This document shows, piece by piece, positions 1 to 64,000 of a DNA stretch of 64,000 nucleotides. A program made the position numbers and the translations under genes. The notes beneath the pieces were generated by a model, which saw nothing but the letters and a program-made list of their open reading frames with translations, was not told the DNA's origin and did no database searches. The DNA is from Candidatus Omnitrophota bacterium (lineage in GTDB: Bacteria; Omnitrophota; Gorgyraeia; B26-G9). Positions within the stretch are counted from its first letter, which is position 1. Each line of letters opens with the position of its first letter. The stretch lies in assembly GCA_043814605.1 (NCBI GenBank), contig JBDRJV010000037.1:31899-95898 (forward strand), written 5' to 3'.

Positions 1-53
1 AGTAAGTCTTGATTATTTAGCTATAGGAAATTTTTTGATTAAAGGAGAAAATA

Positions 54-833
54 ATGAAAAAAATAGATAATCGTAATTTATTTAAAAGATCACTTGATTG
101 GTTATTTAAAGAAGAAGATAATTCTTCTCAAAACTCGAGTGAAGAAGAAATCATTGAAATAAATATTTGGCAAATAGTAATAATTTTTATTCTGGTAGCC
201 GGGTTATTCTTGTTAAATATTTATCCTAAAATTGCAAAAAAATTTTTTCAAAGGCACAAAAATAGTAATTTTTCTTATGAATATATTGAAGAAAATATTG
301 AAAAAAATTATTTTGCTGGTAATCAAACAATTAAAAATGGTGATTTTAGCCAAGGGCTTATACACTGGAGCACATCTGATGGGGGAAAAGTTTTTAGAAA
401 TTCAAAGAGTAAAATGACTTTAGAAAAAAATGATTTTCATTCACCTCCCTACGCAATGAAAATCGAATCAATCGTACCGGCAAATCGATATTACTATACT
501 AAAACTGAGAATAGTGCGGTTATCAATAGTGCTTTTGATTTTTACGAAACTGAGCATTGGTTGGGTATTCTCCCTCAAGTTAATGCTAAATTGAGTTTGT
601 GGTATAAGGGGGATGTGCCGCGTGTATCATTGCACTGTCTGGATAAAAGGGGCAAATGGATAGGCTTAGGATCTGTTTCCGGGCCAGCTACAGATGAGTG
701 GACATATTTAGAAATTATGAAAAAAATACCGGAAAATGGCCGGGCGATAACATTTGATATTGTTTTAAATCAGGCTCAAGGCATGCCTCTTCCTGTAATT
801 ATCGTAGATGATGTTTTTTTATCAGTCGAGTAA
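54..833 (+). CDS. Hypothetical membrane-anchored protein with C-terminal carbohydrate-binding-module-like (CBM4/9-type) domain
   Basis: ATG at 54 is preceded by AAAGGAGA 8 nt upstream. There is one N-terminal hydrophobic helix (IWQIVIIFILVAGLFLLNI). The motif NGDFSQGLIHW is typical of CBM4/9-like beta-sandwich domains. Domain assignment is by eye only. Confidence 0.45.
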   Translation: MKKIDNRNLFKRSLDWLFKEEDNSSQNSSEEEIIEINIWQIVIIFILVAGLFLLNIYPKIAKKFFQRHKNSNFSYEYIEENIEKNYFAGNQTIKNGDFSQGLIHWSTSDGGKVFRNSKSKMTLEKNDFHSPPYAMKIESIVPANRYYYTKTENSAVINSAFDFYETEHWLGILPQVNAKLSLWYKGDVPRVSLHCLDKRGKWIGLGSVSGPATDEWTYLEIMKKIPENGRAITFDIVLNQAQGMPLPVIIVDDVFLSVE

Positions 834-836
834 AAT

Positions 837-2510
837 ATGAGAGAAACTATAAATTTAAAACAAAACATAGATTCAAATAAAACATTTATAACTTTGCTTG
901 CTGTATTATTAGCATTCCACTTTTTTAGTAATGCTTATTTATTAACCAAAAATCCCTTACCAGAAGGTAAGGACAGTTATGCGCACATTATGGGTTATTT
1001 GAATTTTTCTGATATTTTACAACAACGAACCAAGAGTTTATTTTACCAACCAGAGAAAAGTTTATTTTATAACATATTTTTTTCTGTTTTTGACTATCCG
1101 GTATTTTTTTATTTAACTGTTTTTTTTATAAATATGATTTTCGGTAATTTTATATTTTATTGTATAATTTTTACTTCAACAGTATTTTTTTTACTGCTGT
1201 TAATCGCAGTTTATAAAATCGGATGTTTTCTCAACCCGCAAACAGGTATTTTAGCTGCGGTAATTTGTTCTTCTTTCCCGATTGTTTTTATTACAGCGCG
1301 ACATTTTAATTTAGAAATAGCTCTGAGTGCTTTAGTTTGTGTAAGTATCTGGATGCTATTAAGAACAAATTTTTTTACAGAACGCTTATTTTCTATTTTA
1401 CTGGGTATTATTTTAGGTTTAGGGATGTTAACGAAACAGTCTTTCCTGATATATGTTTTAGGACCGATCGCCATAATTTTATACAAATGTTTAGTAGTTC
1501 GCGATCGCGATATATTTTTTACAAGCATTAGGAATATTATTTTTTGCTTTGCAATTGCACTGCTTTTAAGCTTTTATTTTTATAGCCAAGGCGATATTTA
1601 TATGAATATTAACACAAGAATAAACTTTACTGGTGCAGTTAACGGCAATAATATTTTTCAAACACAACATTTGATGTATTATGTAAAATCATTAACATTA
1701 AGTTTAGGCTGGGGATTTACTTTGCTGTTAATATTTTCTTTATTTAGTATCAGGAAAATTACTCAACCGCTGCGGTTTTTACTAATTGCCTGGTTTATAT
1801 TTCCGTTATTAGTTTTTACTTTTATAAAAATTAAATATACTGAATATTCTATTGCCTATCTACCGGCAGCAGCGATAATTTCCGGATCAGCAATCAGTTT
1901 AATTAGAAATATTAAATTAAAAAAAATTTTAATAATTAGTATTTTAGTTATGGCTACAGTGAATTTTTTTATGTTATCTTATTTTAATTTTAAATCATTT
2001 TTTACCACATATTATTACCAAAATCTCAAAGGGGAACTTATTGAGAGTGATCAGATCACTGGGATAAGTCAGATCGAAAGGAAAACAGAATTTAAGGATT
2101 TGTTAAAAAAATTAGGCAATTCTGGCAAAGCAATAGGAATTTTTTATGATGATATAAACCTGCAATTCCCGGCTTATTTCACCAGGTTTATTAGTGTAGA
2201 AACAAAAAAACAAGTTCAAATATTGGATATGCTATTTCGCATCCCTTTATTTTTCAACAAGTTAGATCGGATTGACAGTTTAATTTTTGTTTCCTGCTCA
2301 GGGCAGGATTGGATCAGCGAGAAATCTTTTTTTAAGTTTGAGCAGGATTTAAATAAACAAACTTTTTACAGATACAAATTTAGACCGTATTTTTTGGAGA
2401 GAATCCTGGCGGCTAAAAAAAATTTTATATTAACGCACAAACTAGGTTTTGAAACCACAGGGAATAAATTGCAAAAGGAAAATATTTTTATTTATAAAAG
2501 GATGCCTTAA
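837..2510 (+). CDS. Polytopic membrane glycosyltransferase, GT-C fold (ArnT / PMT / GT39-83-like)
   Basis: A 557 aa ORF with >10 predicted TM helices in the N-terminal two-thirds and a soluble C-terminal domain. This architecture is typical of lipid-carrier-dependent GT-C enzymes. No catalytic motif was verified. Confidence 0.5.
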   Translation: MRETINLKQNIDSNKTFITLLAVLLAFHFFSNAYLLTKNPLPEGKDSYAHIMGYLNFSDILQQRTKSLFYQPEKSLFYNIFFSVFDYPVFFYLTVFFINMIFGNFIFYCIIFTSTVFFLLLLIAVYKIGCFLNPQTGILAAVICSSFPIVFITARHFNLEIALSALVCVSIWMLLRTNFFTERLFSILLGIILGLGMLTKQSFLIYVLGPIAIILYKCLVVRDRDIFFTSIRNIIFCFAIALLLSFYFYSQGDIYMNINTRINFTGAVNGNNIFQTQHLMYYVKSLTLSLGWGFTLLLIFSLFSIRKITQPLRFLLIAWFIFPLLVFTFIKIKYTEYSIAYLPAAAIISGSAISLIRNIKLKKILIISILVMATVNFFMLSYFNFKSFFTTYYYQNLKGELIESDQITGISQIERKTEFKDLLKKLGNSGKAIGIFYDDINLQFPAYFTRFISVETKKQVQILDMLFRIPLFFNKLDRIDSLIFVSCSGQDWISEKSFFKFEQDLNKQTFYRYKFRPYFLERILAAKKNFILTHKLGFETTGNKLQKENIFIYKRMP

Positions 2511-3572
2511 ATGCTGCAAAGTATATATTTTCAATTAAATAATTTTATGGCTTTTTACAATCTTTTTTCAGTACGGCAAGCAGCCAGTTTTTTACAAAAT
2601 TTGCCGTTATCAATTAATTTATTGAGAACGGCAAAGTGTAATTTAAATTGCCGGATTTGCTCAGCTAAAGACATGCTTAATATAGGGAATGAATTAACCA
2701 CGGGTGAAATCATCAGCTTTATTGAAAAAAATGCAGAGTATAAACCGATTTTTTTTATCGGAGGAGGAGAACCTTTTATCCGTAAGGATATCCTGGAATT
2801 TGCCAGAGTGTTCAGCCGGAATAAATTAAAATACGGGATTGTTACTAATGGGACTTTGCTTAATCCCGAAATTATGGGTGAATTGTTCAATAATAAATTA
2901 AATGTGCTGATTTTTTCTTTACATGGCAATCAGCTGCAGCATGATAAGGTGACCGGTAAAAGTGGGGCATATAGTTTAATTAGTAATAATATAAAATTTG
3001 CTGCGAAAAATAAGAAAAGTACTAAAATAATTTTAAATTTTGTAATAAATGAGGAGAATTATTTACAGCTTGAGCAAATTATTAAATTTGGAAAAAATCA
3101 AGGAGTAAATCAAGTAAGAATTGAGCATTTAATTTTTTTAACAAAAAATGAATACAAGCAGCATTTAGAAGTTTGCCGGAAACTTTTTCCAAAGAACAAT
3201 ACAAATCTTGTAATTTTTAAAAAGGATATTAATAATTTGGAAATTGGTGATTTTTTAAAAAAAGAGATACCTCGCTTAAAAAAGAAATACAAAAATTTTG
3301 TTTTATTTAAACCGCATTTGAGTCAAGCTGAAATTGAATCATGGTATTGTGAGAATTTTCAATTAAATCGTAAGTGTTTTTTTGTGCAGCATTCAGTTTT
3401 TGTAAACCCAAACGGAGATATTGTTCCCTGTCAGTTTTTAGGAAATTATAAACTAGGGAATATCAAGGAGGTTGAGTTAGTTGATGCCTGGCGAAATAAA
3501 GCCAGTCAAAATATTAAAAAAACTTTAAAGCAAAAGATTTTACCCGGATGTAACCGATGCTGTAAATTATGA
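2511..3572 (+). CDS. Radical SAM / SPASM-domain protein
   Basis: CNLNCRIC is a CxxxCxxC radical-SAM motif near the N-terminus. The C-terminus has a cysteine cluster (CQFLGN...PGCNRCC) typical of SPASM/twitch auxiliary clusters. The start abuts the upstream stop (TAAATG). Confidence 0.8.
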   Translation: MLQSIYFQLNNFMAFYNLFSVRQAASFLQNLPLSINLLRTAKCNLNCRICSAKDMLNIGNELTTGEIISFIEKNAEYKPIFFIGGGEPFIRKDILEFARVFSRNKLKYGIVTNGTLLNPEIMGELFNNKLNVLIFSLHGNQLQHDKVTGKSGAYSLISNNIKFAAKNKKSTKIILNFVINEENYLQLEQIIKFGKNQGVNQVRIEHLIFLTKNEYKQHLEVCRKLFPKNNTNLVIFKKDINNLEIGDFLKKEIPRLKKKYKNFVLFKPHLSQAEIESWYCENFQLNRKCFFVQHSVFVNPNGDIVPCQFLGNYKLGNIKEVELVDAWRNKASQNIKKTLKQKILPGCNRCCKL

Positions 3573-4117
3573 AAATTTTGTTAAATAAAAGTTATAACTT
3601 ATTAAGGGATATATATTTAGAAAGCATTAATTTTACGGATAAAACTAAGCTTTTAGATATCGGTTGCGGTTTGAGGGGTAATTTTCTAAAGCTGCCTAAA
3701 TTTGTGTATACAGGTGTTGATGCTAATAAACATATTATTGCTAAATTGAGAAAGAAATCAGATGGGCTATATGAGTGTATGGATGCGAATGATTTAAAAT
3801 TTGAAAATAACTTTTTTGATTACATAATATCAACGAGTTTTTTCCATCATTGCTCAAAGAATAATATTCGTGCGATAGTAGAGCAAATAAAAAAGATTTT
3901 AAAAGATTCGGGAAAAATAATTATTGCAGATGGGGTATATCCGGATTCTAAAATTAATATTTTAGGATATTTAATTAGATTTTTTGACCGGGGTAGATTC
4001 GTGAGAAGAAAAGATGAATTCAGAGAGTTATTTGAGAATTTTTTTATTGTTAAAAAAGAAGTTTATTTTGTGAATAAGTTTTTTGCATATTACGTATTAG
4101 TAATGGAAAAAAAATAA
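3569..4117 (+). CDS. Class I SAM-dependent methyltransferase
   Basis: LLDIGCGLRGNF matches Rossmann motif I of SAM methyltransferases. It overlaps the upstream gene by 4 nt (ATGA). Confidence 0.65.
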   Translation: MKILLNKSYNLLRDIYLESINFTDKTKLLDIGCGLRGNFLKLPKFVYTGVDANKHIIAKLRKKSDGLYECMDANDLKFENNFFDYIISTSFFHHCSKNNIRAIVEQIKKILKDSGKIIIADGVYPDSKINILGYLIRFFDRGRFVRRKDEFRELFENFFIVKKEVYFVNKFFAYYVLVMEKK

Positions 4118-4118
4118 G

Positions 4119-5555
4119 ATGATAAATCAGTTAAAACAAAAAAAAAATAATTCAGAACTTTTAGTGTTTACAGTAATTTTAGCCTGTGGATTTTTTATGC
4201 GGCTTTTTTCTTTAATAAATTCAGATAATTTCCATGGTATTGCGGCAGGTAAAATTTTTGAAGCTCGTTATTTGCTCAAACATCCAGAGGAGCTTTGGGC
4301 TTGGATTGTCCCGGCCCATGGGCCGGTGCATTTATACTTGATCGCAATTTTATTTAAAATATTTGGTGATTATATAATTATTGCAAGATTAATAAGTTTA
4401 TTTTCCGGAGTGGCCTTATTTTTTCCCTATTATAAACTGATCAAACTTTCCTTCAGCAGAGATATTGCGCTTTTTAGTTGTTTTATCGCAGCTTTTTTTT
4501 ACTTACATGTAATTTATAGTGTGATTTCGACTGCGGAATCAATTTTTATTTTATTTTTATTTTCGGGGTTGTATTTTTATTTTAAATATTTCCAAAGTCA
4601 AAGAGTTTTTGAGTTGATAATTTCTGCGCTTTGTGTAGGAGTTTCAAGTATGTGTCGATTTGAAGGAGGGTTATACATAGTTTTATTAAGTGCTTTTTTA
4701 ATAAAAAAACCAAAAATAATGTTGATTTTTTTAATAAGTTCCTGTATGTTGCCTTGGGTTTGGATAGTTTTTAATTTTATTTTGTACGGCGATTTTTTCT
4801 ATTTTTTAACATCAAGCGATAATATCGTAAAGTATGAATTTGATAACCTAAAAGTTTACGGAACTCAATATACAATAACCGAGAGAATTTTATATTGGCC
4901 AATGGTATTAAAAGGGTATTTTGGAAATATATTATTTATTTTCGGTATAATCGGGCTTTGGTCTAATTTTCGCAACGCTAAAACTAAACTGCTGTTAGTT
5001 CTATTCCTGAGTATTTTAGGTTTTTTTATTTTTAAAACTTTTTATAAAGAACTGGCAATGCAGCCGCGTTATGGATTAAGTCTCGGATGCTTATTCATCC
5101 CGTTTATTGCAGATGCCTTATTAACTGGCTATACAAGAGTAAAAAAAATTTCCAAAAATTTAATACTGGCTCGGGATCAATTTAAAATGCTATTTTTTTT
5201 AATTCTTTTTTATATAGTAATAAGAGGATCATATTTAAGTTTAGTGCAATTACCGCATACTCCTCTCTGGGTAGAGAAAACAGCTAAATTTCTTGCTGCT
5301 AATGTAGACGAAAATAAAAATGAATTAGTGTATATTGATTCTGATGATGATAATTTTATAGAGCCGATTAAAATTTTATCGGGACTGGATGTGGACAGTT
5401 TTGTGGATATGCAGGCAGAAGGAACACATAAAGAATTGATTGAATCAGCTTCTTTAAAAAATATTAAATATCGTATTTTAATTTCAAAAACCAGGAATCT
5501 TAATTTAAAACAAATTTTTCAAGCTTCTGATTGTAAAATTTATAAAATAAAGTAA
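4119..5555 (+). CDS. Polytopic membrane protein, GT-C-like glycosyltransferase (paralog A)
   Basis: 478 aa with about 10 TM helices and a C-terminal soluble domain. The N-terminal motif FHGIAAGKIF is shared with the next gene (DTFHGIAAGRTL), so the two form a tandem paralog pair. Confidence 0.5.
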   Translation: MINQLKQKKNNSELLVFTVILACGFFMRLFSLINSDNFHGIAAGKIFEARYLLKHPEELWAWIVPAHGPVHLYLIAILFKIFGDYIIIARLISLFSGVALFFPYYKLIKLSFSRDIALFSCFIAAFFYLHVIYSVISTAESIFILFLFSGLYFYFKYFQSQRVFELIISALCVGVSSMCRFEGGLYIVLLSAFLIKKPKIMLIFLISSCMLPWVWIVFNFILYGDFFYFLTSSDNIVKYEFDNLKVYGTQYTITERILYWPMVLKGYFGNILFIFGIIGLWSNFRNAKTKLLLVLFLSILGFFIFKTFYKELAMQPRYGLSLGCLFIPFIADALLTGYTRVKKISKNLILARDQFKMLFFLILFYIVIRGSYLSLVQLPHTPLWVEKTAKFLAANVDENKNELVYIDSDDDNFIEPIKILSGLDVDSFVDMQAEGTHKELIESASLKNIKYRILISKTRNLNLKQIFQASDCKIYKIK

Positions 5556-5560
5556 ATTAT

Positions 5561-7057
5561 ATGTCAAATAAAATCACTAAAAGCAGCATCATTTTAATCC
5601 TGATAATAACCGCGATCTTTATAGGTTTAAGATTATTTTTATTACTGGACACGGATACTTTTCATGGTATTGCCGCAGGAAGAACTTTGCTTGCAGAATT
5701 AATATTAAGGAACGGTTTTTATTCAAAGTTATGCTTTGTTCCCGTACATCCGCCAATACATACAGTTATGCTAGTTGCGGGATTGTTTATCTGGAATAAT
5801 CCGATAATTTTACCTGGGTTAGTAAGTTTATTTTTCGGGACGCTTACTTGCCTTCCTTTTTATTACTATAACAAAAGTGTTTTTGATGAAAAAGTGGCTG
5901 TATTTTCGCTAGCAGCAATTAGTTTGTATTCTGATCATATTGCTTATAGTATTATTGGGACTTCAGAAACAATTTTTCATTTTTTTCTTTTCAGTAGTTT
6001 AGTTTTTGCTTTATTTTTTAAAAAAAACAAGAATATGCGGTATTTTTATCTGAGTGCAATAATGATTTCAATAGCTAGTTTATGCCGGTATGAAGGAATA
6101 ATATTTATCCCTTTTTTTTCTGTTTTTTTAACTAAGAAAATAAAAAATATTATTCTCTTTCTAATTGTTTCTTTAATTTTACCGGGTATATGGATGTGCG
6201 TAAATTTTTATTTTACCGGAAATTTTATATATTTTTTAAATACTAATGATATTACCGTACCTTTACAATTTAATTGGATGCGGTTGCAGGGGCTAGATAT
6301 AAACGTTACTTATAAAATTCTATTTTGGCCGCGAGTTTTAATCAATACAATAGGAGTATTTTTTCTTTTTTTTGGACTTGGGGGAGTTATCTTTTGTTTA
6401 AAGAGAGGAGAAAAATTATTTCCGGCAGGATTAGTCATATTTATATTATGTTTATTTGTATTAAGAACTTATCAAGAAAAACTCTATTTGCAGACTCGCT
6501 ACGGCATAACCATTGGTTTATTATTAATTCCTTTTGCAATTTACTTTTTTCAGGTTACTGTTAAAAAGATTAATCGTAACTTGCCGGACTGGTTAGTTTT
6601 ATTTTTACTTTTGACCCTGATTCCTGCCTGGGGAAAGACACTTTCCCAGGAAAGCTTATTTCTCCCGGATACAGTTAAAAATATAAGCAGTTTTTTAGGT
6701 AAAGAAGTTAAAGAAAATGAAAATATTTTTATAACTTCAGAACAAAATGAAAATTATCGTGAAGTGATAAAATTAAGAAGCCGTCTTAATCCTAAACAAT
6801 TTATACTAATTCCGTATCTTGAGCCGTATGAAAACAAATTTATTATAAAACTGGAAACATTTTTTCAATATTTAGAAAAAGAGAATATTAAGTTTTTTGT
6901 CTATTCTCCAGAGGGAGAGTTAGGAAATATTCTGAAATTTGAGGGAAAAGGGGAAAAGTTTAATATGAATGGGTTCTGGTTCAAGCTTATTTATAAAAAT
7001 AGATTATATCATATTTATAAGGTAGACCCTTTAAAAGAGGGGGTAGAAGATGTTTAA
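5561..7057 (+). CDS. Polytopic membrane protein, GT-C-like glycosyltransferase (paralog B)
   Basis: 498 aa with the same TM topology and the shared N-terminal FHGIAAG motif as 4119..5555. Confidence 0.5.
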   Translation: MSNKITKSSIILILIITAIFIGLRLFLLLDTDTFHGIAAGRTLLAELILRNGFYSKLCFVPVHPPIHTVMLVAGLFIWNNPIILPGLVSLFFGTLTCLPFYYYNKSVFDEKVAVFSLAAISLYSDHIAYSIIGTSETIFHFFLFSSLVFALFFKKNKNMRYFYLSAIMISIASLCRYEGIIFIPFFSVFLTKKIKNIILFLIVSLILPGIWMCVNFYFTGNFIYFLNTNDITVPLQFNWMRLQGLDINVTYKILFWPRVLINTIGVFFLFFGLGGVIFCLKRGEKLFPAGLVIFILCLFVLRTYQEKLYLQTRYGITIGLLLIPFAIYFFQVTVKKINRNLPDWLVLFLLLTLIPAWGKTLSQESLFLPDTVKNISSFLGKEVKENENIFITSEQNENYREVIKLRSRLNPKQFILIPYLEPYENKFIIKLETFFQYLEKENIKFFVYSPEGELGNILKFEGKGEKFNMNGFWFKLIYKNRLYHIYKVDPLKEGVEDV

Positions 7058-8282
7058 ATTGTGCCGAGGCCGAATAATATTTTCAATGGATATATTCGGA
7101 GATTTAATTAAAAGTTTTTTTAGTAAAAAAAATAATGGAGAGTTAACTATTAAAAAATTTGAAGATGATTTTGCTCAATATATTGGCAGTAAACATGCAG
7201 TTGCGGTTGCTTCGGGTAAGATGGCATTGTATTTAACGTTGAAGGCATTAGGCGCAAAGGAGGGGGATCAGATTATTATTCCTGCCTATACAGTTAGCGA
7301 AGTTATTGATGTAATTATTCTTTGTAAATTAATACCGGTTTTTGTGGATATTAATCTTAAAGACGCGAATATTGATGTATCCTTGATTGAAAAAAGAATT
7401 ACTCCGAATACTAAATTTATCTTAATGGTACATATGTTTGGATGCCCCTGTGACATTGATGAAATAATTGCAATAAGCAAAAAATATAATCTTAAAGTTA
7501 TTGAAGATGGAGCTCAGAGCTGTGGGGCTGAATATAAAGGAAAAAAAATAGGAAGTTTTGGTGATATTGGGTATTTTAGCTTTGGCATCATGAAAAATTT
7601 AAATACATTAGGCGGGGGAATGATTGTAGCGCAAAATTCTGATCGAATAAATTTTATTAGAAAACAGATAAATAAGTTTTCTGAAAATTTGATGGGGCAA
7701 CTTTTTAAAAAAACGGTTTTAGTTTTTTTTGTATCTATACTAACTACGCCGGTTATATTCTCATTTGTAGTATATCCGTTACTATTTATTATCGAAGAGA
7801 ACAGAAGAGAAAAAATATTTAAGAGTTTATTTAAAGCTAGACCTGTAACAGCACAGTGTATGGAAAAGCTAAAAGTAAAATTTTCTCCTTATCAAGCGGC
7901 GATTGGCATAGCCGGCCTTAAAAAAATTGAACAGATAAATCAAAAGCGGATAAATAATGCTAAAGTTCTAAATCAGGCTCTTAATAATATCGATGGTGTT
8001 TCTTTGATTAAAGAATCAAGTGATTCAAAAAACATTTATTTAAACTATGTGATCCGCATTAATAACAGACAAAAACTAATTAATCGTATGTTTAATAAAG
8101 GAATTGATGTAAGTGCGGGGTTTATTGAATGCTGTCCGGATTTAGCCAGATTTGAGCTTTACCAGTGCGATTGTCCTAGAAGCAGGATTTGGGAAAAAGA
8201 AAATCTATATTTACCGGTTTATCATCCGCTGAAAAGAGAAGTAATGATAAAAATTTCGAAATTAATAAAGGAAGCATTGTGA
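7050..8282 (+). CDS. DegT/DnrJ/EryC1/StrS-family PLP-dependent sugar aminotransferase (ArnB-like), with unusual hydrophobic insertion
   Basis: Family motifs are present: EDGAQSCGAEYKGKKIGSFGDIGYFSF...K...GGGMIV and the FSPYQAAIGIAGL region. A ~45 aa insertion (KTVLVFFVSILTTPVIFSFVVYPLLFII) is absent from the two other DegT paralogs in this window. Confidence 0.8.
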   Translation: MFKLCRGRIIFSMDIFGDLIKSFFSKKNNGELTIKKFEDDFAQYIGSKHAVAVASGKMALYLTLKALGAKEGDQIIIPAYTVSEVIDVIILCKLIPVFVDINLKDANIDVSLIEKRITPNTKFILMVHMFGCPCDIDEIIAISKKYNLKVIEDGAQSCGAEYKGKKIGSFGDIGYFSFGIMKNLNTLGGGMIVAQNSDRINFIRKQINKFSENLMGQLFKKTVLVFFVSILTTPVIFSFVVYPLLFIIEENRREKIFKSLFKARPVTAQCMEKLKVKFSPYQAAIGIAGLKKIEQINQKRINNAKVLNQALNNIDGVSLIKESSDSKNIYLNYVIRINNRQKLINRMFNKGIDVSAGFIECCPDLARFELYQCDCPRSRIWEKENLYLPVYHPLKREVMIKISKLIKEAL

Positions 8283-8296
8283 AAAATAATCATAGC

Positions 8297-9676
8297 ATGG
8301 AGGGTGGTTTGAATATAATTAAGAATGCCTTACGAGGAGTCGGCGGGTTATTTTTATTAGCTTTTTTTGTGCGGCTTGGTTTTTTAATGAGTTCTGATAA
8401 TTTTTACGGATTTGGGCCGATGTTAAATATTATTACCGCATTAAAGGCTTTTAATTATTTTTCTTTTTTTGAAAATATTTATTTCTGCCCTTTACCCTTT
8501 TATTTATATTCACTGGTTTTTTCAGTATGGATGGGAACGGAACAAATTATTTGCGCACAGTTTTTAAGTTTATTATTCGGCAGTTTAAGCATACCAATTT
8601 TTTATTTATTTGTAAGAAAAAATTTCAATAAACTAATCGCTTTTTATGCCGCATTAATTTTGTGTTTTTATCCGGCCCATATCATAATGAGTATTATTAC
8701 AAGCGCGGATAGTATAGGTTTTTTTCTTTTACTTGTTTGTTTAAATCTAATTTTAAATAAAAATTATTTTTACGCATCAATAATATTAGCAATAAGTTGC
8801 GGATTTACCTATTTAGCATGGGTTTTTGTGCTGATTTTAAATTTATTTATGTTTATCCAATCGGATAAAAAAAATATAAAAAAAATAATAAAATTATTTT
8901 TTTTCAGTATAATTAGTTGTTCTGTTCCTGCAGCTATCATAGTTTTAATCAAGATTAAATATTGCTCGCAAGGGCTTTTTTACAGGAATTTTTATTTAGC
9001 AGACTCATTTATGCGCTACATAATAAATTATGGCAATACGGTTAAAATCGCAATCAGGGCTTTGTTAATGCAGCCGGTTTCGGGATTTTTCCTGGTTAGT
9101 TTAATCGGAGTTTTTTTCTTTTTAAAACAAAAAAGGATAAAGTGTTATGATTTAATTTTTTTATTTGGACTCACATTAATATTGATTTGTTTAGGGATAT
9201 TTAGAGATGAAATTTGCATTTTAGGTCAGGGTGTAAACTTTTTATCAATCATGTGCATACCTTTTTTTGTTTTTGCCGTTACATCCATATTGCAAAAATT
9301 TAAAATAAAAAAGATAATCTTTGTTTTAATTTGCATTTTTTGTTTGATTTTGTTTTTAGTCAGTACTTGTTTAAAACCGAAATTACCGGAAAAAGTAAAA
9401 GAATTGAGTGCCTGGCTAAAAGAAAATATTGATGAGAAAACCAAAATTTATATAAACAAGGATGAAACAGGGTATTATAGTTCAATTATCATGCTTAGCG
9501 GTCTGCCGCAGGGTAATTTTAAATATTATAATAGCTTTGATGATTTTTCTGGCCAGGTTGATGCTGAGGATAATTATCTTATTCTTAGTCTGGAGCAATA
9601 TAGTCAAGCTAAAAATGTTCCGGGTGAGAATTTAATAGTTTTAGAAGGTTATTCTGTATATAAATTAGATAACTAG
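8297..9676 (+). CDS. Polytopic membrane protein, probable GT-C-like glycosyltransferase
   Basis: The ORF track starts at 8189, overlapping the upstream gene by 94 nt. The first in-frame ATG after the upstream stop (8282) is at 8297 (MEGGLNII). The protein is multi-TM throughout with a soluble C-terminal tail. Confidence 0.45.
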   Translation: MEGGLNIIKNALRGVGGLFLLAFFVRLGFLMSSDNFYGFGPMLNIITALKAFNYFSFFENIYFCPLPFYLYSLVFSVWMGTEQIICAQFLSLLFGSLSIPIFYLFVRKNFNKLIAFYAALILCFYPAHIIMSIITSADSIGFFLLLVCLNLILNKNYFYASIILAISCGFTYLAWVFVLILNLFMFIQSDKKNIKKIIKLFFFSIISCSVPAAIIVLIKIKYCSQGLFYRNFYLADSFMRYIINYGNTVKIAIRALLMQPVSGFFLVSLIGVFFFLKQKRIKCYDLIFLFGLTLILICLGIFRDEICILGQGVNFLSIMCIPFFVFAVTSILQKFKIKKIIFVLICIFCLILFLVSTCLKPKLPEKVKELSAWLKENIDEKTKIYINKDETGYYSSIIMLSGLPQGNFKYYNSFDDFSGQVDAEDNYLILSLEQYSQAKNVPGENLIVLEGYSVYKLDN

Positions 9677-9677
9677 A

Positions 9678-10781
9678 TTGTTAATAAAAATGAAAATAAT
9701 TTTTATCACGCGAGAATCTAAAGAAATGCCAGCAGTGCGAGTCCGCAGCTATGGGTTTGCAAAATTTTTAGAAAAAGCAGGGTATGAAACTATAATTTTC
9801 TCTTATGCTGATAATTTAATGGCTGGAAGCGGAAAAAAAGAGGATAAGTTAAGTATTTTTGACAAAATTAAATATAATTTTAAAACTCTAAAATATCTTT
9901 CTTCTCAGAAAGCAATTTTAGTTTTACAAAGATGTAATTACCATTCTTTTGCGCCCTTACTGCTGGCATTATTGAACCGGAATAAGTTAATTTTCGACCT
10001 GGATGATTGGGAAGCGCGTGAAGATATTCATTATTATTTTAATAAAATCCCTAATTCAAAAGCAATAATTCTCTTATCGCTAATTGCGAGAAAGAGTAAA
10101 TTATGTATCGGCGCAAGCGATTTTTTATGTGAGTTTCTTTTGAATTATAATAAAAATATTTTAAAAATACCAACAGGTGTGGATGTGGAAAATTTTAAGC
10201 CGGATAAAAAGGATAATAATTTACAGCATATAGTATTGTCTTGGATTGGGACTATTTACCGCAAGGATAATCTGGAAAATTTAAAATTTCTTATAGATTG
10301 TTTTCAGGAGCTGTTTGCAGAATTTAATAATATCAGGCTTGAAATCGCCGGAGAGGGTATTTATGCAGATAAATTAATCGCGCTAATTAAAAATATTAAT
10401 AATCAAGATATCATTTTTAAAAACTGGATTAGTCCTGCGAAAATGCCGGATTATCTAAAGAATGTTGATATTGGCGTTATGCCTTTAACCCAAAATTCAA
10501 AATTTAATAAAGCGAAAAGCCCCACCCGCTTGTTTGAATATATGGCGATGGAAAAGGCAGTGGTGGCTAGTACTGTGGGAGAAGCACAAAAGATTATTAA
10601 AAACGGGGAAAATGGATTTTTAGCATCGACAAAAAGTGAGTTTGTTGCGTGCCTAAAAAAATTAATAGAAAATGAGCAGTTAAGGTTAACAATTGGCAGG
10701 TTCGCACGTAAAACAGTAATTGCAGATTATAATTTAAATAAAATTCCGGAAAAATTATTAGAATATATAGGGAAGATATAA
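9678..10781 (+). CDS. GT-B glycosyltransferase, family 4 (glycosyl transferase group 1)
   Basis: The C-terminal KSPTRLFEYMAMEKAVVASTVGEAQKIIKNGENGFL matches the GT4 E-x7-E nucleotide-sugar binding region. Confidence 0.75.
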   Translation: MLIKMKIIFITRESKEMPAVRVRSYGFAKFLEKAGYETIIFSYADNLMAGSGKKEDKLSIFDKIKYNFKTLKYLSSQKAILVLQRCNYHSFAPLLLALLNRNKLIFDLDDWEAREDIHYYFNKIPNSKAIILLSLIARKSKLCIGASDFLCEFLLNYNKNILKIPTGVDVENFKPDKKDNNLQHIVLSWIGTIYRKDNLENLKFLIDCFQELFAEFNNIRLEIAGEGIYADKLIALIKNINNQDIIFKNWISPAKMPDYLKNVDIGVMPLTQNSKFNKAKSPTRLFEYMAMEKAVVASTVGEAQKIIKNGENGFLASTKSEFVACLKKLIENEQLRLTIGRFARKTVIADYNLNKIPEKLLEYIGKI

Positions 10782-10786
10782 AAAAA

Positions 10787-12253
10787 ATGAAAGTAGTTAT
10801 TGCAAACTCTATAGGTGTTGACAAAAATAACAATTTTATAATTCATTCTCCCAGTCGTTGGTCAGAAGGAGTTAAAAGTAAATCACATTGGTTTGCTTAT
10901 TATCCTTGGGAACTATCCTATTTATCCAGTTTATTAAAAAAAGAAACTGATTTTAATATTAAATTTTTAGATGGTTGTTTGATGCAATGGGATTCAGAAA
11001 CATATTTTTCTAAAATTACAACTATTAATCCAGATGTTTTGATTATGGAAAGTGCAACCAGAATGATTGATGAAAATGTTAATCTTGCTCGGCGCATTAA
11101 ACAAAAATGTCAGGCAACGATAATTTTTGTGGGCCAGCACGCCAGTGCTTTTCCACAAGAATTATTAACCCAGGGTATAGATTATGTTTGTATCGGAGAG
11201 TATGAATATACTGTGCTGGAATTGCTGCAGAATAAGGATAAGAGGCAGATTTTAGGGCTTTATCCTAATCCCAGAAGAGATTTATTAGATATTAACAGTT
11301 TACCCTGGCCTGAGGATTCTGACGTAAAACGTATTGATTATGCATCTCCGGGGGAACCGAGTTCAGAATATCGAGAAATTCAAATGTATGCATCCCGGGG
11401 TTGTCCGGGATCCTGCAGTTTTTGCGTTGCCAGGCACGTTTACTACAACCAGCCGAATTGGCGACCGAGAAAAATAGAAAACATTATTAGCGAAATTATT
11501 TATTTAAAAAATAAATATCCAAAGATGGAAGGAGTTTTTTTTGATGAAGAAGTTCATAATGGCAGAAAAGACTTTATCCTGGATTTAACGCAAGCCATAA
11601 TCGATGCAAAACTGAATAATTTAAAATATGAAGCGATGTGCGATGTAAGATTTTTAGATGAGCAGATCTTAGGAGCAATGAAAAGAGCTGGTTATTACAA
11701 GATCAGAATCGGCATTGAAACAGCAAGCCGGAAAATTATGCAGCAAATTAATAAAAAAATTGATTTAAAACAGGTTTTTAATCTGCTAAAGCTGGCCCAA
11801 AAAATTGGCATAAAAACCTACGGTACTTTTACTTTCGGAGCGCCGGGCTCTAATGAAACTGAGGATAAAAAAACAATTTTACTAATTCAAGATTTAATAA
11901 ATAATGATTATTTAGATAACTTACAGCTTTCAATTTGCACTCCTCAGCCAGGAACTCCTTTTTATGAAAAAGTAAAAGAAAATCATATGCTGCGAAATGA
12001 TTTAACTTTTAATATTTTTGACGGGGGGAATCATTGCATTATAAATTATCCAGATTATCATTATAAAATTATTGAAAAAACTAAACAAAATGCATTATTG
12101 ATGCGAGATCATTTTTTTTTAAAAAATAAAATTCAAAATAAGACTTTTTTCCAATGGATTGGGAATGTTTATAAAAAACATGGAGTTTTCAGAAGCGCGG
12201 CAAAGGCTTTTTTTAGAATATTAACAGAAATTAAATTTTATTTCGTAAAATGA
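10787..12253 (+). CDS. B12-binding-domain radical SAM protein (class B rSAM)
   Basis: An N-terminal Rossmann-like B12-binding region is followed by YASRGCPGSCSFCVA (CxxxCxxC). Confidence 0.75.
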   Translation: MKVVIANSIGVDKNNNFIIHSPSRWSEGVKSKSHWFAYYPWELSYLSSLLKKETDFNIKFLDGCLMQWDSETYFSKITTINPDVLIMESATRMIDENVNLARRIKQKCQATIIFVGQHASAFPQELLTQGIDYVCIGEYEYTVLELLQNKDKRQILGLYPNPRRDLLDINSLPWPEDSDVKRIDYASPGEPSSEYREIQMYASRGCPGSCSFCVARHVYYNQPNWRPRKIENIISEIIYLKNKYPKMEGVFFDEEVHNGRKDFILDLTQAIIDAKLNNLKYEAMCDVRFLDEQILGAMKRAGYYKIRIGIETASRKIMQQINKKIDLKQVFNLLKLAQKIGIKTYGTFTFGAPGSNETEDKKTILLIQDLINNDYLDNLQLSICTPQPGTPFYEKVKENHMLRNDLTFNIFDGGNHCIINYPDYHYKIIEKTKQNALLMRDHFFLKNKIQNKTFFQWIGNVYKKHGVFRSAAKAFFRILTEIKFYFVK

Positions 12254-13143
12254 TTGAAATCAGCATTGTTATTGTAACTTATTCTGCAGAGAAATTCATA
12301 AAAAATTGTTTAGATTCTGTTTTTGCGCAGGATTTAAATAATTTTGAAGTTATTATTATTGATAATAACTCTGGCGATAATACTATTAATATCTTAAAGA
12401 AATATTTGTCAAAAATAATTTTAATAGAAAATAAAAAAAATGAGGGTTTTTGTTTCGCAACTAATCAAGGCATATTACTTGCAAAAGGAAAATATATATT
12501 TACTTTAAATAGCGATGTTTACTTAAGTAAGGACTACGTTTTAAATTTAAAAAATTTTTTAGAAAGAAATTTAGAAGCAGGCATGGCAGGGGGTAAATTG
12601 TTAAGAATGGATAAAATAACTATCGATACTATCGGCCTAAAATTGGGGGTTTTTTATCGGTTCTTAAATATCGCAGAATCGGAGAAAGATACGGGTAAAT
12701 ATAAAGTTCCTTTAGAAATTATGGGTCCTTGTGCAGCCGCGGCCTTATATAAGCGGGAGCTTTTAGAGAGTATTAGATATAAGGATGAATTTTTTGATAA
12801 TCAGTTTTTTTTCTTGGCTGATGATTTTGATATTGCCTGGCGGGCACAGCGAATAGGTTGTAAGGGGTTTTATGTTCCAAATGCAGTTTGCTGGCATTAC
12901 CGGGATAGTTCAGGGCATAAATCCCAGTTCAAACAATACCTTTCATTCAGAAACAGGTATTATTTATTGATTAAAAATGCGGGTTTTAAAACTGTTTTTT
13001 TGTTTGCATTAGGTTTTTTATTTTATGATTTTCCCAGGCTGGTTTTTCTTTTAATAACTAATACTAAGTATACAGCGAAAGCAATAGCGGAAATTTTTAT
13101 GAATATGCCTGAAATTTTATCAAAGCGTGTAAAAAAAATATGA
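12250..13143 (+). CDS. GT2 family glycosyltransferase
   Basis: Has the IVIVTYSAEKF...IIIDNNSGDNT N-terminal GT-A signature and a DDFDIAWRAQ region. It is a paralog of 49120..50097. Confidence 0.7.
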   Translation: MIEISIVIVTYSAEKFIKNCLDSVFAQDLNNFEVIIIDNNSGDNTINILKKYLSKIILIENKKNEGFCFATNQGILLAKGKYIFTLNSDVYLSKDYVLNLKNFLERNLEAGMAGGKLLRMDKITIDTIGLKLGVFYRFLNIAESEKDTGKYKVPLEIMGPCAAAALYKRELLESIRYKDEFFDNQFFFLADDFDIAWRAQRIGCKGFYVPNAVCWHYRDSSGHKSQFKQYLSFRNRYYLLIKNAGFKTVFLFALGFLFYDFPRLVFLLITNTKYTAKAIAEIFMNMPEILSKRVKKI

Positions 13144-14252
13144 AAAAATTTACAAGAAGAGAATTTTTGCAAAAAGGAATAGGTTTAAGTACTGCAGTGG
13201 TCAGCGGACAGTTATTCAATGAAAATGTTTTTGCGCGTAATATTAATTTAACTAAACCAAGTCTTGTTTCAATAGCTAAAGGAAAGCATATTTCAAAAAT
13301 TACACAGGAAGCAATTCAAGAAATCGGAGGTATGGATAAAATAGTAAAACCGGGGCAAACTGTATTCATAAAACCTAATTATATTGCGGGAGGATTTATG
13401 GGGCATGATCCGGTGACTTCCGGAGAAATCCCGCATCCGGAAGTAGTGGCGGCAGTGGCCTGTGAATGTTTAGAAGCCGGGGCAAAAAATGTATTGATTG
13501 GAGAATGGTTTGAACGCCCGTTAGAAATAATGTGGCAGGGAAAAGAAGGTAAAGAAGGAGCTCAATTAAAGAAAAAAATTGATTTAATTAATAAAAAATA
13601 CGGAAATAAAGTATATTTAATTGATCTAAGAAAATATACAGAATCATTTTTTTATGTGCCTTCTTTGACAAAGATTAAATGGCTGGCGATTCCGAATTTA
13701 GTTAAAGAAGCAGATGTTATTATTTCAATTGCTGTTTTAAAAACACATCATTACCCAATTTCCGTAACTTTTGGCATGAAGAATTTTGTCGGTATTATGC
13801 CTTCCATTCTTTATGGTGAGCCCAGAATGAAATTACATCAGGCAGGGATTAATCAGATAATCGTAGATATCATACGGGGAATAACGCCAAGTTTAACAGT
13901 GATTAGCGGTGTTTTTGGCATGGAAGGAGAAGGAGTTGTTAAATCTTTTGGTGGAATTTCGGTTGATATCAGTCAAAGGATTGGCGGATACATTGTGATC
14001 GCAGGAGTTGATCCTGTAGCTACAGATGCTATAGCAACCCGGATTATAACTGAAAATTGGCATCCACAACCTAAAAATACTGATTTAGGAGTTCCTTGGT
14101 ATATTAAACATTTGAGACTGGCGTATCAACAGGGATTAGGCAATATAAAAAAATCAAATATTATAATTAAAGGTGCAGCTTTGAACGAGGTAAAAATGCC
14201 CTGGAAAATGCCGCAAGCCAATACATATCCGGAGTTACCTAATTATGTTTAG
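13140..14252 (+). CDS. Twin-arginine-signal DUF362-domain protein
   Basis: The N-terminus TRREFLQKGIGLSTAVVSG matches the Tat consensus S/T-RRxFLK plus an h-region. VFIKPNYIAGG resembles the DUF362 hallmark (IKPN). Domain call is by eye. Confidence 0.45.
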   Translation: MKKFTRREFLQKGIGLSTAVVSGQLFNENVFARNINLTKPSLVSIAKGKHISKITQEAIQEIGGMDKIVKPGQTVFIKPNYIAGGFMGHDPVTSGEIPHPEVVAAVACECLEAGAKNVLIGEWFERPLEIMWQGKEGKEGAQLKKKIDLINKKYGNKVYLIDLRKYTESFFYVPSLTKIKWLAIPNLVKEADVIISIAVLKTHHYPISVTFGMKNFVGIMPSILYGEPRMKLHQAGINQIIVDIIRGITPSLTVISGVFGMEGEGVVKSFGGISVDISQRIGGYIVIAGVDPVATDAIATRIITENWHPQPKNTDLGVPWYIKHLRLAYQQGLGNIKKSNIIIKGAALNEVKMPWKMPQANTYPELPNYV

Positions 14253-14826
14253 AAAAATAATTCAGATTTTAACAATAAGCATAATTTTTATTAGTTTCAA
14301 TAGGTATCTTTATGCAGAAAATTTATTTTATCCATTTGATGCCCGAGATATTACCGGGAAATGGCAGGAATCAGTAATCGAACAAGATGAGGTAATTAAG
14401 ACGGCATCCTTAAAAACAAAAGGAAAAATACAGTTAAATATCCCGGAAGATGGATTTTACCAATTATGCATTGAATTATATCACAATTGGCACAAATTCT
14501 GTCCTTTTATCTATTTTAATACGAGAGACAGCCAAGGAAAAACTTTTTCGGATTTTTTATTTTCAGAAAAACGATGGTATTTACCAGAAAATAGCGGCCG
14601 CTGGGAAATGAGGGCGCTGAGTGCAAATCCTTTTTGGTTTTTACATAAAGGTGAACTTAATATTGAATTCTGGCTCGAATCAAAACAATCTTGCTGGGAC
14701 AAACAGGATAAAGAAATAGAAGGAGAGTTTTATATTAAAAGATTTATTTTAGTAAAAGTTGATATGCTCGAAAAAAGCGATAAAAACTTTCAAACTAAAA
14801 ATTTAGAAAAAACAGAAGATTTTTAA
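14245..14826 (+). CDS. Hypothetical secreted protein
   Basis: N-terminal signal-peptide-like segment (ILTISIIFISFNRYLYA). No recognisable domain. Confidence 0.45.
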   Translation: MFRKIIQILTISIIFISFNRYLYAENLFYPFDARDITGKWQESVIEQDEVIKTASLKTKGKIQLNIPEDGFYQLCIELYHNWHKFCPFIYFNTRDSQGKTFSDFLFSEKRWYLPENSGRWEMRALSANPFWFLHKGELNIEFWLESKQSCWDKQDKEIEGEFYIKRFILVKVDMLEKSDKNFQTKNLEKTEDF

Positions 14827-14832
14827 TAAAAA

Positions 14833-15675
14833 ATGAAAAATAATAAAAAAATATTTTTAACATTTGACCTTGAAGAATGGCCGATAAGAGGACGTTATAA
14901 GATAGATCCTAATTTTGAAAAAAATACAAAGTTTTCAAAAAATGGAACTTTAAAATTAATGGATTTATTTAGTAAATACAATATTAAGTGTACTTTTTTT
15001 GTCACGGGTTTTTTTGCGCAAAATGAGCCAGAAGTTATAAAACTGCTTTCAAGTAAAGGGCATGAAATAGGTTCTCATTCTTTTGCGAACATTAATTTGT
15101 TGGATTTATCAATAGAGGATATTTATTCTGAATTAAGTGCAACAAAAAAATTACTAAAGGATTTAACCGGGCAAAATATAGTTAGTTTTCGTGCACCATT
15201 TTGTTGGTTAACACCCGATATTATTAAAATCTTAGAAAAGCTAGATTTTAAATATGATAGTTCAATTCATCCGGCAATTATTCCCGGCTATTATTATAAT
15301 TGGAAATATCCGCTGGATCCCTATTATCTTTGTTTAAAAAGTAAGTCATTTTTTAATAATAAGAGTAATGGGGTTTTAGAAATTCCTATATCCGTAATTC
15401 CCAGGGTAAGATTTCCTATTTCCTGGTGGTGGATGAGAAATTTAGGCGTAGGGATAACTAAATTAGGGATGAATATGAATTTAAACCAAAACCGGTCAGT
15501 AGTTTTATATTTTCATCCCTGGGAATTTGATAATATCCCTAGAATTAAGGGTATTCCTTATCATTTGATCAGAGGGTGCGGCAAAGCCAATTTAAAAAGA
15601 TTAGAAATTATAATAAAATTGTTTATAAAAAAATACCCCTTTGGTAAGATGAATGACTTTTTAGCTAAGGAATGA
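14833..15675 (+). CDS. Polysaccharide deacetylase (CE4 / NodB-homology; ArnD-like)
   Basis: TFDLEEWP (the D-D/E motif region) and HEIGSHSFAN (a NodB His motif) are present. Confidence 0.75.
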   Translation: MKNNKKIFLTFDLEEWPIRGRYKIDPNFEKNTKFSKNGTLKLMDLFSKYNIKCTFFVTGFFAQNEPEVIKLLSSKGHEIGSHSFANINLLDLSIEDIYSELSATKKLLKDLTGQNIVSFRAPFCWLTPDIIKILEKLDFKYDSSIHPAIIPGYYYNWKYPLDPYYLCLKSKSFFNNKSNGVLEIPISVIPRVRFPISWWWMRNLGVGITKLGMNMNLNQNRSVVLYFHPWEFDNIPRIKGIPYHLIRGCGKANLKRLEIIIKLFIKKYPFGKMNDFLAKE

Positions 15676-15814
15676 GAGATAATTAATCCGGTGAAGAGGA
15701 TTATTGCTAAACCCAATATAATATTTATTAAAAAATTAGGGACGGTTAAGTTTTAATTAGTTAAGATTTTTATATTTGAGTACAGTATTCCATAAAAGTT
15801 TAGAAAGAAAAGTT

Positions 15815-17362
15815 ATGAGAAAAATGTTTATGATAGTTGTATTCATGTTTTGCACAGTTTTAATTTATCTGGTAAGTTTATATTTATTTTCAAGAACTAA
15901 CATAGAATTATTTCCTCCCGATGAAATGGCCAAACTGACTATTGCTTTAGGCTATTACCAATACTTATTTTCCCCAGAGTTGATGCCGCAATCAAGTTTA
16001 TTTAGTGTAAATTTAAATTATTTCCCGCCGGTTTATTTTGTGACTTCAGCAATGGTCTGCCACTTATTTAACGGGTTTTCCATAAAAACATGTTTACTCT
16101 CAAATCTCATATATTTAGTTACTCTAATTATCTCTATTTTTTTTCTGACAAAAAAAATTAGCAAAAATGAAATGTGTGCTTTATTTGCACTATTTGTACT
16201 ATTATTTTTTGACCCTTTATTTTCTAGATTTTCAAGGCATTATGCAATGGAGTTTGGGGTAGCAAGTTTCGTTTGTTTATTTTTATGTGTTTTGGTTCAT
16301 CTAAATGAATTTAAAAATAAATATTGGTATATAGCGCTTGGCTTAATCTGGGCGATAGGGATGCTTATAAAATGGACATTTATTGTTTATGCTACAGTTC
16401 CATTAGGGGGCTTCATTTATACTTTAATACTAAATAAACGCAAACAAGAATTAAATAGACTTAAAATAAGTTTTTATGTGGGGGCAATAATTTTCGGTAT
16501 TTGGTTTATGTTATTTTGCGACCTATCTTTACTTGTGAATAAGTATTTCCGTACAATAAATCAGGAATCCGTTATTTTTGATATCGTATCGTATTTACAT
16601 TGTACTAAAGAAACATTTTTATTTTATTTAATATGGGTTCTTATTTATTTACCATTTTTATTATTTTTCTGGAAAATAAAATTTTCCTACAAAAAATTTT
16701 TATTAACCTGGGTAGGAGTTCCTTTTATTTTTTATTCTTTTTTTACCGGGTCGCCTTACAATAAGTATCTTATTCCGATAATTCCGGGATTAGCCGTATT
16801 GACAAGCGTAACAGTTTTTCGATTTAGTAGAAAACTTAAAAAATTTTTAATAATCTTGATTATAATAATTGGGCTGTTTATTTACGTATCAAATTGCTTA
16901 AATTCAGGCGATCGAGAAAAATGGAACATAAATAATATTGAAAATTTTAAAAAAATTATACAGATAATTAAAACTAAAGAAGATCCAGAAAATTTTAAAG
17001 ATTTATTATTGATCATAAATCAAGATACAATAAAAAGTAATGCTTTAAATGCTAATTCAATTTATTTACATTACTTATTAATGTTAGAAAAATTAAATGT
17101 AAATTTTACCCAGATGAATATTTATCATTTTAATAGAATTGAATGGTATGATTCAAGGGTGTTTCTTTCGAAAAATATTGTAGGTTATGACTATATTATT
17201 ATCTGCGATAAAGAAGATATTGATTTGCAAAGTATTAATTTTGATTTCCAAAGTTTTGAAAAATTAAATGAATATAATTTAATTTTAAAACATAATCAAA
17301 ACGAATATATATCGACAATTACATTTTTCAAAAAATTAATCCAAAATAAGAGTTTATTATAA
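15815..17362 (+). CDS. Polytopic membrane protein, GT-C-like glycosyltransferase
   Basis: The ORF track begins at a TTG (15776). The first in-frame ATG is at 15815 (MRKMFMIVV). The protein has >10 TM helices and a soluble C-terminal domain. Confidence 0.45.
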   Translation: MRKMFMIVVFMFCTVLIYLVSLYLFSRTNIELFPPDEMAKLTIALGYYQYLFSPELMPQSSLFSVNLNYFPPVYFVTSAMVCHLFNGFSIKTCLLSNLIYLVTLIISIFFLTKKISKNEMCALFALFVLLFFDPLFSRFSRHYAMEFGVASFVCLFLCVLVHLNEFKNKYWYIALGLIWAIGMLIKWTFIVYATVPLGGFIYTLILNKRKQELNRLKISFYVGAIIFGIWFMLFCDLSLLVNKYFRTINQESVIFDIVSYLHCTKETFLFYLIWVLIYLPFLLFFWKIKFSYKKFLLTWVGVPFIFYSFFTGSPYNKYLIPIIPGLAVLTSVTVFRFSRKLKKFLIILIIIIGLFIYVSNCLNSGDREKWNINNIENFKKIIQIIKTKEDPENFKDLLLIINQDTIKSNALNANSIYLHYLLMLEKLNVNFTQMNIYHFNRIEWYDSRVFLSKNIVGYDYIIICDKEDIDLQSINFDFQSFEKLNEYNLILKHNQNEYISTITFFKKLIQNKSLL

Positions 17363-18063
17363 TGAAAAATAAGCGTATTGCAATAATGCAGCCTGGATAT
17401 ATCCCCTGGTTGGGATTTTTTGAATTAATGGATAAAGCGGATTTATTTGTGTATTTAGATGACGTGCAGTATACAATCAGAGATTGGAGAAATAGGAATA
17501 GAATCAGGACGGCTCAGGGGTGGCAGTGGTTAAGTATTCCTGTATTGCATAAATCTAGACGGGAACAACTATTAAAGGATGCCTTAATTAATAATCAAAT
17601 TGATTGGAGGGGTAGTCATTTGCGTGCACTTGAGATTAATTATTCAAAAGCTAGTTTTTTTAGTAACAATTTTAGTGTAATAACGCAAATATTATTAAAA
17701 CATTGGGAAAATTTAACAGATTTAAATATTACAATGATTGAAGTTATCAGAGAATTATTAGGAATCAAAACTCCAACTATACGAGCATCTATGCTTAATA
17801 ATATTAAGACTGGTAAAACTCAACGAATAATTAGTATTTGTAAACAATTACAAGCAAATTATCTTTATGATAGCGCAGCAGCGGCTAGTTTTATTGATAT
17901 TGATTTGTTTGCAAAAGAGGGAATAGTAGTAGAATTTCAAAATTATAAACATCCTGAATATAAACAAGTATATAAACCATTTATTCCGTATATGTCTGTG
18001 TTAGACTTATTGTTTAACTGTGGGAGAGAAAGTTTGCAAAATATTTCTAATCGCAAAAAATAA
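17362..18063 (+). CDS. WbqC-like family protein
   Basis: The N-terminus KRIAIMQPGYIPWLGFFELMDKADLFVYLDDVQY matches the conserved start of WbqC-like proteins found in O-antigen loci. TAATG overlap with the upstream gene. Confidence 0.6.
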   Translation: MKNKRIAIMQPGYIPWLGFFELMDKADLFVYLDDVQYTIRDWRNRNRIRTAQGWQWLSIPVLHKSRREQLLKDALINNQIDWRGSHLRALEINYSKASFFSNNFSVITQILLKHWENLTDLNITMIEVIRELLGIKTPTIRASMLNNIKTGKTQRIISICKQLQANYLYDSAAAASFIDIDLFAKEGIVVEFQNYKHPEYKQVYKPFIPYMSVLDLLFNCGRESLQNISNRKK

Positions 18064-18131
18064 TAGATAAAATTAATTTTTAAAGCATAGATTTATGAAA
18101 AAGTATTTAAAAATTTGAAAGGATAAAACCA

Positions 18132-18968
18132 GTGAGGCTAATTAAAGTTTTCAATCTTTGCGTTGTTTTTTTTGCGGTTTTTAGCTTTTTGTCAAAATAC
18201 TGTTTAGAAGCTGCAGATAATCAATGTTTTAAAATAGTTCCTTTTAAAGTAGGTCAATGGGTCGAGTATCAGATCGTTAGTTTAGAGGAGCAAAGTAAAG
18301 ATAATAGATATAAAATTTCAGTTTTAAATGAAGAAATCATTGATGGAGAAATTTATTTTTGGATTGGTTTTGATGTTTTTAACCAAGGAAAAAGAGAAAT
18401 ATCATTTAAGGCCTTAATGAAAAATTTTAAAACAGATGACTTAAAGCTTAAAAAAGAGCAATTTATAGCAGAAGGGATAATAAGTTTTTTCAAAGCTTCG
18501 GATAAACTTTATATAAAAGCAGGTGGTAGCGAGTGGGTAGAGGTTAATCCTAAAACGTACTTTTTAAATTTGAAACTATTAGAAAATTCGTTCTATGAAC
18601 AGGTTCCGGATGAACTAGGGAAAGTTGATTATTCTAAACTTGTGATGATTGGGAGGGAAGAGATTAATGTTTCTTCTCAGGAATTTAACTGTTTGCATTA
18701 CCAAGTAAAAACTAATCCTTCGGATGAATTTTCTGATGAAGGGATAGATTTGTGGCGCTCAGATAAAGTGCCTTTTTTAGGAATTGTAAAATTAGAATTT
18801 TCAAAAACTGATTACGATCTTAAGTTGCGCTATCAAGAAAGCAAAATCCTTGCTTCAAAAAGTATTTTTTATAAAATTTTTTATTACTTATTTAACAAAT
18901 TACCTAAAGATACGCATACTCGTAAAGATATTTATAAAATAAATTTGATTGATTATAAAAATTATTAA
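18132..18968 (+). CDS. Hypothetical secreted protein
   Basis: GTG start. N-terminal signal-peptide-like segment (VFNLCVVFFAVFSFLSKYCLEA). No recognisable domain. Confidence 0.45.
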   Translation: MRLIKVFNLCVVFFAVFSFLSKYCLEAADNQCFKIVPFKVGQWVEYQIVSLEEQSKDNRYKISVLNEEIIDGEIYFWIGFDVFNQGKREISFKALMKNFKTDDLKLKKEQFIAEGIISFFKASDKLYIKAGGSEWVEVNPKTYFLNLKLLENSFYEQVPDELGKVDYSKLVMIGREEINVSSQEFNCLHYQVKTNPSDEFSDEGIDLWRSDKVPFLGIVKLEFSKTDYDLKLRYQESKILASKSIFYKIFYYLFNKLPKDTHTRKDIYKINLIDYKNY

Positions 18969-18987
18969 TTTTAACTGGGGTGGTCCA

Positions 18988-20805
18988 TTGAAGAAAAACA
19001 TAAAAAATTTAACAGCAATTTTGATGATTTTGATTGCAGTCATAATATATTTACTTCCGTTATTATTAAATCTAGACAAAGCATTTGATTTTCCTAAAAA
19101 AAATTTTGTTAATGGATTCTATGATATTTATTATTGTGCAATGATGTATCGATATAGTTTGCTGGAGGAAGGTCAGTTATTGTTTTGGTGGCCATTTAGG
19201 GAAGGAGGTTTATATGTTTTAATGCACCCTGCATTTATAGGAGTCAGTCCTTTCTCAATATTTATTCTGTTATTAGGGGTAATTAAAGGAGTTAATTTTA
19301 TATATGCTATATCCTACTTGATTGCTGGAATATCTATGTTCTATTTAACCCGTATGGTTTTAAAATATGATATTTATGGAGCAGTTTATTCATCCTTAGT
19401 ATTTGCGATGTGTGGGTTTTTCCCCTTTATGCAGTTTAATGGATTTATTTATGCGCGTGAGACAGTATTTTTACCCTTAATTACAGCAATGTATTTAAAA
19501 GCAGAATATTCAAATAAGTATAGTTATTTAACTGCAGTAATTTTGAGTGTATTTATTTTTTCAACAGGAATTTATTTTTTAGTGATTTTACTTTTTTTAT
19601 TCATATTTTCGTGTGTAAATTCTCAATCAGAAAAAAATGATAAATTGTATTTTTCGCATAGATTTTTTATAATTTTTTTAACAATAATATTCTTTACTTT
19701 AATTTTTTCTTTACCAAAAATTTCTCCAGTACCGCAATTAATTGACGCAAACTATGAACCTTTAAATACCGTATATTATCCAGAAAGTATTTTAAGCGTT
19801 AATCATGCGGCGAATAATATAAACCTATTTTTTACTCATCTTCTGGTTCCAGGAATGACTGGATTAGGGACAATGTACACAGGGATTTTACCGGTTTTTT
19901 TATGCATAATATCTTTTGTAATTTTTTTTAAAAAAAATCTAAAGTGGCTGATAATTTTAATAATTTTCATCGTATTATCTTTTGGACCTAATTCGCTTTT
20001 AGATTTACATTACTGGGTACAAAAAATTCCGTTGTTTAAATATATGATTGAAATATCTAAATATTACGCATTGATTATTGTTTTTATTATAAGTATAATT
20101 AGCGGTGCTTTTTTTAAATTATTAAAATCAAATTTTTCAAAGAAGAATAGAAATATTATTGCCATAACTCTTTGTTTGCTCACCTATGGGAATTTATTAT
20201 GGGCTAATATCGGATATTTTAGCGTTTATAATAAAAAAATTATGTTAGAGAAAAAACTTTCTTCAGGCAATTTTAGCAGTGCTAGATGTATTAATATGCA
20301 TCGCAGAGATGAAGGTGGTTTTGTATTGCTATTTAATGCGCTATTTCTAAAAGGAATAGGGGCGCATAATTTTATGTATAGAAGTACCGGAACTTTTAGG
20401 TCCGATTATCTTGAATCTAAATATTTTGTAATTCCTCGTTTTGTTTTCCTTCAACCCAGTACAGAAATAATGATACTCAAGAATCCGGCATATAATGGGG
20501 AGGTAAATTTTCTTAGTAAAAGTAATTTAGTTAAGTATTTTTCTATAAAACCTAATAGTGTTCATTTAAAAATTGAGGTTATTGAACCGGACATATTGAT
20601 CATCAATCAGAATTACTCTAAATACTGGATGTCTCAAGAGGGTAACGTTATCAATTATAAGGGGTTATTAGCATTAGCAATAAATAAAAAAGGTGAGTAT
20701 GAGGTAACGATTAAGTATGTTCCAATAGAATTTTATTTAGGAAGTATTATTTCCCTAATTTTTTTGATGTTATTTGGAATATATTTTTTAAAAAGGAAAA
20801 AGTGA
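18988..20805 (+). CDS. Large polytopic membrane protein (GT-C / YfhO-like candidate)
   Basis: The ORF track begins at TTG 18949, overlapping the upstream gene. TTG 18988 (preceded by GGGGTGG) or ATG 19024 are more plausible starts. There are ~12 TM helices and a C-terminal soluble domain with one final TM. Confidence 0.4.
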   Translation: MKKNIKNLTAILMILIAVIIYLLPLLLNLDKAFDFPKKNFVNGFYDIYYCAMMYRYSLLEEGQLLFWWPFREGGLYVLMHPAFIGVSPFSIFILLLGVIKGVNFIYAISYLIAGISMFYLTRMVLKYDIYGAVYSSLVFAMCGFFPFMQFNGFIYARETVFLPLITAMYLKAEYSNKYSYLTAVILSVFIFSTGIYFLVILLFLFIFSCVNSQSEKNDKLYFSHRFFIIFLTIIFFTLIFSLPKISPVPQLIDANYEPLNTVYYPESILSVNHAANNINLFFTHLLVPGMTGLGTMYTGILPVFLCIISFVIFFKKNLKWLIILIIFIVLSFGPNSLLDLHYWVQKIPLFKYMIEISKYYALIIVFIISIISGAFFKLLKSNFSKKNRNIIAITLCLLTYGNLLWANIGYFSVYNKKIMLEKKLSSGNFSSARCINMHRRDEGGFVLLFNALFLKGIGAHNFMYRSTGTFRSDYLESKYFVIPRFVFLQPSTEIMILKNPAYNGEVNFLSKSNLVKYFSIKPNSVHLKIEVIEPDILIINQNYSKYWMSQEGNVINYKGLLALAINKKGEYEVTIKYVPIEFYLGSIISLIFLMLFGIYFLKRKK

Positions 20806-20817
20806 ACACTTTTCATT

Positions 20818-22284
20818 ATGAAAATTAAATTTGTGCATTCAGATTTACAGGCGTTGGGTATTGAATATCTTAGTGCAATACTTAAAAAAAATGGGCATAA
20901 TGTGGATTTAATAATTGACCCCATGTTTCCATTTTTGAAAGCAATTTTAAATCCTTTAAAAAAAATTCTTCAATTAAAAGAAAAATTATTAAGAAATATT
21001 TTAAGCAATACCCCAGATATAGTTGCTTTTTCAGTAACAATCCATAATTTTGAATGGGCATGTCAATTAGCAAATGAAATAAAAAAATATTCAAATGCTT
21101 TTATAGTTTTTGGCGGTATCCAAGCAACTTTATTGCCGGAAGTAATTTTTCAAAAAGTAAAAGCTGATTTTGTAATCAGGGGTGAAGCAGAATATGTATT
21201 TATGGAGTTGGTCCAAAGCTTAGAATCTGATAAAAAATGGCATAAAATTAAAAATTTATGTTTCCAGGATAAGGAGAAAATAATAATAAATCCTTTACGA
21301 GAGTTAATTAACAATTTAGATGAGTTGCCTTTTCCGGATAAGGATATTCTCCCCGGATGGTTTAATAAAAAGGCTTACAGGATTATTACAAGCCGTGGTT
21401 GTATAGGAGAATGCAGTTATTGTTGTGCGCCTATTTTAAAAGAATTTTATAAAGGGTTGGGAAGTAAGATTAGAAGGCGTTCGGTTGATAACGTAATTGA
21501 AGAATTGACGTTAGCTCCAGCAAAGTATAATATTAGGAAAGTATTTTTTGAAGATGATTTGTTCACTTTTGATAAAAAGTGGGTAAGAGAATTTACTAAA
21601 CAATATGCTAAAAAAGTCAATTTGCCCTGTCTTATTCATGCTACTCCCGAAACCTTAGATTTAGAGATGATTGAATTATTAAAGGAGATGAACTGTTCTT
21701 GTGTTGAAATAGGAGTGCAAAGTTTAAATCCAGAAATAAGACAAAATTTATTAAGTAGGTATTATTCTAATGGAAAAATAGTAGAAATTATTGAAACTTT
21801 GAAGCAAAAAGGGATAATTTGTATTTGTGATAATATTGTTGGATTGCCGCAGGAAAAATTATCGGATATAAAAGCTGCTATAAAATTTTATGCTAAACTA
21901 AAGCCAGGTAAGATAGAAGTTTTACGCCTTGAGTTCTATCCCCAGGCGTCAATTATCGAAATGAGTAATTTAGCTAAAAAGGATAAAGAAAGAATAAATA
22001 ATGGGGAATTATTTATTTCTAAAGGATCTAATTATAAAAAGGTCTCAAAAATGTTGCTGCTTATAGGCTTAAGTTATATATTACCAGCTAAATCAGTGAA
22101 TTTTTTATTAAGAAAACATTTATTTAATATTTTTCCTTTTTTTGATGATTTTAATCACGTGAATGAATTTATATATTACTTTTCTGCTTTTTTTAAAAAA
22201 AATAAAAAAATAATATTTATTTCCTATCGGAATGATTTACTTGATAAAATTAAGTATGTATTTAAAAATATATTAGAAAATTAA
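20818..22284 (+). CDS. B12-binding-domain radical SAM protein (paralog subfamily 'LGIEYLSA')
   Basis: Has the N-terminal LGIEYLSAILKKNGH B12-binding-like domain, ITSRGCIGECSYCCA (CxxxCxxC) and the C-terminal motif YILPAKSVNFLLRK shared with 35228, 36739 and 44660. Confidence 0.8.
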   Translation: MKIKFVHSDLQALGIEYLSAILKKNGHNVDLIIDPMFPFLKAILNPLKKILQLKEKLLRNILSNTPDIVAFSVTIHNFEWACQLANEIKKYSNAFIVFGGIQATLLPEVIFQKVKADFVIRGEAEYVFMELVQSLESDKKWHKIKNLCFQDKEKIIINPLRELINNLDELPFPDKDILPGWFNKKAYRIITSRGCIGECSYCCAPILKEFYKGLGSKIRRRSVDNVIEELTLAPAKYNIRKVFFEDDLFTFDKKWVREFTKQYAKKVNLPCLIHATPETLDLEMIELLKEMNCSCVEIGVQSLNPEIRQNLLSRYYSNGKIVEIIETLKQKGIICICDNIVGLPQEKLSDIKAAIKFYAKLKPGKIEVLRLEFYPQASIIEMSNLAKKDKERINNGELFISKGSNYKKVSKMLLLIGLSYILPAKSVNFLLRKHLFNIFPFFDDFNHVNEFIYYFSAFFKKNKKIIFISYRNDLLDKIKYVFKNILEN

Positions 22285-22286
22285 TT

Positions 22287-23339
22287 ATGAAATTAAAAAA
22301 AATTATAAGCCCTTTAAATGTAATTGCTAAAATTACTGAAGTTAGATTGTTTAACAAAATTAGATTATTAAATGTTAATTTTTCTGTAACGTCACGCTGT
22401 AATTTAAATTGCAAATATTGTTGGAGAGGAGAGATCAGCAAAAATAATAATCATAATTTTCCGGACGAAATGAAACTTGTACAAATAAAGAAGGCTTTCC
22501 ATAATTTAAGGGAGCTGTATGCAGAAGTGATTAATATTACGGGAGGTGAACCTTTAGTCCGGGAAGATATCTCAGAGATAATCAGGGCTGGACTCAAAGA
22601 TAACTTATGGGTTTCTTTGACGACAAATGGGGTTCTTTTGACACAAAGATTAAAAGAGATTGATGAAGTCAAGCTTCTAATTGTAAGTTTAGACGGGAAA
22701 AAGGAATCTAATGATAGTTTAAGGGGTGAAGGGACTTTTTTAAAAGTAATAAAAGGTATAGAGTTAAGTAAAAACCTAGGCGTACCGCTTATGCTTTCTT
22801 GTGTAATTTCAGCAAAAACTCAAAATGAAGATATTGATTTTCTTTTAAATCTAGCTAAATTTTACGAAATTTATTGTATATTCCATCCTGTAAACGATAG
22901 GGGCATTGTAAATGATAAATGGGAAGTTAATTCGAATATAAAAAAAGTTAAAACAGAGAAAAACGAATTAATTAATAAACTAAATTATTTAAAAAATCAT
23001 CAACTGATTAATAAATCTTGTGGGGGTAAATATTGGTGTGAATTGATGAAAGAATTTCAGGAAAAACAAGAAATACTTAAAAATAAACTGTGTTTTGGCG
23101 GGAGGCTATTTGTAAATATTGAATCAAATGGGGTTGTGACATCTTGCGGGTTAAGCCAAGATCCTTTATTAAGAGACAGGATATTTGATCAGGGGTTTTT
23201 AGAAAACTATCAGTTAGCAGTAAGGAGAATTAGCTGTAAGGGGTGTTTTTGTTATTCATATAAAATGATAAATGATATTTCTAAATTTAATTTGCGAACA
23301 ATTAAGAATTTTTTAATACAAGATAAATTCAAGTATTAG
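22287..23339 (+). CDS. Radical SAM / SPASM-domain protein
   Basis: SVTSRCNLNCKYCW (CxxxCxxC), followed by a C-terminal Cys-rich SPASM-like region (CGGKYWC...CFGG...CG...CKGCFC). Confidence 0.8.
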   Translation: MKLKKIISPLNVIAKITEVRLFNKIRLLNVNFSVTSRCNLNCKYCWRGEISKNNNHNFPDEMKLVQIKKAFHNLRELYAEVINITGGEPLVREDISEIIRAGLKDNLWVSLTTNGVLLTQRLKEIDEVKLLIVSLDGKKESNDSLRGEGTFLKVIKGIELSKNLGVPLMLSCVISAKTQNEDIDFLLNLAKFYEIYCIFHPVNDRGIVNDKWEVNSNIKKVKTEKNELINKLNYLKNHQLINKSCGGKYWCELMKEFQEKQEILKNKLCFGGRLFVNIESNGVVTSCGLSQDPLLRDRIFDQGFLENYQLAVRRISCKGCFCYSYKMINDISKFNLRTIKNFLIQDKFKY

Positions 23340-23387
23340 CTTTTATTTGCAAAAGTAATAAAATTTATTTTTAAGGAGATTTTAGCT

Positions 23388-24746
23388 GTGGTAAATAACG
23401 TGAATATCAAAAGAAAAACGCAGAGCCTATGTATTGTTTGTAAACAAAGAGTCCCGGCTGAAGTTTACAAGAAAGACGAAAAAATATTTTTAAAAAAAAT
23501 ATGTCCTGAACATGGAGATATGGAGGTTTTTTTAGGACGAGCGGATTATTATGAATCATTAGATGAGTTCTTTTGTCTTATCCGTACGAATAAAAATAAA
23601 CACATGCCGACTCTTGAGCTTATTGTTAATTTCGATTGTAATATGAATTGTCCGATTTGTTATTTAGGCCCTCAGCGGAAAGAACTAAGCAAATTCTCAC
23701 CGACTCTTAATGAATTAGAAGATTTTATAAAACAAACAAAGTATTATTCTTTTGTCATTTCCGGAGCAGAGGCAACATGCCGGGATGATTTACTGGAAAT
23801 AATTAAATTACTTAAAAAATATGGTAAGACAGTAAGTATTAATACAAATGCTTTAAAATTAGCAGATTATAAATATGCGAAAAAAATGAAAAAAGCTGGG
23901 ATTGACCGTGTTAATATACAGTTTTCCGGTTTTAATGAAAAAGCTGAGAAGATTTTTAGAGGAGAAAATTATATAGAGATTAGGATTCAAGCTATGGAAA
24001 ATCTAAATAAGCTAGGCATCTCTATGGGACTAAATACTCTAATTGCCGGAAGCTTAAATGAGAATGATATAATTAGGGTACTAGAATTTGGCTTAAAATA
24101 TAAATCACTGCGTATGATAAATTTTTCAACATTAATTTTTGTGGGTGAGACAATGGATTATCCTTTAAATTATTACCTAATGCCCGATGATTTAATGATG
24201 CTTGTTGAAAAACAAACAAAAGGGAAAATTAAAAGAGAAAATCTTTATATTTTTAAAAAACTTGAAATTGTTATTTCATCATTTTTAAATAAAGATACTT
24301 GTTTTTATCGTCATGCTTATTTGCTGATCAAAAAAGGAAAAAATTATTTCCCAATAGATAATTTTATAAATCTAAAAAAACTGGAACCATATTTAGAATG
24401 TTATAAAAATCTTTTTAAAAAAAATAAGTTTCTGGGTAAAACCTTTCTGATTGTAATGACTCCATATTTATTGATTATAAATTATAAAATTTTAAAAATT
24501 TTAAGTGAAGTTACAAGAATGATCATATCCTATTTTTTTAAAAGATGGCTTTTCTTGCAGTCTAGCGATATAGTTTATTTACAATTTTCAGCGGTATGTG
24601 ATTTGTACAAAATTGATTATGATTTATTTAAAAGCTGTCAGTGTAAAACTATTTTCTTTTTTGATCGAGAAAATAATAAATTCTTTAAAAAAAGTAAGCC
24701 CATAGAAGATCATTATTGGTTGTTATGGAGAGATCGTGATAATTAA
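23388..24746 (+). CDS. Zinc-ribbon-fused radical SAM enzyme (paralog 1 of 6)
   Basis: GTG start with AAGGAGA 8 nt upstream. N-terminal CIVC...CPEHG (Cys3His ribbon), CNMNCPIC (CxxxCxxC), and the motifs SGAEATCRDDL and INTNALKL. There is a C-terminal hydrophobic segment and a Cys pair. Confidence 0.8.
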   Translation: MVNNVNIKRKTQSLCIVCKQRVPAEVYKKDEKIFLKKICPEHGDMEVFLGRADYYESLDEFFCLIRTNKNKHMPTLELIVNFDCNMNCPICYLGPQRKELSKFSPTLNELEDFIKQTKYYSFVISGAEATCRDDLLEIIKLLKKYGKTVSINTNALKLADYKYAKKMKKAGIDRVNIQFSGFNEKAEKIFRGENYIEIRIQAMENLNKLGISMGLNTLIAGSLNENDIIRVLEFGLKYKSLRMINFSTLIFVGETMDYPLNYYLMPDDLMMLVEKQTKGKIKRENLYIFKKLEIVISSFLNKDTCFYRHAYLLIKKGKNYFPIDNFINLKKLEPYLECYKNLFKKNKFLGKTFLIVMTPYLLIINYKILKILSEVTRMIISYFFKRWLFLQSSDIVYLQFSAVCDLYKIDYDLFKSCQCKTIFFFDRENNKFFKKSKPIEDHYWLLWRDRDN

Positions 24747-24752
24747 AGTTAT

Positions 24753-26135
24753 TTGCGTAAAAAATATCAGGATAATATAATGAACGGACAAGAAGTAATA
24801 AGAAAAACAACAAGCTTTTGCCCAGAATGTAAAACCACAATACCGGCAGAAGTTATAAAAAAAGATGGAAAAATTTTCCTGTGCAAGTTATGTCCTGAGC
24901 ATAAGGCGCAGGATTATTTTTTGGGTGAAGCTAAATACCATGAATCTTTAGAAGATTTTTATTTTAAGATACGTAAGAATATTAATAAACCTATAGTAAG
25001 TGTAGAGTTAGTGGTTAATTTTAGCTGTAATATGAATTGTCCGGTATGTTTTTTAGGAGATAATTTTGATACCTTAAAAAATTTTGACCCAACGGTTAAT
25101 GAAATAGAATCTTTTATTAAAAAAACAAAGTATAAATCATTTGTAATTTCCGGGGCGGAAGCAACTTGCCGGGACGATTTATTCGAAATAATTAAAATTC
25201 TAAAAAAATACAGCAAGACAGTGGGGATAAATACAAACGGGTTAAAATTAGCTGAATTTTCATATGTGAAAAAACTTAAAGCTGCAGGTGTGGACCGTGT
25301 AAATCTTCAATTTTCCGGTTTTAATTCAGATGCAGAAAAATATCTCAGAGGAGAAGATTACATCAATCAAAAACTTAAAGCCTTGGAAAATCTCAACAAA
25401 TTAAATATTGCTGTGGGATTAAATGCCCTTATTGCCGGAAATTGTAATGAAGATCAAATCGGTAATATTATCGAAATGGTTTCTGCTTATAGGGTAATAA
25501 AAATGGTTAATTTTGGATCTATGGTTTTTACGGGACTAGCAAAAGATTATCCCAGAAAAAATTATATAATGCCAGATGATTTGTTGAGGTTTGCTCAAGA
25601 ACAAACAAAAAATAAAATTAAACGCCAAAGTGTATATATATTCAAAAAACTTGAAATTGTAATTGCATCTTTTTTTAATAAAGATACTTGTTTTTACCAT
25701 CATTTATATTTAATTGTAAAAAAGAAAAATAGTTATAAACCGATAGATAAATTTCTCAATCTAGAAAAAATTGAATCTGTTTTAGAGCAATATAAAAATA
25801 TATATGGAAGAAGTAGTTTTATGGCTAAAATATATTTAATTATGATTCTTCCTTACCTATTAATTATAAATTACAAAATAATTTTAATTCTGGGTGAGAT
25901 TTTTCAAATGTTTTTTTCTTACTTTTTTAAGAAAGCCAATTTTCTTAAACAGCGCAATATTATTTATTTACTATTTTTTGTTGAATGTGATGTGTTACGG
26001 ATTGATTATGACATATTTAATAAATGTCCGTTTAAATCAATTTTCTTTTTTGACAAAAGTAATAATGGGTTTCAGAAAAAAAGGGATCCCATAGAAAATC
26101 ATTATTGGTTTTTATGGAAAGATAAAAAGAATTAG
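24753..26135 (+). CDS. Zinc-ribbon-fused radical SAM enzyme (paralog 2 of 6)
   Basis: CPEC...CPEH, CNMNCPVC, SGAEATCRDDL. Similarity to paralog 1 is high along the whole length. Confidence 0.8.
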   Translation: MRKKYQDNIMNGQEVIRKTTSFCPECKTTIPAEVIKKDGKIFLCKLCPEHKAQDYFLGEAKYHESLEDFYFKIRKNINKPIVSVELVVNFSCNMNCPVCFLGDNFDTLKNFDPTVNEIESFIKKTKYKSFVISGAEATCRDDLFEIIKILKKYSKTVGINTNGLKLAEFSYVKKLKAAGVDRVNLQFSGFNSDAEKYLRGEDYINQKLKALENLNKLNIAVGLNALIAGNCNEDQIGNIIEMVSAYRVIKMVNFGSMVFTGLAKDYPRKNYIMPDDLLRFAQEQTKNKIKRQSVYIFKKLEIVIASFFNKDTCFYHHLYLIVKKKNSYKPIDKFLNLEKIESVLEQYKNIYGRSSFMAKIYLIMILPYLLIINYKIILILGEIFQMFFSYFFKKANFLKQRNIIYLLFFVECDVLRIDYDIFNKCPFKSIFFFDKSNNGFQKKRDPIENHYWFLWKDKKN

Positions 26136-26144
26136 GAATAGAAT

Positions 26145-27512
26145 ATGGAATTAAGAGTCATAAAAAGAAAAACAACAAGCTTGTGTCATGTCTGTAAACA
26201 AAAAGTCCCGGCGGAGGTTTTTAAGGAAAACAATAAGATTTTTTTACGTAAAATATGCCCGGAGCATGGGAATTTTGACGTTTTTTTAGGCCGGGCTCAA
26301 TTTTATGAGTCTTTAGACGATTATTTATTTTTGATTTATCCCGCTAAAAAAATACATAGTGAAGCCGCAGAATTAATGATCAGTTTTGATTGTAATATGC
26401 ATTGTCCGATTTGTTACTTGAAAGACGAGCGTAAATTTTTAAAAAAGTTTGATCCTTCGCTGTGTGAATTAGAAGAATTTATTAAGAATACCCAGCATCA
26501 TTATTTTGTTATTTCTGGGGCTGAGCCGACTTGTCGTGATGATTTATGTAAAATAATTAAAATACTCAAAAAATACAAAAAAACTGTCAGTTTGAATACA
26601 AATGCTCTAAAATTAGCAGATTATAGATATGTGACTAGTCTTAAGAAAGCGGGGGTTGATAAAGTTAATGTGCAGTTTTCTGGGTTAGATCCAAAAGCGG
26701 AATATTTTTTAAGAGGCAGTAATTATATAGATCTGAAATTAAAAGCGTTAGAGAATTTAGAAAAACTTAATATTTCTATAGGATTAAATACACTTATTGC
26801 GCGCACTCATAATGAAGATCAGGTGGGCAAAGTTATAACTCAAGCATTACAATATAATTCTTTGAGGATGATATGTTTTTCAACCATGGTTTTTATTGGT
26901 CATACAGAAAATTATGTTCTGGATACATATTTAGCTCCAGATGATTTACTAAGATTAGCAGAGGAACAGACACAAGGAAAAATTAAGAGCGAAAGCGTAT
27001 ATATTTTTAAAAAACTTATAATCGTTATATTATCTTTTTTTAATAAAAATACTTGTTTTTATGATTTTGTTTTTTTAATTATTAGGAAAAAAAAATCTTA
27101 TATTCCTATAGACAAATTGATGAATCTTAAAAAAACTGAGCGATGTTTAGATAAATATAAAAATATATATAAAAATAATCAAATTTTAGCCAAGGTTTAT
27201 TTAATATTTATTAGTCCGTATTTATTTTTAATCAATTATAAGATTTTGAAAATAGCAGGAAAACTTATTCGCATGATTTTTTCAAAATTTTTTAAAAAAT
27301 TAGGGATTTTTTATCCTAGTGATTTAATCCTGATCCAATTCTTTACAGATTGTGATCTGTACCGTATTGATTATGATATATTTAGAAAATGTCCGTTTAA
27401 AGCAGTTTTCTTTTTTGATAAAAATAAAGAAGGGTTTAAAAAAAGTGATCACCCGATAGAAGATAATTACTGGTTTTTATGGAATAATAAAAATGATTTA
27501 GGATTAATTTGA
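26145..27512 (+). CDS. Zinc-ribbon-fused radical SAM enzyme (paralog 3 of 6)
   Basis: CHVC...CPEHG, CNMHCPIC, SGAEPTCRDDL. Confidence 0.8.
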   Translation: MELRVIKRKTTSLCHVCKQKVPAEVFKENNKIFLRKICPEHGNFDVFLGRAQFYESLDDYLFLIYPAKKIHSEAAELMISFDCNMHCPICYLKDERKFLKKFDPSLCELEEFIKNTQHHYFVISGAEPTCRDDLCKIIKILKKYKKTVSLNTNALKLADYRYVTSLKKAGVDKVNVQFSGLDPKAEYFLRGSNYIDLKLKALENLEKLNISIGLNTLIARTHNEDQVGKVITQALQYNSLRMICFSTMVFIGHTENYVLDTYLAPDDLLRLAEEQTQGKIKSESVYIFKKLIIVILSFFNKNTCFYDFVFLIIRKKKSYIPIDKLMNLKKTERCLDKYKNIYKNNQILAKVYLIFISPYLFLINYKILKIAGKLIRMIFSKFFKKLGIFYPSDLILIQFFTDCDLYRIDYDIFRKCPFKAVFFFDKNKEGFKKSDHPIEDNYWFLWNNKNDLGLI

Positions 27513-28855
27513 TGGACGTAAGGCAAGTAAAAAGAAAAACTACAAGTTTGTGTAGTGTTTGTAAACAAATAATTCCGGCGGAGGTTTTTACAAAAAACAG
27601 AAAGGTATTTTTACGAAAAATATGCCAGGATCATGGAGAAATAGATGTTTTTTTAGGAGATGCTGATCTTTATGAACAGCTTGATGATTTTTATTTTAAA
27701 ATACGGTCTAATAAAAACAGCACGATAGCAAGTCCAGAGCTTATCGTTAATTTTAATTGTAATATGAATTGTCCGGTATGTTATTTAGGACACAATCGAA
27801 AATATTTGGAAAAATTTAATCCTTCGCTTGATGAAATTGATGTTTTTACTAAAAATACTAGTTATAAATCATTGGTTATTTCCGGAGCAGAGGCAACTTG
27901 CCGAAATGATTTATTTGAGATAATAAAAATTCTAAAAAAATACAGAAAAACTGTCAGCCTGAATACAAATGCCCTAAAGTTAGCAGATTATAAATATGTG
28001 GCTGGTCTTAAGAAGGCGGGGATTGACAGAGTTAATGTGCAATTTTCCGGATTTGATGCACAAGCGGAAAAATTTTTAAGAGGTGACAATTACATCGGCC
28101 AAAAAATAAAGGCCCTGAGGAATTTAAATAATTTAAATATTTCTATAGGGCTAAATTTATTGATTGCCGGGGGTTGCAATGAAAAACAGATGATTGAAGT
28201 TCTAAAAATGGTACCTCAATATGGATCCTTGCGGATGATTAATTTTAGTACGATGGTTTTTGCTGGAGGCGCTGAGAATTTCCCTCAAAAAAATTATTTA
28301 GTTGTTGACGATTTATTGAAAATAATTCAGGTTCAGACAAAGGGAATTATTAATCGGGAAGATATTTATATTTTTAAAAAACTAGAACTTGTAATTTCTT
28401 CATTTTTAAATAAATTTACATGTTTTTATCATCATGCTTTTTTAATCATTAGAAAAAAGAATGGTTATATGCCGATCAGTAATTTTTTAAATTTAAAAAA
28501 AACAGAGCTAATTTTAGAAAAATATAATAAAATATATCAAAATAGTAAATTTTTGGCTAAAATTTTTTTAATAATGAGCATGCCTTATTTATTATTTATA
28601 AATTGGAAAATATTAAAAATATTTAGCCAGATTTGGTTAATCTTATTTTCCTATTTTTTAAAACGTGGGCATTTTTTAAGACAAAGTAATTTAGTTTATT
28701 TACAATTTTGTGTTGAATGTGATAAATATCGCATTGATCATGATATATTTAAAAGTTGTACGTGTAAATCATTATTCTTTTTTGATAAAAGCGAAGATGG
28801 ATTTAGAAAAGTAAGTAAACCTGTTTTAAAGGATTACTGGATGTTATGGAAGTAA
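27509..28855 (+). CDS. Zinc-ribbon-fused radical SAM enzyme (paralog 4 of 6)
   Basis: CSVC...CQDHG, CNMNCPVC, SGAEATCRNDL. 4-nt ATGA overlap with paralog 3. Confidence 0.8.
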   Translation: MMDVRQVKRKTTSLCSVCKQIIPAEVFTKNRKVFLRKICQDHGEIDVFLGDADLYEQLDDFYFKIRSNKNSTIASPELIVNFNCNMNCPVCYLGHNRKYLEKFNPSLDEIDVFTKNTSYKSLVISGAEATCRNDLFEIIKILKKYRKTVSLNTNALKLADYKYVAGLKKAGIDRVNVQFSGFDAQAEKFLRGDNYIGQKIKALRNLNNLNISIGLNLLIAGGCNEKQMIEVLKMVPQYGSLRMINFSTMVFAGGAENFPQKNYLVVDDLLKIIQVQTKGIINREDIYIFKKLELVISSFLNKFTCFYHHAFLIIRKKNGYMPISNFLNLKKTELILEKYNKIYQNSKFLAKIFLIMSMPYLLFINWKILKIFSQIWLILFSYFLKRGHFLRQSNLVYLQFCVECDKYRIDHDIFKSCTCKSLFFFDKSEDGFRKVSKPVLKDYWMLWK

Positions 28856-28859
28856 GAAT

Positions 28860-30458
28860 ATGCAACTAAAAAATGATATTAAGAAAATAGTATTAGTCCG
28901 TGCTCCGAAACATATGTGGCCATGGGTTAATGAATCAGACAATTTTCTATTACCATTAGGTTTACCGATTCTTGCTGCTGCAATAAGAAATCAATTTAAA
29001 AATAAAATTGAAGTAAAAATTATTGATTGTCCTCCGTTAAAGATTGGATGGGAAAGTTTAGAACAGATATTAAAGGAAGAGAAAGCGGATGTTATCGGAG
29101 CGGGAGAGGAAGCATTATATCATCATGAGGCCATAAGACTTTTTGAAATATCTAAAAGAATTAACCCTAATGTGATCAATATCGCCGGCGGACATTATTT
29201 TTCCTGGATGGTTAAAGATAGCTTGAAAAATCATCCCATTGATATTATTGTTAAATTTGAAGGAGAGCAGACAATTGTAGATTTGATTGATGCGCTAAAA
29301 CAAAGGCGGGATTTAAACTCTGTCCCGGGAATAGCTTTTAAGAAAAACAGCCAAATTATTGAAACTCAAGCTCGGCCAATTATTCAAAATCTTGATGAGC
29401 TGCCTATCCCTGCCTATGATTTAATGCCCATGCGTAAATATGGTGATAGAGCCATTTTTTGGCCGGAAAGTGCCACGATTGAAGGCAGCCGGGGGTGTAT
29501 AGATACTTGCAGTTATTGCTCATTATGGACATTTTGGGGGAAACACAATAACTCGGGATGCCGAGAAGATAAAATTAAGGCAACGCCTTTTTTTCGGCAA
29601 AAAAGTATTGATCATGTAATGCAGGAAATAGAGATTCTTTATGAAAAATATAATCGCCGATTGCTTTTATGGGCAGATCCGACTTTTAATGTTAATCCGG
29701 AGTGGACAGATAAACTTTGTGATGAAATATTAAGGAGAAATTACAAGTTAGAACATTGGGTATTTTTGCGTACTGATTATGCTTTAAGAGATGAAAAAAC
29801 CGGACTCTTAGCAAAAATGGTGCGTGCTGGTATTGTACATCCACTTTTTGGTGTAGAAAGATCTCATGCTGATGAGTGGAATAAGTTAGGAAAACATGGA
29901 TATAAAAGAGATGAGATTAAAGAGTTATTTCATATAATGAGAGATAAATATCCGCAAATTTTCCGGCAGGCAACTTTTATTACATGTTTACCTTTTGATG
30001 ATGAAAAATCAATGATGAATTTAGCTAAATATGCGGTTGAAATTGATTGTGATTTTCCGGTTTTGCATCCAGCGACGCCTGTACCGGGAACATACCTTTA
30101 TGAAGAGGTGATCAAAAATAATTTTCTTGAAGAAAAAGATCTTAAAGAAGCTTATTGGGAGTATCCATTACTAAAGAATATTCATGGATTATCCAGAACA
30201 GAGCAGGCTCGTTTAAATAGAAAAGCACAATTATATTGCATCCTAATGAATTTTAAAACTATGTTCAAAGGTATTTTCTCAAAATATCCGAGTAAAAGAT
30301 TTCGTTACCGTGAAGTATTAAGAGTTTTAATTTTAAAATCGTTTCAAATGTTTTCTTTGAAGGTTAAAGAATTATTTAATAAACCAACCGATTTAGAAAA
30401 GAAAATTCCTCAGTCGCTATTTTTTATTATGGAAAAGCCTAAGTGGTATGATAAATAG
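28860..30458 (+). CDS. B12-binding-domain radical SAM protein
   Basis: N-terminal B12-binding-like Rossmann region, then EGSRGCIDTCSYCS (CxxxCxxC). Confidence 0.75.
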   Translation: MQLKNDIKKIVLVRAPKHMWPWVNESDNFLLPLGLPILAAAIRNQFKNKIEVKIIDCPPLKIGWESLEQILKEEKADVIGAGEEALYHHEAIRLFEISKRINPNVINIAGGHYFSWMVKDSLKNHPIDIIVKFEGEQTIVDLIDALKQRRDLNSVPGIAFKKNSQIIETQARPIIQNLDELPIPAYDLMPMRKYGDRAIFWPESATIEGSRGCIDTCSYCSLWTFWGKHNNSGCREDKIKATPFFRQKSIDHVMQEIEILYEKYNRRLLLWADPTFNVNPEWTDKLCDEILRRNYKLEHWVFLRTDYALRDEKTGLLAKMVRAGIVHPLFGVERSHADEWNKLGKHGYKRDEIKELFHIMRDKYPQIFRQATFITCLPFDDEKSMMNLAKYAVEIDCDFPVLHPATPVPGTYLYEEVIKNNFLEEKDLKEAYWEYPLLKNIHGLSRTEQARLNRKAQLYCILMNFKTMFKGIFSKYPSKRFRYREVLRVLILKSFQMFSLKVKELFNKPTDLEKKIPQSLFFIMEKPKWYDK

Positions 30459-31851
30459 AAATTATTGCAAAAACGGGAACAATAAAAATAATATTATTCG
30501 CAAGACTACAAGCAGATGTGTTGTTTGTTCACAACCAGTTGATGCATCGCTTATTAAAGTTTTGGATAAAGTATTTTTAGAAAAATTTTGTCCGGTACAT
30601 GGAAGTTTTTGTCTGCTGATTTCTGAACATGCAGATGAATATATGGATTTAGAAAAATTTTATTTTAATGTTAGCGAAAATAATCTTAATTTTTGGGCCT
30701 TAGAAGTAGATTTAACATTTGAATGTAATATGGAATGTCCAATTTGTGCTTGGGGTGAGGATGTGGGAATAGGCAAGACTAATAATCAGCCTGTAATGGA
30801 TGAAATAAAGCGGCTGTTAATTAAAACTAAAGCAAAAGTTATTAGATTCTCAGGAGGAGAGCCTACTTGTAGGAATGATTTGTTTGATATTATTAAAATG
30901 GCAAAAAAGTTAAATAAAAAAATTATTTTAAATACAAATGGTTTGAAATTAGCTAATTTTGAATATGTAAAAAAGTTAAAACAGAGCGGAGTTGATTGTG
31001 TTAATTTAACTTTTGATGGTTTTAATATAGAATTTGAAAGAAACATGAGAGGAAATAATTATTTAGAACCGAAACTTAAGGCGCTAGAAAATTTAAATAG
31101 TCTTTGTTTACCAACAGGATTAAATATTAGGGTTGTCCCAGAGGGGAATGAAGCTGAAATACCTAAAATTATTGATTTGGCTAAAAACAATAAAAATATT
31201 AAACTGCTTAGTTTCGGAACAGTTGGCTATTTGGGACATGCACAGAAGCGGAACATTAAAAAATACTTAATGCCAGATCAATTAGTAGATATTGTTGTTG
31301 AGAATGCCTGTGGTTTAATTTCTCGAGAAAGTATTCGATTATTTCAAAAGTTTTTTATTACGGTTAATTCTTTTTTTACGCAGCGTTGGTGTTTCTATGA
31401 TTCTGCAGCAATTATTTTAGTGCGGGATAAAGATAGTTTGGTTACATTGGATAAATATATTGATCTGCATGATTTAGAAAAGATTTTAGATAATTACGCG
31501 GATAAGTATAAACATAATAAAATATTAGCTAAAATATGTTTATTATTGGGTGGGATTAAAGTTTTTTTTAAGATAAAAAATTTAAGAGTAATAAAAGAAA
31601 TTGTTTTCAGAGGAATTAGTTTTTTTATGCAGAAAAAAAAATACTTAAACTCACAATTATTAATTTATGTAAGTATTAATACTAGTTGTGATCGGTATAA
31701 AATGGATGATATGATTGCTAAAAATTGTATTTTTTCAATGGCCTTTAAAGATGAAAACAATAAACTAAGCATTAAAGGCAGCGGTGCTTTTATTTGTGAT
31801 AAAATTTCTAGTTCAAGTAATAAGAATCAGTTAAAATTTATGGGCATTTAA
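30448..31851 (+). CDS. Zinc-ribbon-fused radical SAM enzyme (paralog 5 of 6, divergent)
   Basis: CVVC...CPVHG, CNMECPIC, SGGEPTCRNDL, NTNGLKL. Confidence 0.75.
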   Translation: MINRNYCKNGNNKNNIIRKTTSRCVVCSQPVDASLIKVLDKVFLEKFCPVHGSFCLLISEHADEYMDLEKFYFNVSENNLNFWALEVDLTFECNMECPICAWGEDVGIGKTNNQPVMDEIKRLLIKTKAKVIRFSGGEPTCRNDLFDIIKMAKKLNKKIILNTNGLKLANFEYVKKLKQSGVDCVNLTFDGFNIEFERNMRGNNYLEPKLKALENLNSLCLPTGLNIRVVPEGNEAEIPKIIDLAKNNKNIKLLSFGTVGYLGHAQKRNIKKYLMPDQLVDIVVENACGLISRESIRLFQKFFITVNSFFTQRWCFYDSAAIILVRDKDSLVTLDKYIDLHDLEKILDNYADKYKHNKILAKICLLLGGIKVFFKIKNLRVIKEIVFRGISFFMQKKKYLNSQLLIYVSINTSCDRYKMDDMIAKNCIFSMAFKDENNKLSIKGSGAFICDKISSSSNKNQLKFMGI

Positions 31852-31865
31852 AAAGAGGAAAACTA

Positions 31866-32933
31866 ATGTTAAAAACGATTCAACATTCATTTCCGCTAAT
31901 CGGTAATGCTGAGAAAAATGCTCTCAATAAGGTGTTAAATACGAGCTTTCTGGCTCAAGGCAGAGAAGTTGAGAAGTTTGAAAAAGGTGTATCCGAATAT
32001 GTTGGATGTTTTCATGCCCAAGCTGTTAATTCGGGTACAGCAGCTTTGCATTTGGCGCTATTAGCTTTAGACATTAAAGCTGGGGATGAGGTAATTATAC
32101 CTAACTATGTGTGTCGGTCAGTATTAAACGCTGTGCAATATGCTAGAGCACGGCCGGTCTTATGTGATGTGGATAAACGCACATTTAACATATTACCAGC
32201 AGCTCTTAAGTCAAAAATTAATAAAAGAGCAAAAGCTGTAATTGTAGCGCATATGTTTGGCTTTCCGGCTCAGATGGATGAATTAAAAAAAATAAGAATC
32301 CCGATTATTGAAGATTGCGCACAAAGTATCGGAGCTGATTTTAAAGGAAAACTTGTGGGTAGTTTTGGAGATTTATCTATTTTTTCATTTGAAGGGACAA
32401 AAACAATTACTACCGGAGAAGGAGGTATGATTTTAACTAATTCCCAGAAATTATCAAATAAAATTACTAGATTTAAAGAGCCTTATGAGAAAGATCAAAT
32501 GCCTAAATATACATTTCGAATGAGTGATTTACAGGCAGCCATTGGCAGAGTTCAGTTAAAAAAATTACCCGGTTTTATTTTTAGAAGAAGAAAAATTGCA
32601 CAAATTTATAGAAAAGCATTTAAAAATTTAAAGGTTGATTTACCATTTGAAAATGATAATATGATTCATTCTTATCATCGATTTATAATTAGTCTAAAAA
32701 AGAAAAATCAAATAAATAAAGTCATTAATTATTGTCAAAAAAAAAGGGTAATGGTGAAAAGGCCGATTAAACATTATGCGCTTAACCAATATTTAGGCAT
32801 ATCAAATAAATTATTTCCGAATACGGATTTTATAATGAAACATTGTATTTCGATCCCCATATATCCAGCTTTAAGCGAAGCAGAAATTATGAGAATAATT
32901 AAAGTAGTTAAAGACGGGGTAAGTCAGTTGTGA
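31866..32933 (+). CDS. DegT/DnrJ/EryC1/StrS-family PLP-dependent sugar aminotransferase
   Basis: EDCAQSIGADFKGKLVGSFGDLSIFSF...K...GEGGMIL and DLQAAIGRVQLKKL. Confidence 0.8.
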   Translation: MLKTIQHSFPLIGNAEKNALNKVLNTSFLAQGREVEKFEKGVSEYVGCFHAQAVNSGTAALHLALLALDIKAGDEVIIPNYVCRSVLNAVQYARARPVLCDVDKRTFNILPAALKSKINKRAKAVIVAHMFGFPAQMDELKKIRIPIIEDCAQSIGADFKGKLVGSFGDLSIFSFEGTKTITTGEGGMILTNSQKLSNKITRFKEPYEKDQMPKYTFRMSDLQAAIGRVQLKKLPGFIFRRRKIAQIYRKAFKNLKVDLPFENDNMIHSYHRFIISLKKKNQINKVINYCQKKRVMVKRPIKHYALNQYLGISNKLFPNTDFIMKHCISIPIYPALSEAEIMRIIKVVKDGVSQL

Positions 32934-33895
32934 ATATAAAATATGATTTTAGAAATGAACGGGAAAAGAATTTTCCTTTGATGCTTAATTTGGAAATAAC
33001 TAATATCTGTAATTATCAATGTATACATTGTCCTTATCCAAGTATTTCTCAAAGAAAAGATTATACCCCTAAGTTTATGTCCTGGGAAATTTTTAAGAAA
33101 ATAGCTGATCAAACTGCTAATTATCCTGAGACAATTTTTAGATTTGTTTGTGATGGGGAACCAATGATGCACCCAGATTTTTTAAGAATGGTTGAATATG
33201 TTAAAAACTTAAAAATCAGTCCGGTTTGTTTTACTACTAACGGATATTTTTTAACCCCGGAGGTTTCTCGTAAAATAGTTGAATTTGGTTGTGACCTTAT
33301 CGAAATAAGTTTAGATGCTTTTTCAGAGTATAGTTATAATAAAATCCGCCGGGGTGGAAATTATCATAAAGTTATTGATAACCTTAATTATCTTATCCAG
33401 TCAAAAAATGAACTATCTGCAAAGAGTTCAAAGATTATGGTTAGTATTATAGATCAGCCTTTAGTTAAAAATGAGATAACTACATTTAAGAATTTTTGGC
33501 AGGATAAGGTAGATTATGTGATTACAAGAGTATTAACGAGTGCGGGCGGGTTTATTAAGGAATCTATTCGAGATAATAAAACTGATGTGGAAATACGATG
33601 GCCTTGTCCTTTATTATGGCGGAGATTGTTTATTAATGTAGATGGTTGGGCTGAATATTGTGTGGATGATTGGTTAGATCAATCGATTTTAGGTGATGTA
33701 AATAAAGAGAGTATTGCCTCTATCTGGGGAGGCCAAAAATATCGAGATTTAAGAAAAAATCACATAAATAATAATTTTAGTTACAATGAAAAGTGTGCAC
33801 AATGTCAGGATTGGAGAGCCAGAACCTGGGAAAATGATTATTTTCATGCAATAGAGAGGATTTTTAATTTAAATTTTAAAAATGAGAATTATTGA
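32930..33895 (+). CDS. Radical SAM / SPASM-domain protein
   Basis: EITNICNYQCIHCP (CxxxCxxC). A downstream Cys-rich region (CPLLW...C...CAQCQ) is consistent with SPASM/twitch clusters. Confidence 0.75.
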   Translation: MNIKYDFRNEREKNFPLMLNLEITNICNYQCIHCPYPSISQRKDYTPKFMSWEIFKKIADQTANYPETIFRFVCDGEPMMHPDFLRMVEYVKNLKISPVCFTTNGYFLTPEVSRKIVEFGCDLIEISLDAFSEYSYNKIRRGGNYHKVIDNLNYLIQSKNELSAKSSKIMVSIIDQPLVKNEITTFKNFWQDKVDYVITRVLTSAGGFIKESIRDNKTDVEIRWPCPLLWRRLFINVDGWAEYCVDDWLDQSILGDVNKESIASIWGGQKYRDLRKNHINNNFSYNEKCAQCQDWRARTWENDYFHAIERIFNLNFKNENY

Positions 33896-35222
33896 TAGTA
33901 CAAAAAGCTTATGTCCGGTTTGTTTACAATGGATTGATTCTGCGGTAGTTACAAAAGATGACCATAAAGTATATTTAGAAAAAAAATGTCCGGAACATAA
34001 AGGAAGTTTGGTGTTTCTTTCTCCGGATGCAGAAGGATTTATTGTTTTAAGAGATTTCTACTTTCAAACTCATCAAAAAATATTTCCCCAAACTCGCTAC
34101 CTTTGTTTTTTAACCCCTAAGTGCAACCTTTCTTGTCCAATTTGTTTTTTGGATTCAGGAATGCAGGATAAAGAAGATATTAATAGGAAAGACTTAGTTA
34201 GGTTTTTGAATAATGGCAAAAAAGAAATAATTATTTTTGGAGCAGAGCCAACTTGCCGTAAAGATATTTTTGAAATAATCAGTTTTCTTAAAAAAAAGCA
34301 GCATTCGGTGAGTCTATACACTAATGGGATAAAATTAGTTGATTATAAATATGCGGAGAAGATTAAGCAAACAAAAGTAAACAAAATATATTTTCAATTT
34401 GATGGTTTTGATGATTCTATTTATGAGGTTTTACGTAAAGTAAAGCTCAAAGATCTCAAGATTAAGGCATTAGATAATTTAAAAAAAATTAATATGCCTG
34501 TGGTTTTAGATGTTGCCTTAGCCAGAGATGTTAATATTAACCAAATGGGATCTATTTTTGAATACGCTCTGAATAACAATTTTATTAAAACAATAAACTA
34601 TATCGCTTATGTGCGTTCTGGTGGAGGAGGAAAATATCTAGCGAATCAAGCAATTATGCCGGATGAATTAATAGACGAAATAAGTAAAGCTACAAAAATG
34701 AGAATAAACAGAGTTAATATGAGAATTTTTCAGAAGTTATTATATGTGTATATGTCAACTTTAAAGAAAAGAACATGTTTTTATATTAAATATTTTTGGG
34801 TTTTCCGCACAGAAAATAACCAGTATTTAACATTTGATCAAATAATTAATTTTGATATGCTAGAAAAAATATTAAATAAGTATGTATTATTAGTAAAAAA
34901 ACAAAATCAGATAATTGCTAGTATGTATTTAGTACTGAAACTTCCTTTTTTACTTTTTTCTATAAAAAACAATAAAGCTTTTTTTCAAATGCTGAAAATG
35001 ATTTTTTCGCATGTTTTTAATCGGGGAGATTATTCTTGCGTTAGGGGTGAGTTTTTACAACTAATATTTACTACTGCCTGTGATGTGGATAAGGCAGATT
35101 TGAAGATTTCGCAGCGTTGTCATGTGGGCATGATGTATAAAAATAAACAAGAAAAATTAGAAGTTTTTAATGAAAATGGTATGTATTTATTAAATCAGGA
35201 AATTCAGAAGAAAGGTGTTTAG
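33882..35222 (+). CDS. Zinc-ribbon-fused radical SAM enzyme (paralog 6 of 6, divergent)
   Basis: CPVC...CPEHKG, CNLSCPIC, FGAEPTCRKDI, YTNGIKL. Confidence 0.75.
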   Translation: MRIIDSTKSLCPVCLQWIDSAVVTKDDHKVYLEKKCPEHKGSLVFLSPDAEGFIVLRDFYFQTHQKIFPQTRYLCFLTPKCNLSCPICFLDSGMQDKEDINRKDLVRFLNNGKKEIIIFGAEPTCRKDIFEIISFLKKKQHSVSLYTNGIKLVDYKYAEKIKQTKVNKIYFQFDGFDDSIYEVLRKVKLKDLKIKALDNLKKINMPVVLDVALARDVNINQMGSIFEYALNNNFIKTINYIAYVRSGGGGKYLANQAIMPDELIDEISKATKMRINRVNMRIFQKLLYVYMSTLKKRTCFYIKYFWVFRTENNQYLTFDQIINFDMLEKILNKYVLLVKKQNQIIASMYLVLKLPFLLFSIKNNKAFFQMLKMIFSHVFNRGDYSCVRGEFLQLIFTTACDVDKADLKISQRCHVGMMYKNKQEKLEVFNENGMYLLNQEIQKKGV

Positions 35223-35227
35223 CTAAA

Positions 35228-36715
35228 ATGCGGATTGGATTTATTTATTCTGAAATGGAAACACTGGGTATCCAATATTTATCTAGTTTTTTAAAACAAA
35301 ATGGATATACAACCAAGCTTTTTTTTGATCCGCAATTATTTGCAGATACAATTTCTCAGAGCAAGTCTTTAAACAAGGTCTTTGACTATAAAAAACAATT
35401 ATTCAAGCAGATAGAAGCATTTAAGCCGGATTTTTTAGCATTTTCTGTTTTAAGTACTAACTACCATTGGGCATTTAAATTTACAAAAGAAATAAAAGCA
35501 AGGTTGAACATTCCTATTGTTTGGGGGGGGGTTCATCCTACTTTAGACCCGGAATCTGTTTTAAAACTTGATTGTGTGGATTATATAATAGCGGGAGAAG
35601 CAGAAGAAGCATTGCTTGAGTTTGTTAATAAATTTAAGAATAAGAATTCTCTGAGTAAATTGAGAAATGTATATACAAAGGTTAATGGAAAAATTATAAA
35701 AAATTTATTAAGGCCATTAATAAATAATTTAGATCAATTACCTTTTCCGGATAAAGATATATTTTATGACATTATGCCATATTTAAAAGATCATTATACA
35801 ATTGTAACGGGAAGAGGATGTCCGCATGCGTGTACTTTTTGTTGCAATCACAGTTTAAGGAAAATAAATGAGCAAAATAGTGGGAAAAATAATTTTTTAA
35901 GACGTAGATCAGCAGACAATGTGGTTACTGAATTAAAGCAAGCTAAAGAAAAATATCATATCAAAGATGTTTTTTTTGAGGATAGTACTTTTACTTACGA
36001 TAAAAAGTGGTTGAAGGAATTTGCAATCTTGTACCATGATTCAATTAATTTGAATTGCTTTTGCTGGGTTCATCCGGCTGAAATTGATGAGGAAGTAGTA
36101 GGATACTTAAGATTAATGAATTGCCGTGCTGTTGAAATGGGAGTAGAAAGTATAAACTCAGAGATTAGGGCCAAATGGTTAGGGCGTAACTATCCCAATG
36201 AGAAGATTGAAAACGCATTAAAATTATTAAAGAAAAATAAGATTTTTTGCATCACAGATAATATTATCGGATTACCCGAAGAAGAAATAAAAGATTTAGA
36301 AAATTTAGTAGATTTTTATAATAAATTACGGCCTGAAAAAATTTATATATTTGAACTAAGAATGTTTCCAAATACTCAGATGCATGAATTGTATCATGAT
36401 TATCAAGACAGCTTTAAAGAAAACAATGATGGATTGTCCCCGTTTACGTTATCTTCTTCACAGAACAAAATGGCGAAAAAAATTATTGTTTTAATTTTAG
36501 CGATACAATTTTTGCCTAAAAAAGTAATCAATTTTTTATTAAAAAATAAGTTATACAAGTTTTTCCCCGCTATAAATTTATATAATCTTTTAGAAATTAC
36601 GCCTTTTTTCTTGAATTTATTCAAAAGAGAAAAACTTTGGTTTCCCATTCGCGGAACAAGAAAAAGGTATTTATTTTTTGCTAAAAAGATGATTATAAAT
36701 TTTATTAAACGTTAA
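35228..36715 (+). CDS. B12-binding-domain radical SAM protein (paralog subfamily 'LGIEYLSA')
   Basis: LGIQYLSSFLKQNGY, TGRGCPHACTFCCN, C-terminal IQFLPKKVINFLLKNKLY. Confidence 0.8.
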   Translation: MRIGFIYSEMETLGIQYLSSFLKQNGYTTKLFFDPQLFADTISQSKSLNKVFDYKKQLFKQIEAFKPDFLAFSVLSTNYHWAFKFTKEIKARLNIPIVWGGVHPTLDPESVLKLDCVDYIIAGEAEEALLEFVNKFKNKNSLSKLRNVYTKVNGKIIKNLLRPLINNLDQLPFPDKDIFYDIMPYLKDHYTIVTGRGCPHACTFCCNHSLRKINEQNSGKNNFLRRRSADNVVTELKQAKEKYHIKDVFFEDSTFTYDKKWLKEFAILYHDSINLNCFCWVHPAEIDEEVVGYLRLMNCRAVEMGVESINSEIRAKWLGRNYPNEKIENALKLLKKNKIFCITDNIIGLPEEEIKDLENLVDFYNKLRPEKIYIFELRMFPNTQMHELYHDYQDSFKENNDGLSPFTLSSSQNKMAKKIIVLILAIQFLPKKVINFLLKNKLYKFFPAINLYNLLEITPFFLNLFKREKLWFPIRGTRKRYLFFAKKMIINFIKR

Positions 36716-36738
36716 GTAGTGATCAGTAAGGATAAATA

Positions 36739-38199
36739 ATGAAAGTTGCTTTTATTAGCTGCTCTAATGAAAGTTTAGGGATCGAATATTTATCAGCGTA
36801 TTTAAAACAGCAGGGACATAAAACTAGAGTTTTTATTGATCCCCAATTATTTAATGATGAACATTTAGATGTTCCTTTGGCTGCAAAAATTTTTAGTTAC
36901 CAAAAAAACCTAGTGAAAAAGGTCATTGATTATAATCCGGATTTAATCGGATTTTCTGTAGTTAGCGATTTTTATCATTGGGCTTGTGATTTAGCCCGAG
37001 AATTTAAAAAACATCTAAATGTACCGATAATTTTTGGCGGTATCCATGCGAGTTCTGTCCCGGAAGAAGTGATTAAAAATAAATTTGTAGATATGGTTTG
37101 CATTGGTGAAGGGGAAGAAGCTTTAGCTGAGGTTGTTAATCGATTAGAAAATAGACAAAATCCGGTTGATGTTTTGAATGTTTGGGCAAAAAAAGATGGC
37201 AATATTATTAAAAATAAATTACGACCATTGATAAATGATTTAGATCATATCCCTTATCCAGATAAGAAAATATATTATGATACAAGCTTTCATTTTCAAA
37301 TAGGTTATTATACAATAGCCAGCCGAGGTTGTCTTTATACTTGTACATATTGTCATCACTCATTTTTGAGAACAATTTATCCTCATTCTGATTATTATCG
37401 TGTTCGTAGTGTAGGCAATATCATAGAAGAATTATCCATTAATTTTGATAAAAAAAAACATAAAGTTATCCGTTTTTCCGATGATATTTTCCCTTTTAAA
37501 GAAGAGTGGTTAAAGGAATTTGCAGATAAATTTAAGGCGCGTATAAATGCTCCGTTTATTTGTTATATTCATCCGGACACTATTAATCCAGAAAATATTG
37601 ATTTATTAAAAAAAAGCGGATGCGTGGAAGTACAATTAGGAATCCAGACTCTCTATGAGCAGACTCAGAAAAAAATACTAAACAGAAATATTTCTCAAAA
37701 AAGATGGCAGGAAGTATTTTTATTGCTTTATAATGCAAACATTAAAATTACAGCAGAAAATATATTAGGTATTCCCAATCAGGAAATTTGTGAAATTGAA
37801 GATTTAATTAGGTTTTACTGTTATAATAAAGCTGATCGAATTCAGGTTTTTTGGCTTAAATTTTATCCTAAAACAAAAATTAAAGAGTTTATTAACCAAA
37901 TTGACAAAAATACGCAAGTGGATAACTCAAATAAAGAGAAAACTTTTACACAAGGCGGTGATATTTTTACAAAGGAACTTGCCAAATTAAGAATTATTTT
38001 TTGTTTATTGCATTTTCTGCCCCCTAAAGTAATTGAATGGCTGCTTGCTAATAAAAGATATCAATCTTGTTTTTTAATCCCTTTATGGATTTTAAATTTA
38101 ATATCGAATTTTACGAGTAAAGTTGCTTCTGATAAAATCACACGCAAAAGGGAGTGGATGAAATACTTAATCTTTGTCCAGAGAAGGTTTATTCGGTAA
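36739..38199 (+). CDS. B12-binding-domain radical SAM protein (paralog subfamily 'LGIEYLSA')
   Basis: LGIEYLSAYLKQQGH, ASRGCLYTCTYCHH, C-terminal LHFLPPKVIEWLLANKRY. Confidence 0.8.
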   Translation: MKVAFISCSNESLGIEYLSAYLKQQGHKTRVFIDPQLFNDEHLDVPLAAKIFSYQKNLVKKVIDYNPDLIGFSVVSDFYHWACDLAREFKKHLNVPIIFGGIHASSVPEEVIKNKFVDMVCIGEGEEALAEVVNRLENRQNPVDVLNVWAKKDGNIIKNKLRPLINDLDHIPYPDKKIYYDTSFHFQIGYYTIASRGCLYTCTYCHHSFLRTIYPHSDYYRVRSVGNIIEELSINFDKKKHKVIRFSDDIFPFKEEWLKEFADKFKARINAPFICYIHPDTINPENIDLLKKSGCVEVQLGIQTLYEQTQKKILNRNISQKRWQEVFLLLYNANIKITAENILGIPNQEICEIEDLIRFYCYNKADRIQVFWLKFYPKTKIKEFINQIDKNTQVDNSNKEKTFTQGGDIFTKELAKLRIIFCLLHFLPPKVIEWLLANKRYQSCFLIPLWILNLISNFTSKVASDKITRKREWMKYLIFVQRRFIR

Positions 38200-38918
38200 T
38201 GGTAGTTGATGAAATATCTTTAATTGTCCCTGTTTATAATGAGCAGGAATTAATTCAAGAAACAGTAGAAATATTTTTAACAGATTTATCAAATATCTGT
38301 AAAAATTATGAATTGATTATAGTTGATGATGCGAGCACAGATGAGACAGCAGAGATTTTAAAGAATCTGAAATCTAAATATCAACACCGGTTAATAGTTA
38401 TTACAAATGAGAAAAATATAGGTGGTGGCCGGAGTTTAATTAAGGGCTTTCACGCGGCTAGATATTCGCTTGTGGCAACAAACTTTGCGGATAGGCCATT
38501 TAATTTATTAGAACTTAAAAATATATTACCAAAATTTTTAAAGAATATTGATTTTATCGTTGTGGTCCGTAAAAATAGGTCCGCTAACAGTGTTTACCGT
38601 AAAATTACTTCTCTGATTAATTATTATTTAATTCGGCTGCTTTTTAATATAAAAGTTAAGGATTTCCAATTTGTCCAGATTTATAAAAGAGAAATATTAC
38701 AATCGATAAGCGTAGATTCCCACAGAACTTTTGTGCCCCCGGAAATTATTATTAGGCTGCTTTTGAATAATTACATTATGGATGAATATGAAGCCGATTT
38801 TTATCCGAGGACAAAAGGGATGGCTAAGTGCGGAAATCCGCGGATAATTTTAAGGGCAATTTATGATATGTTTTCTTTCTGGGTAAATTTAAATTTATTG
38901 AAAAAATATAGGGATTAA
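38199..38918 (+). CDS. GT2 polyprenyl-phosphate glycosyltransferase (ArnC / DPM1-like)
   Basis: The first ATG after the upstream stop is at 38199 (TAATG overlap). SLIVPVYNEQELIQ...ELIIVDDASTDETAEIL and the following region match DPM1/ArnC-type GT2 enzymes, which charge polyprenyl-phosphate with a sugar. Confidence 0.65.
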   Translation: MVVDEISLIVPVYNEQELIQETVEIFLTDLSNICKNYELIIVDDASTDETAEILKNLKSKYQHRLIVITNEKNIGGGRSLIKGFHAARYSLVATNFADRPFNLLELKNILPKFLKNIDFIVVVRKNRSANSVYRKITSLINYYLIRLLFNIKVKDFQFVQIYKREILQSISVDSHRTFVPPEIIIRLLLNNYIMDEYEADFYPRTKGMAKCGNPRIILRAIYDMFSFWVNLNLLKKYRD

Positions 38919-38924
38919 AGAATC

Positions 38925-40139
38925 ATGCAGGCTAATCATAAATTAAAACCAGCTATTGCAGGGGGGAAACCCGTAAGGAAAAAAATGCTGCCTTTGCATC
39001 AATCTGATTTTTCTCAAGCAGAAGAAAAAGCGGTAATAAAAGTTTTGCGCTCGGGATGGCTGACTAAGGGGCCGCAAACAAAAACACTCGAAGAAAAATT
39101 TACTAAATTTGTTAAAGCCAAATATGCTATTGGGACAAATTCTGGGACAAGTGCATTACATCTTGCTTTGAGTTGTTTAGATTTAAAAAAAGGTGATGAG
39201 ATTATAGTTTCTCCGCTGACTTTTGTCTCTGCGATTAATTCAATTATTCATTGTAATTGCAAACCTGTATTTGTTGATGTTGATCCCCTAACTTTAAATA
39301 TTGATCCCGAGCAGATTGAATCTAAAATCAATATGAGAACTAAATGTATAATGCCCGTACATTTATATGGACAAGCATGTGTGATGAATAAAATTTTAAG
39401 AATAGCTAAAAAAAATAAAATATTTGTAATCAGTGATGCGGCGCATGCTTTAGAAACAGTATATAACCGGAAAAAAATCGGCTCGATCGGGGATATCACT
39501 TGTTTTAGTTTTCATCCGGCTAAAAATATTACTTCTGGGGAAGGAGGAATGCTGGTAACAAATAATAAAAAGTTTGCACAAAAAGCTCAAATGTTAAGTT
39601 TGCATGGTATAGATAAAAGTACTTGGACCAGATACACTCAAGATAGATTTCAGCATTGGACAACAATCGCGCCGGGGTTTAAATATCACATGACTGATCT
39701 GCAAGCTGCAATTGGTTTAGCCCAATTAGAAAAAATCAAAAAATTTTGGCAAAAAAGAAAAAAATACACAAAAATGTATTTATCTGCTTTTAAAGATATT
39801 CCTCAAATAAGAGTGATTACAAAAATGTCATCACTAAAAAATAAAAATGCATATCATTTATTCATAATACAAATAGATACAAAAATGTTAAAAATTAATA
39901 GAGACTATATTTTAAATGCACTACTAGCTGAAAATATTGGGGTAGGGGTTCATTATCGTGCAATTCATTTACACAGTTTTTATAAGAACCATTTTAGTTT
40001 TAAAAAAGGAATGCTGCCTCAGGCTGAGTATGCAGCAGAGAGAATAATTACTTTACCCTTATATCCAAAAATGAAACAAAGTGATATTAGTGATGTTATT
40101 GATGCAGTGAGCAAGGTTATAACCTATTATAAAAAGTAG
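38925..40139 (+). CDS. DegT/DnrJ/EryC1/StrS-family PLP-dependent sugar aminotransferase
   Basis: SDAAHALETVYNRKKIGSIGDITCFSFHPAKNITSGEGGMLV (an SFHxxK PLP-lysine motif) and DLQAAIGLAQLEKI. Confidence 0.85.
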   Translation: MQANHKLKPAIAGGKPVRKKMLPLHQSDFSQAEEKAVIKVLRSGWLTKGPQTKTLEEKFTKFVKAKYAIGTNSGTSALHLALSCLDLKKGDEIIVSPLTFVSAINSIIHCNCKPVFVDVDPLTLNIDPEQIESKINMRTKCIMPVHLYGQACVMNKILRIAKKNKIFVISDAAHALETVYNRKKIGSIGDITCFSFHPAKNITSGEGGMLVTNNKKFAQKAQMLSLHGIDKSTWTRYTQDRFQHWTTIAPGFKYHMTDLQAAIGLAQLEKIKKFWQKRKKYTKMYLSAFKDIPQIRVITKMSSLKNKNAYHLFIIQIDTKMLKINRDYILNALLAENIGVGVHYRAIHLHSFYKNHFSFKKGMLPQAEYAAERIITLPLYPKMKQSDISDVIDAVSKVITYYKK

Positions 40140-40166
40140 TTATTAAATTGTTGCATATTTATAAGT

Positions 40167-41591
40167 ATGATGAAAAAAAGAATATTATTGATAAATCCAA
40201 ATTATACTTACTTTCCCGGTTGGTTATCAACGGCGGTTAATTATAAAGGCCTGTCTTTAGGACTAGCTTATATTGCGGGATTTTTAAGAAAACAGAATAA
40301 TGTCAAGGTGCGGATTTTTGATGCAGTTATTTTAAATGCTACAATTAAAGATATCATTTTAGATATAAAAAAATTCAATCCGGATATTATAGGGATTACG
40401 ACAACGACAATTACAATAAATGGTGCCAGACAAATTGCTCAAGCAGCAAAAAAAATATTAAAAGATATTATTATTGTTTTGGGAGGGCCACATGTTAGTG
40501 CGTTACCTTTTGAGAATTTAGATGTTGCAAATTTTTGTGTAATAGGTGAAGGAGAAGTTACCTTTTCAGAATTAGTTACTGAGATTAATAATCAGAAAGC
40601 TTGGGATAATATAAAAGGGATTTCATTTAAAAAAAATGGAGAATTTGTAAAAACTCCATCACGTAATTTAATCGAAAATCTAGATTGTTTACCATTTCCG
40701 GCTAGAGATTTGTTACCTGAACATAAATTTATGCATATTTATCCTTATAGGTTAAATAATCCATATTATGAAAATTTAGTAACTTCTCGAGGATGTAACT
40801 TTAATTGTAATTTTTGCTTAAATGATTTAATGTGGCAAAAAAGAACGAGATATCGTAGTTTGAATAGTGTTTTTGAAGAAATAGATATCTTGGTAAAAAA
40901 TAAAAATACTTCGGTTTTGTTTTTTCAGGATGATAACTTTACATCGAACTTTGACAGGATTTATGAATTTTGCACAAAAAAAAGAATATATTTTCCAGAT
41001 TTAAAATGGATTTGTCATGCTCGGGTTGATTTTTTAACTTTGCCATTATTAAAAGAAATGGAGTCGGCCGGTTGTGTTGAGATTCAATTAGGCGTTGAAA
41101 GCGGTGAAAATAGCATACTGTCTGATTCTAATAAATCGTTTAAGAAAGAAAGCATCATAAAAGCGTTTAATTTTATAAGAAAAACTAAAATTAACAGCTG
41201 GGCAACAGTTATTATTGGGCATGAAAATGATACTAAGGCAACAGTTGAAGAAACAATTAAGTTTGTTAAAGCTATTGATCCAACTTATTGTACTTTTTTA
41301 TTTCTATCCCCTTTACCAGGGACAAAAACGTTTGCTGATTTTTCAAAAAAAAGATTTATTAAAACTTATGATTGGGATAAATATGGCTGGCATGGAGAGC
41401 CGGTTTTTGAAACTCATTTATTAAATAGAAAAATGTTGTTGAAATTAAGAAGGAAAGCTTACTGTGATTTCTATATTCGACCGAAAAATTTTTTAAAGTA
41501 TTTTCACATTCTATTTTATCGTAAGCAATTTAGTACAATTATAAATAATCTTCTAATCATGATCAAATTTATATTTAGCCCAGTAAAATAA
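40167..41591 (+). CDS. B12-binding-domain radical SAM protein
   Basis: N-terminal B12-binding-like domain (ILLINPNYTYFPGW...IIGITTTT), then VTSRGCNFNCNFCLN (CxxxCxxC). Confidence 0.75.
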   Translation: MMKKRILLINPNYTYFPGWLSTAVNYKGLSLGLAYIAGFLRKQNNVKVRIFDAVILNATIKDIILDIKKFNPDIIGITTTTITINGARQIAQAAKKILKDIIIVLGGPHVSALPFENLDVANFCVIGEGEVTFSELVTEINNQKAWDNIKGISFKKNGEFVKTPSRNLIENLDCLPFPARDLLPEHKFMHIYPYRLNNPYYENLVTSRGCNFNCNFCLNDLMWQKRTRYRSLNSVFEEIDILVKNKNTSVLFFQDDNFTSNFDRIYEFCTKKRIYFPDLKWICHARVDFLTLPLLKEMESAGCVEIQLGVESGENSILSDSNKSFKKESIIKAFNFIRKTKINSWATVIIGHENDTKATVEETIKFVKAIDPTYCTFLFLSPLPGTKTFADFSKKRFIKTYDWDKYGWHGEPVFETHLLNRKMLLKLRRKAYCDFYIRPKNFLKYFHILFYRKQFSTIINNLLIMIKFIFSPVK

Positions 41592-41972
41592 TAAAAAAAT
41601 AATATCGTATAAAGCGATACTTATTAATTTTACCGCTAAAATTTTTCTACTATTGGTTAGAGGACTAATTATATTACTGTTGTTTCCAAAGAGAAAGATA
41701 GTATTGTAGATATTACTGGTTTATAAAATGATTCGAAAAAAATAACTAATCGATTAAGCTTAATAAAATGTAATTTTAATTATTTTAAAGGACTAACTAT
41801 TAGTTGATTGATAAGGTTGTTACGAATACCGAGACTAATATAATAAGCGATTTAAATTAATCGCCATGTCCTGTAGAAGGTATAATTAGTTTACGTAATT
41901 ATAATAATGTTGTGGTGAATTTTCAAGAAAATATTTTTCAATTAATATATACAATTCGGCGAGAGGATCTAG

Positions 41973-43166
41973 ATGTCTATTTCGAGAAGAAATTTTTTAA
42001 AAAATAGTTTAAAATTTTGTGCAGGAGTTGGATTATGCATCTTAACAAAAAGTTTCTGGGATAATTTTGAAAATACAGAAAGGATAGACAATTTTTTATT
42101 AAAAGAAGCAAAATATTATCGTAAAGGAAGTAACAATACTGTGCAATGCTTATTATGTGCCAGAAATTGTGTAATTAAGGATAAAAAAAGAGGGTTTTGC
42201 CAAGCCAGGATAAATAGTAAAGGTAAATTATTTAGTATGGTATACGGAAGTGTGATTATAACCCATTCAAAGGATAGACCGTTTAGGTCTTTGATTTATT
42301 TTGCTAATGATATTGAAGGGCTATGTATTGGTACAGCTGGATGTAATATGAGATGCAAGTTTTGTCTTGCCTCAGGAATTAGTCAGGTAAAACCTGAAGA
42401 TATTAAGATTAATAATAGATTTCCTTTTACTATGAATAAGAAACAAAATAAGACTCAGATTCTTCCAGATCAATTGATAAGCATGGCCAAAAAAAACAAT
42501 GTAAAATTAATTCATTTTAATCTTAATGAACCTACAATATATTATGAGTATATGCTAGATGTGGCAAAAATAGCGGTAAAAAATGGAATTTTTACAATGC
42601 TATGGAGCAATGCATATATAAATAGGGACCCTTTGCTTGAGTTAGCTCCTTATTTAGGCGGAGCGAGCATTGGATTGAAAGCTTTTAACAATGATATCTA
42701 TAAAAAGTTTTGCAGCGGAGAATTAAGTCCGGTTTTAGATACTTTAAAGTTGCTGAAAAAACAAAAAATTCCTTTTGAGATAATTTATCCAGTCATTCCG
42801 ACTGTTAATGATGATACTCAACAAATTAAAGATATGTGTTTTTGGATTAAAGATAAATTGGGTACGGAAGTGCCATTGCATTTTTATCGTTTCCTGCCTA
42901 GGTATAAATTAGTTAATTATCCTCCAACCCCTATCTCAACCTTGGAATCCATACAGAGTTTGGCTAAAAATACTGGTCTAAAATATGTATATGTTTTCTA
43001 TATGGGAGATTATCCTATCCCGGGCATGGAAGAAAAAATTTATTGTCCAAATTGTAAGAAATTAGTTTTATTACGTAAAAATTTAAATAATCTTGTAATA
43101 AATAATACGAAAAATTCCTGTTGTAAATTTTGCGGTGAAAAATTACTTTTTTTTATTTTTAAATAA
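41973..43166 (+). CDS. AmmeMemoRadiSam-system-type / PflA-like radical SAM enzyme with N-terminal twin-arginine-like leader
   Basis: ATG with GAGAGGA 7 nt upstream. The N-terminus SRRNFLKNSLKFCAGVGLCIL matches the Tat consensus. CLLCARNCVIKDKKRGFCQARINSKGKLFSMVYG followed by GTAGCNMRCKFCLASGIS matches the characteristic N-terminal half of AmmeMemoRadiSam/PFL-activase-type rSAMs. Confidence 0.7.
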   Translation: MSISRRNFLKNSLKFCAGVGLCILTKSFWDNFENTERIDNFLLKEAKYYRKGSNNTVQCLLCARNCVIKDKKRGFCQARINSKGKLFSMVYGSVIITHSKDRPFRSLIYFANDIEGLCIGTAGCNMRCKFCLASGISQVKPEDIKINNRFPFTMNKKQNKTQILPDQLISMAKKNNVKLIHFNLNEPTIYYEYMLDVAKIAVKNGIFTMLWSNAYINRDPLLELAPYLGGASIGLKAFNNDIYKKFCSGELSPVLDTLKLLKKQKIPFEIIYPVIPTVNDDTQQIKDMCFWIKDKLGTEVPLHFYRFLPRYKLVNYPPTPISTLESIQSLAKNTGLKYVYVFYMGDYPIPGMEEKIYCPNCKKLVLLRKNLNNLVINNTKNSCCKFCGEKLLFFIFK

Positions 43167-43234
43167 TCTAAATTATGGGAAAAATTTATTACTTAATACG
43201 ATTAAATAAAAAATTGAAAATTTATTAAAAATAT

Positions 43235-44644
43235 ATGAGAGTTCAATTTATTTTTCCGCCTTATACGCATAAAAAATTTGAAGAGGACATTTCAATTGTC
43301 AGCCGTAGATTTGGTATTTTCCCGCCGTTAGGGCTTGCATTTGCGGCGGCTATTTTAGAGGCACAGGGACATTGTGTGGATATTATTGATGCGCGGGCTT
43401 CGAATCTATCAAAAGAGCAGACACTGCAAAGAATAAAATATTTTCAGCCTAAATTACTGGGATTTATGCTCACGTTTTATATGTTTCATGATACTTTAGT
43501 CTGGATTAAATTTTTTAAAGAAAAAACTAATATCCCGATTATTGTCGGTAATGTATTAATGGAGTTTTTCCCGCAGGACGTGATGGCGTATCCTGAGATT
43601 GATTATGGAATTATTGGCTCCGCGCAAAAAAATTTACCGCTACTCATAGAATTTTTGGAAAATAATAAAAATATCGAAAACATTAGTGGGCTTTGTTATC
43701 GTAAAGATGGACAAGTAATTATTAATAAACCCAAAGAATTATTTGAGGATTTTCAGACTTTGCCTTTTCCGGCAAGGCATTTATTGCCTAATCATAAGTA
43801 CCATGCGGTAATGTCAAAACGTAAAAATCTTACGATAATGGTTACAACCCGTGGATGTGCCGCTAGCTGTAATTTCTGTCATATTAAAGATATTAAATAT
43901 TCAGCTAGGTCAGCCCAGATGGTTGTGGATGAAATGCAAGAGTGTTATGAAAAATTTAATGTGCGTGAAATTGAAATATTTGATCCTACTTTCAATATGG
44001 ATAAACGCAGAGTGATGGATATTTGCCAAGGCATAGTTGATAGAAAACTGGATATTGATTGGGCTTGCCGTGCGAGAATTGATTGCATGAACCCAGAAAT
44101 GTTGAAAATTATGTGTCAGGCTGGGTGCAAAAGAATATTATACGGGATTGAATCAGGCGATGAAAATATTCTTAAAAAAATTAAGAAAGGAATAAATTTA
44201 TCACAAATTAGAGATACGATTAAAGCTACCCAAGATTTAGGAATAAAGGCATTAGGATTTTTTCTTTTAGGGAGTCCCGGAGATAGTTTAAAAACTATTA
44301 ATAAAACAGTTAAATTTGCTAAAGAATTAAAGCTTGATTATGCGCAATTTCATAAAACAATAGCAAAACCTGGAACCGAATTGTACGACCAAGTTAAGAA
44401 TTATACAGGACGCGATTTATGGAGAGAATATATTCTAGGTAAATATCCAGAATCAAGATTACCTACGCCTTGGACAGATTTATCAGCTCAAACCATAGAG
44501 CAGTGCACTTATCAAGCGTATCGAAAATTCTATTTTAGAATTGGTTACCTCTGGCAAACTCTTAGAGGAATAAAATCATTTCATGAATTTAAGAGATACC
44601 TAGCTTCTTTTTTTGGTTTAATTTTTGAAAAACGGGATTATTAA
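43235..44644 (+). CDS. B12-binding-domain radical SAM protein
   Basis: N-terminal B12-binding-like domain, then VTTRGCAASCNFCHI (CxxxCxxC). Confidence 0.75.
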   Translation: MRVQFIFPPYTHKKFEEDISIVSRRFGIFPPLGLAFAAAILEAQGHCVDIIDARASNLSKEQTLQRIKYFQPKLLGFMLTFYMFHDTLVWIKFFKEKTNIPIIVGNVLMEFFPQDVMAYPEIDYGIIGSAQKNLPLLIEFLENNKNIENISGLCYRKDGQVIINKPKELFEDFQTLPFPARHLLPNHKYHAVMSKRKNLTIMVTTRGCAASCNFCHIKDIKYSARSAQMVVDEMQECYEKFNVREIEIFDPTFNMDKRRVMDICQGIVDRKLDIDWACRARIDCMNPEMLKIMCQAGCKRILYGIESGDENILKKIKKGINLSQIRDTIKATQDLGIKALGFFLLGSPGDSLKTINKTVKFAKELKLDYAQFHKTIAKPGTELYDQVKNYTGRDLWREYILGKYPESRLPTPWTDLSAQTIEQCTYQAYRKFYFRIGYLWQTLRGIKSFHEFKRYLASFFGLIFEKRDY

Positions 44645-44659
44645 AAGGAATTAATTTAA

Positions 44660-46144
44660 ATGAAAATAATGTTTTATTATTCTGCCTTTGAAAATTTAGG
44701 CATTGAATATCTTTCTGCAGTTTTAAAACAATCCGGACATAAAACCCGCCTTCTCTTTGATCCGGGTTTATTTAACGACCCTTTTTTGAGTATTAAACCA
44801 TTGGCTAAAATTTTCAACTGGGAGAAAAAATTATTACGTGAATTTACCCAATACAATCCGGGTTTAGTAGCCTTTTCTGTGACGAGTTCAACTTATTTAG
44901 CCGCATTGGATTTTTCAAAAAAACTTAAAAAAATAACGAAAATTAAAATAGTTTTTGGCGGGATCCATGCCAGTGCAGTGCCAGAGGTTGTTATAAAGGA
45001 TGATGCAGTTGATTACTTAATTGTGGGTGAAGCAGAAGAAGCTTTATTGGAACTAGTCGAGGCATTAGAAAACAATAAACCGATTAATAGCATTAAAAAT
45101 CTGTGGTATAAAGATAGGTATAAAATCTTTAATAATTCTTTAAGAGACTATATTACTGATCTTGATAAACTTCCATTTCCAGATAAGGATCTTTATTATG
45201 ATCAAATTCCTGAATATAGAAGCGGGTATACAATAATTACCCGCCGGGGTTGTCCGAATCATTGTGCTTATTGCCATAATAGTTTATGGCATAAATTATA
45301 TAAAGATTATGACAGTGAAATTGTCCGGTACCGAGGGGTAGATAATGTAATTACAGAGTTAAAACAGGCAAAAAAAAAGTATAATTTTAAAAGGGTTCGC
45401 ATAAACGATGAAATTTTTACTCTTAATGAAGGCTGGTTAAAGGAATTCTCTGCAATGTATAAGAAATATATTAATCGGCCAATGTTCTGTTTTGTTAGTC
45501 CTCATACTGTAAACGAAAAAACTGTAGAATGTTTAAAAGCTATGAATTGTTATCAGGTTTGTATGGGTGTGCAAACTCTAAATGAAGAAAAGAATAGAAT
45601 CTTGTTAAACCGCAATCAAACTAATAATCAGGTAAAACAGGCAATTAAATTATTTCGTGAATATAAAATTCGTTGTGTTGTGGATAATATAATTGGTTTA
45701 CCTGGTGAAAAGGAAGAAGATTTATTGCAGATGGCAAGGTTTTATAATAATAACCGTCCCGATAGGATTTGTATTTTTTGGCTGATTTATTTCCCTGGGA
45801 CAAAAATTATAGATGCAGGATTAGAAAAAGAGGTGCTTAACCAAAAAATGCTAGAAGAAATTAAAACAAATCCGCAAGCTACAGCGAATACTATCTATAG
45901 TCTGTTACATGAAAGGGGCAAGAATAAGTATTATATTTTGCTTCTGCTGATACATTTTTTACCTAAAAATATTATTGATTTTATCATAAAGAAAAGATTA
46001 TTTGAATTATTTTCATTATTAAACCCCTCGTTGATTGAAATCCCTTTTACGATGATTGCTCGGGACAGATTAGATATAGTCAGACGCAGATATTATTCAC
46101 GTTATATCAAATATGGAATTAAAAAATTATTTTTAGTTGGATAA
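44660..46144 (+). CDS. B12-binding-domain radical SAM protein (paralog subfamily 'LGIEYLSA')
   Basis: LGIEYLSAVLKQSGH, ITRRGCPNHCAYCHN, C-terminal IHFLPKNIIDFIIKKRLF. Confidence 0.8.
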   Translation: MKIMFYYSAFENLGIEYLSAVLKQSGHKTRLLFDPGLFNDPFLSIKPLAKIFNWEKKLLREFTQYNPGLVAFSVTSSTYLAALDFSKKLKKITKIKIVFGGIHASAVPEVVIKDDAVDYLIVGEAEEALLELVEALENNKPINSIKNLWYKDRYKIFNNSLRDYITDLDKLPFPDKDLYYDQIPEYRSGYTIITRRGCPNHCAYCHNSLWHKLYKDYDSEIVRYRGVDNVITELKQAKKKYNFKRVRINDEIFTLNEGWLKEFSAMYKKYINRPMFCFVSPHTVNEKTVECLKAMNCYQVCMGVQTLNEEKNRILLNRNQTNNQVKQAIKLFREYKIRCVVDNIIGLPGEKEEDLLQMARFYNNNRPDRICIFWLIYFPGTKIIDAGLEKEVLNQKMLEEIKTNPQATANTIYSLLHERGKNKYYILLLLIHFLPKNIIDFIIKKRLFELFSLLNPSLIEIPFTMIARDRLDIVRRRYYSRYIKYGIKKLFLVG

Positions 46145-46177
46145 ATATTAAATTGATCAAAGTATCAGGATAAAATT

Positions 46178-47167
46178 ATGAATTCAGGATTATTGAATAT
46201 ATTAAAAATTGTTAGAATTTTTTTTAAAGTAAAATTTTTTAGAAATAAAATTCCTATTTTTGTGGGCTGGGATTTAACTTACAGGTGTAACTTTAATTGT
46301 CAATATTGTAAAATTCCGAAACTTGATACCGATCGAGAATTGTCAACGGATAAGGTGTTAAAAATGATAGATCAGTTTAGTAAACTTGGTGTTTGCCGTA
46401 TACATTTTGGTGGGGGAGAGGTTCTATTACGAGATGATCTTGATCAAATTTTAAAATTTTGTAAAAAAAGAAATATTTATACTGTTATTCTCACAAATGG
46501 AGCTTTATTTGAAGCTAAGATACCTGTTATAAAGAAAGCAAATCTAATAAAAGTAAGTTTTGATGGTCCTGCTAAAATTCATGATAATTTGCGTCATAAG
46601 GGGTCTTATAGTCAGATTGTTAAAGTATTAGTTTTAGCAAAAAAACTTAAAATAAAAGTAACGTTAAGTGCAACTTTAACTAGAAAAAATTATGAATATA
46701 TTGATTATATTTTAGATTTTGCTAAAGAAAATAGGACCCCAGTAAAATTTCAGTTAGTTAATGAGTTCTTGTCAGGATCTAAAGACATTGCTAATCTTAA
46801 GCTTTCCCGAGAGCAGCAGCAGAAGGCAATGGGAAAATTATTAAAGGAAAAAAAGAGGAGCGGGTATATAATAAATTCTAAAAATGCACTGGAGTATATG
46901 CGTGATTACCCAAATGTAAAAAATTTATGTTGTACGGCAGGAAAGCTTTATGTGCGTGTTTCTGTTGATGGAAGGCTATATCCGTGCGAAATACTAAAAG
47001 ATGAGTTTTTAAAAAATACATCTTTTGAAAAAGATATCGGTAAATCATTCAAAGTATTAAAAAATGTTAATTGTAAATATTGTTTATGTACTACAACATT
47101 AGAATTAAATCAATTATTTTCTTTAAATTTAAATGCAATTTTTAATGGGCTAAAGTATTTTAGTTAA
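46178..47167 (+). CDS. Radical SAM / SPASM-domain protein
   Basis: DLTYRCNFNCQYCK (CxxxCxxC). The C-terminus has CCTAGKLY...CE...CKYCLC, consistent with SPASM. Confidence 0.8.
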   Translation: MNSGLLNILKIVRIFFKVKFFRNKIPIFVGWDLTYRCNFNCQYCKIPKLDTDRELSTDKVLKMIDQFSKLGVCRIHFGGGEVLLRDDLDQILKFCKKRNIYTVILTNGALFEAKIPVIKKANLIKVSFDGPAKIHDNLRHKGSYSQIVKVLVLAKKLKIKVTLSATLTRKNYEYIDYILDFAKENRTPVKFQLVNEFLSGSKDIANLKLSREQQQKAMGKLLKEKKRSGYIINSKNALEYMRDYPNVKNLCCTAGKLYVRVSVDGRLYPCEILKDEFLKNTSFEKDIGKSFKVLKNVNCKYCLCTTTLELNQLFSLNLNAIFNGLKYFS

Positions 47168-47387
47168 AATTTAATATGGCTAAGAACTAATTCTATATTA
47201 AGAATTATAGAAGAACTTTTCCGTGTTATTAATAAAAAAATGGTTCGATTGTGGAAACAAAGTTTAACGTTTTTTTTCGACAATATTGCTTTTGTATTTT
47301 TAGAATTGATAAACGAATCTTCAATTAGAAATAAGAACTGTAGTTTAAAAGTAATTTTTTTATTACCAACACTATGGAGGATGAAGT

Positions 47388-48833
47388 TTGAAAATATTAC
47401 TTATAGTTGAGGAAACTTTTTATATGGATAGACTGGGCATTTTATATTTAAGTTATCCTCTAAAGCGTTTCAACTATGATGTCAAACTTGCTGTTTTTGC
47501 TAAAGAGGGGTTTCCAGGAATAGAACAAATAATGCAAGAATATTCTCCGGATATTGTTGGTTATAGTATGATGACTGGTGAGTATAATACGCTTAATAGA
47601 GTAAATAAGTATTTAAAAAATAAATTTAATTTTTTATCAGTTTTTGGAGGTCCTCACCCGACATTTTATCCGGATTTAATTAAAGAATCCCATATTGACG
47701 CAATTTGTGTAGGAGAGGGAGATATTGCTTTTGCGGAGTTTTGTCGGAGAGTTAAAGAGAGCGATAAATATTGGCAAACTCCAGGGTTTTATGTAAAGCA
47801 TAATGGTAATATTTTTAGTAATCCACTATTATCTTTAGTTAAAGATTTAGACCAATTATCTTTTCCAGATAGAAAATTAATGTATGAGGCCCAACCTGAT
47901 GTCTATGAAGATGGAACCAAAGTTTTTATATCTTCTCGTGGATGCCCTTATAGTTGTTCATATTGTTTTAATAAAAAATATAATGATATTTATAAAAATA
48001 AGTCAATTGTAGTTCGTCATCGTTCGCCTAATAATGTAATTCAGGAAATTGATGCTACTAAGCAGGAATACGGATTAAGACATGTATTTTTTTTAGATGA
48101 TATTTTTACGATAAAACCTAAGGGATGGGTAGAAGAGTTTTCAACACTATATAAGCAAAAGATTGATCTGCCGTTTTCTTGTCACGTACGTGCAAATCTG
48201 GTAAGCGATAGTGAGATAAAACTATTAAAAAATGCCGGCTTAAATTCAGTTTTAATCGGAATAGAATGTGGGGATGAGAGAGTATCAAATGAAGTGTTAA
48301 ATAGAAATTTATCGAATAAAATAATTTTTCAAGCAATACAAATTTTAAAAAAACATGATATTAAAATATGGACACATAATTTATTGGGGATCCCAGTTAA
48401 GGATAGTTTCGAAGTAGGAATTAAAACGCTTGATATGAATTTAAAAATAAGACCAGTTTATGCCCATTCAGGCTTACTTTTTCCTTATCCTGGGACTGAA
48501 ATTCGGAAGCAATCATTACGAAATAATTTTTTGAATGAAAATAGTGTTTTTTTTGAAACTCATCAAAAATATTCAGTTTTTAATTTTAATAAAAAAGAAA
48601 AATCTCAGATTGAAAGATTGCATTATTTATTTGGATTAACAGTTCGTTTTCCTTTTTTACGTAAAATAATTAGATTGCTTGTAAAAATTCCTTTATCAGG
48701 ATTTTATTTTATGATTTTTTATGTTTGGTATGGATACAATCTTAAATTTAAATTTTTTCCCATGCAGTCTTGGACAAAAGAAATAAAAAAATATGTCAAA
48801 TTAGGGGAAAAGATACTAAAAAAACATAATTAA
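47388..48833 (+). CDS. B12-binding-domain radical SAM protein
   Basis: N-terminal B12-binding-like domain, then ISSRGCPYSCSYCFN (CxxxCxxC). Confidence 0.75.
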   Translation: MKILLIVEETFYMDRLGILYLSYPLKRFNYDVKLAVFAKEGFPGIEQIMQEYSPDIVGYSMMTGEYNTLNRVNKYLKNKFNFLSVFGGPHPTFYPDLIKESHIDAICVGEGDIAFAEFCRRVKESDKYWQTPGFYVKHNGNIFSNPLLSLVKDLDQLSFPDRKLMYEAQPDVYEDGTKVFISSRGCPYSCSYCFNKKYNDIYKNKSIVVRHRSPNNVIQEIDATKQEYGLRHVFFLDDIFTIKPKGWVEEFSTLYKQKIDLPFSCHVRANLVSDSEIKLLKNAGLNSVLIGIECGDERVSNEVLNRNLSNKIIFQAIQILKKHDIKIWTHNLLGIPVKDSFEVGIKTLDMNLKIRPVYAHSGLLFPYPGTEIRKQSLRNNFLNENSVFFETHQKYSVFNFNKKEKSQIERLHYLFGLTVRFPFLRKIIRLLVKIPLSGFYFMIFYVWYGYNLKFKFFPMQSWTKEIKKYVKLGEKILKKHN

Positions 48834-49119
48834 TCAGGTATAAATAAATTTTTATTTGATTTCTATGAGTACCACAGTAAAGATTATGAAATTATTTATA
48901 AAAATATGCCTAAAATAAATTTAAATATAAACCATGTTTTATAAAAGAACTTAAAATTTTAAATAAGAAGAATCTAAATATTAAGTTAAAATATGTTACT
49001 GAGTATATTTAGACAAGAAAATTTGTTGTGATGCAACACGTTAGAAAATTAAAAAAATAGGTTTAATTTAAAATACAAAAAAGTTTTAAAATATTTTAAA
49101 AATAAAATAATTATATTTT

Positions 49120-50097
49120 ATGAATAAAACTGTAAGCGTTCTGATTACCTCTAAGGAAAATAAATCTGAACAACTGAAGCATTTGCTGCATAGCTTGGTG
49201 GTTCAGGATATTCGATACCTAAGAATTTACTTAATTTTAGATCGCAAAAATGATCTATTAATTAATGATATCCAAAAAATATTAAAACCAGTGGAATTTT
49301 TTTTTAATGATAACCATTGTATTACTTATATTCAAAATAAAATTATGAAAAATTTAAATAGTGAATTAATTTTGTTATTAAATGATGATATTATATTAGA
49401 AAATTATTTTATTTCTAGTTTAACTGATTCAATTGATAAGAATGAAAAAATAGGTATTTGCTGTGGGAAAATAAAGCGTATGGATAAAATAACTATTGAT
49501 AGCGCAGGGCAATTTTTAGCCCGGAGTCGAAAACCACTAGATAGGGGTTATGGTCAAAAAGATAAAGGGCAGTTTGATAGTGCAGAATATATTTTTGGAG
49601 CTTGTGGGGCAGCAGTTTTGTATCGTAAAAAAATGCTAGAAAGTATTCAAATAACTCCGGGTGAATATTTTGATAATGATTACCATCTATTTTACGAGGA
49701 TTTAGATATTGCCTGGCGGGCGCAAAACTTAGGCTGGAAGGTATTTTATGATCCAAAAGCTGTTTGCTATCATGTTCGCGGAGCTACAGTAAAACAAAAT
49801 AAACCAAAATTTAGTTTTTTAAACAATTTTAATTTTGCTTGGCTTCCGAATAGTTTGAAGGTAGATGTAATAAAAAACCGTTATATGACTATAATAAAAA
49901 ATGATAAATTAAGTAATTTTTTAATTAATTTACCTTTCATTTTATTTTATGATCTTAAAGTTTTTATTTACTGCTTATTTTTTTGCCCGATTGTCATTAA
50001 AAATTGCTTAAATAAAGTGCCTTTGATTATGAACGCTTGGAAAAAAAGAAAATATTACTACTTAAAATATGAAAAAATAAGACAGAAGGAATGCTAA
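49120..50097 (+). CDS. GT2 family glycosyltransferase
   Basis: Has a GT-A-like core with LLLNDDIIL (DxD region) and EDLDIAWRAQNLGWKVFYDPKAVCYHVRG. It is clearly paralogous to 12250..13143. Confidence 0.65.
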   Translation: MNKTVSVLITSKENKSEQLKHLLHSLVVQDIRYLRIYLILDRKNDLLINDIQKILKPVEFFFNDNHCITYIQNKIMKNLNSELILLLNDDIILENYFISSLTDSIDKNEKIGICCGKIKRMDKITIDSAGQFLARSRKPLDRGYGQKDKGQFDSAEYIFGACGAAVLYRKKMLESIQITPGEYFDNDYHLFYEDLDIAWRAQNLGWKVFYDPKAVCYHVRGATVKQNKPKFSFLNNFNFAWLPNSLKVDVIKNRYMTIIKNDKLSNFLINLPFILFYDLKVFIYCLFFCPIVIKNCLNKVPLIMNAWKKRKYYYLKYEKIRQKEC

Positions 50098-51755
50098 AAA
50101 TAATAAATTATTTAGGATTAATTCTTTTAATTTTTAGGCCGTTTATTTGCGAACAAGTTTTTCCCGTTTGTGGAATTATGTTTAATCTAGTCTTTACGGT
50201 AGTTTTTTTCTCGAAGTTAATTGTTGATAAAAATATTAAAACTAGTAAAACTATTGTAATCATTATTTTTTTTATTTTTGTGTTTTTTATATGCCAAATT
50301 ATTTTTTCTATAAATATTTATAACACCTGTAATGTTTTATGCTATTTATTTACTTTAGTTATAATTTATATGTTCGTTGATTCTTTAGAAAGTGAAAAAC
50401 AAGAATTCTTAATTAAAGCAATGGTTGCGATAAGTTTTATAATTGCTTTACGGGGAGCATATCAATATTTATTTGGTTTAAACTTGATCAATAAAATTTT
50501 TTCAGAAGAACAAATTGCAAAAGAAAGTTTGTATGCTTTTGAATTACTTAAGCGAAGAAGAATCGTTTCCTGGTTTACTACCCCAAATTTATTAGCCAGT
50601 TATTTACTTATGTTTATCCCGCTTGCTTTAGCTCAAATAGATTTCGATAAAAATAATATTTTAAAAGTCAAGAATATATTTTATTTTTTAGGTTTTATTT
50701 GTATATTTTTTGCGGTTTTGTTTGCTAAAGTTATTGCTGTTTATCTGGTAATTATTTTCTTAATTTCATGTTTTTTTATAAAAAAATTTACAATTAAATC
50801 TCAGATTGCCCATAAAAATAGTTTTTTGTTTATAGCCGCTTTTTTTGTGATTTCAGGCGGAGTTTTTTTTGCGGAACGAGCCAGTGCATTTTTACTCAAT
50901 GATATTAATAATTCAATAATTCAAAGATTATACTATTGGCAGGCAACTTTAAGGATAATAAAAAATAATTTATTCTTTGGGTTAGGGCTGGGAAATTTTG
51001 GGATTGTATATCCTTTTTACAAAAATAGTTACGCAAATGAAACCATATATGTACATAATAGTTATTTGCAATTGTTTGCTGAAACCGGAATTATATTTTT
51101 TCTAACTGCAGTTAGTTTACTAGGTTGCAGTTTGAGAAATTTATTTAAAAATGAAGATCAAAAGTTGACAATAGCTTTAAGTTTTAGTTGTGCGGCATTT
51201 TTAATCCATAATCTTGTCAGTTATTCTTTTTTTATTATGCAGGTTTGCTTTGTTTGGGTTGTGTTGTTTGCCTGTCTATTTTCAAAAGTTACTAACCGTG
51301 AGGAAAATTATAAAAAGCTTAAAAAACTATTCAATTTTTTAGTTAAGGCAGCTATTTCCTTCATAATAATTAGTAATGGTTTATTTTTAATTAGTGAAAT
51401 TAATCTTAAAAAAGGAATAGAATTATTAAAAAAAGCTCAATATGATCAGGCAAGGCAGAGTATAAAATATGCTTTAAATTTTATTCCTTTTAATGATGTT
51501 GCGTATTATTGTTTAGCAATTAATGCAAAGCGTGAAGCAAATAATAATTTTTCAAATGAAGTAGTTAAAAATTTTAAAAAAGCAATTATTCATAATCCGT
51601 ATTATGTATATTATTACTTTTATTTAGGCGAGTACTACAAGCAGCATGATTTTTTAGCATGGGCAAAAGATTATTTAGCTATGGCTTCTAGGCTATATCC
51701 GACAAATAAAAAATTTAGGATTGAATTGGATGCGGTTATCAAGAAGGGGCAGTAA
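50091..51755 (+). CDS. O-antigen ligase / Wzy_C-family polytopic membrane protein with C-terminal TPR-like tail
   Basis: There are ~10 TM helices. YVHNSYLQLFAETGIIFF matches the Wzy_C signature (H-N-x-Y-L...E-x-G). The C-terminal ~150 aa are soluble and repeat-like (TPR-like by eye). Confidence 0.6.
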   Translation: MLKIINYLGLILLIFRPFICEQVFPVCGIMFNLVFTVVFFSKLIVDKNIKTSKTIVIIIFFIFVFFICQIIFSINIYNTCNVLCYLFTLVIIYMFVDSLESEKQEFLIKAMVAISFIIALRGAYQYLFGLNLINKIFSEEQIAKESLYAFELLKRRRIVSWFTTPNLLASYLLMFIPLALAQIDFDKNNILKVKNIFYFLGFICIFFAVLFAKVIAVYLVIIFLISCFFIKKFTIKSQIAHKNSFLFIAAFFVISGGVFFAERASAFLLNDINNSIIQRLYYWQATLRIIKNNLFFGLGLGNFGIVYPFYKNSYANETIYVHNSYLQLFAETGIIFFLTAVSLLGCSLRNLFKNEDQKLTIALSFSCAAFLIHNLVSYSFFIMQVCFVWVVLFACLFSKVTNREENYKKLKKLFNFLVKAAISFIIISNGLFLISEINLKKGIELLKKAQYDQARQSIKYALNFIPFNDVAYYCLAINAKREANNNFSNEVVKNFKKAIIHNPYYVYYYFYLGEYYKQHDFLAWAKDYLAMASRLYPTNKKFRIELDAVIKKGQ

Positions 51756-51757
51756 AG

Positions 51758-53491
51758 ATGAATTATGCTAAGTATAAGGCTTTTTGCAGAGTAATATATT
51801 GTTATCAAGAATATTGGATTTGGATTGTTTTAGGTATAATAATAAATATTCTAATATTGTTTGTTGTTAATAAGCTTTTAGAAAAGAGTAAGAATTTAAG
51901 CATTAAAAAGTATATAAAAAAAATAAATTTAAATAGAATTGATTATTTATTACTTTTTATGCTAACATTTATTTTTTTTATTTGGAAAATTACTAATATT
52001 AGTAAAGAAAATGTTGATAGTATGGAATCTTTCAACATGCAATTTAATTCTTTATTGAGTACAAATATTATAAAGTTTTTAGATACTTCAATAGTAATTG
52101 CACATAAGTTGATTTATGCAGTTATGCTTAATCTTGTACAAATATTTTGTGCTCCTGAAAATTTAGTTTTTTTGTATAGATTTATTTCTTTTGGTTTTGG
52201 AGTATTATGTTCTTTACTGCTGTTTAAATTTTCAATCAGAGTATTTCAGAATAAATTGATTGCATACCTAGGGTTCATTTTATTCAACTTAAATGCGCTT
52301 TTTTTGTTTTATTGCCGAAGAATTGAAGTTTATTCTATATTTTGTTTTTTTGTATTATTAAGTTTTTATGATTTCTGGAGAATATTTATTGATCGGGATA
52401 AAAATAAGACCTTACGATATGGCATATGGATAATTATTGTATTTTGCTTACATGATACAGGCGTTGTAGTTATTTTTTCGCAGGCTCTTGCTTTATTTTT
52501 TTTAAACAGGAAGCAGCCACTTGAAACTAGAAATTATTTATATTTAAAGTTTATGCAATCGGTACTTGTTTTTGCTTGTTTATTTTTTTTGTTGGGACCT
52601 ATTTTTTGTGCATCAATTATTAGTAATCATTTAATTCTTTACAAAGGTGCTTGGGAAAATAATTTTTATTTAGGTATGGAAAAATTACCGGAACAAATAA
52701 ATACTATGCTGAATTTAATTTTTGGGATGCCCATATTTACGATAGGGCTATTTAGTTTTCCCTTATTTTTTGCAGTTTTTTCGTTAATTAAAAAAAATAA
52801 TAATTTTTTTTGGCTTTTATTAAGCATATTGATATCAAGTATTCTATTTCAGGCAACTTTCATTTATATGTTTTATATTAAAGTTAATGCTTGTTATTTT
52901 AATATTAGGCATTTATTATGGATAGTTCCCTTTATTATCATGATGTATAGTTTTGGTTTTTGTGATTTATGTTTTTTGAGTAATAAAAATTATAAGAAAA
53001 TTTTAGGGTACAGTTTTTTAATTATTATTTTAAGCTCAGGAATTGTGAAATCAAATACTGTTATTTATAGCAATAAAACTCCTGATTACGAGAAAGCATT
53101 TTATTATATTAAAGATAAATTCAAAGATGGAGATTTTTTAGGTTGGCTGTGTTCTTTTACCAGTGATGTATTTTTTATTCACACTAAAAAAAATGATATT
53201 TTTTATGATCATGATAATACCATTTTAGATGAAAGAAGTGCCGGGGTTATATTTAATAATATCGCTTTAAAGCAAAAAAAATTTAAAAGATTTTGGGTGA
53301 TTGTTGCAAAAGAAGATTATTTTGGAGTTGATCATATGAATTTGGAATTTATTGATAAATGCGTTAATTTTTTAAAAAAAGAATTTAAAGAAATTTCTTG
53401 CGTGAAGATGAATAAAATTGATATCTACTTATTTGAATCAACTAGGGAAAGACTGGGGGGTATAATTGAAATTAACAGAAGAATTTTTTAA
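51758..53491 (+). CDS. Polytopic membrane protein, GT-C-like glycosyltransferase candidate
   Basis: 577 aa with >10 TM helices and a C-terminal soluble domain. Confidence 0.45.
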   Translation: MNYAKYKAFCRVIYCYQEYWIWIVLGIIINILILFVVNKLLEKSKNLSIKKYIKKINLNRIDYLLLFMLTFIFFIWKITNISKENVDSMESFNMQFNSLLSTNIIKFLDTSIVIAHKLIYAVMLNLVQIFCAPENLVFLYRFISFGFGVLCSLLLFKFSIRVFQNKLIAYLGFILFNLNALFLFYCRRIEVYSIFCFFVLLSFYDFWRIFIDRDKNKTLRYGIWIIIVFCLHDTGVVVIFSQALALFFLNRKQPLETRNYLYLKFMQSVLVFACLFFLLGPIFCASIISNHLILYKGAWENNFYLGMEKLPEQINTMLNLIFGMPIFTIGLFSFPLFFAVFSLIKKNNNFFWLLLSILISSILFQATFIYMFYIKVNACYFNIRHLLWIVPFIIMMYSFGFCDLCFLSNKNYKKILGYSFLIIILSSGIVKSNTVIYSNKTPDYEKAFYYIKDKFKDGDFLGWLCSFTSDVFFIHTKKNDIFYDHDNTILDERSAGVIFNNIALKQKKFKRFWVIVAKEDYFGVDHMNLEFIDKCVNFLKKEFKEISCVKMNKIDIYLFESTRERLGGIIEINRRIF

Positions 53492-53495
53492 AAAA

Positions 53496-53549
53496 GGAAA
53501 ACTTAACGTGTTTTATAAGGGAAATTAAGTTTCCATTGCAAGTTTTTTT
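53496..53549 (+). terminator. Putative intrinsic terminator / stem-loop downstream of the glycan locus
   Basis: GGAAAACTTAA (53496-53506) pairs with TTAAGTTTCC (53525-53534) around an ~18 nt loop. A T7 run follows at 53543-53549. The 8-nt gap before the T-run is not ideal. Confidence 0.3.
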
Positions 53550-53696
53550 GAAATTAATAGTATTTCAAAAGAGAAATTGATCCGAACCATTATTAGAAGT
53601 GCTAAAGGTTCCAGAAATATCAGGGCTAAGAACTGATTTAAATTTTATACGATTGGAATTTAATATTTATTTTTTAAATATAAAACGCAAGAAATT

Positions 53697-54290
53697 ATGA
53701 AAAAAATTTATATAATTCTAAATTATTTACTCCAGTTTCTATCCTGTCCGATATCAGCTCATAAAAAATTTATTAGGAAGGAAATTGTTAAAGAAATAAA
53801 TATAAATTTAAAAAAAAATATTTTAGATTTTGGATGTGGTCACGGAATATTTTCTGGTCTTTTTAAAAATACAAATATCAATTATATTGAACTTGATTGT
53901 GATTTAAATTCACTGCTGTTTGCAAAATATATACATCAAAATAACTTATATTTGTGTGCAGGAGAATTGCTGTGTTTTAAGCAGAATATCTTTGATTATA
54001 TTATACTAAATAATGTTCTGCATCATATGGATAAAAAATCAATTATTAAATTATTTGACGAAATCATACGGGTGCTTAAAAATAAGAGAAAAGTTATAAT
54101 AATTGAATTGCTGCCTTTTGAAAAACAAAGAGGATTTTTTTTAAAAATTGTTACCTCTTTAGAAAAAAAAATAAAAAAAATTTCTTATGTTTCTGATGAT
54201 TTTTTAACAGAAATTGCAAAAAAATATTTTAGAAATATTAAAAAATTAGAAGTAAGCCGCAATTTTATTTCTTATATTTTAGAAAACTAG
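53697..54290 (+). CDS. Class I SAM-dependent methyltransferase
   Basis: ILDFGCGHGIFS matches motif I (GxGxG). Confidence 0.6.
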   Translation: MKKIYIILNYLLQFLSCPISAHKKFIRKEIVKEININLKKNILDFGCGHGIFSGLFKNTNINYIELDCDLNSLLFAKYIHQNNLYLCAGELLCFKQNIFDYIILNNVLHHMDKKSIIKLFDEIIRVLKNKRKVIIIELLPFEKQRGFFLKIVTSLEKKIKKISYVSDDFLTEIAKKYFRNIKKLEVSRNFISYILEN

Positions 54291-54466
54291 CCATTTAAAA
54301 TTAGCTTGAAAATTATCGTGGAAGCTGCTTTTTTAAATCAACTCCCAATTTAAAAAAAAGTAAATAAAGTAAAAAATATCTTTTCTACAATATATTGTGT
54401 CTATTCTTTCTGTAACCTACTATAAATAGTGTTGTTAAATATTTTTAAAAAAACGATATTTTTTTA

Positions 54467-54500
54467 TTGACGTCCCTAAAAAATAGCGTATATTTAATAA
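54467..54500 (+). promoter_or_regulatory. Putative sigma70-type promoter of the mraZ/dcw operon
   Basis: TTGACG at 54467-54472, then a ~16-18 nt spacer, then TATATT/TATTTA/TAATAAT -10 candidates at 54489-54500. It sits directly upstream of the GTGG repeats and the mraZ start. Confidence 0.4.
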
Positions 54501-54501
54501 T

Positions 54502-54525
54502 GTGGTTAAAAGTGGAGGAAAGTGG
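54502..54525 (+). promoter_or_regulatory. MraZ operator: three direct GTGG repeats at 10-bp spacing
   Basis: GTGGttaaaaGTGGaggaaaGTGGag has GTGG at 54502, 54512 and 54522. It ends 5 nt before the mraZ ATG and overlaps the GGAG RBS. MraZ boxes in other bacteria are direct GTGG(G)-N6 repeats in the same place. Confidence 0.55.
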
Positions 54526-54530
54526 AGTAG

Positions 54531-54971
54531 ATGTTTTATGGCGAATTTGAACATTCATTAGATAAAAAAAGCCGTGTGATTATTCCGGCTAAATTTCGGG
54601 AAGCATTTAAAGAAAATTTTGTCGAAAAATTTTTCGTTACCCGAGGGTTAGATAGCTGTTTGTTTTTATTCACGGAAGAAGAATGGAAAAAACAGGAACA
54701 AAAATTTAAAGCACTTTCTTTTACCAAGCCGGAAGCAAGGAAATTTAATCGTTTGTTTTTTTCTGGTGCCAGTGAAATTATCTGCGACTCACAAGGAAGA
54801 GTTTTGATTCCTCAATACCTTAAGGATTTCGCGCAAATACAAAAGGATGTTGTAATTATTGGAGTTTCTAATCGAATAGAAATCTGGAGTAAAAATCGCT
54901 GGAAGGAATTTTATGAAAATACTAGAGGAACCTTTGAGGATACTGCCGAAAAACTCATGGGTTTGGAATGA
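54531..54971 (+). CDS. mraZ: Transcriptional regulator MraZ
   Basis: MFYGEFEHSLDKKSRVIIPAKFRE is the classic MraZ N-terminus. The protein contains duplicated SpoVT/AbrB-like halves. Confidence 0.9.
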   Translation: MFYGEFEHSLDKKSRVIIPAKFREAFKENFVEKFFVTRGLDSCLFLFTEEEWKKQEQKFKALSFTKPEARKFNRLFFSGASEIICDSQGRVLIPQYLKDFAQIQKDVVIIGVSNRIEIWSKNRWKEFYENTRGTFEDTAEKLMGLE

Positions 54972-54978
54972 AGAGGAA

Positions 54979-55866
54979 ATGGGCCGACACACCCCGGTAA
55001 TGTATGATGAAGTAGTAGCGTACCTGAAGCTTTCACCAGGGAAGGTGATTGTTGATTGTACTTTGGGGGAAGGGGGGCATAGTGAAGGCATACTGAGAAA
55101 GATAACGCCAGGCGGACAGCTCATTGGCATAGATCAGGATGATGATGCTTTGAGTATAACCCGCCTGCGTCTTTCTCGCTTTGAAGATTCTGTGAGGCTA
55201 GTTCATGATAATTTTCAAAATATTAGGGTTATTTTGAAACGTTTGGGATTAGATAAAGTGGATGGTTTTGTTATGGATCTAGGAATATCTTCTTTGCAAT
55301 TATCTGCTCCGGAACGCGGGTTTAGTTTTCAAATCGATGGCCCTCTCAATATGCGTATGGATAAAAAAGCTCAAATTACTGCTTTTGATTTAGTCAATAA
55401 TTTAAGTGAAGAAGAAATTGCGAATGTTATATATATTTTTGGTCAAGAGAGATTTAGCCGTAGAATTGCACGTAACATTGTACAACAGCGCAACAAACAT
55501 GTAATTACAACCACTCAAGAACTGGCTAATTTAATAATCGAATCTGTTCCCAAACATCAAAGATTTAGAAAAATTCATCCGGCAACCAGAACATTTATGG
55601 CGTTACGGATTGCAGTTAACAGAGAATTGGAAGTCTTACAAAGCACACTTAAAGATGCGGTTGATTTACTGAATCCCGGAGGGAGGATTTGTGTGATTTC
55701 TTTTCATTCTTTAGAAGACAGGATTGTAAAGAATGAATTTAAGTCCCAAGCCAGAAATTCCGTAATAAAAATAATTACAAAAAAACCGCTTGTGCCAACA
55801 CAAAACGAAATCCAGGAAAATCATCGTAGTCGTAGTGCAAAACTCCGGGTGGCTGAGAAAATATAA
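54979..55866 (+). CDS. rsmH: 16S rRNA (cytosine1402-N4)-methyltransferase RsmH
   Basis: MGRHTPVMYDEVV...GEGGHSE...GIDQD are RsmH/MraW motifs. The ORF track starts at 54913, but ATG 54979 (AGAGGAA RBS, just after the mraZ stop) is the likely start. Confidence 0.85.
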   Translation: MGRHTPVMYDEVVAYLKLSPGKVIVDCTLGEGGHSEGILRKITPGGQLIGIDQDDDALSITRLRLSRFEDSVRLVHDNFQNIRVILKRLGLDKVDGFVMDLGISSLQLSAPERGFSFQIDGPLNMRMDKKAQITAFDLVNNLSEEEIANVIYIFGQERFSRRIARNIVQQRNKHVITTTQELANLIIESVPKHQRFRKIHPATRTFMALRIAVNRELEVLQSTLKDAVDLLNPGGRICVISFHSLEDRIVKNEFKSQARNSVIKIITKKPLVPTQNEIQENHRSRSAKLRVAEKI

Positions 55867-55898
55867 ATATCTAGTTTATTTTAAATAGGGGGCTTAAG

Positions 55899-56273
55899 GT
55901 GAGCTTAAAAAAGACACTCATATTTGCTGTAATAACCACTTGTTTATCTATAAGTTATGTTAATCAACAAATTTCTGTGGTTAAACTAAGTTATCAACTT
56001 CGGAGTAAAGAAAAAAACCTGTCTGAACTAATTGACCAAAATAGAATTTTATTATATAATAATGCCAGCCTAAAATCACCACAGTATTTAGCCGGAATGC
56101 TCAAAGAAAATGATCAAGAATTAACATTTCCGGATACTACTGTTGTGGCAAAAGTAAAAATGGTGAGAAAAGATCACAGGCAGCAGGTGAAAACAACGAA
56201 AAGTAACTGGAGAACTAAATTGCTTGATTTGTTTATTCCTAAAGCACAAGCAGCGTTAGATAAAAGACAATAG
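55899..56273 (+). CDS. ftsL: Cell division protein FtsL-like (single-pass membrane protein)
   Basis: Position between rsmH and ftsI. GTG start. One TM helix (LIFAVITTCLSISYV) followed by a coiled-coil-like segment. Confidence 0.6.
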   Translation: MSLKKTLIFAVITTCLSISYVNQQISVVKLSYQLRSKEKNLSELIDQNRILLYNNASLKSPQYLAGMLKENDQELTFPDTTVVAKVKMVRKDHRQQVKTTKSNWRTKLLDLFIPKAQAALDKRQ

Positions 56274-56335
56274 TTTTTCTCTTCTGCTTCACCAAAAATT
56301 AATTACTTCCTAAATATAAGGATATATTAAAAAAA

Positions 56336-58021
56336 GTGTATAAAAAGGCGCAAAAAATTCGCCTGAGTATAGTTTTTTTCTTTTTTCTTTTAATTCTCCT
56401 AATTATTCTAGTTCGTCTGCTGAATATTCAGGTTCTGAATAATCAGCATTATTTAGAGCTAGCTGATTCGCAACATCATCTAACCTTAACTCTTTATCCG
56501 CAAAGAGGATTAATCTATGACCGAAATCTGAAGGTTTTGGCGTTGAGTTTAAAAGTTTTTTCTGTGTATGCCGAGCCAAGATTAATTGATAATAAATTAG
56601 AAGTAGCGCAAAAATTGGCGGATCTATTAGATTTAGATTATGATAAAACTTTAACCCAGCTTCAAAAGGATAAATCATTTGTTTGGATAAAAAGAAGGAT
56701 TGAGCAAAATCAGGCACAAGCAGTTAATGATTTAAAATTGTATGGAGTGGGATTATTAAAGGAAAATAAACGCTATTATCCGAATAATGAATTAGCAGCG
56801 CATGTATTAGGATTTACGGGAATTGATGATTCCGGGCTGGAAGGACTGGAACTAGAGTATGATTCATATTTAAAAGGAGAATCAGGTTATCGGTCGTTAC
56901 TGCGTGATGCTAAGCAAAGGATGTTGCCTGCTTTTGAGTATGAGTATGTTCCGGCAATGGATGGATATAATTTAGTCTTAACAATTGATCAGATAATTCA
57001 ACATATTGTTGAGGAAGAGTTAAATAAAGCATTTGATAAAAATCAGGCAAAGGGAGCTTCCGTACTTGTTATGAATCCTGAAAACGGAGAGATTTTTGCT
57101 TTAGCTAATCGCCCGGGGTATGATTTAAATTTATTTGAAACTGCAACTTCAGACCAAAGACGCAATCGGGCAGTGTGTGATTATTTTGAACCTGGTTCTA
57201 CCTTTAAAATTATTACAGCCACCGCAGCTTTGTCCGAAAAAGCTGTTGAACTTGATGAGGTATTTTTTTGCGAAAATGGAACTTATCAAATTTCCCGGCA
57301 TACATTGCATGATCATCGGCCACACGGGGATTTAACATTTGTTGAGGTTATTGAAAAATCAAGTAATATTGGTACAGTAAAAGTCGCGCAAAAACTGGGA
57401 GCAGAAGTATTATATAAATATATTAAAAATTTTGAATTTGCGGAAAAAACTAGTATTGATTTATCCGGGGAAACTGCCGGGTTTTTAAGGCCGGTAGCTG
57501 GTTGGTCAAAATTATCAATTGCAGCTATTCCCATTGGACATGAAATTGGAGTTTCAGTTTTACAAATGGCCAAAGCTATGGCGGTAATTGCCAATGGCGG
57601 ATATTTAGTTAAACCGCATCTAGTAAATAAAATAATTGATAATAACCAGCAAATCATAAAGGAATTTGATTATTCACAAAAAAAATCCATTATTTCACCG
57701 GATATTGCTAAAAAAATGCAGGAAATTTTAAAAGGAGTTGTTGAACGCGGTACGGCTAAAAAAGCAAAAATTGATGGATATACAGCTGCAGGAAAAACAG
57801 GTACAGCCCAAAAATTAAATCCTCAAGGCGGGTACTCACATGATCTGTTTATCGCATCTTTTATCGGATTTGCTCCGGTCAAAAATCCAAAGGTTGTAAT
57901 TGCGGTTGTTTTTGATGAACCCAAGCCGGTTTATTATGGCGGGGTTGTGTGTGCTCCAATTTTTAAAAATATAGCCGAAAAAGTGTTAAGATATATGAAT
58001 ACAGAAAAAGAAAGTAAATAA
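56336..58021 (+). CDS. ftsI: Penicillin-binding protein (class B transpeptidase, FtsI/PBP3-like)
   Basis: N-terminal TM anchor and PBP dimerisation region. Transpeptidase motifs STFK (SxxK), SSN and KTGTA are present. Confidence 0.85.
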   Translation: MYKKAQKIRLSIVFFFFLLILLIILVRLLNIQVLNNQHYLELADSQHHLTLTLYPQRGLIYDRNLKVLALSLKVFSVYAEPRLIDNKLEVAQKLADLLDLDYDKTLTQLQKDKSFVWIKRRIEQNQAQAVNDLKLYGVGLLKENKRYYPNNELAAHVLGFTGIDDSGLEGLELEYDSYLKGESGYRSLLRDAKQRMLPAFEYEYVPAMDGYNLVLTIDQIIQHIVEEELNKAFDKNQAKGASVLVMNPENGEIFALANRPGYDLNLFETATSDQRRNRAVCDYFEPGSTFKIITATAALSEKAVELDEVFFCENGTYQISRHTLHDHRPHGDLTFVEVIEKSSNIGTVKVAQKLGAEVLYKYIKNFEFAEKTSIDLSGETAGFLRPVAGWSKLSIAAIPIGHEIGVSVLQMAKAMAVIANGGYLVKPHLVNKIIDNNQQIIKEFDYSQKKSIISPDIAKKMQEILKGVVERGTAKKAKIDGYTAAGKTGTAQKLNPQGGYSHDLFIASFIGFAPVKNPKVVIAVVFDEPKPVYYGGVVCAPIFKNIAEKVLRYMNTEKESK

Positions 58022-59527
58022 ATGTTAGCTTCAGAAATAATAAAACTTCTAAAAATTAAGCCCCAGGCTAAAAATTTTGTAGATTTTGAAGTCAAAGGCA
58101 TTAGTATTGATTCTCGTAATGTCGCAAATGATTTTTGTTTTATCGCTCAAGACGGAACTAAAACAAACGGATATGAATTTATTCAAGCGGCGATAGAAAA
58201 AGGGGCACGTTTGATTATTTATCCTGAATTTTATCCTGAACCTAAAATTAATTCCTTAGAATTAGCAAAGAAGACAATTTTCCTAAAAACTGATAATCTG
58301 CGCAAAGTTACCGGGCTAATTGCGGCGGAATTTTTCCAGAGGCCTTCCCGTAATTTACAAATGATTGGGGTAACAGGCACTAACGGAAAAACAACAGTTA
58401 CTTTTTTTATTGAACATTTACTCAAAAAAAATCAAATTAAAACGGGCATGATTTCTACTGTCTATTACAAAATTGATGATCATATTATTGATGCGACCCA
58501 TACTACCCCGGATGCGATAAAACTACAGCAGTTATTTTTTAATATGATTAATCATAATATTTCCCATTGTGTTATGGAAGTTTCCTCCCATGCTTTAGAC
58601 CAGAAAAGGGTTTCAGAAATTGATTTCCAATGTGCAGTGTTTACGAATTTGAGTCAAGATCATTTAGATTACCATGTGGATATGGAAAATTATTTTAAGA
58701 CAAAAGCACAATTGTTTAAACGTCTTAGTAAAAATAGTTTTGCCGTAATAAATACGGATGATCCTTGCGGTATCCGGCTTAAAAAAATTACTCAAGCAAA
58801 AATTATTGGTTATGCGGTTATGGATAAAAATGCAACTGTCCGGGCACAAAATATAGTTTTTGATTTAAATTCAACAACTTTTGATATAATCACACCCGCA
58901 GGTATACTGCCGGTTAAGACTAAATTTATCGGCCGCTATAATATTTATAATATTTTAGCTTGTATTTGTGTAGGGCTTGCCCAAAATATTGAATTAAATT
59001 CTATTGTTAAAGCAATCCAAACCATGGATTCTGTTCCGGGAAGATTAGAAAGATTATCAAATAATAACATTTTTGAGATTTTTGTTGATTATGCTCATAC
59101 GGATGATGCATTAACTAAAGTTTTGACAACTTTAAAAGAACTAAAACCGCATAAGATTATTACAGTTTTTGGCTGCGGGGGAAATCGAGATACAAAAAAA
59201 AGGCCGCTTATGGGTAAAGCCGCAAGTTTGTTGTCAGATTTTTTGATTTTAACTAATGATAATCCGCGTAATGAAAACCCGGAAAAAATCATTGCAGATA
59301 TTCAGTCAGGGTTTGAGGTTAGTTTTAAAAATTTTGAAGTAATTTTAGACAGAAAAAAAGCAATCGAAAAAGCAATCACAAGAGCGCAACAGGATGACTT
59401 TATTTTAGTTGCCGGTAAAGGACATGAAAATTACCAAATTTTTGGTGATAAGAAAATTGATTTTGATGATCGAAAAATAATAAAGGATCTCCTGCTGACT
59501 AGCCCCAAGCTTACCTTAGGAGAATGA
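58022..59527 (+). CDS. murE: UDP-N-acetylmuramoyl-L-alanyl-D-glutamate--2,6-diaminopimelate ligase MurE
   Basis: GVTGTNGKTT P-loop. DNPRNENP (the DNPR motif) indicates meso-DAP specificity. Position in the dcw cluster fits. Confidence 0.85.
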   Translation: MLASEIIKLLKIKPQAKNFVDFEVKGISIDSRNVANDFCFIAQDGTKTNGYEFIQAAIEKGARLIIYPEFYPEPKINSLELAKKTIFLKTDNLRKVTGLIAAEFFQRPSRNLQMIGVTGTNGKTTVTFFIEHLLKKNQIKTGMISTVYYKIDDHIIDATHTTPDAIKLQQLFFNMINHNISHCVMEVSSHALDQKRVSEIDFQCAVFTNLSQDHLDYHVDMENYFKTKAQLFKRLSKNSFAVINTDDPCGIRLKKITQAKIIGYAVMDKNATVRAQNIVFDLNSTTFDIITPAGILPVKTKFIGRYNIYNILACICVGLAQNIELNSIVKAIQTMDSVPGRLERLSNNNIFEIFVDYAHTDDALTKVLTTLKELKPHKIITVFGCGGNRDTKKRPLMGKAASLLSDFLILTNDNPRNENPEKIIADIQSGFEVSFKNFEVILDRKKAIEKAITRAQQDDFILVAGKGHENYQIFGDKKIDFDDRKIIKDLLLTSPKLTLGE

Positions 59528-60939
59528 TGGTTACACCGGTTGTAAGCCGGGAACGGAAAGATATGTTTAGACTTAATGAAATAGTTAAATGGACAAACGC
59601 ACAATCAGTTAATATGAGTTCAGATAGGCCTATCTGCGGAATTTCGATTGATTCGCGTACAATAAAGAAGGCAGAATTATTTGTGGCGATTTGTGGTGAT
59701 AAATTTAATGGGCATGATTATTTATTTGAGGCAGAAGAAAAAAGAGCAAGTGCTGTTTTAATCAATAAAAAATGGGCAGATTTCCACCCGGATCAGATTA
59801 ACGGGCTTTCCTGTCCGGTAATTTTAGTGGAAAATACAAATAACGCATTGATGGATATGGCAAAAGGACACCGGAAAAAATTTAATATTCCAGTAATTGC
59901 TGTAACTGGATCAAACGGGAAAACCACAACCAAAGAAATGCTCGCAGAAGTTCTCAGTGCCCGATTTAAGGTATTAAAGAGCAAGGCTTCTTTTAATAAT
60001 AATATTGGTGTTCCGCTGAGTATCCTCGAACTTAATGCTGGACATGATGCTGCTGTATTAGAATTAGGCATGAATCATCCCGGTGAAATTCGCATTTTGA
60101 GTTCAATTGTTAGGCCAAATATTGCAATTATCACTAATGTTGCGGCAGCTCATCTCGGATTTTTCAACAGCGTTGATGAGATTATCAGTGCTAAATGTGA
60201 ATTAATTGAAAAAGCAAATGAACTTGATTTAGTGATTTCTAATGCTGATTGCCTAGATTTGTTTCATAAAATTAAAGAACATATTTTATCTGCTGTAGGG
60301 ATAGGAATTAAAAATAAGTGCTCTTACCAGGCATCCAATGTTATCAGCCGTCAAGAAGGGGTAGCTTTTACCTTGAACTTAAAGGACACATTTAGGTTGA
60401 ATTTATTGGGTGAGCATAATGTTTACAATGCGTTGTGCGCGATTGCGGTTGCGGATCATTTTAAAATTGATATGAGTATAGTACGGGAAAGACTAAAAGA
60501 AATAAAACCGGCTAAAATGAGAATGGAAAGAATTAATTTTCAAGGTATAGAAATAATTGCCGATTGCTATAATGCTAACCCCCAGTCTGTAACCGCAGCG
60601 ATTGAAACGCTTGCGGCGATGAGTTATAAGAAAAGACGGATATTTATTTTAGGCGATATGCTTGAATTAGGAACACATAGTGATAAATTCCATGCACAAA
60701 TCGGAGAACTTTTTACGGATATAAGAATAGATAAGCTGGTTACAATCGGTGAAAAAGCAGCGTTAAGCGCAGAGGTTGCGCTTAAATTAGGAAATAAAAA
60801 AAATAATGTGTTTATGTATGATTCCGTAGAATTAGCTCAGACAGAAATATTTCAAATGCTAAAAGAGGGGGATGTGGTTTTAATCAAAGGATCACGCCTA
60901 ATGCAATTAGAAAAACTTATTCCTGGTTATAAATTATAG
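59524..60939 (+). CDS. murF: UDP-N-acetylmuramoyl-tripeptide--D-alanyl-D-alanine ligase MurF
   Basis: AVTGSNGKTTTKEM P-loop. 4-nt overlap with murE. Position in the dcw cluster fits. Confidence 0.85.
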   Translation: MMVTPVVSRERKDMFRLNEIVKWTNAQSVNMSSDRPICGISIDSRTIKKAELFVAICGDKFNGHDYLFEAEEKRASAVLINKKWADFHPDQINGLSCPVILVENTNNALMDMAKGHRKKFNIPVIAVTGSNGKTTTKEMLAEVLSARFKVLKSKASFNNNIGVPLSILELNAGHDAAVLELGMNHPGEIRILSSIVRPNIAIITNVAAAHLGFFNSVDEIISAKCELIEKANELDLVISNADCLDLFHKIKEHILSAVGIGIKNKCSYQASNVISRQEGVAFTLNLKDTFRLNLLGEHNVYNALCAIAVADHFKIDMSIVRERLKEIKPAKMRMERINFQGIEIIADCYNANPQSVTAAIETLAAMSYKKRRIFILGDMLELGTHSDKFHAQIGELFTDIRIDKLVTIGEKAALSAEVALKLGNKKNNVFMYDSVELAQTEIFQMLKEGDVVLIKGSRLMQLEKLIPGYKL

Positions 60940-60953
60940 ATAGGGATAGGAAA

Positions 60954-61658
60954 ATGTTTCTTATGCGATATTTCATAAAAAAAATTCTGACATTAATTTT
61001 AGTTTTTTTATTTTTAGGAGTGTTTGATAAAAGTTTTGCTGAAGATTTATCAGAATATTTTCCTCTAGCTATAGGCAATGAATGGCATTATGAGCAAAAT
61101 TCAACTGATGATTTGTTTATTGTAAAAGCAGAAAAAGCTGCTTCTAATCATTTCTTTAATAATCAAGATATAATAAAGCTTGTTAATAGCGAATTAAGCT
61201 CAATTTATTTACAAAAAACGATAAATGGGATTATATTCTTAGGAAACTCTTCTGTAAAAAGTGATTTTAATTTTTATAATAAGAAACCGTTAATGTTTCT
61301 ACCTTTTAACAAAAAATATTATAAATATGGAATTATGGAAGAAGAAACAGAAATTTATATGCCGGAAAATAATTCTGACAATGTAGCTGAAATTAAGTTG
61401 AATGTCAAAGTGTGTGGAAAGGAAAACGTGTTCGTAAAAGCAGGAGATTTTTTTAATTGCTATAAATTAATTTCTACTATTACCATCTATAACAAAATTA
61501 ATAATTTTATTTATATTTTTACTGAATATGGCTGGTATGGAAAAGGGGTGGGAAAGGTAAAATATGTTTTAAAATTATCTTTTTTAAACCAGGGGCAAAT
61601 TGATACTCAAACCCAACTTTTTGAACTTAAGGAATGTTTTATTACCAGTAATCATTAA
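60954..61658 (+). CDS. Hypothetical secreted protein inserted in dcw cluster
   Basis: N-terminal signal-peptide-like segment (ILTLILVFLFLGVFDKSFA). No recognisable domain. Confidence 0.45.
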   Translation: MFLMRYFIKKILTLILVFLFLGVFDKSFAEDLSEYFPLAIGNEWHYEQNSTDDLFIVKAEKAASNHFFNNQDIIKLVNSELSSIYLQKTINGIIFLGNSSVKSDFNFYNKKPLMFLPFNKKYYKYGIMEEETEIYMPENNSDNVAEIKLNVKVCGKENVFVKAGDFFNCYKLISTITIYNKINNFIYIFTEYGWYGKGVGKVKYVLKLSFLNQGQIDTQTQLFELKECFITSNH

Positions 61659-61681
61659 AATATTAGCAAAGGTTACTTGTT

Positions 61682-63130
61682 ATGAATAAAAGAAAAAAAA
61701 TTTTAATTGTACTAGGTCTGCTAGGAAGCGTTATTTGTTTTATTTGCTCAGATTTGTTTTTTATGAATTTATCTTTTTTTCTGATTGATAATTTTCAGAA
61801 AAAATTAGATAGTTATGTGAATGCAGTGAATTTTGAATTAGCAAGTAATAAATATCAATTTTTAGGAGGGAACAGAGAAAAATACTTATTAAAAGACCAG
61901 AATAATAACTTATGGCTTTTTAAGGTCACAGATGATTCTACAGTTGATAGAGTAGTTTTTTTTAATAAAATTATTATTTTTTTGGGAGTGGAAACTCCGC
62001 TGCTTTGCCGATATGAAATGTATATAAATAATATTAAGAAAAGAGGGTATCTTCAGAGTTTTTTAAAAAAATATAAAGATCCTGTAAATAAGCTTATGGA
62101 AAAAGATGATTTTAGTAAAAGAATCTATCCGAAAATTGTAAGAAATGAGCTTCTCGCCTGGATTTTTTTTATGAAAATTTCTCAGAATATAATTGATGAT
62201 AAAACTCAAATTTATTTTATTGATTTAGATAATGCATTTGCTTTAAAAAATAAAGTTAAAAACAATGAGCCTAGTGATAAAGATTTAAAATACCTAGAAT
62301 CTTTCTTCAGCATATTAGAAGGAGACAATAAAAAGTTTATTTATTCATTCGTAGATTGTTTATCCATGTTGAATAAAGACTATTTATTAAATCAGATGAA
62401 AAAAGAAGTAAAAACAGCTAAGGGGCATTTTTTTGTGGACATCAAACATTTTATAAATCGAAAAAATAAGCTAGGTACTTTTTGTAAGACATTGGAAGAT
62501 AATGATATTTTTTTTTATAACAGATTTTTTTATAAGATGAATGTTTTGAAATGTTTATTTAGAAAATTTGGAAGTCATTCGATGCGAATTGGTGATAAAA
62601 AAAACAAGGGGAATCATTCGATTGCTGTAATTGGATCTTCTGATTGTTGGAATTATTTTAATAAAAATTGTAATTATAAAATAATTAATGGGGTATCGCA
62701 AAAAGAACTTTCTATTATTCGCAAACAGATAATTAGCCAACTTTTAGTGATAAGAATGAGTAAGGCTTTAGTTGAGGAAAAACTGGCGGCAACAATTTAT
62801 ATCATGCAGTTTAATGCTTTTTTAAATTATTTTAAAAACTCAAATATTCCTGATAATGATGGCGTTTACCCGCCATTTTTTTTTAGTGAATCGATTATTC
62901 AAGTAGTTCAAAGTGTAGATTCATTTGTAAATTTGAAAAATATTGAAGAGCATTATTTCTTTAAAAAATTTAAATATACTAATTATTTAAGCTATGAGCC
63001 AGGAGAAAAGGCTTATATTTATGGATTAATTAATAGGCTGCAGGGAAATAACCGCGAAGCTTTAAATTTTTTTAACCAGGCTTTAAATAATCAATATGCT
63101 ACGGAAGAAATACAGTATATAATAAATTAA
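61682..63130 (+). CDS. Hypothetical membrane-anchored protein inserted in dcw cluster
   Basis: N-terminal TM (ILIVLGLLGSVICFICS). 482 aa. The C-terminal ~100 aa are helical and repeat-like. No confident domain. Confidence 0.45.
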   Translation: MNKRKKILIVLGLLGSVICFICSDLFFMNLSFFLIDNFQKKLDSYVNAVNFELASNKYQFLGGNREKYLLKDQNNNLWLFKVTDDSTVDRVVFFNKIIIFLGVETPLLCRYEMYINNIKKRGYLQSFLKKYKDPVNKLMEKDDFSKRIYPKIVRNELLAWIFFMKISQNIIDDKTQIYFIDLDNAFALKNKVKNNEPSDKDLKYLESFFSILEGDNKKFIYSFVDCLSMLNKDYLLNQMKKEVKTAKGHFFVDIKHFINRKNKLGTFCKTLEDNDIFFYNRFFYKMNVLKCLFRKFGSHSMRIGDKKNKGNHSIAVIGSSDCWNYFNKNCNYKIINGVSQKELSIIRKQIISQLLVIRMSKALVEEKLAATIYIMQFNAFLNYFKNSNIPDNDGVYPPFFFSESIIQVVQSVDSFVNLKNIEEHYFFKKFKYTNYLSYEPGEKAYIYGLINRLQGNNREALNFFNQALNNQYATEEIQYIIN

Positions 63131-63177
63131 GAAATTAAATTTAATTGTGAATGAAGTTATAAGTTAGGAGATACATC

Positions 63178-64000
63178 ATGTTTTATCATTGGCTTTATCC
63201 TTTGCGCGAATATTTTTTCGGGTTCAATGTTTTTAAATATATTACTTTTCGTGCTGCGGGAAGTGCTGTAACTGCGTTTATTCTTAGTATAATGATGGGA
63301 AAATTTGTTATTCAACTGCTTAAAAAATTTAATATCGGTGAATCAGTACGAAAGGATAAATACTGCGCTACGCTTTATGAGCATCATAAAGAAAAGGAAG
63401 GTACCCCCACAATGGGCGGGGTTCTGATTTTGCTGGTTGTTCTGATTGCAGTATTATTATGGGCTAATCTTTCTAATAAGTATATTTGGATTGTTTTATT
63501 TGCAACGTTGTGGCTGGGAGCAGTGGGGTTTATTGATGATTATATTAAATTAACTCAGAAAAATTCCCGCGGTCTTACCGCAACCGTAAAATTAACCGGC
63601 CAATTAATACTAGGTATTGTTGTGGGATTTATTATTTATTATGATCCTTATTTGGGGGATCAATTGAATATTCCTTTTTTTAAAAACTTTGTTGTGCATC
63701 TGGGATTTATCTATATATTTTTTTCTGCACTTGTAATTATCGGAACTTCTAATGCCGTAAATCTTACAGATGGCTTGGATGGTTTAGCGATTGGGTGTGT
63801 TTTAATTGTGGCGATAACCTACAGCGGGATGAGTTATTTGACTGGCCATTTTAAATTTTCTCAATATTTACAAATGAATTATATCCCCGGAGTGGGAGAA
63901 TTAACAATTTTCTGTACCGCTGTTTTTGGCGCGGGATTAGGGTTTCTCTGGTACAATTGCCATCCGGCGGATGTGTTTATGGGAGATACAGGGGCTTTAG
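63178..64000 (+). CDS. mraY: Phospho-N-acetylmuramoyl-pentapeptide-transferase MraY (3'-truncated by window end)
   Basis: ATG 63178 with AGGAG 8 nt upstream. MFYHWLYPLREYFFGFNVFKYITFRAAGSAVTAFILS is the classic MraY N-terminus, and NAVNLTDGLDGLA is the conserved MraY motif. The open frame continues to position 64000. Confidence 0.85.
   Translation, partial: MFYHWLYPLREYFFGFNVFKYITFRAAGSAVTAFILSIMMGKFVIQLLKKFNIGESVRKDKYCATLYEHHKEKEGTPTMGGVLILLVVLIAVLLWANLSNKYIWIVLFATLWLGAVGFIDDYIKLTQKNSRGLTATVKLTGQLILGIVVGFIIYYDPYLGDQLNIPFFKNFVVHLGFIYIFFSALVIIGTSNAVNLTDGLDGLAIGCVLIVAITYSGMSYLTGHFKFSQYLQMNYIPGVGELTIFCTAVFGAGLGFLWYNCHPADVFMGDTGAL

Follow-up and report, generated by a model that had tools for sequence, protein, structure and literature searches.

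On sequence criteria, six genes in a 64,000-nucleotide stretch of Candidatus Omnitrophota DNA (the window) belong to the Tes/GDGT-MAS/TrsS superfamily of radical SAM enzymes (PF23545+PF04055). Rather than an orphan family, they form a bacterial branch, not described before and reduced in cofactors, of the archaeal tetraether lipid synthase (Tes/GDGT-MAS) radical SAM family. The six copies sit in a conserved cluster that combines about 20 radical SAM genes with cell-envelope glycosylation genes. The reading favoured here, tentatively and at a little under even probability, is that they encode active Tes-type enzymes that act on a lipid-anchored hydrophobic substrate and divide among themselves the steps of an envelope glycolipid or glycan pathway.

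Six paralogs and their shared architecture

The first-pass annotation had described a six-member paralog family of one architecture, and all six open reading frames (W1-W6, Table 1) are present on the plus strand and align along their full length. W1 is 100% identical to an NCBI 'radical SAM protein' of a Candidatus Omnitrophota MAG, and the NCBI gene call starts W2 at ATG 24780, giving 451 aa. Mutual identity in the alignment is 56-60% among W1-W4, while W5 and W6 share 29-37% identity with the other copies and with each other. The alignment contains 60 invariant columns, and PF04055 (E 1e-15 to 4e-22) and PF23545 (E 1e-12 to 6e-16) were recovered by Pfam in every copy, so the shared motifs are positional and not an artefact of an AT-rich genome. 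Invariant residues comprise the N-terminal site C15, C18, C39 and H42 (C-x2-C-x20-C-x2-H), the radical SAM motif CX3CX2C (C84, C88, C91), the SAM-binding motif residues G126/E128/T130/T153/N154, and the C-terminal residues C305, C404-D405 and C417.

Several details of the earlier description required narrowing. The core motifs it quoted hold exactly in copies 1-5 and more loosely in copy 6 (FGAEPTCRKDI, LYTNGIKL), the CPxH of the N-terminal ribbon is replaced by CQDH in copy 4, and IDYD(I/L)F is found in copies 1-3 but not in copies 4-6. W1-W4 do stand back-to-back in tandem; the proposed spacing of 4-10 nt holds for the first two junctions (6 and 9 nt), whereas W3 and W4 overlap by 4 nt, or by 1 nt if W4 starts at ATG 27512. 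The reported hydrophobic C-terminal segment (~aa 343-380) is real, with a Kyte-Doolittle 19-residue maximum (KD19) of 1.6-2.35 in all six copies, highest in W2 (2.35), compared with 1.17 in Tes.

Table 1. Tes-like genes W1-W6 and their neighbours in the window
Feature	Coordinates	Strand	Evidence or remarks
WbqC-like protein	17362..18063	+	PF08889, E 2e-75
Conserved 278-aa protein, N-terminal signal-like segment, core cluster partner	18132..18968	+	no known family
YfhO-like GT-C membrane protein, 618 aa, core cluster partner	18949..20805	+	YfhO score of homologs
B12-binding radical SAM, 488 aa, upstream of tandem array	20818..22284	+	HpnJ 115 bits, ladderane-type B12 rSAM 107 bits, all below cut-offs
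Radical SAM, 350 aa, Cys-rich C-terminus, directly upstream of W1	22287..23339	+	PF04055, Fer4_12
W1, Tes-like short radical SAM, orthogroup A	23388..24746	+	452 aa; PF23545+PF04055
W2, orthogroup A	24753..26135	+	460 aa; PF23545+PF04055
W3, orthogroup A	26145..27512	+	455 aa; PF23545+PF04055
W4, orthogroup A	27509..28855	+	448 aa from TTG; 447 aa from ATG 27512
B12-binding radical SAM, 532 aa, between W4 and W5	28860..30458	+	BchE 165 bits, below 481 cut-off
W5, orthogroup B	30448..31851	+	467 aa; PF23545+PF04055
DegT/DnrJ/EryC1 sugar aminotransferase, triad member 1	31866..32933	+	PF01041, E 1e-91; PseC/LegC/ArnB-like, below cut-offs
Radical SAM/SPASM protein, 321 aa, triad member 2	32930..33895	+	PF04055+PF13186
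W6, orthogroup C, triad member 3	33882..35222	+	446 aa; PF23545+PF04055
Two B12-binding radical SAM genes downstream of W6	35228-36715, 36739-38199 (35228..38199)	+	
GT2 glycosyltransferase	38154-38918	+	weak best match ArnC
DegT aminotransferase	38925-40139	+	PseC/ArnB-like
Extended radical SAM block	40167..48833	+	B12-rSAM at 40167, 43235, 44660, 47388; AmmeMemoRadiSam-type rSAM at 41973; radical SAM at 46178

Family placement and metal-site ligands

A profile of the six copies matched GDGT-MAS (7TOL) over nearly its full length (E 4e-61). In Foldseek searches with the AF2 model of W1 (pLDDT 88.6, pTM 0.89), 7TOL/7TOM was the only full-length structural match (TM 0.73-0.75, E 4e-30); the next matches, led by BlsE and DesII, covered the radical SAM core only (TM <=0.41). 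Identity as Tes or TrsS itself was rejected, as the six copies reach 123-159 bits against the two NCBIfam models (135-153 for TrsS alone; 150 for W1 against Tes), whose cut-offs are 450 bits (Tes, NF045702) and 490 bits (TrsS, NF045646).

As in Tes/GDGT-MAS (MJ0619, 7TOL/7TOM), a PF23545 ribbon is followed by a radical SAM core and a helical, cluster-bearing C-terminal domain. The ribbon spacing is identical to that of Tes (C9x2C12x20C33x2H36), the CX3CX2C and SAM motifs are kept, and equivalents of Tes C338, D443, D448 and C455 are present. However, the window proteins are ~23% identical to Tes, shorter (446-467 aa against ~506 aa) and more hydrophobic in their C-terminal helices, and their genes are bacterial, multi-copy and placed among glycosylation genes. 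TrsS, a radical SAM (seleno)protein of uncharacterised function, shares the superfamily and domain order, but a true TrsS (P0026, 562 bits) retains an equivalent of Met439 as well as the N-terminal cluster motif, both absent from the window proteins; for the window copies, neither selenocysteine nor any trs-type neighbour was noted. Acidobacteria, Planctomycetota and Chloroflexota have Tes homologs, put forward as brGDGT synthases, that belong to the same superfamily and are likewise experimentally uncharacterised. These published candidates share 32-42% identity with archaeal Tes (retrieved at E <1e-50), and the window's subfamily forms a clade separate from them and shorter. Nearly all examined superfamily members outside the short subfamily retain the N-terminal cluster motif, unlike the window copies. 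The next-closest characterised radical SAM family is MoaA (GTP 3',8-cyclase; 60-86 bits), which has a comparable core and a C-terminal 3-Cys auxiliary cluster but neither the N-terminal ribbon nor the helical hydrophobic domain, the core alone being alignable (TM ~0.37). In MoaA this auxiliary cluster contacts the substrate. Mss, the membrane-spanning lipid synthase of Thermotoga and Thermoanaerobacter, is likewise of radical SAM type and links lipid tails in anaerobic bacteria, but it is only remotely related to Tes and lies outside the window's family.

Relative to Tes, the [4Fe-4S]N ligands C73/C77/C80/His are lost with a deletion of ~23 aa, and neither Met439 nor Tyr459 is conserved. Conversely, a new Cys at Tes position 442 is invariant in the six window copies and occurs in 82/116 representatives and 20/20 close relatives, with the C338 and C455 equivalents kept in 109/116 and 110/116 representatives, respectively. 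The third C-terminal Cys of Tes, in the 'PF-C' motif, is missing from five of the six window copies, W5 alone having a Cys near that position. A C-terminal auxiliary cluster is therefore assumed from three conserved Cys only, its putative ligands C305, C404 and C417. The six copies fall below both curated equivalog models and lack Tyr459, [4Fe-4S]N and the labile ligand Met439, three Tes features tied to mechanism or electron supply, so the chemistry may differ substantially. The N-terminal Cys3His ribbon, initially taken for a zinc site, is the recognised domain PF23545, but the same C-x2-C-x20-C-x2-H motif in the solved homologue binds rubredoxin-like iron, not zinc (Lloyd 2022). The missing N-terminal auxiliary cluster, the rewired C-terminal ligands and the conserved Omnitrophota gene cluster were points absent from the first-pass annotation.

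Orthogroups and conserved neighbourhood

Repeated duplication, suggested earlier for the whole family, applies to copies 1-4 only. W1-W4 are monophyletic in the NJ tree, with dN/dS of 0.20-0.31 at dS 1.0-1.6 and every motif intact, whereas W5 and W6 are paralogs of older origin whose orthologs occur in other genomes. Three orthogroups were delineated, A (W1-W4), B (W5) and C (W6), with orthologs in L001, L003 and L005: B includes L001_7207 and L005_12972/14357, and C includes L001_15130, L005_17778, L019_592 and L003_13143. The fourfold expansion of A is restricted to the window genome. By these comparisons the orthogroups are old and the copies are under purifying selection, a pattern that would fit the substrate-variant chemistry proposed in the first-pass annotation. 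The short subfamily comprises at least 150 clusters at 50% identity, and among GTDB species representatives its close relatives come almost only from Omnitrophota, where ~12 loci carry 2-5 Tes-like copies beside B12-rSAM, SPASM rSAM, DegT, GT2, WbqC and YfhO-like genes.

The WbqC-like gene lies at or near one cluster end in the window, L003, L005, L007 and L018. The 278-aa protein has no Pfam match and is 36% identical to a 276-aa protein of the compact cluster L082. The YfhO-like protein likewise has no direct Pfam match, but its homologs P0207, P0209 and P0214 (~41% identity) exceed the Pfam YfhO gathering score, and it is found in L001, L003, L005, L007, L018 and L082. Neither the radical SAM protein upstream of W1 nor the SPASM protein upstream of W6 has an NCBIfam equivalog. 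In every related locus, a B12-binding gene of the type found between W4 and W5 adjoins Tes-like genes. P0061 joins this gene type and a Tes-like domain in one protein, a fusion present on 6 contigs, where SPASM rSAM, GT2 and YfhO-like genes accompany it in a compact cluster. W6 completes a DegT-SPASM-Tes-like triad that recurs in L001, L005, L008, L009, L011, L012 and L013. In the window, L001 and L005, the copy after the DegT-SPASM pair belongs to orthogroup C, and the B12-B12-GT2-DegT order that follows it is the same in L001.

Proposed function and competing readings

Under the favoured reading, and by analogy with GDGT-MAS, the [4Fe-4S] cluster bound by CX3CX2C would cleave SAM, and the 5'-deoxyadenosyl radical would take a hydrogen from an unactivated sp3 carbon of a substrate held in a pocket of the very hydrophobic C-terminal helices. 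The putative auxiliary [4Fe-4S] cluster (C305, C404, C417) would stabilise or relay the substrate radical, and a C-C or other C-X bond would be formed in the final step. The N-terminal Cys3His site could act in electron transfer as a mononuclear, rubredoxin-like metal centre, with the second relay cluster of Tes, [4Fe-4S]N, lost by deletion. Orthogroups A, B and C would serve different steps, positions or substrates of an Omnitrophota-specific pathway, shared with the B12-radical SAM and SPASM radical SAM enzymes, sugar aminotransferases, GT2 and the YfhO-like GT-C transferase, whose product may be an extensively modified glycolipid or lipid-linked glycan of the envelope. Two observations favour a lipid or hydrophobic substrate: the sole full-length structural relative is the lipid-modifying GDGT-MAS, and the hydrophobicity of the C-terminal helices significantly exceeds that in the rest of the superfamily (median KD19 1.34 vs 1.11, Mann-Whitney p 1e-6). 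Against this, sugar chemistry would account equally well for the neighbouring DegT, GT2, GT-C, WbqC and deacetylase genes, and the hydrophobic segment may serve to anchor the protein in the membrane instead of lining a substrate pocket. Radical SAM enzymes are known to act both on lipid-linked sugars (HpnJ, Cds) and on lipid tails (Tes; Gms, of SPASM type; Grs/Gmm, of B12 type).

A true Tes-like function, in which two membrane-lipid alkyl chain termini are coupled to give membrane-spanning lipids (brGDGT- or diabolic-acid-like) while the neighbouring B12 and SPASM enzymes methylate, cyclise or bridge the chains like archaeal Grs, Gmm and Gms, is unlikely. No superfamily chemistry other than tail-to-tail coupling has been characterised, the copies retain the hydrophobic helices and the C-terminal cluster region, and archaeal GDGT tails are tailored by the same three radical SAM classes. 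Bacterial homologs have already been proposed as brGDGT synthases, and the compact cluster L082 has acyl-activating and LuxC-like genes a few kb upstream. However, the copies fall ~300 bits short of the Tes equivalog model, lack [4Fe-4S]N, Met439 and Tyr459, and are much further from archaeal Tes than the published candidates. Their conserved partners are GT2, YfhO-like GT-C, DegT and WbqC rather than glycerolipid or ether-lipid genes, none of which occur in the window, and a single coupling reaction leaves 2-6 diverged paralogs per genome unexplained. These partners would suit an alternative judged quite improbable, namely that the paralogs tailor soluble, nucleotide-activated amino sugars from the adjacent DegT aminotransferases by deamination, epimerisation or C-C rearrangement, as in DesII, BlsE and AprD4, with the helices as a membrane tether only. 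The conserved triad, the window's three DegT genes, WbqC, deacetylase, GT2s and many GT-C genes, the BlsE and DesII matches, and the score of the nucleotide-binding relative MoaA are consistent with it. Yet those structural matches span only the generic radical SAM core, the DegT tie is limited to orthogroup C, DegT is missing from the compact cluster L082/L083, where two Tes-like domains are present, and the model resembles GDGT-MAS over its whole length, C-terminal lipid-pocket domain included.

Modification of a ribosomal peptide by this radical SAM-rich block, as in proteusin- or ranthipeptide-type clusters, is very improbable. RiPP clusters typically hold SPASM and B12 radical SAM enzymes, and weak NCBIfam matches to the peptide maturases WgkB, StsB and ApyD were obtained, but these lie far under cut-off and below the Tes/TrsS matches, and no assignment to a peptide-maturase clade emerged. 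Genes are 0-48 nt apart across 20805-35228, the largest of five cluster gaps over 200 nt, when scanned, gave three ORFs of 22-40 aa with no evident precursor, the cluster showed neither a peptidase nor an ABC exporter, and the conserved partners are glycosylation genes. Scarcely credible, and already disfavoured, is a role as cofactor methyltransferases, once proposed for MJ0619 (HMPTM, methanopterin biosynthesis). That proposal gave the PF23545 domain its name, and a distant homolog, P0015, is annotated by JGI as 7,8-dihydro-6-hydroxymethylpterin dimethyltransferase; however, genes for pterin or methanopterin are absent from the window, the bacterial host carries a dcw/peptidoglycan cluster, and MJ0619 itself has been re-assigned as GDGT-MAS from structure and biochemistry.

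Six paralogs and their kinship with the tetraether lipid synthase Tes

The first-pass annotation had described six full-length paralogs of one architecture, and the ORFs together with a full-length MAFFT alignment bear this out to the exact coordinates (W1–W6, short Tes-like radical SAM proteins; see table). Identity among the tandem copies W1–W4 is 56–60%, and W5 and W6 share 29–37% with the rest and with each other. W1 matches an NCBI 'radical SAM protein' from a Candidatus Omnitrophota MAG at 100% identity. Across the six sequences, 60 columns are invariant, among them the N-terminal site (C15, C18, C39, H42), the radical SAM motif CX3CX2C (C84, C88, C91), the SAM-binding motif residues G126, E128, T130, T153 and N154 and, in the C-terminal half, C305, C404-D405, D410 and C417. 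The shared motif strings quoted earlier occur exactly in most copies and in looser form in W6 (FGAEPTCRKDI, LYTNGIKL) and W4 (CQDH). The tandem spacing, formerly given as 4–10 nt, is indeed very short: two of the spacers measure 6 and 9 nt, and at the third junction the genes overlap by 4 nt. All six proteins carry PF23545 (Zn_ribbon_HMPTM; 46–59 bits, cut-off 27) followed by PF04055 (Radical_SAM; 57–80 bits, cut-off 29.5; E 1e-15 to 4e-22), both above gathering score, which is the architecture of the Tes/TrsS superfamily. Since the conservation in Pfam matches and alignment is positional, the motifs cannot be put down to the 29% G+C content; an AT-rich compositional artefact, named earlier as a possible refutation, is ruled out by the 60 invariant columns and by Pfam and PDB matches with E-values of 1e-12 to 1e-61.

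Tes (GDGT-MAS, the archaeal tetraether lipid synthase MJ0619; PDB 7TOL/7TOM) and TrsS, a related radical SAM (seleno)protein, provide the best curated models. W1–W6 score 123–159 bits on the Tes model NF045702 (cut-off 450) and 135–153 bits on the TrsS model NF045646 (cut-off 490), followed among NCBIfam models by MoaA at 54–86 bits; as controls, two true Tes proteins (P0016, P0024) score 622 bits and a true TrsS (P0026) 562 bits. Membership of Tes or TrsS proper is excluded by these cut-offs and by the missing ligands described below. When a profile of the six proteins was compared with the PDB, one near-full-length match was obtained, M. jannaschii GDGT-MAS/Tes 7TOL (E 4e-61). For W1, AlphaFold2 with 12 subfamily sequences as input gave a confident model (pLDDT 88.6, pTM 0.89), whose sole full-length matches in a Foldseek search of the PDB were 7TOL/7TOM (TM 0.73–0.75, 473–477 columns, E ~4e-30); BlsE, MoaA, DesII, SuiB and others matched over the radical SAM core only, with TM values of at most 0.41. 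Because NCBIfam, profile and fold matches agree, W1–W6 belong to the Tes/TrsS superfamily. A peptide-maturase assignment, the other refutation named earlier, did not emerge: PF13186 (SPASM) is found in none of the six, and maturase models give at most 54 bits against cut-offs of 265–725.

Tes contains four metal sites: the radical SAM cluster itself, a rubredoxin-like Fe site with the ligands C9-x2-C12-x20-C33-x2-H36, a [4Fe-4S]N cluster bound by C73, C77, C80 and a His, and a [4Fe-4S]C cluster whose ligands are three Cys together with the labile Met439, near which Tyr459 is strictly conserved (Lloyd et al., 2022). Tyr459 is not needed for Tes activity. For comparison, the 7TOL sequence (residues 1–457) was rebuilt from the profile alignment and aligned with 65 superfamily members. 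W1–W6 retain the ribbon with identical spacing (C15-x2-C18-x20-C39-x2-H42), and these positions are C/C/C/H in 101–114 of 116 subfamily representatives; the site annotated earlier as a zinc ribbon is thus a genuine Cys3His site, but one that corresponds to the rubredoxin-like site of the Tes family. In contrast to Tes, a deletion of ~23 residues takes out the [4Fe-4S]N motif. The same deletion is present in all copies at related loci of other genomes (including L001 and L003) and in the homologs P0004–P0010, and the motif is kept by nearly all other superfamily members, including P0016, P0024 and P0026.

The C-terminal site differs as well. Residues conserved there in the Tes clade are C338, M439, D443, C455 and the Cys of a 'PF-C' motif ~17 residues past C455; judging from clade conservation rather than structure, the Cys ligands of [4Fe-4S]C are probably C338, C455 and the PF-C Cys. 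W1–W6 keep C338 (as C305), D443 (as D405) and C455 (as C417). The Met439 position is occupied by S/F/F/C/N/T in the six copies, the Tyr459 position by T/S/A/S/M/M, and the PF-C Cys is absent from W1–W4 and W6 but present in W5. At Tes position 442, all six share a Cys that Tes does not have, C404. Equivalents of C305, C417 and C404 occur in 109, 110 and 82 of the 116 representatives, respectively, and G/S/A/N stand at the Met439 position. C305, C404 and C417 would plausibly be enough Cys for a site-differentiated [4Fe-4S] cluster. By alignment, W1–W6 appear as a distinct short branch of the Tes family in which one cluster has been deleted and another rewired. The bacterial 'Tes homologs' of the literature resemble archaeal Tes far more closely than this subfamily does. 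Mss was set aside as a comparator, being only remotely related to Tes according to its authors.

The hydrophobic C-terminal segment noted earlier is present in every copy, with Kyte-Doolittle 19-residue maxima of 1.6–2.35 near residues 343–380; in the W1 model the strongly hydrophobic helices lie at residues 329–389. Helix hydrophobicity in this region is higher across the subfamily than in the rest of the superfamily (median 1.34 versus 1.11, p 1e-6).

Neighbour-joining trees without support values resolve W1–W6 into three orthogroups, each with orthologs in other genomes; further orthogroups exist that are absent from the window genome. Orthogroup A (W1–W4) is represented by single copies in L001, L003 and L005, orthogroup B (W5) by L001_7207 and two L005 copies, and orthogroup C (W6) by L001_15130, L005_17778, L019_592 and L003_13143. 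W1–W4 are monophyletic and therefore reflect a fourfold tandem expansion specific to the window genome, so that the earlier proposal of repeated duplication applies to these four, but W5 and W6 stand outside the expansion. Nei-Gojobori dN/dS among W1–W4 is 0.20–0.31 with dS of 1.0–1.6. Over the whole calculation dS spans 1.0–1.8, a near-saturated range in which the ratio informs on long-term purifying selection and not on differences between copies. The duplications behind W1–W4 are old, and the copies, with their catalytic motifs intact, are neither recent nor decaying but kept under purifying selection. Their radical SAM cores are 62–65% identical, and the C-terminal helices, cluster loop and tail ~52%, a modest difference that fits a divergence of the presumed substrate-facing part.

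A radical SAM-rich glycosylation neighbourhood

The paralogs lie in an uninterrupted train of plus-strand genes (54–54290) with very short spacers and positive GC skew throughout. It contains ~20 radical SAM genes: the six Tes-like ones, nine encoding B12-binding enzymes, four SPASM or other types and one of AmmeMemoRadiSam type. None of the nine B12-binding enzymes reaches any NCBIfam equivalog cut-off, the best matches being HpnJ, BchE and ladderane-type models at 100–190 bits. Scattered among these genes are three DegT aminotransferases, three GT2s, a WbqC, a polysaccharide deacetylase, an O-antigen-ligase-like protein and six multi-pass GT-C membrane paralogs. The latter share 15–22% identity, two of the six match Pfam PMT_2 (ArnT/PMT-like GT-C family), and this suggests many different periplasmic glycosyl transfers. 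From the dcw cluster at the right end of the window, it follows that the host is a peptidoglycan-containing bacterium. No riboswitch or other RNA family of Rfam matches anywhere in the window at gathering threshold.

Features of the window around the Tes-like paralogs
Feature	Coordinates	Strand	Remarks
W1	23388-24746	+	ORF
W2	24753-26135	+	ORF; NCBI start at ATG 24780
W3	26145-27512	+	ORF
W4	27509-28855	+	ORF; NCBI start at ATG 27512
W5	30448-31851	+	ORF
W6	33882-35222	+	ORF
Nine B12-binding radical SAM	10787, 20818, 28860, 35228, 36739, 40167, 43235, 44660, 47388	+	
Four SPASM/other radical SAM	2511, 22287, 32930, 46178	+	
AmmeMemoRadiSam-system radical SAM	41973-43166	+	231 bits against a cut-off of 220
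Six multi-pass GT-C membrane paralogs (PMT_2-like)	837-2510, 4119-5555, 5561-7057, 8189-9676, 15776-17362, 51758-53491	+	
370-aa ORF	13140-14252		
278-aa protein	18132-18968	+	signal-like N-terminus; no known family
618-aa protein	18949-20805	+	YfhO-like GT-C membrane protein
dcw cluster (MraZ, RsmH, FtsL, FtsI, MurE, MurF)	54531-60939		directly after the biosynthetic block

The 618-aa membrane protein has no direct match in Pfam or among PDB sequences, and hhalign relates it to the PMT_2-like GT-C proteins of the window with a probability of only 54%. Three of its homologs (~41% identity), however, pass the Pfam YfhO gathering score, and NCBI names one of them a YfhO family protein. GT-C enzymes of the YfhO type take the sugar that they transfer from a polyprenyl-phosphate donor, which is the product of a cytoplasmic GT2.

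Two proteins of the train have unusual N-termini. The AmmeMemoRadiSam enzyme begins with a twin-arginine-like signal, MSISRRNFLKNSLKFCAGVGL, which is unexpected for a radical SAM protein, and no Memo or AMMECR1 partner was noted near it. The 370-aa ORF has a TAT-like N-terminus beginning MKKFTRREFLQKG and matches the Npun_F2552 family only weakly and in part.

When 18 related loci were searched with HMMs made from proteins of the window, this neighbourhood proved to be conserved. About 12 Omnitrophota loci hold 2–5 Tes-like copies within 10 kb either side, together with 3–5 B12-radical SAM genes, SPASM radical SAM, DegT, GT2, WbqC and the ~600-aa membrane protein, in a largely conserved gene order. 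The triad of DegT, SPASM radical SAM and Tes-like gene, which ends with W6 in the window, recurs in L001, L005, L008, L009, L011, L012 and L013; its Tes-like member belongs to orthogroup C in the window, L001 and L005. In the window and L001, the genes next after the triad encode two B12 enzymes, then a GT2 and a DegT. Likewise, the YfhO-like protein adjoins Tes-like genes in L001, L003, L005, L007 and L018. Furthermore, the 950-aa protein P0061 (L082/L083, 10001–12853), found on six contigs from independent samples, is a B12-binding radical SAM enzyme fused to a Tes-like domain. It is encoded in a compact cluster (L082) in the order SPASM radical SAM, fusion, 276-aa protein, 611-aa membrane protein, Tes-like, B12-radical SAM, GT2 and 626-aa protein; its 276-aa product shares 36% identity with the 278-aa protein of the window, and its 611-aa product 35% with the 618-aa protein. 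No DegT is present in the compact cluster. Given the compact cluster and the YfhO/GT2 role, the invariant core consists of Tes-like, B12-radical SAM, SPASM radical SAM, GT2, YfhO-like GT-C and a small secreted protein, and the aminotransferases are an add-on of the larger versions.

Proposed function and competing readings

Weighing these lines together, we tentatively propose, with slightly less than even confidence, that each paralog performs auxiliary-cluster-assisted radical chemistry on a lipid-anchored substrate, giving a tailored envelope glycolipid or lipid-linked glycan. The observed basis comprises radical SAM machinery that is intact, a fold resembling Tes up to and including the C-terminal domain, three conserved C-terminal Cys, unusually hydrophobic C-terminal helices and purifying selection; in addition, the genes are closely linked, in a conserved manner, to B12-radical SAM genes and to a glycosylation module of the lipid-carrier type, and a fusion with the former occurs. 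The substrate would be bound in the hydrophobic C-terminal domain, where the 5'-deoxyadenosyl radical would take a hydrogen from an unactivated carbon; the C-terminal cluster would hold or relay the radical, as in Tes, and a C–C or related bond would then be made. The three orthogroups may work at different steps or positions, and the product would be heavily tailored. HpnJ and calditol synthase are radical SAM enzymes working on lipid-attached sugars, and HpnJ is the best, sub-threshold match for several neighbouring B12 enzymes. The lipid-directed idea of the first-pass annotation is a reasonable one.

True Tes-like tail-to-tail coupling, leading to membrane-spanning lipids, is unlikely. Its attraction is that the enzymes with which archaea tailor GDGT tails fall into just these three classes of radical SAM protein (Tes; Gms, of SPASM type; Grs/Gmm, of B12 type), but the tests for Tes membership failed, the gene context is one of glycosylation, the window holds no glycerolipid or ether-lipid genes, and the paralogs are many and diverged. 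A wider version of the same parallel, in which the cluster would be a bacterial counterpart of the archaeal toolkit (Tes-, Gms-like SPASM- and Grs/Gmm-like B12-type enzymes) making cross-linked, cyclised or methylated membrane-spanning glycolipids, with each short paralog forging a different C–C link, is a speculation to which we give little weight. Were it true, Omnitrophota would be an unrecognised source of the orphan branched or bridged tetraether-like lipids of anoxic waters and sediments, and Tes chemistry would be shown to need neither the N-terminal cluster nor the Met ligand.

Tailoring of soluble nucleotide sugars, which the DegT triad supports, is improbable in view of the compact cluster that lacks DegT and of the full-length fold of a lipid enzyme; if the product were an ordinary modified O-antigen-like sugar, the value of the system would be mainly enzymological. 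RiPP maturation is very improbable: there is no intergenic room within 23388–35222, and in the gap at 41592–41972, the only one covered, none of the three ORFs that touch it (22–40 aa) stands out as a precursor. An obsolete reading as a pterin methyltransferase has hardly any probability left.

To our knowledge, no enzyme other than Tes/GDGT-MAS that couples two unactivated sp3 carbons by parking a radical on an iron-sulfur cluster is understood in structure and mechanism. The role of its many bacterial homologs bears on the origin of the brGDGT palaeoclimate biomarkers. The sequences define a separate bacterial branch that appears to have lost one of the three Tes iron-sulfur clusters and to have rewired the ligand set of the catalytically implicated one, a natural experiment on which Tes cofactors radical C–C chemistry needs. 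The branch is multi-copy, and its neighbourhood and fusion tie it to B12-radical SAM and a polyprenyl-phosphate-type glycosylation module (GT2 and YfhO-like GT-C), which points to a heavily radical-tailored envelope lipid or glycan in Omnitrophota. The three orthogroups offer a defined set for expression.

Distribution and variants of the short subfamily

Omnitrophota are ultra-small, uncultured and possibly host-dependent bacteria. In GTDB species-representative genomes, which do not include the window's own genome, a scan with the orthogroup A alignment found close full-length relatives (30–50% identity) almost exclusively in Candidatus Omnitrophota MAGs, the best locus reaching 50%; the exceptions were two bins labelled Planctomycetales and two Undinarchaeota at 29% identity. 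An exhaustive HMM search of 1.84 billion representative proteins with a profile of 12 subfamily sequences retrieved 908 at E 1e-30 or better; down to rank 150 (E 2e-57), every one is of the short type. The subfamily comprises at least 150 clusters at 50% identity. Among 99 full-length representatives with a recognisable ribbon, 97 combine the C..C..C..H ribbon with a single CX3CX2C motif, and two lack CX3CX2C. Searches of open-access papers and bioRxiv gave no description of the subfamily or of the Omnitrophota cluster, and nothing relevant on COG1964. Set in a conserved cluster that is strikingly rich in radical SAM genes, the subfamily adds a clearly delimited and so far unstudied branch to an enzyme family of remarkable mechanism.

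Several variants were also encountered. Hemerythrin domains are fused to the N-terminus of the Tes-like domain in three homologs (P0107, P0113, P0160), one of which is also joined to a P-type ATPase. The Undinarchaeota, which are DPANN archaea, carry distant single-copy members (L021, 7265–11374, and L022). Each seems to share an operon with another radical SAM gene and an uncharacterised 569-aa protein, which is unrelated to the YfhO-like protein; a FecCD-type ABC transporter lies next to it, and the neighbours include two radical SAM genes in all. Another uncharacterised clade of the superfamily, from Planctomycetota/Brocadiia and others (P0014, P0021, P0028, P0030, P0033, P0040, P0048, P0050), has an N-terminal Cys4 site rather than Cys3His, shows 'LPFEE' in place of the Tes 'MHFxD', and scores ~158 bits on the Tes model.

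Follow-up and report, generated by a model that had tools for sequence, protein, structure and literature searches.

The window, i.e., the whole 64,000-nucleotide stretch of an Omnitrophota contig analyzed in the present study, carries a single-strand gene cluster for envelope glycan modification (837..53491, forward strand), which was delineated by Pfam scans and by synteny with the loci L001/L014 and L005. The cluster encodes about 20 radical SAM proteins, four GT-C enzymes of the PMT_2 type, GT2 and GT1 enzymes, three DegT proteins, WbqC, a deacetylase, and Wzy_C, and is followed by the dcw cluster from position 54531. The gene of interest lies at 41973..43166 (forward strand). Its 397-aa product, as recognized from the open reading frame and from matches to TIGR04337 and PF04055, is a divergent AmmeMemoRadiSam-type radical SAM protein of PFL-activase fold with an N-terminal Tat-type leader. 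Its position in a radical SAM-rich glycan cluster is conserved in two other loci, and this synteny is well established. The remaining radical SAM genes there encode proteins without leaders, which are presumably cytoplasmic. A second predicted Tat substrate of the cluster is a DUF362 protein (13140..14252, forward strand) that, as read from its sequence, starts with MKKFTRREFLQKGIGLSTAVVSGQLFNENVFA|RN. The presence of this textbook Tat leader in the same cluster is an indirect hint that the organism uses the Tat pathway. Neither tatA/tatC nor NapH-like genes were found across the 64 kb of the window, and the syntenic loci lack them too.

The product of the radical SAM gene is identical to an Omnitrophota MAG protein at NCBI (P0001), which carries an AmmeMemoRadiSam-type name there. 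An in-frame TAG stands directly 5' of the ATG at 41973, and the next in-frame start is a GTG at codon 57, within the conserved domain; the leader must therefore be translated. A Shine-Dalgarno sequence, GAGGA, is present at 41963-41967 (GAGG/AGGA at -10/-9 from the ATG). The preliminary description of this DNA had considered the start call likely real and the ribosome binding site good, and both judgments are borne out, with the start being forced. The 381-bp intergenic region 5' of the gene (41592..41972, forward strand), described before as the largest noncoding gap in the locus, is indeed the widest gap across the window. It contains one sigma-70-like site (TTGTTA-16-TATAAT, 41817-41844); in a promoter and terminator scan of the gap, promoter-like sites were not enriched over shuffles. 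Searches against Rfam gave no match in the whole window, nor in the gap at permissive thresholds. The idea that the gap encodes a RiPP precursor was ruled out, as it holds no credible small open reading frame.

The leader peptide spans residues 1-26 (MSISRRNFLKNSLKFCAGVGLCILTK; 41973..42050, forward strand) and includes the twin-arginine motif S4-R5-R6-N7-F8-L9-K10 (41982..42002, forward strand). This SRRNFLK stretch meets the S/T-R-R-x-F-L-K criterion for Tat signals, and the NCBIfam model TIGR01409 (TAT_signal_seq) is passed over residues 3-24 with 18.3 bits (cutoff 16.7). With 13.9 bits, the match to the Pfam model PF10518 (TAT_signal) is below its threshold of 22.7. As expected, the Tat profile did not match two control proteins, the Sec-like P0016 and the degenerate P0002. 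The window proteins add up to 20,481 aa (R frequency 3.8%) and contain RR.F[LI]K a single time, and by our estimate about 4e-4 occurrences of [ST]RR.F[LI]K would be expected by chance in the N-termini of 51 proteins. The claim of a consensus Tat leader holds, with the motif complete and one of the two curated profiles passed.

The leader falls outside the TIGR04337 model, which begins at residue 46, and a helix over residues 5-40 is predicted in the AF2 model. Four positive charges in the n-region precede the h-region F15-T25 (FCAGVGLCILT; 42015..42047, forward strand), whose 11 uncharged residues are flanked by K14 and K26 and have a mean Kyte-Doolittle value of 2.2. The TATFIND rules set a threshold of about 13 uncharged residues for Tat h-regions. 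The h-region of the window protein stays below this expectation, does not reach the length seen in classic Tat signals, and is too short for an ordinary transmembrane anchor. Its length is typical for Tat-type leaders of the family (median 12, range 11-15), whereas the leaders without RR are much longer (median 22). Known Tat signals use a positive c-region residue after the h-region for Sec avoidance, and K26 is such a residue. No AxA-type cleavage site follows the h-region of the window protein; several Tat-type members of the family have an A|Q site.

Membership in the AmmeMemoRadiSam radical SAM family is established but marginal, as TIGR04337 is matched over residues 46-391 (42108..43145, forward strand) with 231.3 bits, a narrow pass of the cutoff of 220. 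PF04055 is also matched, and all 11 family-invariant cysteines are kept (alignment A1). Like the TIGR04337 family, the window protein has an N-terminal CX2CX3C..C motif (C59-x2-C62-x3-C66...C76; 42147..42200, forward strand) in family-invariant columns, from which an auxiliary cluster or a Zn site is inferred, the radical SAM motif CX3CX2C (C124-x3-C128-x2-C131, CNMRCKFC; 42342..42365, forward strand), and the family-invariant, zinc-ribbon-like C-terminal pairs CX2C..CX2C (C358-x2-C361 ... C384-x2-C387; 43044..43133, forward strand). Unlike the mainstream of the family, which scores 339-389 bits, the subclade reaches only 231-271 bits, and the window protein is 110-160 bits under the mainstream. 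Two strongly conserved family motifs, HIDPIEKKPLFHF and the QNW after CX3CX2C, are lost. The mainstream HIDPIEKKPLFHFLPG is changed to HSKDRPFRSLIYFANDIEG, and CQNWxISQ to CLASGISQ, with LAS in place of QNW; P0003, P0005, and P0007 diverge in the same way. In addition, residues 146-162 form a subclade-specific insert of 17 aa (INNRFPFTMNKKQNKTQ; 42408..42458, forward strand), a low-confidence loop with pLDDT below 50 at residues 148-159. By its sequence, the window protein is a divergent subclade member just over the family cutoff and not a near-perfect match. The nearly motif-for-motif agreement with the AmmeMemoRadiSam family that had been proposed is thus overstated: the assignment as an AmmeMemoRadiSam/PFL-activase-type enzyme and the 11 cysteines hold, but two motifs are lost, an insert is present, and the score is marginal.

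The AF2 model of the whole protein (pLDDT 87.8) has its best fold match in the PDB in PFL-AE (3CB8; Foldseek E 4.9e-14, TMt 0.75), and a sequence search of the PDB yielded nothing beyond weak matches to the radical SAM core. PFL-AE (PDB 3CB8/3C8F; TIGR02493), the closest solved fold, shares with the window protein the partial TIM-barrel radical SAM core with CX3CX2C. PFL-AE is cytoplasmic and without a leader. Additional Cys-rich modules at both the N- and the C-terminus set the window protein apart from PFL-AE, and no glycyl-radical enzyme domain was detected in the window ORFs scanned with Pfam. An identity as glycyl-radical activase is rejected because the scores are far under the cutoffs (TIGR02493 (PFLA), 41.8 vs 231.75 bits; TIGR02494, 40.6 vs 174.35 bits) and because no partner enzyme is present.

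Burroughs et al. 2019, as cited in PMC7159879, described the systems formed by Memo, AMMECR1, and radical SAM proteins. In the literature searched, the term AmmeMemoRadiSam is mentioned by six papers, and merely in passing. Unlike such systems, the window gene has no Memo, AMMECR1, or DsbD-like gene within 64 kb and sits in a glycan cluster. A tblastn search of the window with an Omnitrophota Memo-AMMECR1 fusion gave best E values of 0.3-1.1. The window has 51 other ORFs; 50 of them were scanned with Pfam without a match to PF01875 or PF01871, and the remaining ORF (51758-53491, 577 aa) had no Pfam match. The gene is therefore a local orphan, as had been noted from the absence of AMMECR1 and Memo genes nearby. 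The syntenic loci L014 and L005 likewise lack Memo, AMMECR1, DsbD-like, and FMN_bind genes, and without a DsbD-like, FMN_bind, or NapH-like gene in the window or these loci no reductant route is visible for the window enzyme.

Sequence comparison places the window protein in a rare, divergent subclade encoded in Omnitrophota glycan clusters with many radical SAM genes. The subclade is monophyletic in the NJ tree and branches inside the leader-bearing half of the family. A search of GTDB representative genomes for further subclade orthologs returned the contig of P0004 only, which indicates that the subclade is rare and that RR conservation rests on few sequences. P0004, a syntenic Omnitrophota ortholog with 46% identity, has kept TRRDFLKNGLK, followed by the weakly hydrophobic AAGYVSAGVLCG (mean KD 1.4), and passes TIGR01409. 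Among the six to seven subclade members, only the window protein and P0004 have RR. It is decayed to RY in P0002 and to YR in P0003 and replaced by merely hydrophobic stretches in P0005 and P0007; most members retain some hydrophobic segment at the N-terminus. The preliminary description had suggested checking whether orthologs retain the RR leader and had regarded orthologs uniformly starting downstream of RR as a refutation. The latter was not seen, given the leader in P0004 and an N-terminal leader in at least 105 of the 120 closest homologs, while retention of RR itself is confirmed for P0004 but not for most of the subclade.

The window protein shares its leader-bearing state with a large branch of the TIGR04337 family. 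We counted 28 RR leaders, 14 hydrophobic leaders, 11 N-terminal fusions, and 69 proteins with none of these among 134 classifiable representatives at 50% identity. Tat-type leaders span at least eight phyla, with copies in, for example, relatives of Caldithrix, Syntrophorhabdus, or Rikenellaceae, and leaderless sequences cluster apart from all leader and fusion types in the NJ tree. Adjacent Memo-AMMECR1 proteins have their own signal-peptide-like N-terminus in 38 of 40 cases, which ends with ..A[QE][DE] right before the Memo domain; in one 64%-GC lineage the radical SAM enzyme is Tat-type and its Memo-AMMECR1 partner Sec-type. A DsbD-like transmembrane electron-transfer gene comes after the cassette in 26 of 80 loci. 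P0122 and P0132 are fusions of radical SAM with FMN_bind that carry the ApbE flavinylation motif DxxSGAT and have no TM segment before the radical SAM domain, and further fusions in the family involve NapH-like Fer4_5, DsbD_2, CBM_11, and beta-propeller domains. Across the family, this combination of leaders, signal peptides on partners, and fusions is directly evident from the surveyed proteins and loci. The Sec-like leaders that predominate among the mainstream Omnitrophota relatives are hard to reconcile with Fe-S cofactor loading. A Tat-equipped radical SAM enzyme had been considered highly unusual. This remains valid for radical SAM enzymes in general, as we found no paper on an exported or periplasmic one, but not within this family, where about 40% of diverse representatives have a Tat-type or hydrophobic leader or an N-terminal fusion.

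FMN_bind, NapH-like, and DsbD modules are extracytosolic electron-transfer devices according to Meheust et al. 2021 (PMC8238504), where the term 'radical SAM' is absent. In relatives of the window protein, such modules (ApbE-flavinylated FMN_bind, NapH-like PF12801, DsbD) are part of the same polypeptide or encoded by a neighboring gene, which suggests a route for reduction of the cluster of an exported radical SAM enzyme, with the flavin domain in a flavodoxin-like role. The window and its syntenic loci, in contrast, contain none of them.

It is tempting to propose that the window enzyme folds with its Fe-S clusters, is delivered by Tat to the outer face of the cytoplasmic membrane, and acts there on an exported envelope glycan. 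All evidence for this proposal is computational, and we consider its chances of being correct as about even. It rests on the forced start, the match to TIGR01409, the leaders of P0004 and of the DUF362 protein, and the pattern across the family. Against it speak the sub-threshold Pfam match, the short h-region without an AxA site, the loss of RR in most of the subclade, the lack of tatA/tatC and of reductant genes in the window and the syntenic loci, and the Sec-like leaders of most mainstream Omnitrophota relatives. The gene would be a partner-less, divergent paralogue of AmmeMemoRadiSam-type radical SAM enzymes, and its first ~26 residues would be a functional Tat targeting peptide inherited from the large leader-bearing branch of the family. 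Briefly, the enzyme would fold in the cytoplasm and be loaded there with the radical-SAM [4Fe-4S] cluster, the metals of the two extra Cys sites, and possibly SAM. SRRNFLK would then be recognized by TatBC and the enzyme translocated across the cytoplasmic membrane, where, in the absence of an evident signal-peptidase site, the leader would probably keep it tethered on the outer face. Beside outward-facing GT-C (PMT_2) and Wzy-type enzymes and the DUF362 protein, it could subject the envelope glycan made by the surrounding cluster, in exported or lipid-linked form, to a radical step (hydrogen abstraction). Actual export, topology, retention of the leader, the substrate, and the sources of SAM and electrons are inferred for the window enzyme. 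How an exported enzyme would obtain SAM and reductant is unexplained, and SAM is not known to be available on the outside. Some Tat-dependent Fe-S proteins, such as the Rieske protein, retain the Tat signal uncleaved and use it as anchor. The window protein resembles Tat-dependent Fe-S proteins in its twin-arginine motif, modestly hydrophobic h-region, and need for Fe-S clusters before transport; unlike these electron carriers, it is a SAM-dependent radical enzyme. Overall, the observation made in the preliminary description is confirmed and its interpretation supported, with three corrections.

Retention of RR in so few subclade members keeps the main rival hypothesis alive, an alternative that the preliminary description had raised in the form of a membrane anchor at the lipid-linked substrate. 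Here the leader, independent of Tat or as the vestige of a Tat signal, would act as a membrane tether, which holds the catalytic domain on the cytoplasmic face near a lipid-linked glycan intermediate, and RR would be a mere remnant. NarG, the cytoplasm-facing nitrate reductase, has a vestigial Tat motif and thus provides a precedent. A cytoplasmic tether would avoid the SAM and reductant problem, and it is in line with the hydrophobic segment that outlasts RR in the subclade, with the lack of a periplasmic reductant module nearby, and with the leaderless, presumably cytoplasmic enzymes encoded by the other radical SAM genes of the cluster. We nevertheless regard it as unlikely, though well worth keeping in mind. 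The four n-region charges favor an N-in/C-out orientation by the positive-inside rule, and an h-region of 11 residues is too short for a stable transmembrane helix, with that of P0004 being too polar. Moreover, the motif is full consensus, not degenerate, and passes a curated HMM, and the partner signal peptides, FMN_bind fusions, and DsbD-like genes of the family point outward.

The protein could also be an ordinary AmmeMemoRadiSam enzyme, with Memo and AMMECR1 encoded elsewhere in the genome and an incidental site in the glycan cluster. The TIGR04337 cutoff is passed and the NCBI name agrees, the contig measures at least 230 kb, of which no more than 64 kb were open to our inspection, and Memo/AMMECR1 are also missing nearby in 31 of 80 related loci. 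This explanation is improbable, however, in view of the subclade-wide drop in score, the loss of the HIDPIEKKPLFHF and QNW motifs, and the gain of the insert. In addition, all three subclade loci with context lie among class-B radical SAM, GT2, Wzy_C, and methyltransferase genes without Memo/AMMECR1, and L001 is also located just upstream of mraZ.

We give very little credence to a further scenario, in which the enzyme is a cytoplasmic maturase or activase of a partner protein and its RR peptide is needed only for proofreading, for docking of a chaperone, or for co-export ('hitch-hiking'). It would fit that the radical SAM maturases known to us that serve exported proteins (anSME, QhpD) all act before export, as would the PFL-activase-like fold and the existence of an rSAM-matured periplasmic effector system (HXS; PMC13128918). 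In the known cases, however, the signal sits on the substrate. Pfam scans revealed no window protein with a glycyl-radical or repeat motif as candidate substrate, and the fusions in the family join radical SAM and extracytosolic-type domains in one polypeptide. The window enzyme is comparable to anSME, QhpD, and HXS in that radical SAM chemistry is tied to envelope or periplasmic products; unlike there, where a cytoplasmic enzyme acts on a signal-bearing substrate, the window enzyme itself bears the signal. That the leader is an artefact of a wrong start codon, a pseudogene, or a chance motif is hardly credible, as nothing but the general risk with low-GC MAG sequence supports it and it is effectively refuted by the forced start, the leaders of the closest homologs, the intact ORF with all invariant residues, and the seemingly leaderless P0088, which is a truncated gene call with an in-frame signal peptide upstream.

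The dependence of radical SAM enzymes on SAM, a low-potential electron donor, and Fe-S assembly underlies the assumption that they are cytoplasmic. Export of the window enzyme would be part of a larger picture that challenges this assumption, based on a family branch bearing export signals, signal peptides on its partners, and links to transmembrane electron conduits. We tentatively suggest, at slightly less than an even chance, that a whole branch of the AmmeMemoRadiSam family and its Memo-AMMECR1 partners are extracytoplasmic by means of Tat or hydrophobic leaders and receive electrons from DsbD-like, NapH-like, or flavinylated-FMN conduits, and that the window copy was uncoupled from Memo/AMMECR1 and recruited to post-export envelope glycan tailoring. 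If true, this would be an undescribed phenomenon and the first extracytoplasmic radical SAM chemistry. One would then have to ask how the periplasm is supplied with reducing power and with SAM (or with a mechanism that spares SAM). It would also give a first localization clue for the long-uncharacterized Memo/AMMECR1/radical SAM system, whose eukaryotic relatives are disease-linked, and add a new type of late envelope-glycan tailoring step, outside the membrane, in Omnitrophota. Our literature search on Omnitrophota and Tat returned nothing informative.

Two minor observations concern individual relatives. Loop charges in the DsbD_2-radical SAM fusions, as assessed by crude hydropathy, are indicative of an N-out/C-out topology, an assignment weakened by a K/R-rich linker after TM6. 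The leader of P0004 gives a weak, sub-threshold match to the Rieske Tat-signal family PF10399 (E 0.029).

The Tat-type leader on the radical SAM enzyme encoded at 41973-43166 (+), the central observation of the preliminary description, is confirmed at sequence level by a forced start and the motif SRRNFLK, with one of two Tat profiles passed: TIGR01409 (NCBIfam TAT_signal_seq) but not Pfam TAT_signal. Family-wide comparison makes the leader a pattern rather than a lone curiosity, which is more interesting than one odd leader. The gene is an intact ORF of 397 aa. An in-frame TAG is the codon immediately 5' of its ATG, and the next in-frame start option is a GTG at codon 57, 2 residues ahead of the first family-invariant cysteine. 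Because of the upstream TAG and the lack of any other start before codon 57, making the conserved domain requires that the N-terminal 45 residues be translated as well. The start call, ribosome-binding site and gap size described earlier agree with the upstream TAG, with a Shine-Dalgarno-like GAGG/AGGA at -10/-9 from the ATG and with a 381-bp gap 5' of the gene, the largest intergenic gap of the window. This gap yielded neither an Rfam match nor a credible small ORF.

The N-terminus (MSISRRNFLKNSLKFCAGVGLCILTK) holds the single occurrence of RR.F[LI]K in the 51 ORFs of the window, 20,481 residues in total (genome GC 29.5%; Arg 3.8% of residues). TIGR01409 matches aa 3-24 with 18.3 bits (cutoff 16.7), in support of the proposed consensus Tat leader; Pfam TAT_signal stays sub-threshold (13.9 vs 22.7). 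The same TIGR01409 model gives 17.3 bits for the leader of P0004, one of the seven closest relatives (P0002-P0008), and 16.4-25.6 bits for Tat-type relatives, and does not match the Sec-like relative P0016 or the decayed leader of P0002. The h-region consists of just 11 uncharged residues, F15-T25, between K14 and K26. Classic Tat signals have a longer one, a normal transmembrane helix would not fit into it, and it lacks an AxA site on its C-terminal side. This architecture (11-15 uncharged residues, then K/R) is shared by the other RR-type leaders of the family. A DUF362 protein encoded in the same cluster (13140-14252 (+)) starts with a Tat leader of textbook form, MKKFTRREFLQKGIGLSTAVVSGQLFNENVFA|RN, and this second predicted Tat substrate suggests that the organism uses the Tat pathway.

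Comparison of orthologs, which had been proposed as a check on the leader, did not refute it: they do not begin downstream of the leader. The arginine pair is kept in P0004, as in P0001, the identical NCBI protein, but has changed to RY (P0002) or YR (P0003) in two relatives, and in two more (P0005 and P0007) the N-terminal segment is merely hydrophobic and lacks RR. The P0002 leader can be aligned position by position with window aa 4-29, but its h-region is much more hydrophobic, with a mean KD of 3.2 vs 2.2 in the window protein. Huang and Palmer (2017, PMC5539426) showed that greater hydrophobicity of the h-region can restore Tat targeting when the arginine pair is missing, and by analogy the P0002 h-region may represent the kind of compensation seen in such suppressors of RR loss.

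Hydrophobic leaders without RR, whose uncharged stretch has a median length of 22 aa, occur in 91 of the 120 closest homologs and RR leaders in 14; truncated gene calls account for most of the remainder. For P0088, which we checked, the called start is an internal TTG and a signal peptide, MRRILSSIISVLILSSVFPLFAHSIAAQSD, lies upstream in frame at about 5900-6000 of its locus (L009). The 'leaderless' homologs P0023, P0029, P0036, P0051 and P0080 resemble such truncated calls. The 134 classifiable 50%-identity representatives comprise 69 leaderless, 28 RR-type, 14 hydrophobic and 12 unclear sequences and 11 with long N-terminal extensions, several of which are fused domains (Pfam), and in an NJ tree of 253 sequences the leaderless ones group separately from all other types. 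Tat-type leaders range over Omnitrophota, Planctomycetota, Desulfobacterota, Clostridia, Neomarinimicrobiota, Calditrichia, Aminicenantes and Bacteroidales. In most mainstream members from Omnitrophota an Fe-S enzyme bears a very hydrophobic leader that lacks RR, an unresolved oddity; we know of no precedent for Sec export of an Fe-S enzyme of this kind. Two adjacent TIGR04337-like paralogues, both with RR-containing leaders, occur at six loci (L054, L066, L074, L075, L085, L087), and at L007 (3876-7125) a transaldolase gene separates a leaderless from a Tat-type copy.

The partners of these enzymes also point outward. A recurrent cassette of leader-bearing radical SAM, Memo-AMMECR1 fusion and DsbD-like membrane protein, in this order, is present in 26 of 80 GTDB-representative loci (L015-L093; compare L018 10001-13163 and L003 8001-11223), often with RsmE and a MiaB-like gene 3' of it, and 12 further loci have Memo-AMMECR1 alone and 10 the DsbD-like gene alone. 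Of 40 adjacent Memo-AMMECR1 proteins, 38 start with a signal-peptide-like segment of their own that ends ..A[QE][DE] right before the Memo domain. One lineage of 64% GC pairs a radical SAM enzyme that has a Tat leader with a partner that has a Sec-type signal, as expected for the cofactor-bearing and cofactor-free parts of one exported system. Fusions, for example at L011 6455-9600, join the radical SAM domain to a signal/TM segment and FMN_bind with the ApbE flavinylation motif DxxSGAT, with no TM in between (P0122, P0132; a DsbD_2+Fer4_5 membrane protein precedes P0122), to FMN_bind and NapH-like Fer4_5 (P0134, P0136), to DsbD_2, FMN_bind and Fer4_5 (P0157), to DsbD_2 (P0126, P0131), or to a signal with Memo and AMMECR1 (P0123), a beta-propeller (P0127) or CBM_11 (P0129). 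According to Meheust et al. 2021 (PMC8238504), flavinylated FMN_bind, NapH-like and DsbD proteins supply electrons to redox enzymes outside the cytosol; the term 'radical SAM' does not appear in that survey. The recurrent cassette, with its predicted signals, suggests an extracytoplasmic AmmeMemoRadiSam system in many lineages. At L008 (11341-13104), an AmmeMemoRadiSam cassette is followed closely by HxsD (PF27806) and two radical SAM genes, a set that is reminiscent, by analogy only, of the HXS anti-phage system, in which a radical SAM enzyme matures a periplasmic effector (PMC13128918).

The window gene belongs to a single-strand cluster of ~54 kb (837-53491 (+)). Scanned with Pfam, its ORFs include about 20 radical SAM genes: the window gene, nine of the B12-binding class B, six MJ0619/HMPTM-like (zinc-ribbon type, four of them in tandem at 23388-28855), two SPASM and two plain ones. 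It further encodes four PMT_2 GT-C glycosyltransferases, GT2 and GT1 glycosyltransferases, three DegT aminotransferases, WbqC, a polysaccharide deacetylase and Wzy_C, and it adjoins the dcw cluster (mraZ, at 54531, mraW, ftsI, murE, murF). A class-B radical SAM ORF (36739-38199) and a GT2 ORF with a GTG start (38154-38918) overlap by 46 bp; the start of the latter may be miscalled in the mechanical ORF list.

We give about an even chance to the proposal that the enzyme is delivered by Tat and, on the outer side of the cytoplasmic membrane, acts on the cluster's exported or lipid-linked glycan. It would be folded and metallated in the cytoplasm, directed to Tat by SRRNFLK, similar in mode of targeting to Tat-dependent Fe-S proteins, and be active outside, probably still tethered, next to the DUF362 protein, itself predicted to be Tat-targeted, and the GT-C and Wzy-type enzymes, which face outward. 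So far export, topology, substrate and the supply of cofactors are inferences, and every step from Tat motif to localisation awaits experimental confirmation. For the fused relatives, reduction could be explained by a flavin domain that plays the part of flavodoxin, but the window gene has no module of this kind nearby; SAM supply is unexplained, and co-export of bound, catalytically used SAM is only a guess. This cofactor problem, together with the decay of RR in subclade members, keeps alive the main rival, a cytoplasm-facing membrane tether with a vestigial Tat motif, which we nevertheless consider unlikely in view of the charge distribution of the leader, the short and polar h-regions and the outward-pointing evidence across the family. 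Our literature search found no paper on an exported or periplasmic radical SAM enzyme. Memo-AMMECR1-radical SAM systems were described by Burroughs et al. 2019 (cited in PMC7159879), and a mention of leaders there is not excluded.

A canonical AmmeMemoRadiSam system member with partners encoded far off is more doubtful still. The AmmeMemoRadiSam-type assignment itself holds narrowly (TIGR04337, NCBIfam AmmeMemoRadiSam system radical SAM enzyme: aa 46-391, 231.3 bits, cutoff 220), and Pfam finds Radical_SAM alone. The near motif-for-motif family match claimed earlier stands for the cysteines: all 11 family-invariant ones are retained in the alignment, in the radical SAM motif CX3CX2C (aa 124-131), CX2CX3C..C (aa 59-76) and CX2C..CX2C (aa 358-387). 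It fails elsewhere: the strongly conserved HIDPIEKKPLFHF loop and the QNW that follows the cluster motif have given way to other residues, and the protein has a 17-residue insert relative to the mainstream, features common to all seven closest relatives. As reported, neither AMMECR1 nor Memo is nearby; sequence searches of the 64-kb window found neither of these two nor any DsbD-like, FMN_bind or NapH-like sequence. Two subclade relatives have usable context, P0004 (L001/L014, Omnitrophota, 46% identity) and P0003 (L005). Both loci have class-B radical SAM genes upstream and methyltransferase, GT2 and Wzy_C downstream, as in the window-type cluster, and L001, from another Omnitrophota MAG, has mraZ-mraW-ftsI after the Wzy_C side, similar to the window arrangement. 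Memo and AMMECR1 are missing from both loci too, so that 'orphan' status is a conserved trait of the subclade's locus, as far as loci rather than whole genomes can tell. By context and motifs, the predicted enzyme is outside the AmmeMemoRadiSam 'system'. A cytoplasmic maturase whose leader peptide serves hitch-hiking appears very improbable, and an artefactual leader, given the forced start, hardly conceivable.

In the AlphaFold model (pLDDT 87.8), residues 5-40 form a long N-terminal helix, and the nearest solved fold to the core is the PFL-activating enzyme 3CB8 (E 4.9e-14, TMt 0.75); a PDB sequence search and fold comparison of the model found no solved structure for the TIGR04337 family itself. 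Identity as a glycyl-radical activase was rejected, with scores on those models far under the cutoffs. By sequence the window protein is a marginal TIGR04337 member, and the subclade is, on present comparisons, a rare and divergent subfamily: its tested members score 231-271 bits vs 339-389 for the mainstream, and P0001-P0007 are monophyletic in the NJ tree. The identical protein at NCBI comes from a Candidatus Omnitrophota MAG (229,859-bp contig), and 185,579 species-representative genomes yielded only one further subclade member, on P0004's contig.

Follow-up and report, generated by a model that had tools for sequence, protein, structure and literature searches.

A predicted MraZ operator of three GTGG boxes at the mra promoter of a Candidatus Omnitrophota bacterium

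The window, that is, the whole stretch of DNA analyzed here, comprises 64,000 nucleotides from a Candidatus Omnitrophota bacterium, a member of an uncultured phylum of the PVC group. It contains a mraZ–rsmH–ftsL–ftsI–murE–murF block with mraZ at its head, encoded on the same strand throughout and with gaps of 0 to 62 nt. Directly in front of mraZ lie a promoter-like site and three direct GTGG repeats (Table 1). The second Mur ligase is the last gene of the block; the two ORFs behind it (60954–63130) encode 234 and 482 aa and have no Pfam match at 1e-5, and the N terminus of the 234-aa product is signal-peptide-like. In many bacteria, mraY and murD directly follow at this place of the dcw cluster; in the window, both are absent from the position directly after the second Mur ligase. 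On the upstream side, two genes before mraZ, a 577-aa ORF (51758–53491) resembles a multi-pass membrane protein by sequence and has no Pfam match at 1e-3, and a SAM-methyltransferase-like ORF (53697–54290) lies between it and the mra promoter. The window has a GC content of 29.5%, with G (17.7%) exceeding C (11.9%) on the + strand. All dcw genes are located on this G-rich strand, consistent with a leading-strand position.

Table 1. Features of the mra region in the window, with positions numbered from the first letter of the window
Feature	Position	Strand	Basis
-35 hexamer TTGACG of the mra promoter, with a T-rich tract just 5'	54467..54472	+	Promoter scan; TTGAC upstream of the array in 78/78 array-bearing loci
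-10 hexamer TATATT, 16-nt spacer from the -35	54489..54494	+	Promoter scan; equivalents in relatives
Inferred transcription start	54500..54502	+	Promoter geometry only, 6–8 nt past the -10 and level with the 5' end of box 1
MraZ operator (predicted), three GTGG boxes	54502..54525	+	Sequence, rarity, conservation, E. coli layout, literature consensus (PMC12957436, bioRxiv 10.1101/2022.02.09.479790, PMC8475190)
Shine–Dalgarno-like GGAGG inside box 2, 12 nt before ATG	54514..54518	+	Sequence; putative RBS
Shine–Dalgarno-like GGAG overlapping box 3, 3 nt before ATG	54524..54527	+	Sequence; putative RBS
mraZ, 146 aa	54531..54971	+	PF02381, E 1.3e-41; two SpoVT/AbrB-like stretches
rsmH (mraW), 16S rRNA methyltransferase, 7 nt after the mraZ stop	54979..55866	+	PF01795, E 3e-111
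Small ORF, 124 aa, ftsL position	55899..56273	+	Position only; without Pfam match
ftsI-type penicillin-binding protein	56336..58021	+	PF00905, E 1.7e-80; PF03717, E 6.5e-23
Two Mur ligases, murE and murF positions	58022..59527, 59524..60939	+	Mur_ligase_M, Mur_ligase_C, and Mur_ligase domains

MraZ of the window matches solved MraZ structures (1N0E, E 2.5e-21; 9QLR, E 8e-19) and is 33% identical to E. coli MraZ. The way in which such a protein reads its site was determined by cryo-EM and mutagenesis in M. genitalium: Lys13, Arg15, and Arg86—positioned by Asp11 and Asp82—read TG(T/G) in successive major grooves of double-stranded DNA (PMC12957436). The window protein carries D11-K12-K13-S14-R15 and D86-S-Q-G-R90, and D11, K13, R15, D86, and R90 align with D11, K13, R15, D82, and R86 of the M. 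genitalium protein. Both DXXXR motifs and the contact residue Lys13 are thus present. The D-x-K-x-R motif is invariant in all 80 related MraZ proteins that were compared.

The mra promoter of the window is a sigma-70-like TTGACG-16-TATATT site that agrees with the consensus at 10 of 12 positions in the promoter scan. The gap between TATATT and box 1 is 7 nt. At the equivalent place, the relatives feature TATACT, TATATT, or TAAACT as the -10 hexamer. In the 240-nt intergenic region, a scan for promoters and terminators yields no second promoter-like site on the + strand, nor does it find an intrinsic terminator between the promoter and the methyltransferase gene that precedes it. By promoter geometry, the array would span roughly +1 to +24 from the transcription start. 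In M. genitalium, the mapped transcription start lies within box 1 (PMC12957436), and in B. cenocepacia, the repeats are located downstream of the -10 and overlap the transcription start (PMC7761207).

The array itself reads GTGGTTAAAAGTGGAGGAAAGTGG (54502–54525), with GTGG boxes at 54502–54505, 54512–54515, and 54522–54525, and hence an exact period of 10 bp. Boxes 2 and 3 together read AAAGTGGAG, and the 5-nt gap between box 3 and the mraZ ATG at 54531 is AGTAG (54526–54530). The first-pass annotation had described a triple GTGG repeat with 10-bp phasing that ends 5 nt before the mraZ ATG and lies just downstream of a TTGACG/TATATT promoter; its coordinates, phasing, and gap are all correct, and the promoter is found where it was placed, 7 nt before box 1. 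The pattern GTGG-N6-GTGG-N6-GTGG has a single match on both strands of the window and occurs in none of 100 dinucleotide-preserving shuffles. From the base composition (GC 29.5%), approximately 4.6e-4 matches are expected by chance per window and approximately 5e-7 in the 100 nt upstream of mraZ. As in the published consensus for MraZ boxes—at least three direct GTG(G/T) repeats, 10 bp apart, with 6-nt spacers (PMC12957436)—the window has three such repeats at this distance, directly upstream of mraZ, with which the mra/dcw operon begins.

The double pattern GTGG-N6-GTGG has four matches in the window in all, compared with a chance expectation of 0.22. Two of these are extra double boxes on the + strand, one at 59683–59696 inside the murF-position gene and one at 18523–18536 inside ORF 18132–18968. 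A search of the window for the triple pattern with up to two mismatches returns the match at 18523, inside an ORF, as the sole addition, a count at chance level. The double boxes at 18523 and 59683 were considered as further MraZ operators and set aside; both lie within ORFs. The dcw cluster of B. subtilis likewise contains an internal double repeat (bioRxiv 10.1101/2022.02.09.479790).

Conservation of the array was assessed in 80 related loci obtained by a scan with the MraZ protein, taking one genome per GTDB species. Nearly all of these are labeled Candidatus Omnitrophota, and their MraZ proteins are 63 to 88% identical to that of the window. All were retrieved via mraZ itself, so that the comparison covers mraZ-bearing genomes. 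Within 300 nt upstream of mraZ, a perfect triple array is found in 74 of the 81 loci (window included) and an 11/12 match in four more, which gives 78 of 81 loci with an array. The remaining three (L018, L044, and L077) feature only two good boxes; hence, three boxes are not obligatory. No further perfect array occurs on either strand of the 526 kb that cover the compared loci. The arrays of the 78 loci fall into 43 distinct sequences and their promoter-plus-array stretches into 76, which indicates that the cores are kept while the spacers drift.

The flanks of the boxes are conserved as well. The three positions before boxes 2 and 3, which were not used in locating the arrays, carry A in 82 to 99% of cases. 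The two bases 3' of the GTGG cores lean toward A and G, with positions 5 and 6 of the boxes remaining variable. The repeat unit in these loci is AAAGTGG(A)(G), and its AAAGTGG part fits the Mollicutes site AAAGTG[T/G] (PMC8475190; PMC12957436).

An alternative origin of the array is a chance repeat or a recent 10-bp tandem duplication without function. Taken together with their flanks, boxes 2 and 3 (AAGTGGAGGA and AAGTGGAGTA) do resemble a tandem duplication. However, only about 5e-4 triple arrays are expected by chance per window, the GTGG cores are invariant across 78 species whose spacers differ, and the same array is present in E. coli. This origin has next to no probability, and the conservation data effectively refute it already.

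The position of the array relative to its neighbors is informative in its own right. From the start of TTGAC to box 1, the distance is 34 to 45 nt in the 78 array-bearing loci; a class of distances of 22 was discounted as resulting from a spurious internal TTGAC, as were a few spurious GATAAT picks for the -10. The number of nucleotides from box 3 to the ATG is 1, 5, 7, 8, 9, 11 to 13, 24 to 32, 98, 140 to 147, or 234. With the promoter distance constrained and the ATG distance ranging from 1 to 234 nt, the array travels with the promoter and not with the RBS or the start codon. At the short extreme, the array ends 1 nt before the ATG in L016 and L017, which places the RBS of these two loci entirely within the operator. 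L012 and L080 have long leaders, of 98 nt and 234 nt.

The Pmra promoter of E. coli carries an MraZ operator of three direct repeats downstream of the -10, according to Eraso et al. (2014, J Bacteriol 196:2053) as cited in PMC8475190 and PMC7761207. Read directly, the region upstream of mraZ in E. coli K-12 is TTGACA-18-TAAACT-7 nt-GTGGgaaattGTGGggcaaaGTGG-20 nt-ATG. It shares with the window the GTGG-N6-GTGG-N6-GTGG core, the period, and the 7-nt offset from the -10, and in both the array precedes mraZ–rsmH–ftsL–ftsI. The two sites differ in the boxes, which are GTGGG in E. coli (published as a TGGGN unit) and GTGG(A/T)(G/T) in the window. They also differ in the distance to the gene: in E. 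coli, 20 nt lie between the array and the ATG, enough for a separate RBS, whereas the gap in the window is 5 nt.

The MBRs of B. subtilis consist of three GTGG[A/T]G repeats with 4-nt spacers, and the triple repeat is found at Pmra only; repression requires the repeats as well as R15 and R86 (bioRxiv 10.1101/2022.02.09.479790). Unit and period are the same as in the window, where boxes 2 and 3 are GTGGAG and box 1 is GTGGTT, and the triple repeat is unique in the B. subtilis genome as it is in the window. The two sites come from different phyla, the Bacillota and the Omnitrophota.

The MraZ box of Mollicutes is AAAGTG[T/G], according to Fisunov et al. (2016) as cited in PMC8475190. Like the window, Mollicutes feature an A-rich 5' flank, a GTG(G/T) core, and a 10-bp period. 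In M. genitalium, repression via the MraZ boxes was shown (PMC8475190, PMC12957436), and the cluster is de-repressed in a mraZ mutant (PMC8475190). The start, mapped within box 1 in M. genitalium, would lie at the 5' edge of box 1 in the window, and the contact residues K13, R15, and R86 of the M. genitalium protein are conserved. M. genitalium has four boxes, mostly GTGT, whereas the window has three, all GTGG.

The PmraBc promoter of B. cenocepacia was studied by EMSA, which shows MraZ binding to a repeat-containing probe—this work concerns binding only (PMC7761207). As in the window, the repeats lie downstream of the -10. The site is otherwise different: in B. cenocepacia, four repeats of 7 nt are separated by 3-nt spacers and the leader measures 100 nt, compared with three boxes and a leader of approximately 30 nt in the window.

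Taken from its sequence and its setting, the 24-bp array is very probably the MraZ operator of the mra (dcw) promoter in this Candidatus Omnitrophota bacterium. The first-pass annotation had proposed an MraZ autoregulatory operator, adding that MraZ proteins of diverse bacteria bind such arrays upstream of their own operon, and the proposal holds up well. E. coli has the same core, spacing, and 7-nt offset, the contact residues are kept, and the array fits the published boxes of E. coli, B. subtilis, Mollicutes, and Burkholderia. Of the checks that had been suggested, the comparison with the consensus agrees with Mollicutes AAAGTG[T/G], B. subtilis GTGG[A/T]G, and the E. coli core, and the search of orthologous mraZ upstream regions bears the array out, with 74 of 81 loci perfect and four more at 11/12.

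The mechanism suggested by these homologies would be as follows. MraZ, the first product of the operon, would assemble as a ring-shaped oligomer, and successive subunits would insert a β-sheet "cradle" into major grooves, three in a row, along one face of the DNA. Lys13, Arg15, and Arg90 would form the cradle, with Asp11 and Asp86 fixing their position, such that each MraZ subunit would read one (A)AAGTGG box. As the boxes begin 7 nt after the -10 and would cover roughly +1 to +24, bound MraZ is predicted to overlap the footprint of RNA polymerase and may block open-complex formation or promoter escape—either excluding the polymerase or trapping it. The outcome would be negative autoregulation of mraZ–rsmH–ftsL–ftsI–murE–murF. 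Homology and geometry are what point to MraZ binding at the array, to the transcription start, and to the sign of regulation.

The role of MraZ as a repressor is probable as well, as judged by homology and position, but is graded somewhat lower than the identity of the site because overexpression of MraZ in M. gallisepticum is reported, as cited in PMC12957436, to activate the operon. The array could accordingly be an MraZ site at which MraZ acts as an activator or dual regulator of the mra promoter, and the sign at the window promoter follows from position alone. Yet boxes downstream of the -10 and over the predicted start occupy the classic position of a repressor site. The same layout is found in E. 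coli, B. subtilis, M. genitalium, and B. cenocepacia, with repression measured in the first three (bioRxiv 10.1101/2022.02.09.479790; PMC8475190; PMC12957436), and a near-consensus promoter (10/12) should not require an activator. Activation or dual regulation is thus improbable at this promoter.

A further question is whether the repeats also act on translation. The leader of the window is approximately 30 nt long, 24 of which are array, so that the Shine–Dalgarno sequence must be built from box sequence, either GGAGG or GGAG. The overlap of array and RBS is explained by the very short leader in the sub-clade of the window. Shine–Dalgarno-like tetramers also stand close to other predicted starts: GAGG at -6 to -3 of rsmH (region 54973–54978), GGAG at -5 to -2 of murF (59514–59523), and AGGA at -6 to -3 of ORF 60954 (60939–60953). 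Short Shine–Dalgarno spacing may be usual in this genome. The GGAG at 54524–54527 is a plausible RBS since the tetramers of rsmH and murF are likewise 1 to 3 nt from their starts.

It could be argued from this overlap that the repeats function mainly at the RNA level, with the three GUGGAG units serving as Shine–Dalgarno or standby sites or as the target of an RNA-binding protein, be it MraZ or a CsrA-like GGA binder. Both GGAGG and GGAG are Shine–Dalgarno-like and lie inside boxes, and in 28 of the 78 loci at most 9 nt separate box 3 from the ATG, so that the RBS must overlap the array there. The comparison of loci speaks against this. The site has no fixed position relative to the Shine–Dalgarno sequence or the start codon across orthologues, as a translational operator should have, whereas it stands at a fixed distance from the promoter. 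In one clade, the leader measures 140 to 147 nt, and the array is unchanged though far from any RBS. The invariant bases are G-T-G-G, including the T, and not GGA or GGAGG, and box positions 5 and 6 vary; a reading as CsrA-like GGA sites was rejected on these grounds. The window leader itself has no stable structure (z = +1.39 versus shuffled sequences) and matches no Rfam family, with a search over 54200–54600 at a permissive E-value returning nothing. Lastly, MraZ contacts the major groove of DNA, and in the MraZ studies consulted, its binding is described for double-stranded DNA only (PMC12957436). A function mainly in the RNA is extremely unlikely.

The Shine–Dalgarno sequence within the boxes is therefore a coding overlap and not evidence of MraZ acting on the mRNA. 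The first-pass annotation had noted that the third repeat overlaps a GGAG RBS and had taken this to suggest combined transcriptional and translational occlusion. The overlap is real (54524–54527), but the translational part finds no support, given that MraZ recognizes DNA in its double-stranded form and that the array keeps its place relative to the promoter. A milder version, in which selection in the sub-clade of the window acts jointly on one 24-nt stretch, both for its use as a DNA operator and for its use as an RNA RBS (GUGGAGG/GUGGAG), is very unlikely too. Were it true, the three Shine–Dalgarno-like units could tune or couple mraZ translation besides transcriptional autorepression, for instance by acting as standby sites or via the RsmH-modified ribosome.

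A sister clade of Omnitrophota (L019, L021–L024, L027, and L030, together with the ten metagenome contigs L082–L091) features a different arrangement. Here, the promoter and the triple array are followed by a conserved leader of 140 to 151 nt before mraZ, located, for example, at 2431–2577 of L019 and 2857–3000 of L021. Approximately 105 nt of this leader form two hairpins enclosed by a long closing stem, GGUUGUGGGUCC / GGGCCCACAACC. A GNRA loop with the variants GCAA, GUGA, GAGA, and GUAA caps one of the hairpins, and in 4 of 11 sequences one pair of the closing stem shows covariation, with A-U in place of G-C. Even at E = 5, Rfam contains no match to the leader, which is a candidate for a new cis-regulatory RNA of the dcw operon. 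The structured leader is absent from the window, and the long leaders of L012 and L080 are unrelated to it in sequence.

The MraZ operator at the mra promoter of the window is almost certainly a canonical one—a well-known and, in itself, ordinary element, found here in Omnitrophota. No description of MraZ boxes in Omnitrophota came up in the literature search, and the present analysis extends this known autoregulatory element of the dcw promoter to Candidatus Omnitrophota. The comparison of 78 species yields a clean consensus, AAAGTGG(A)(G), and an operator whose position follows the promoter rather than the start codon. In metagenome-assembled genomes, annotation can use the array as a marker of the mra promoter and of the correct start of mraZ. 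E. coli and the window have in common the core, the 10-bp period, and the 7-nt distance to the -10, which reinforces the view of the MraZ-operator module as ancient and nearly universal.
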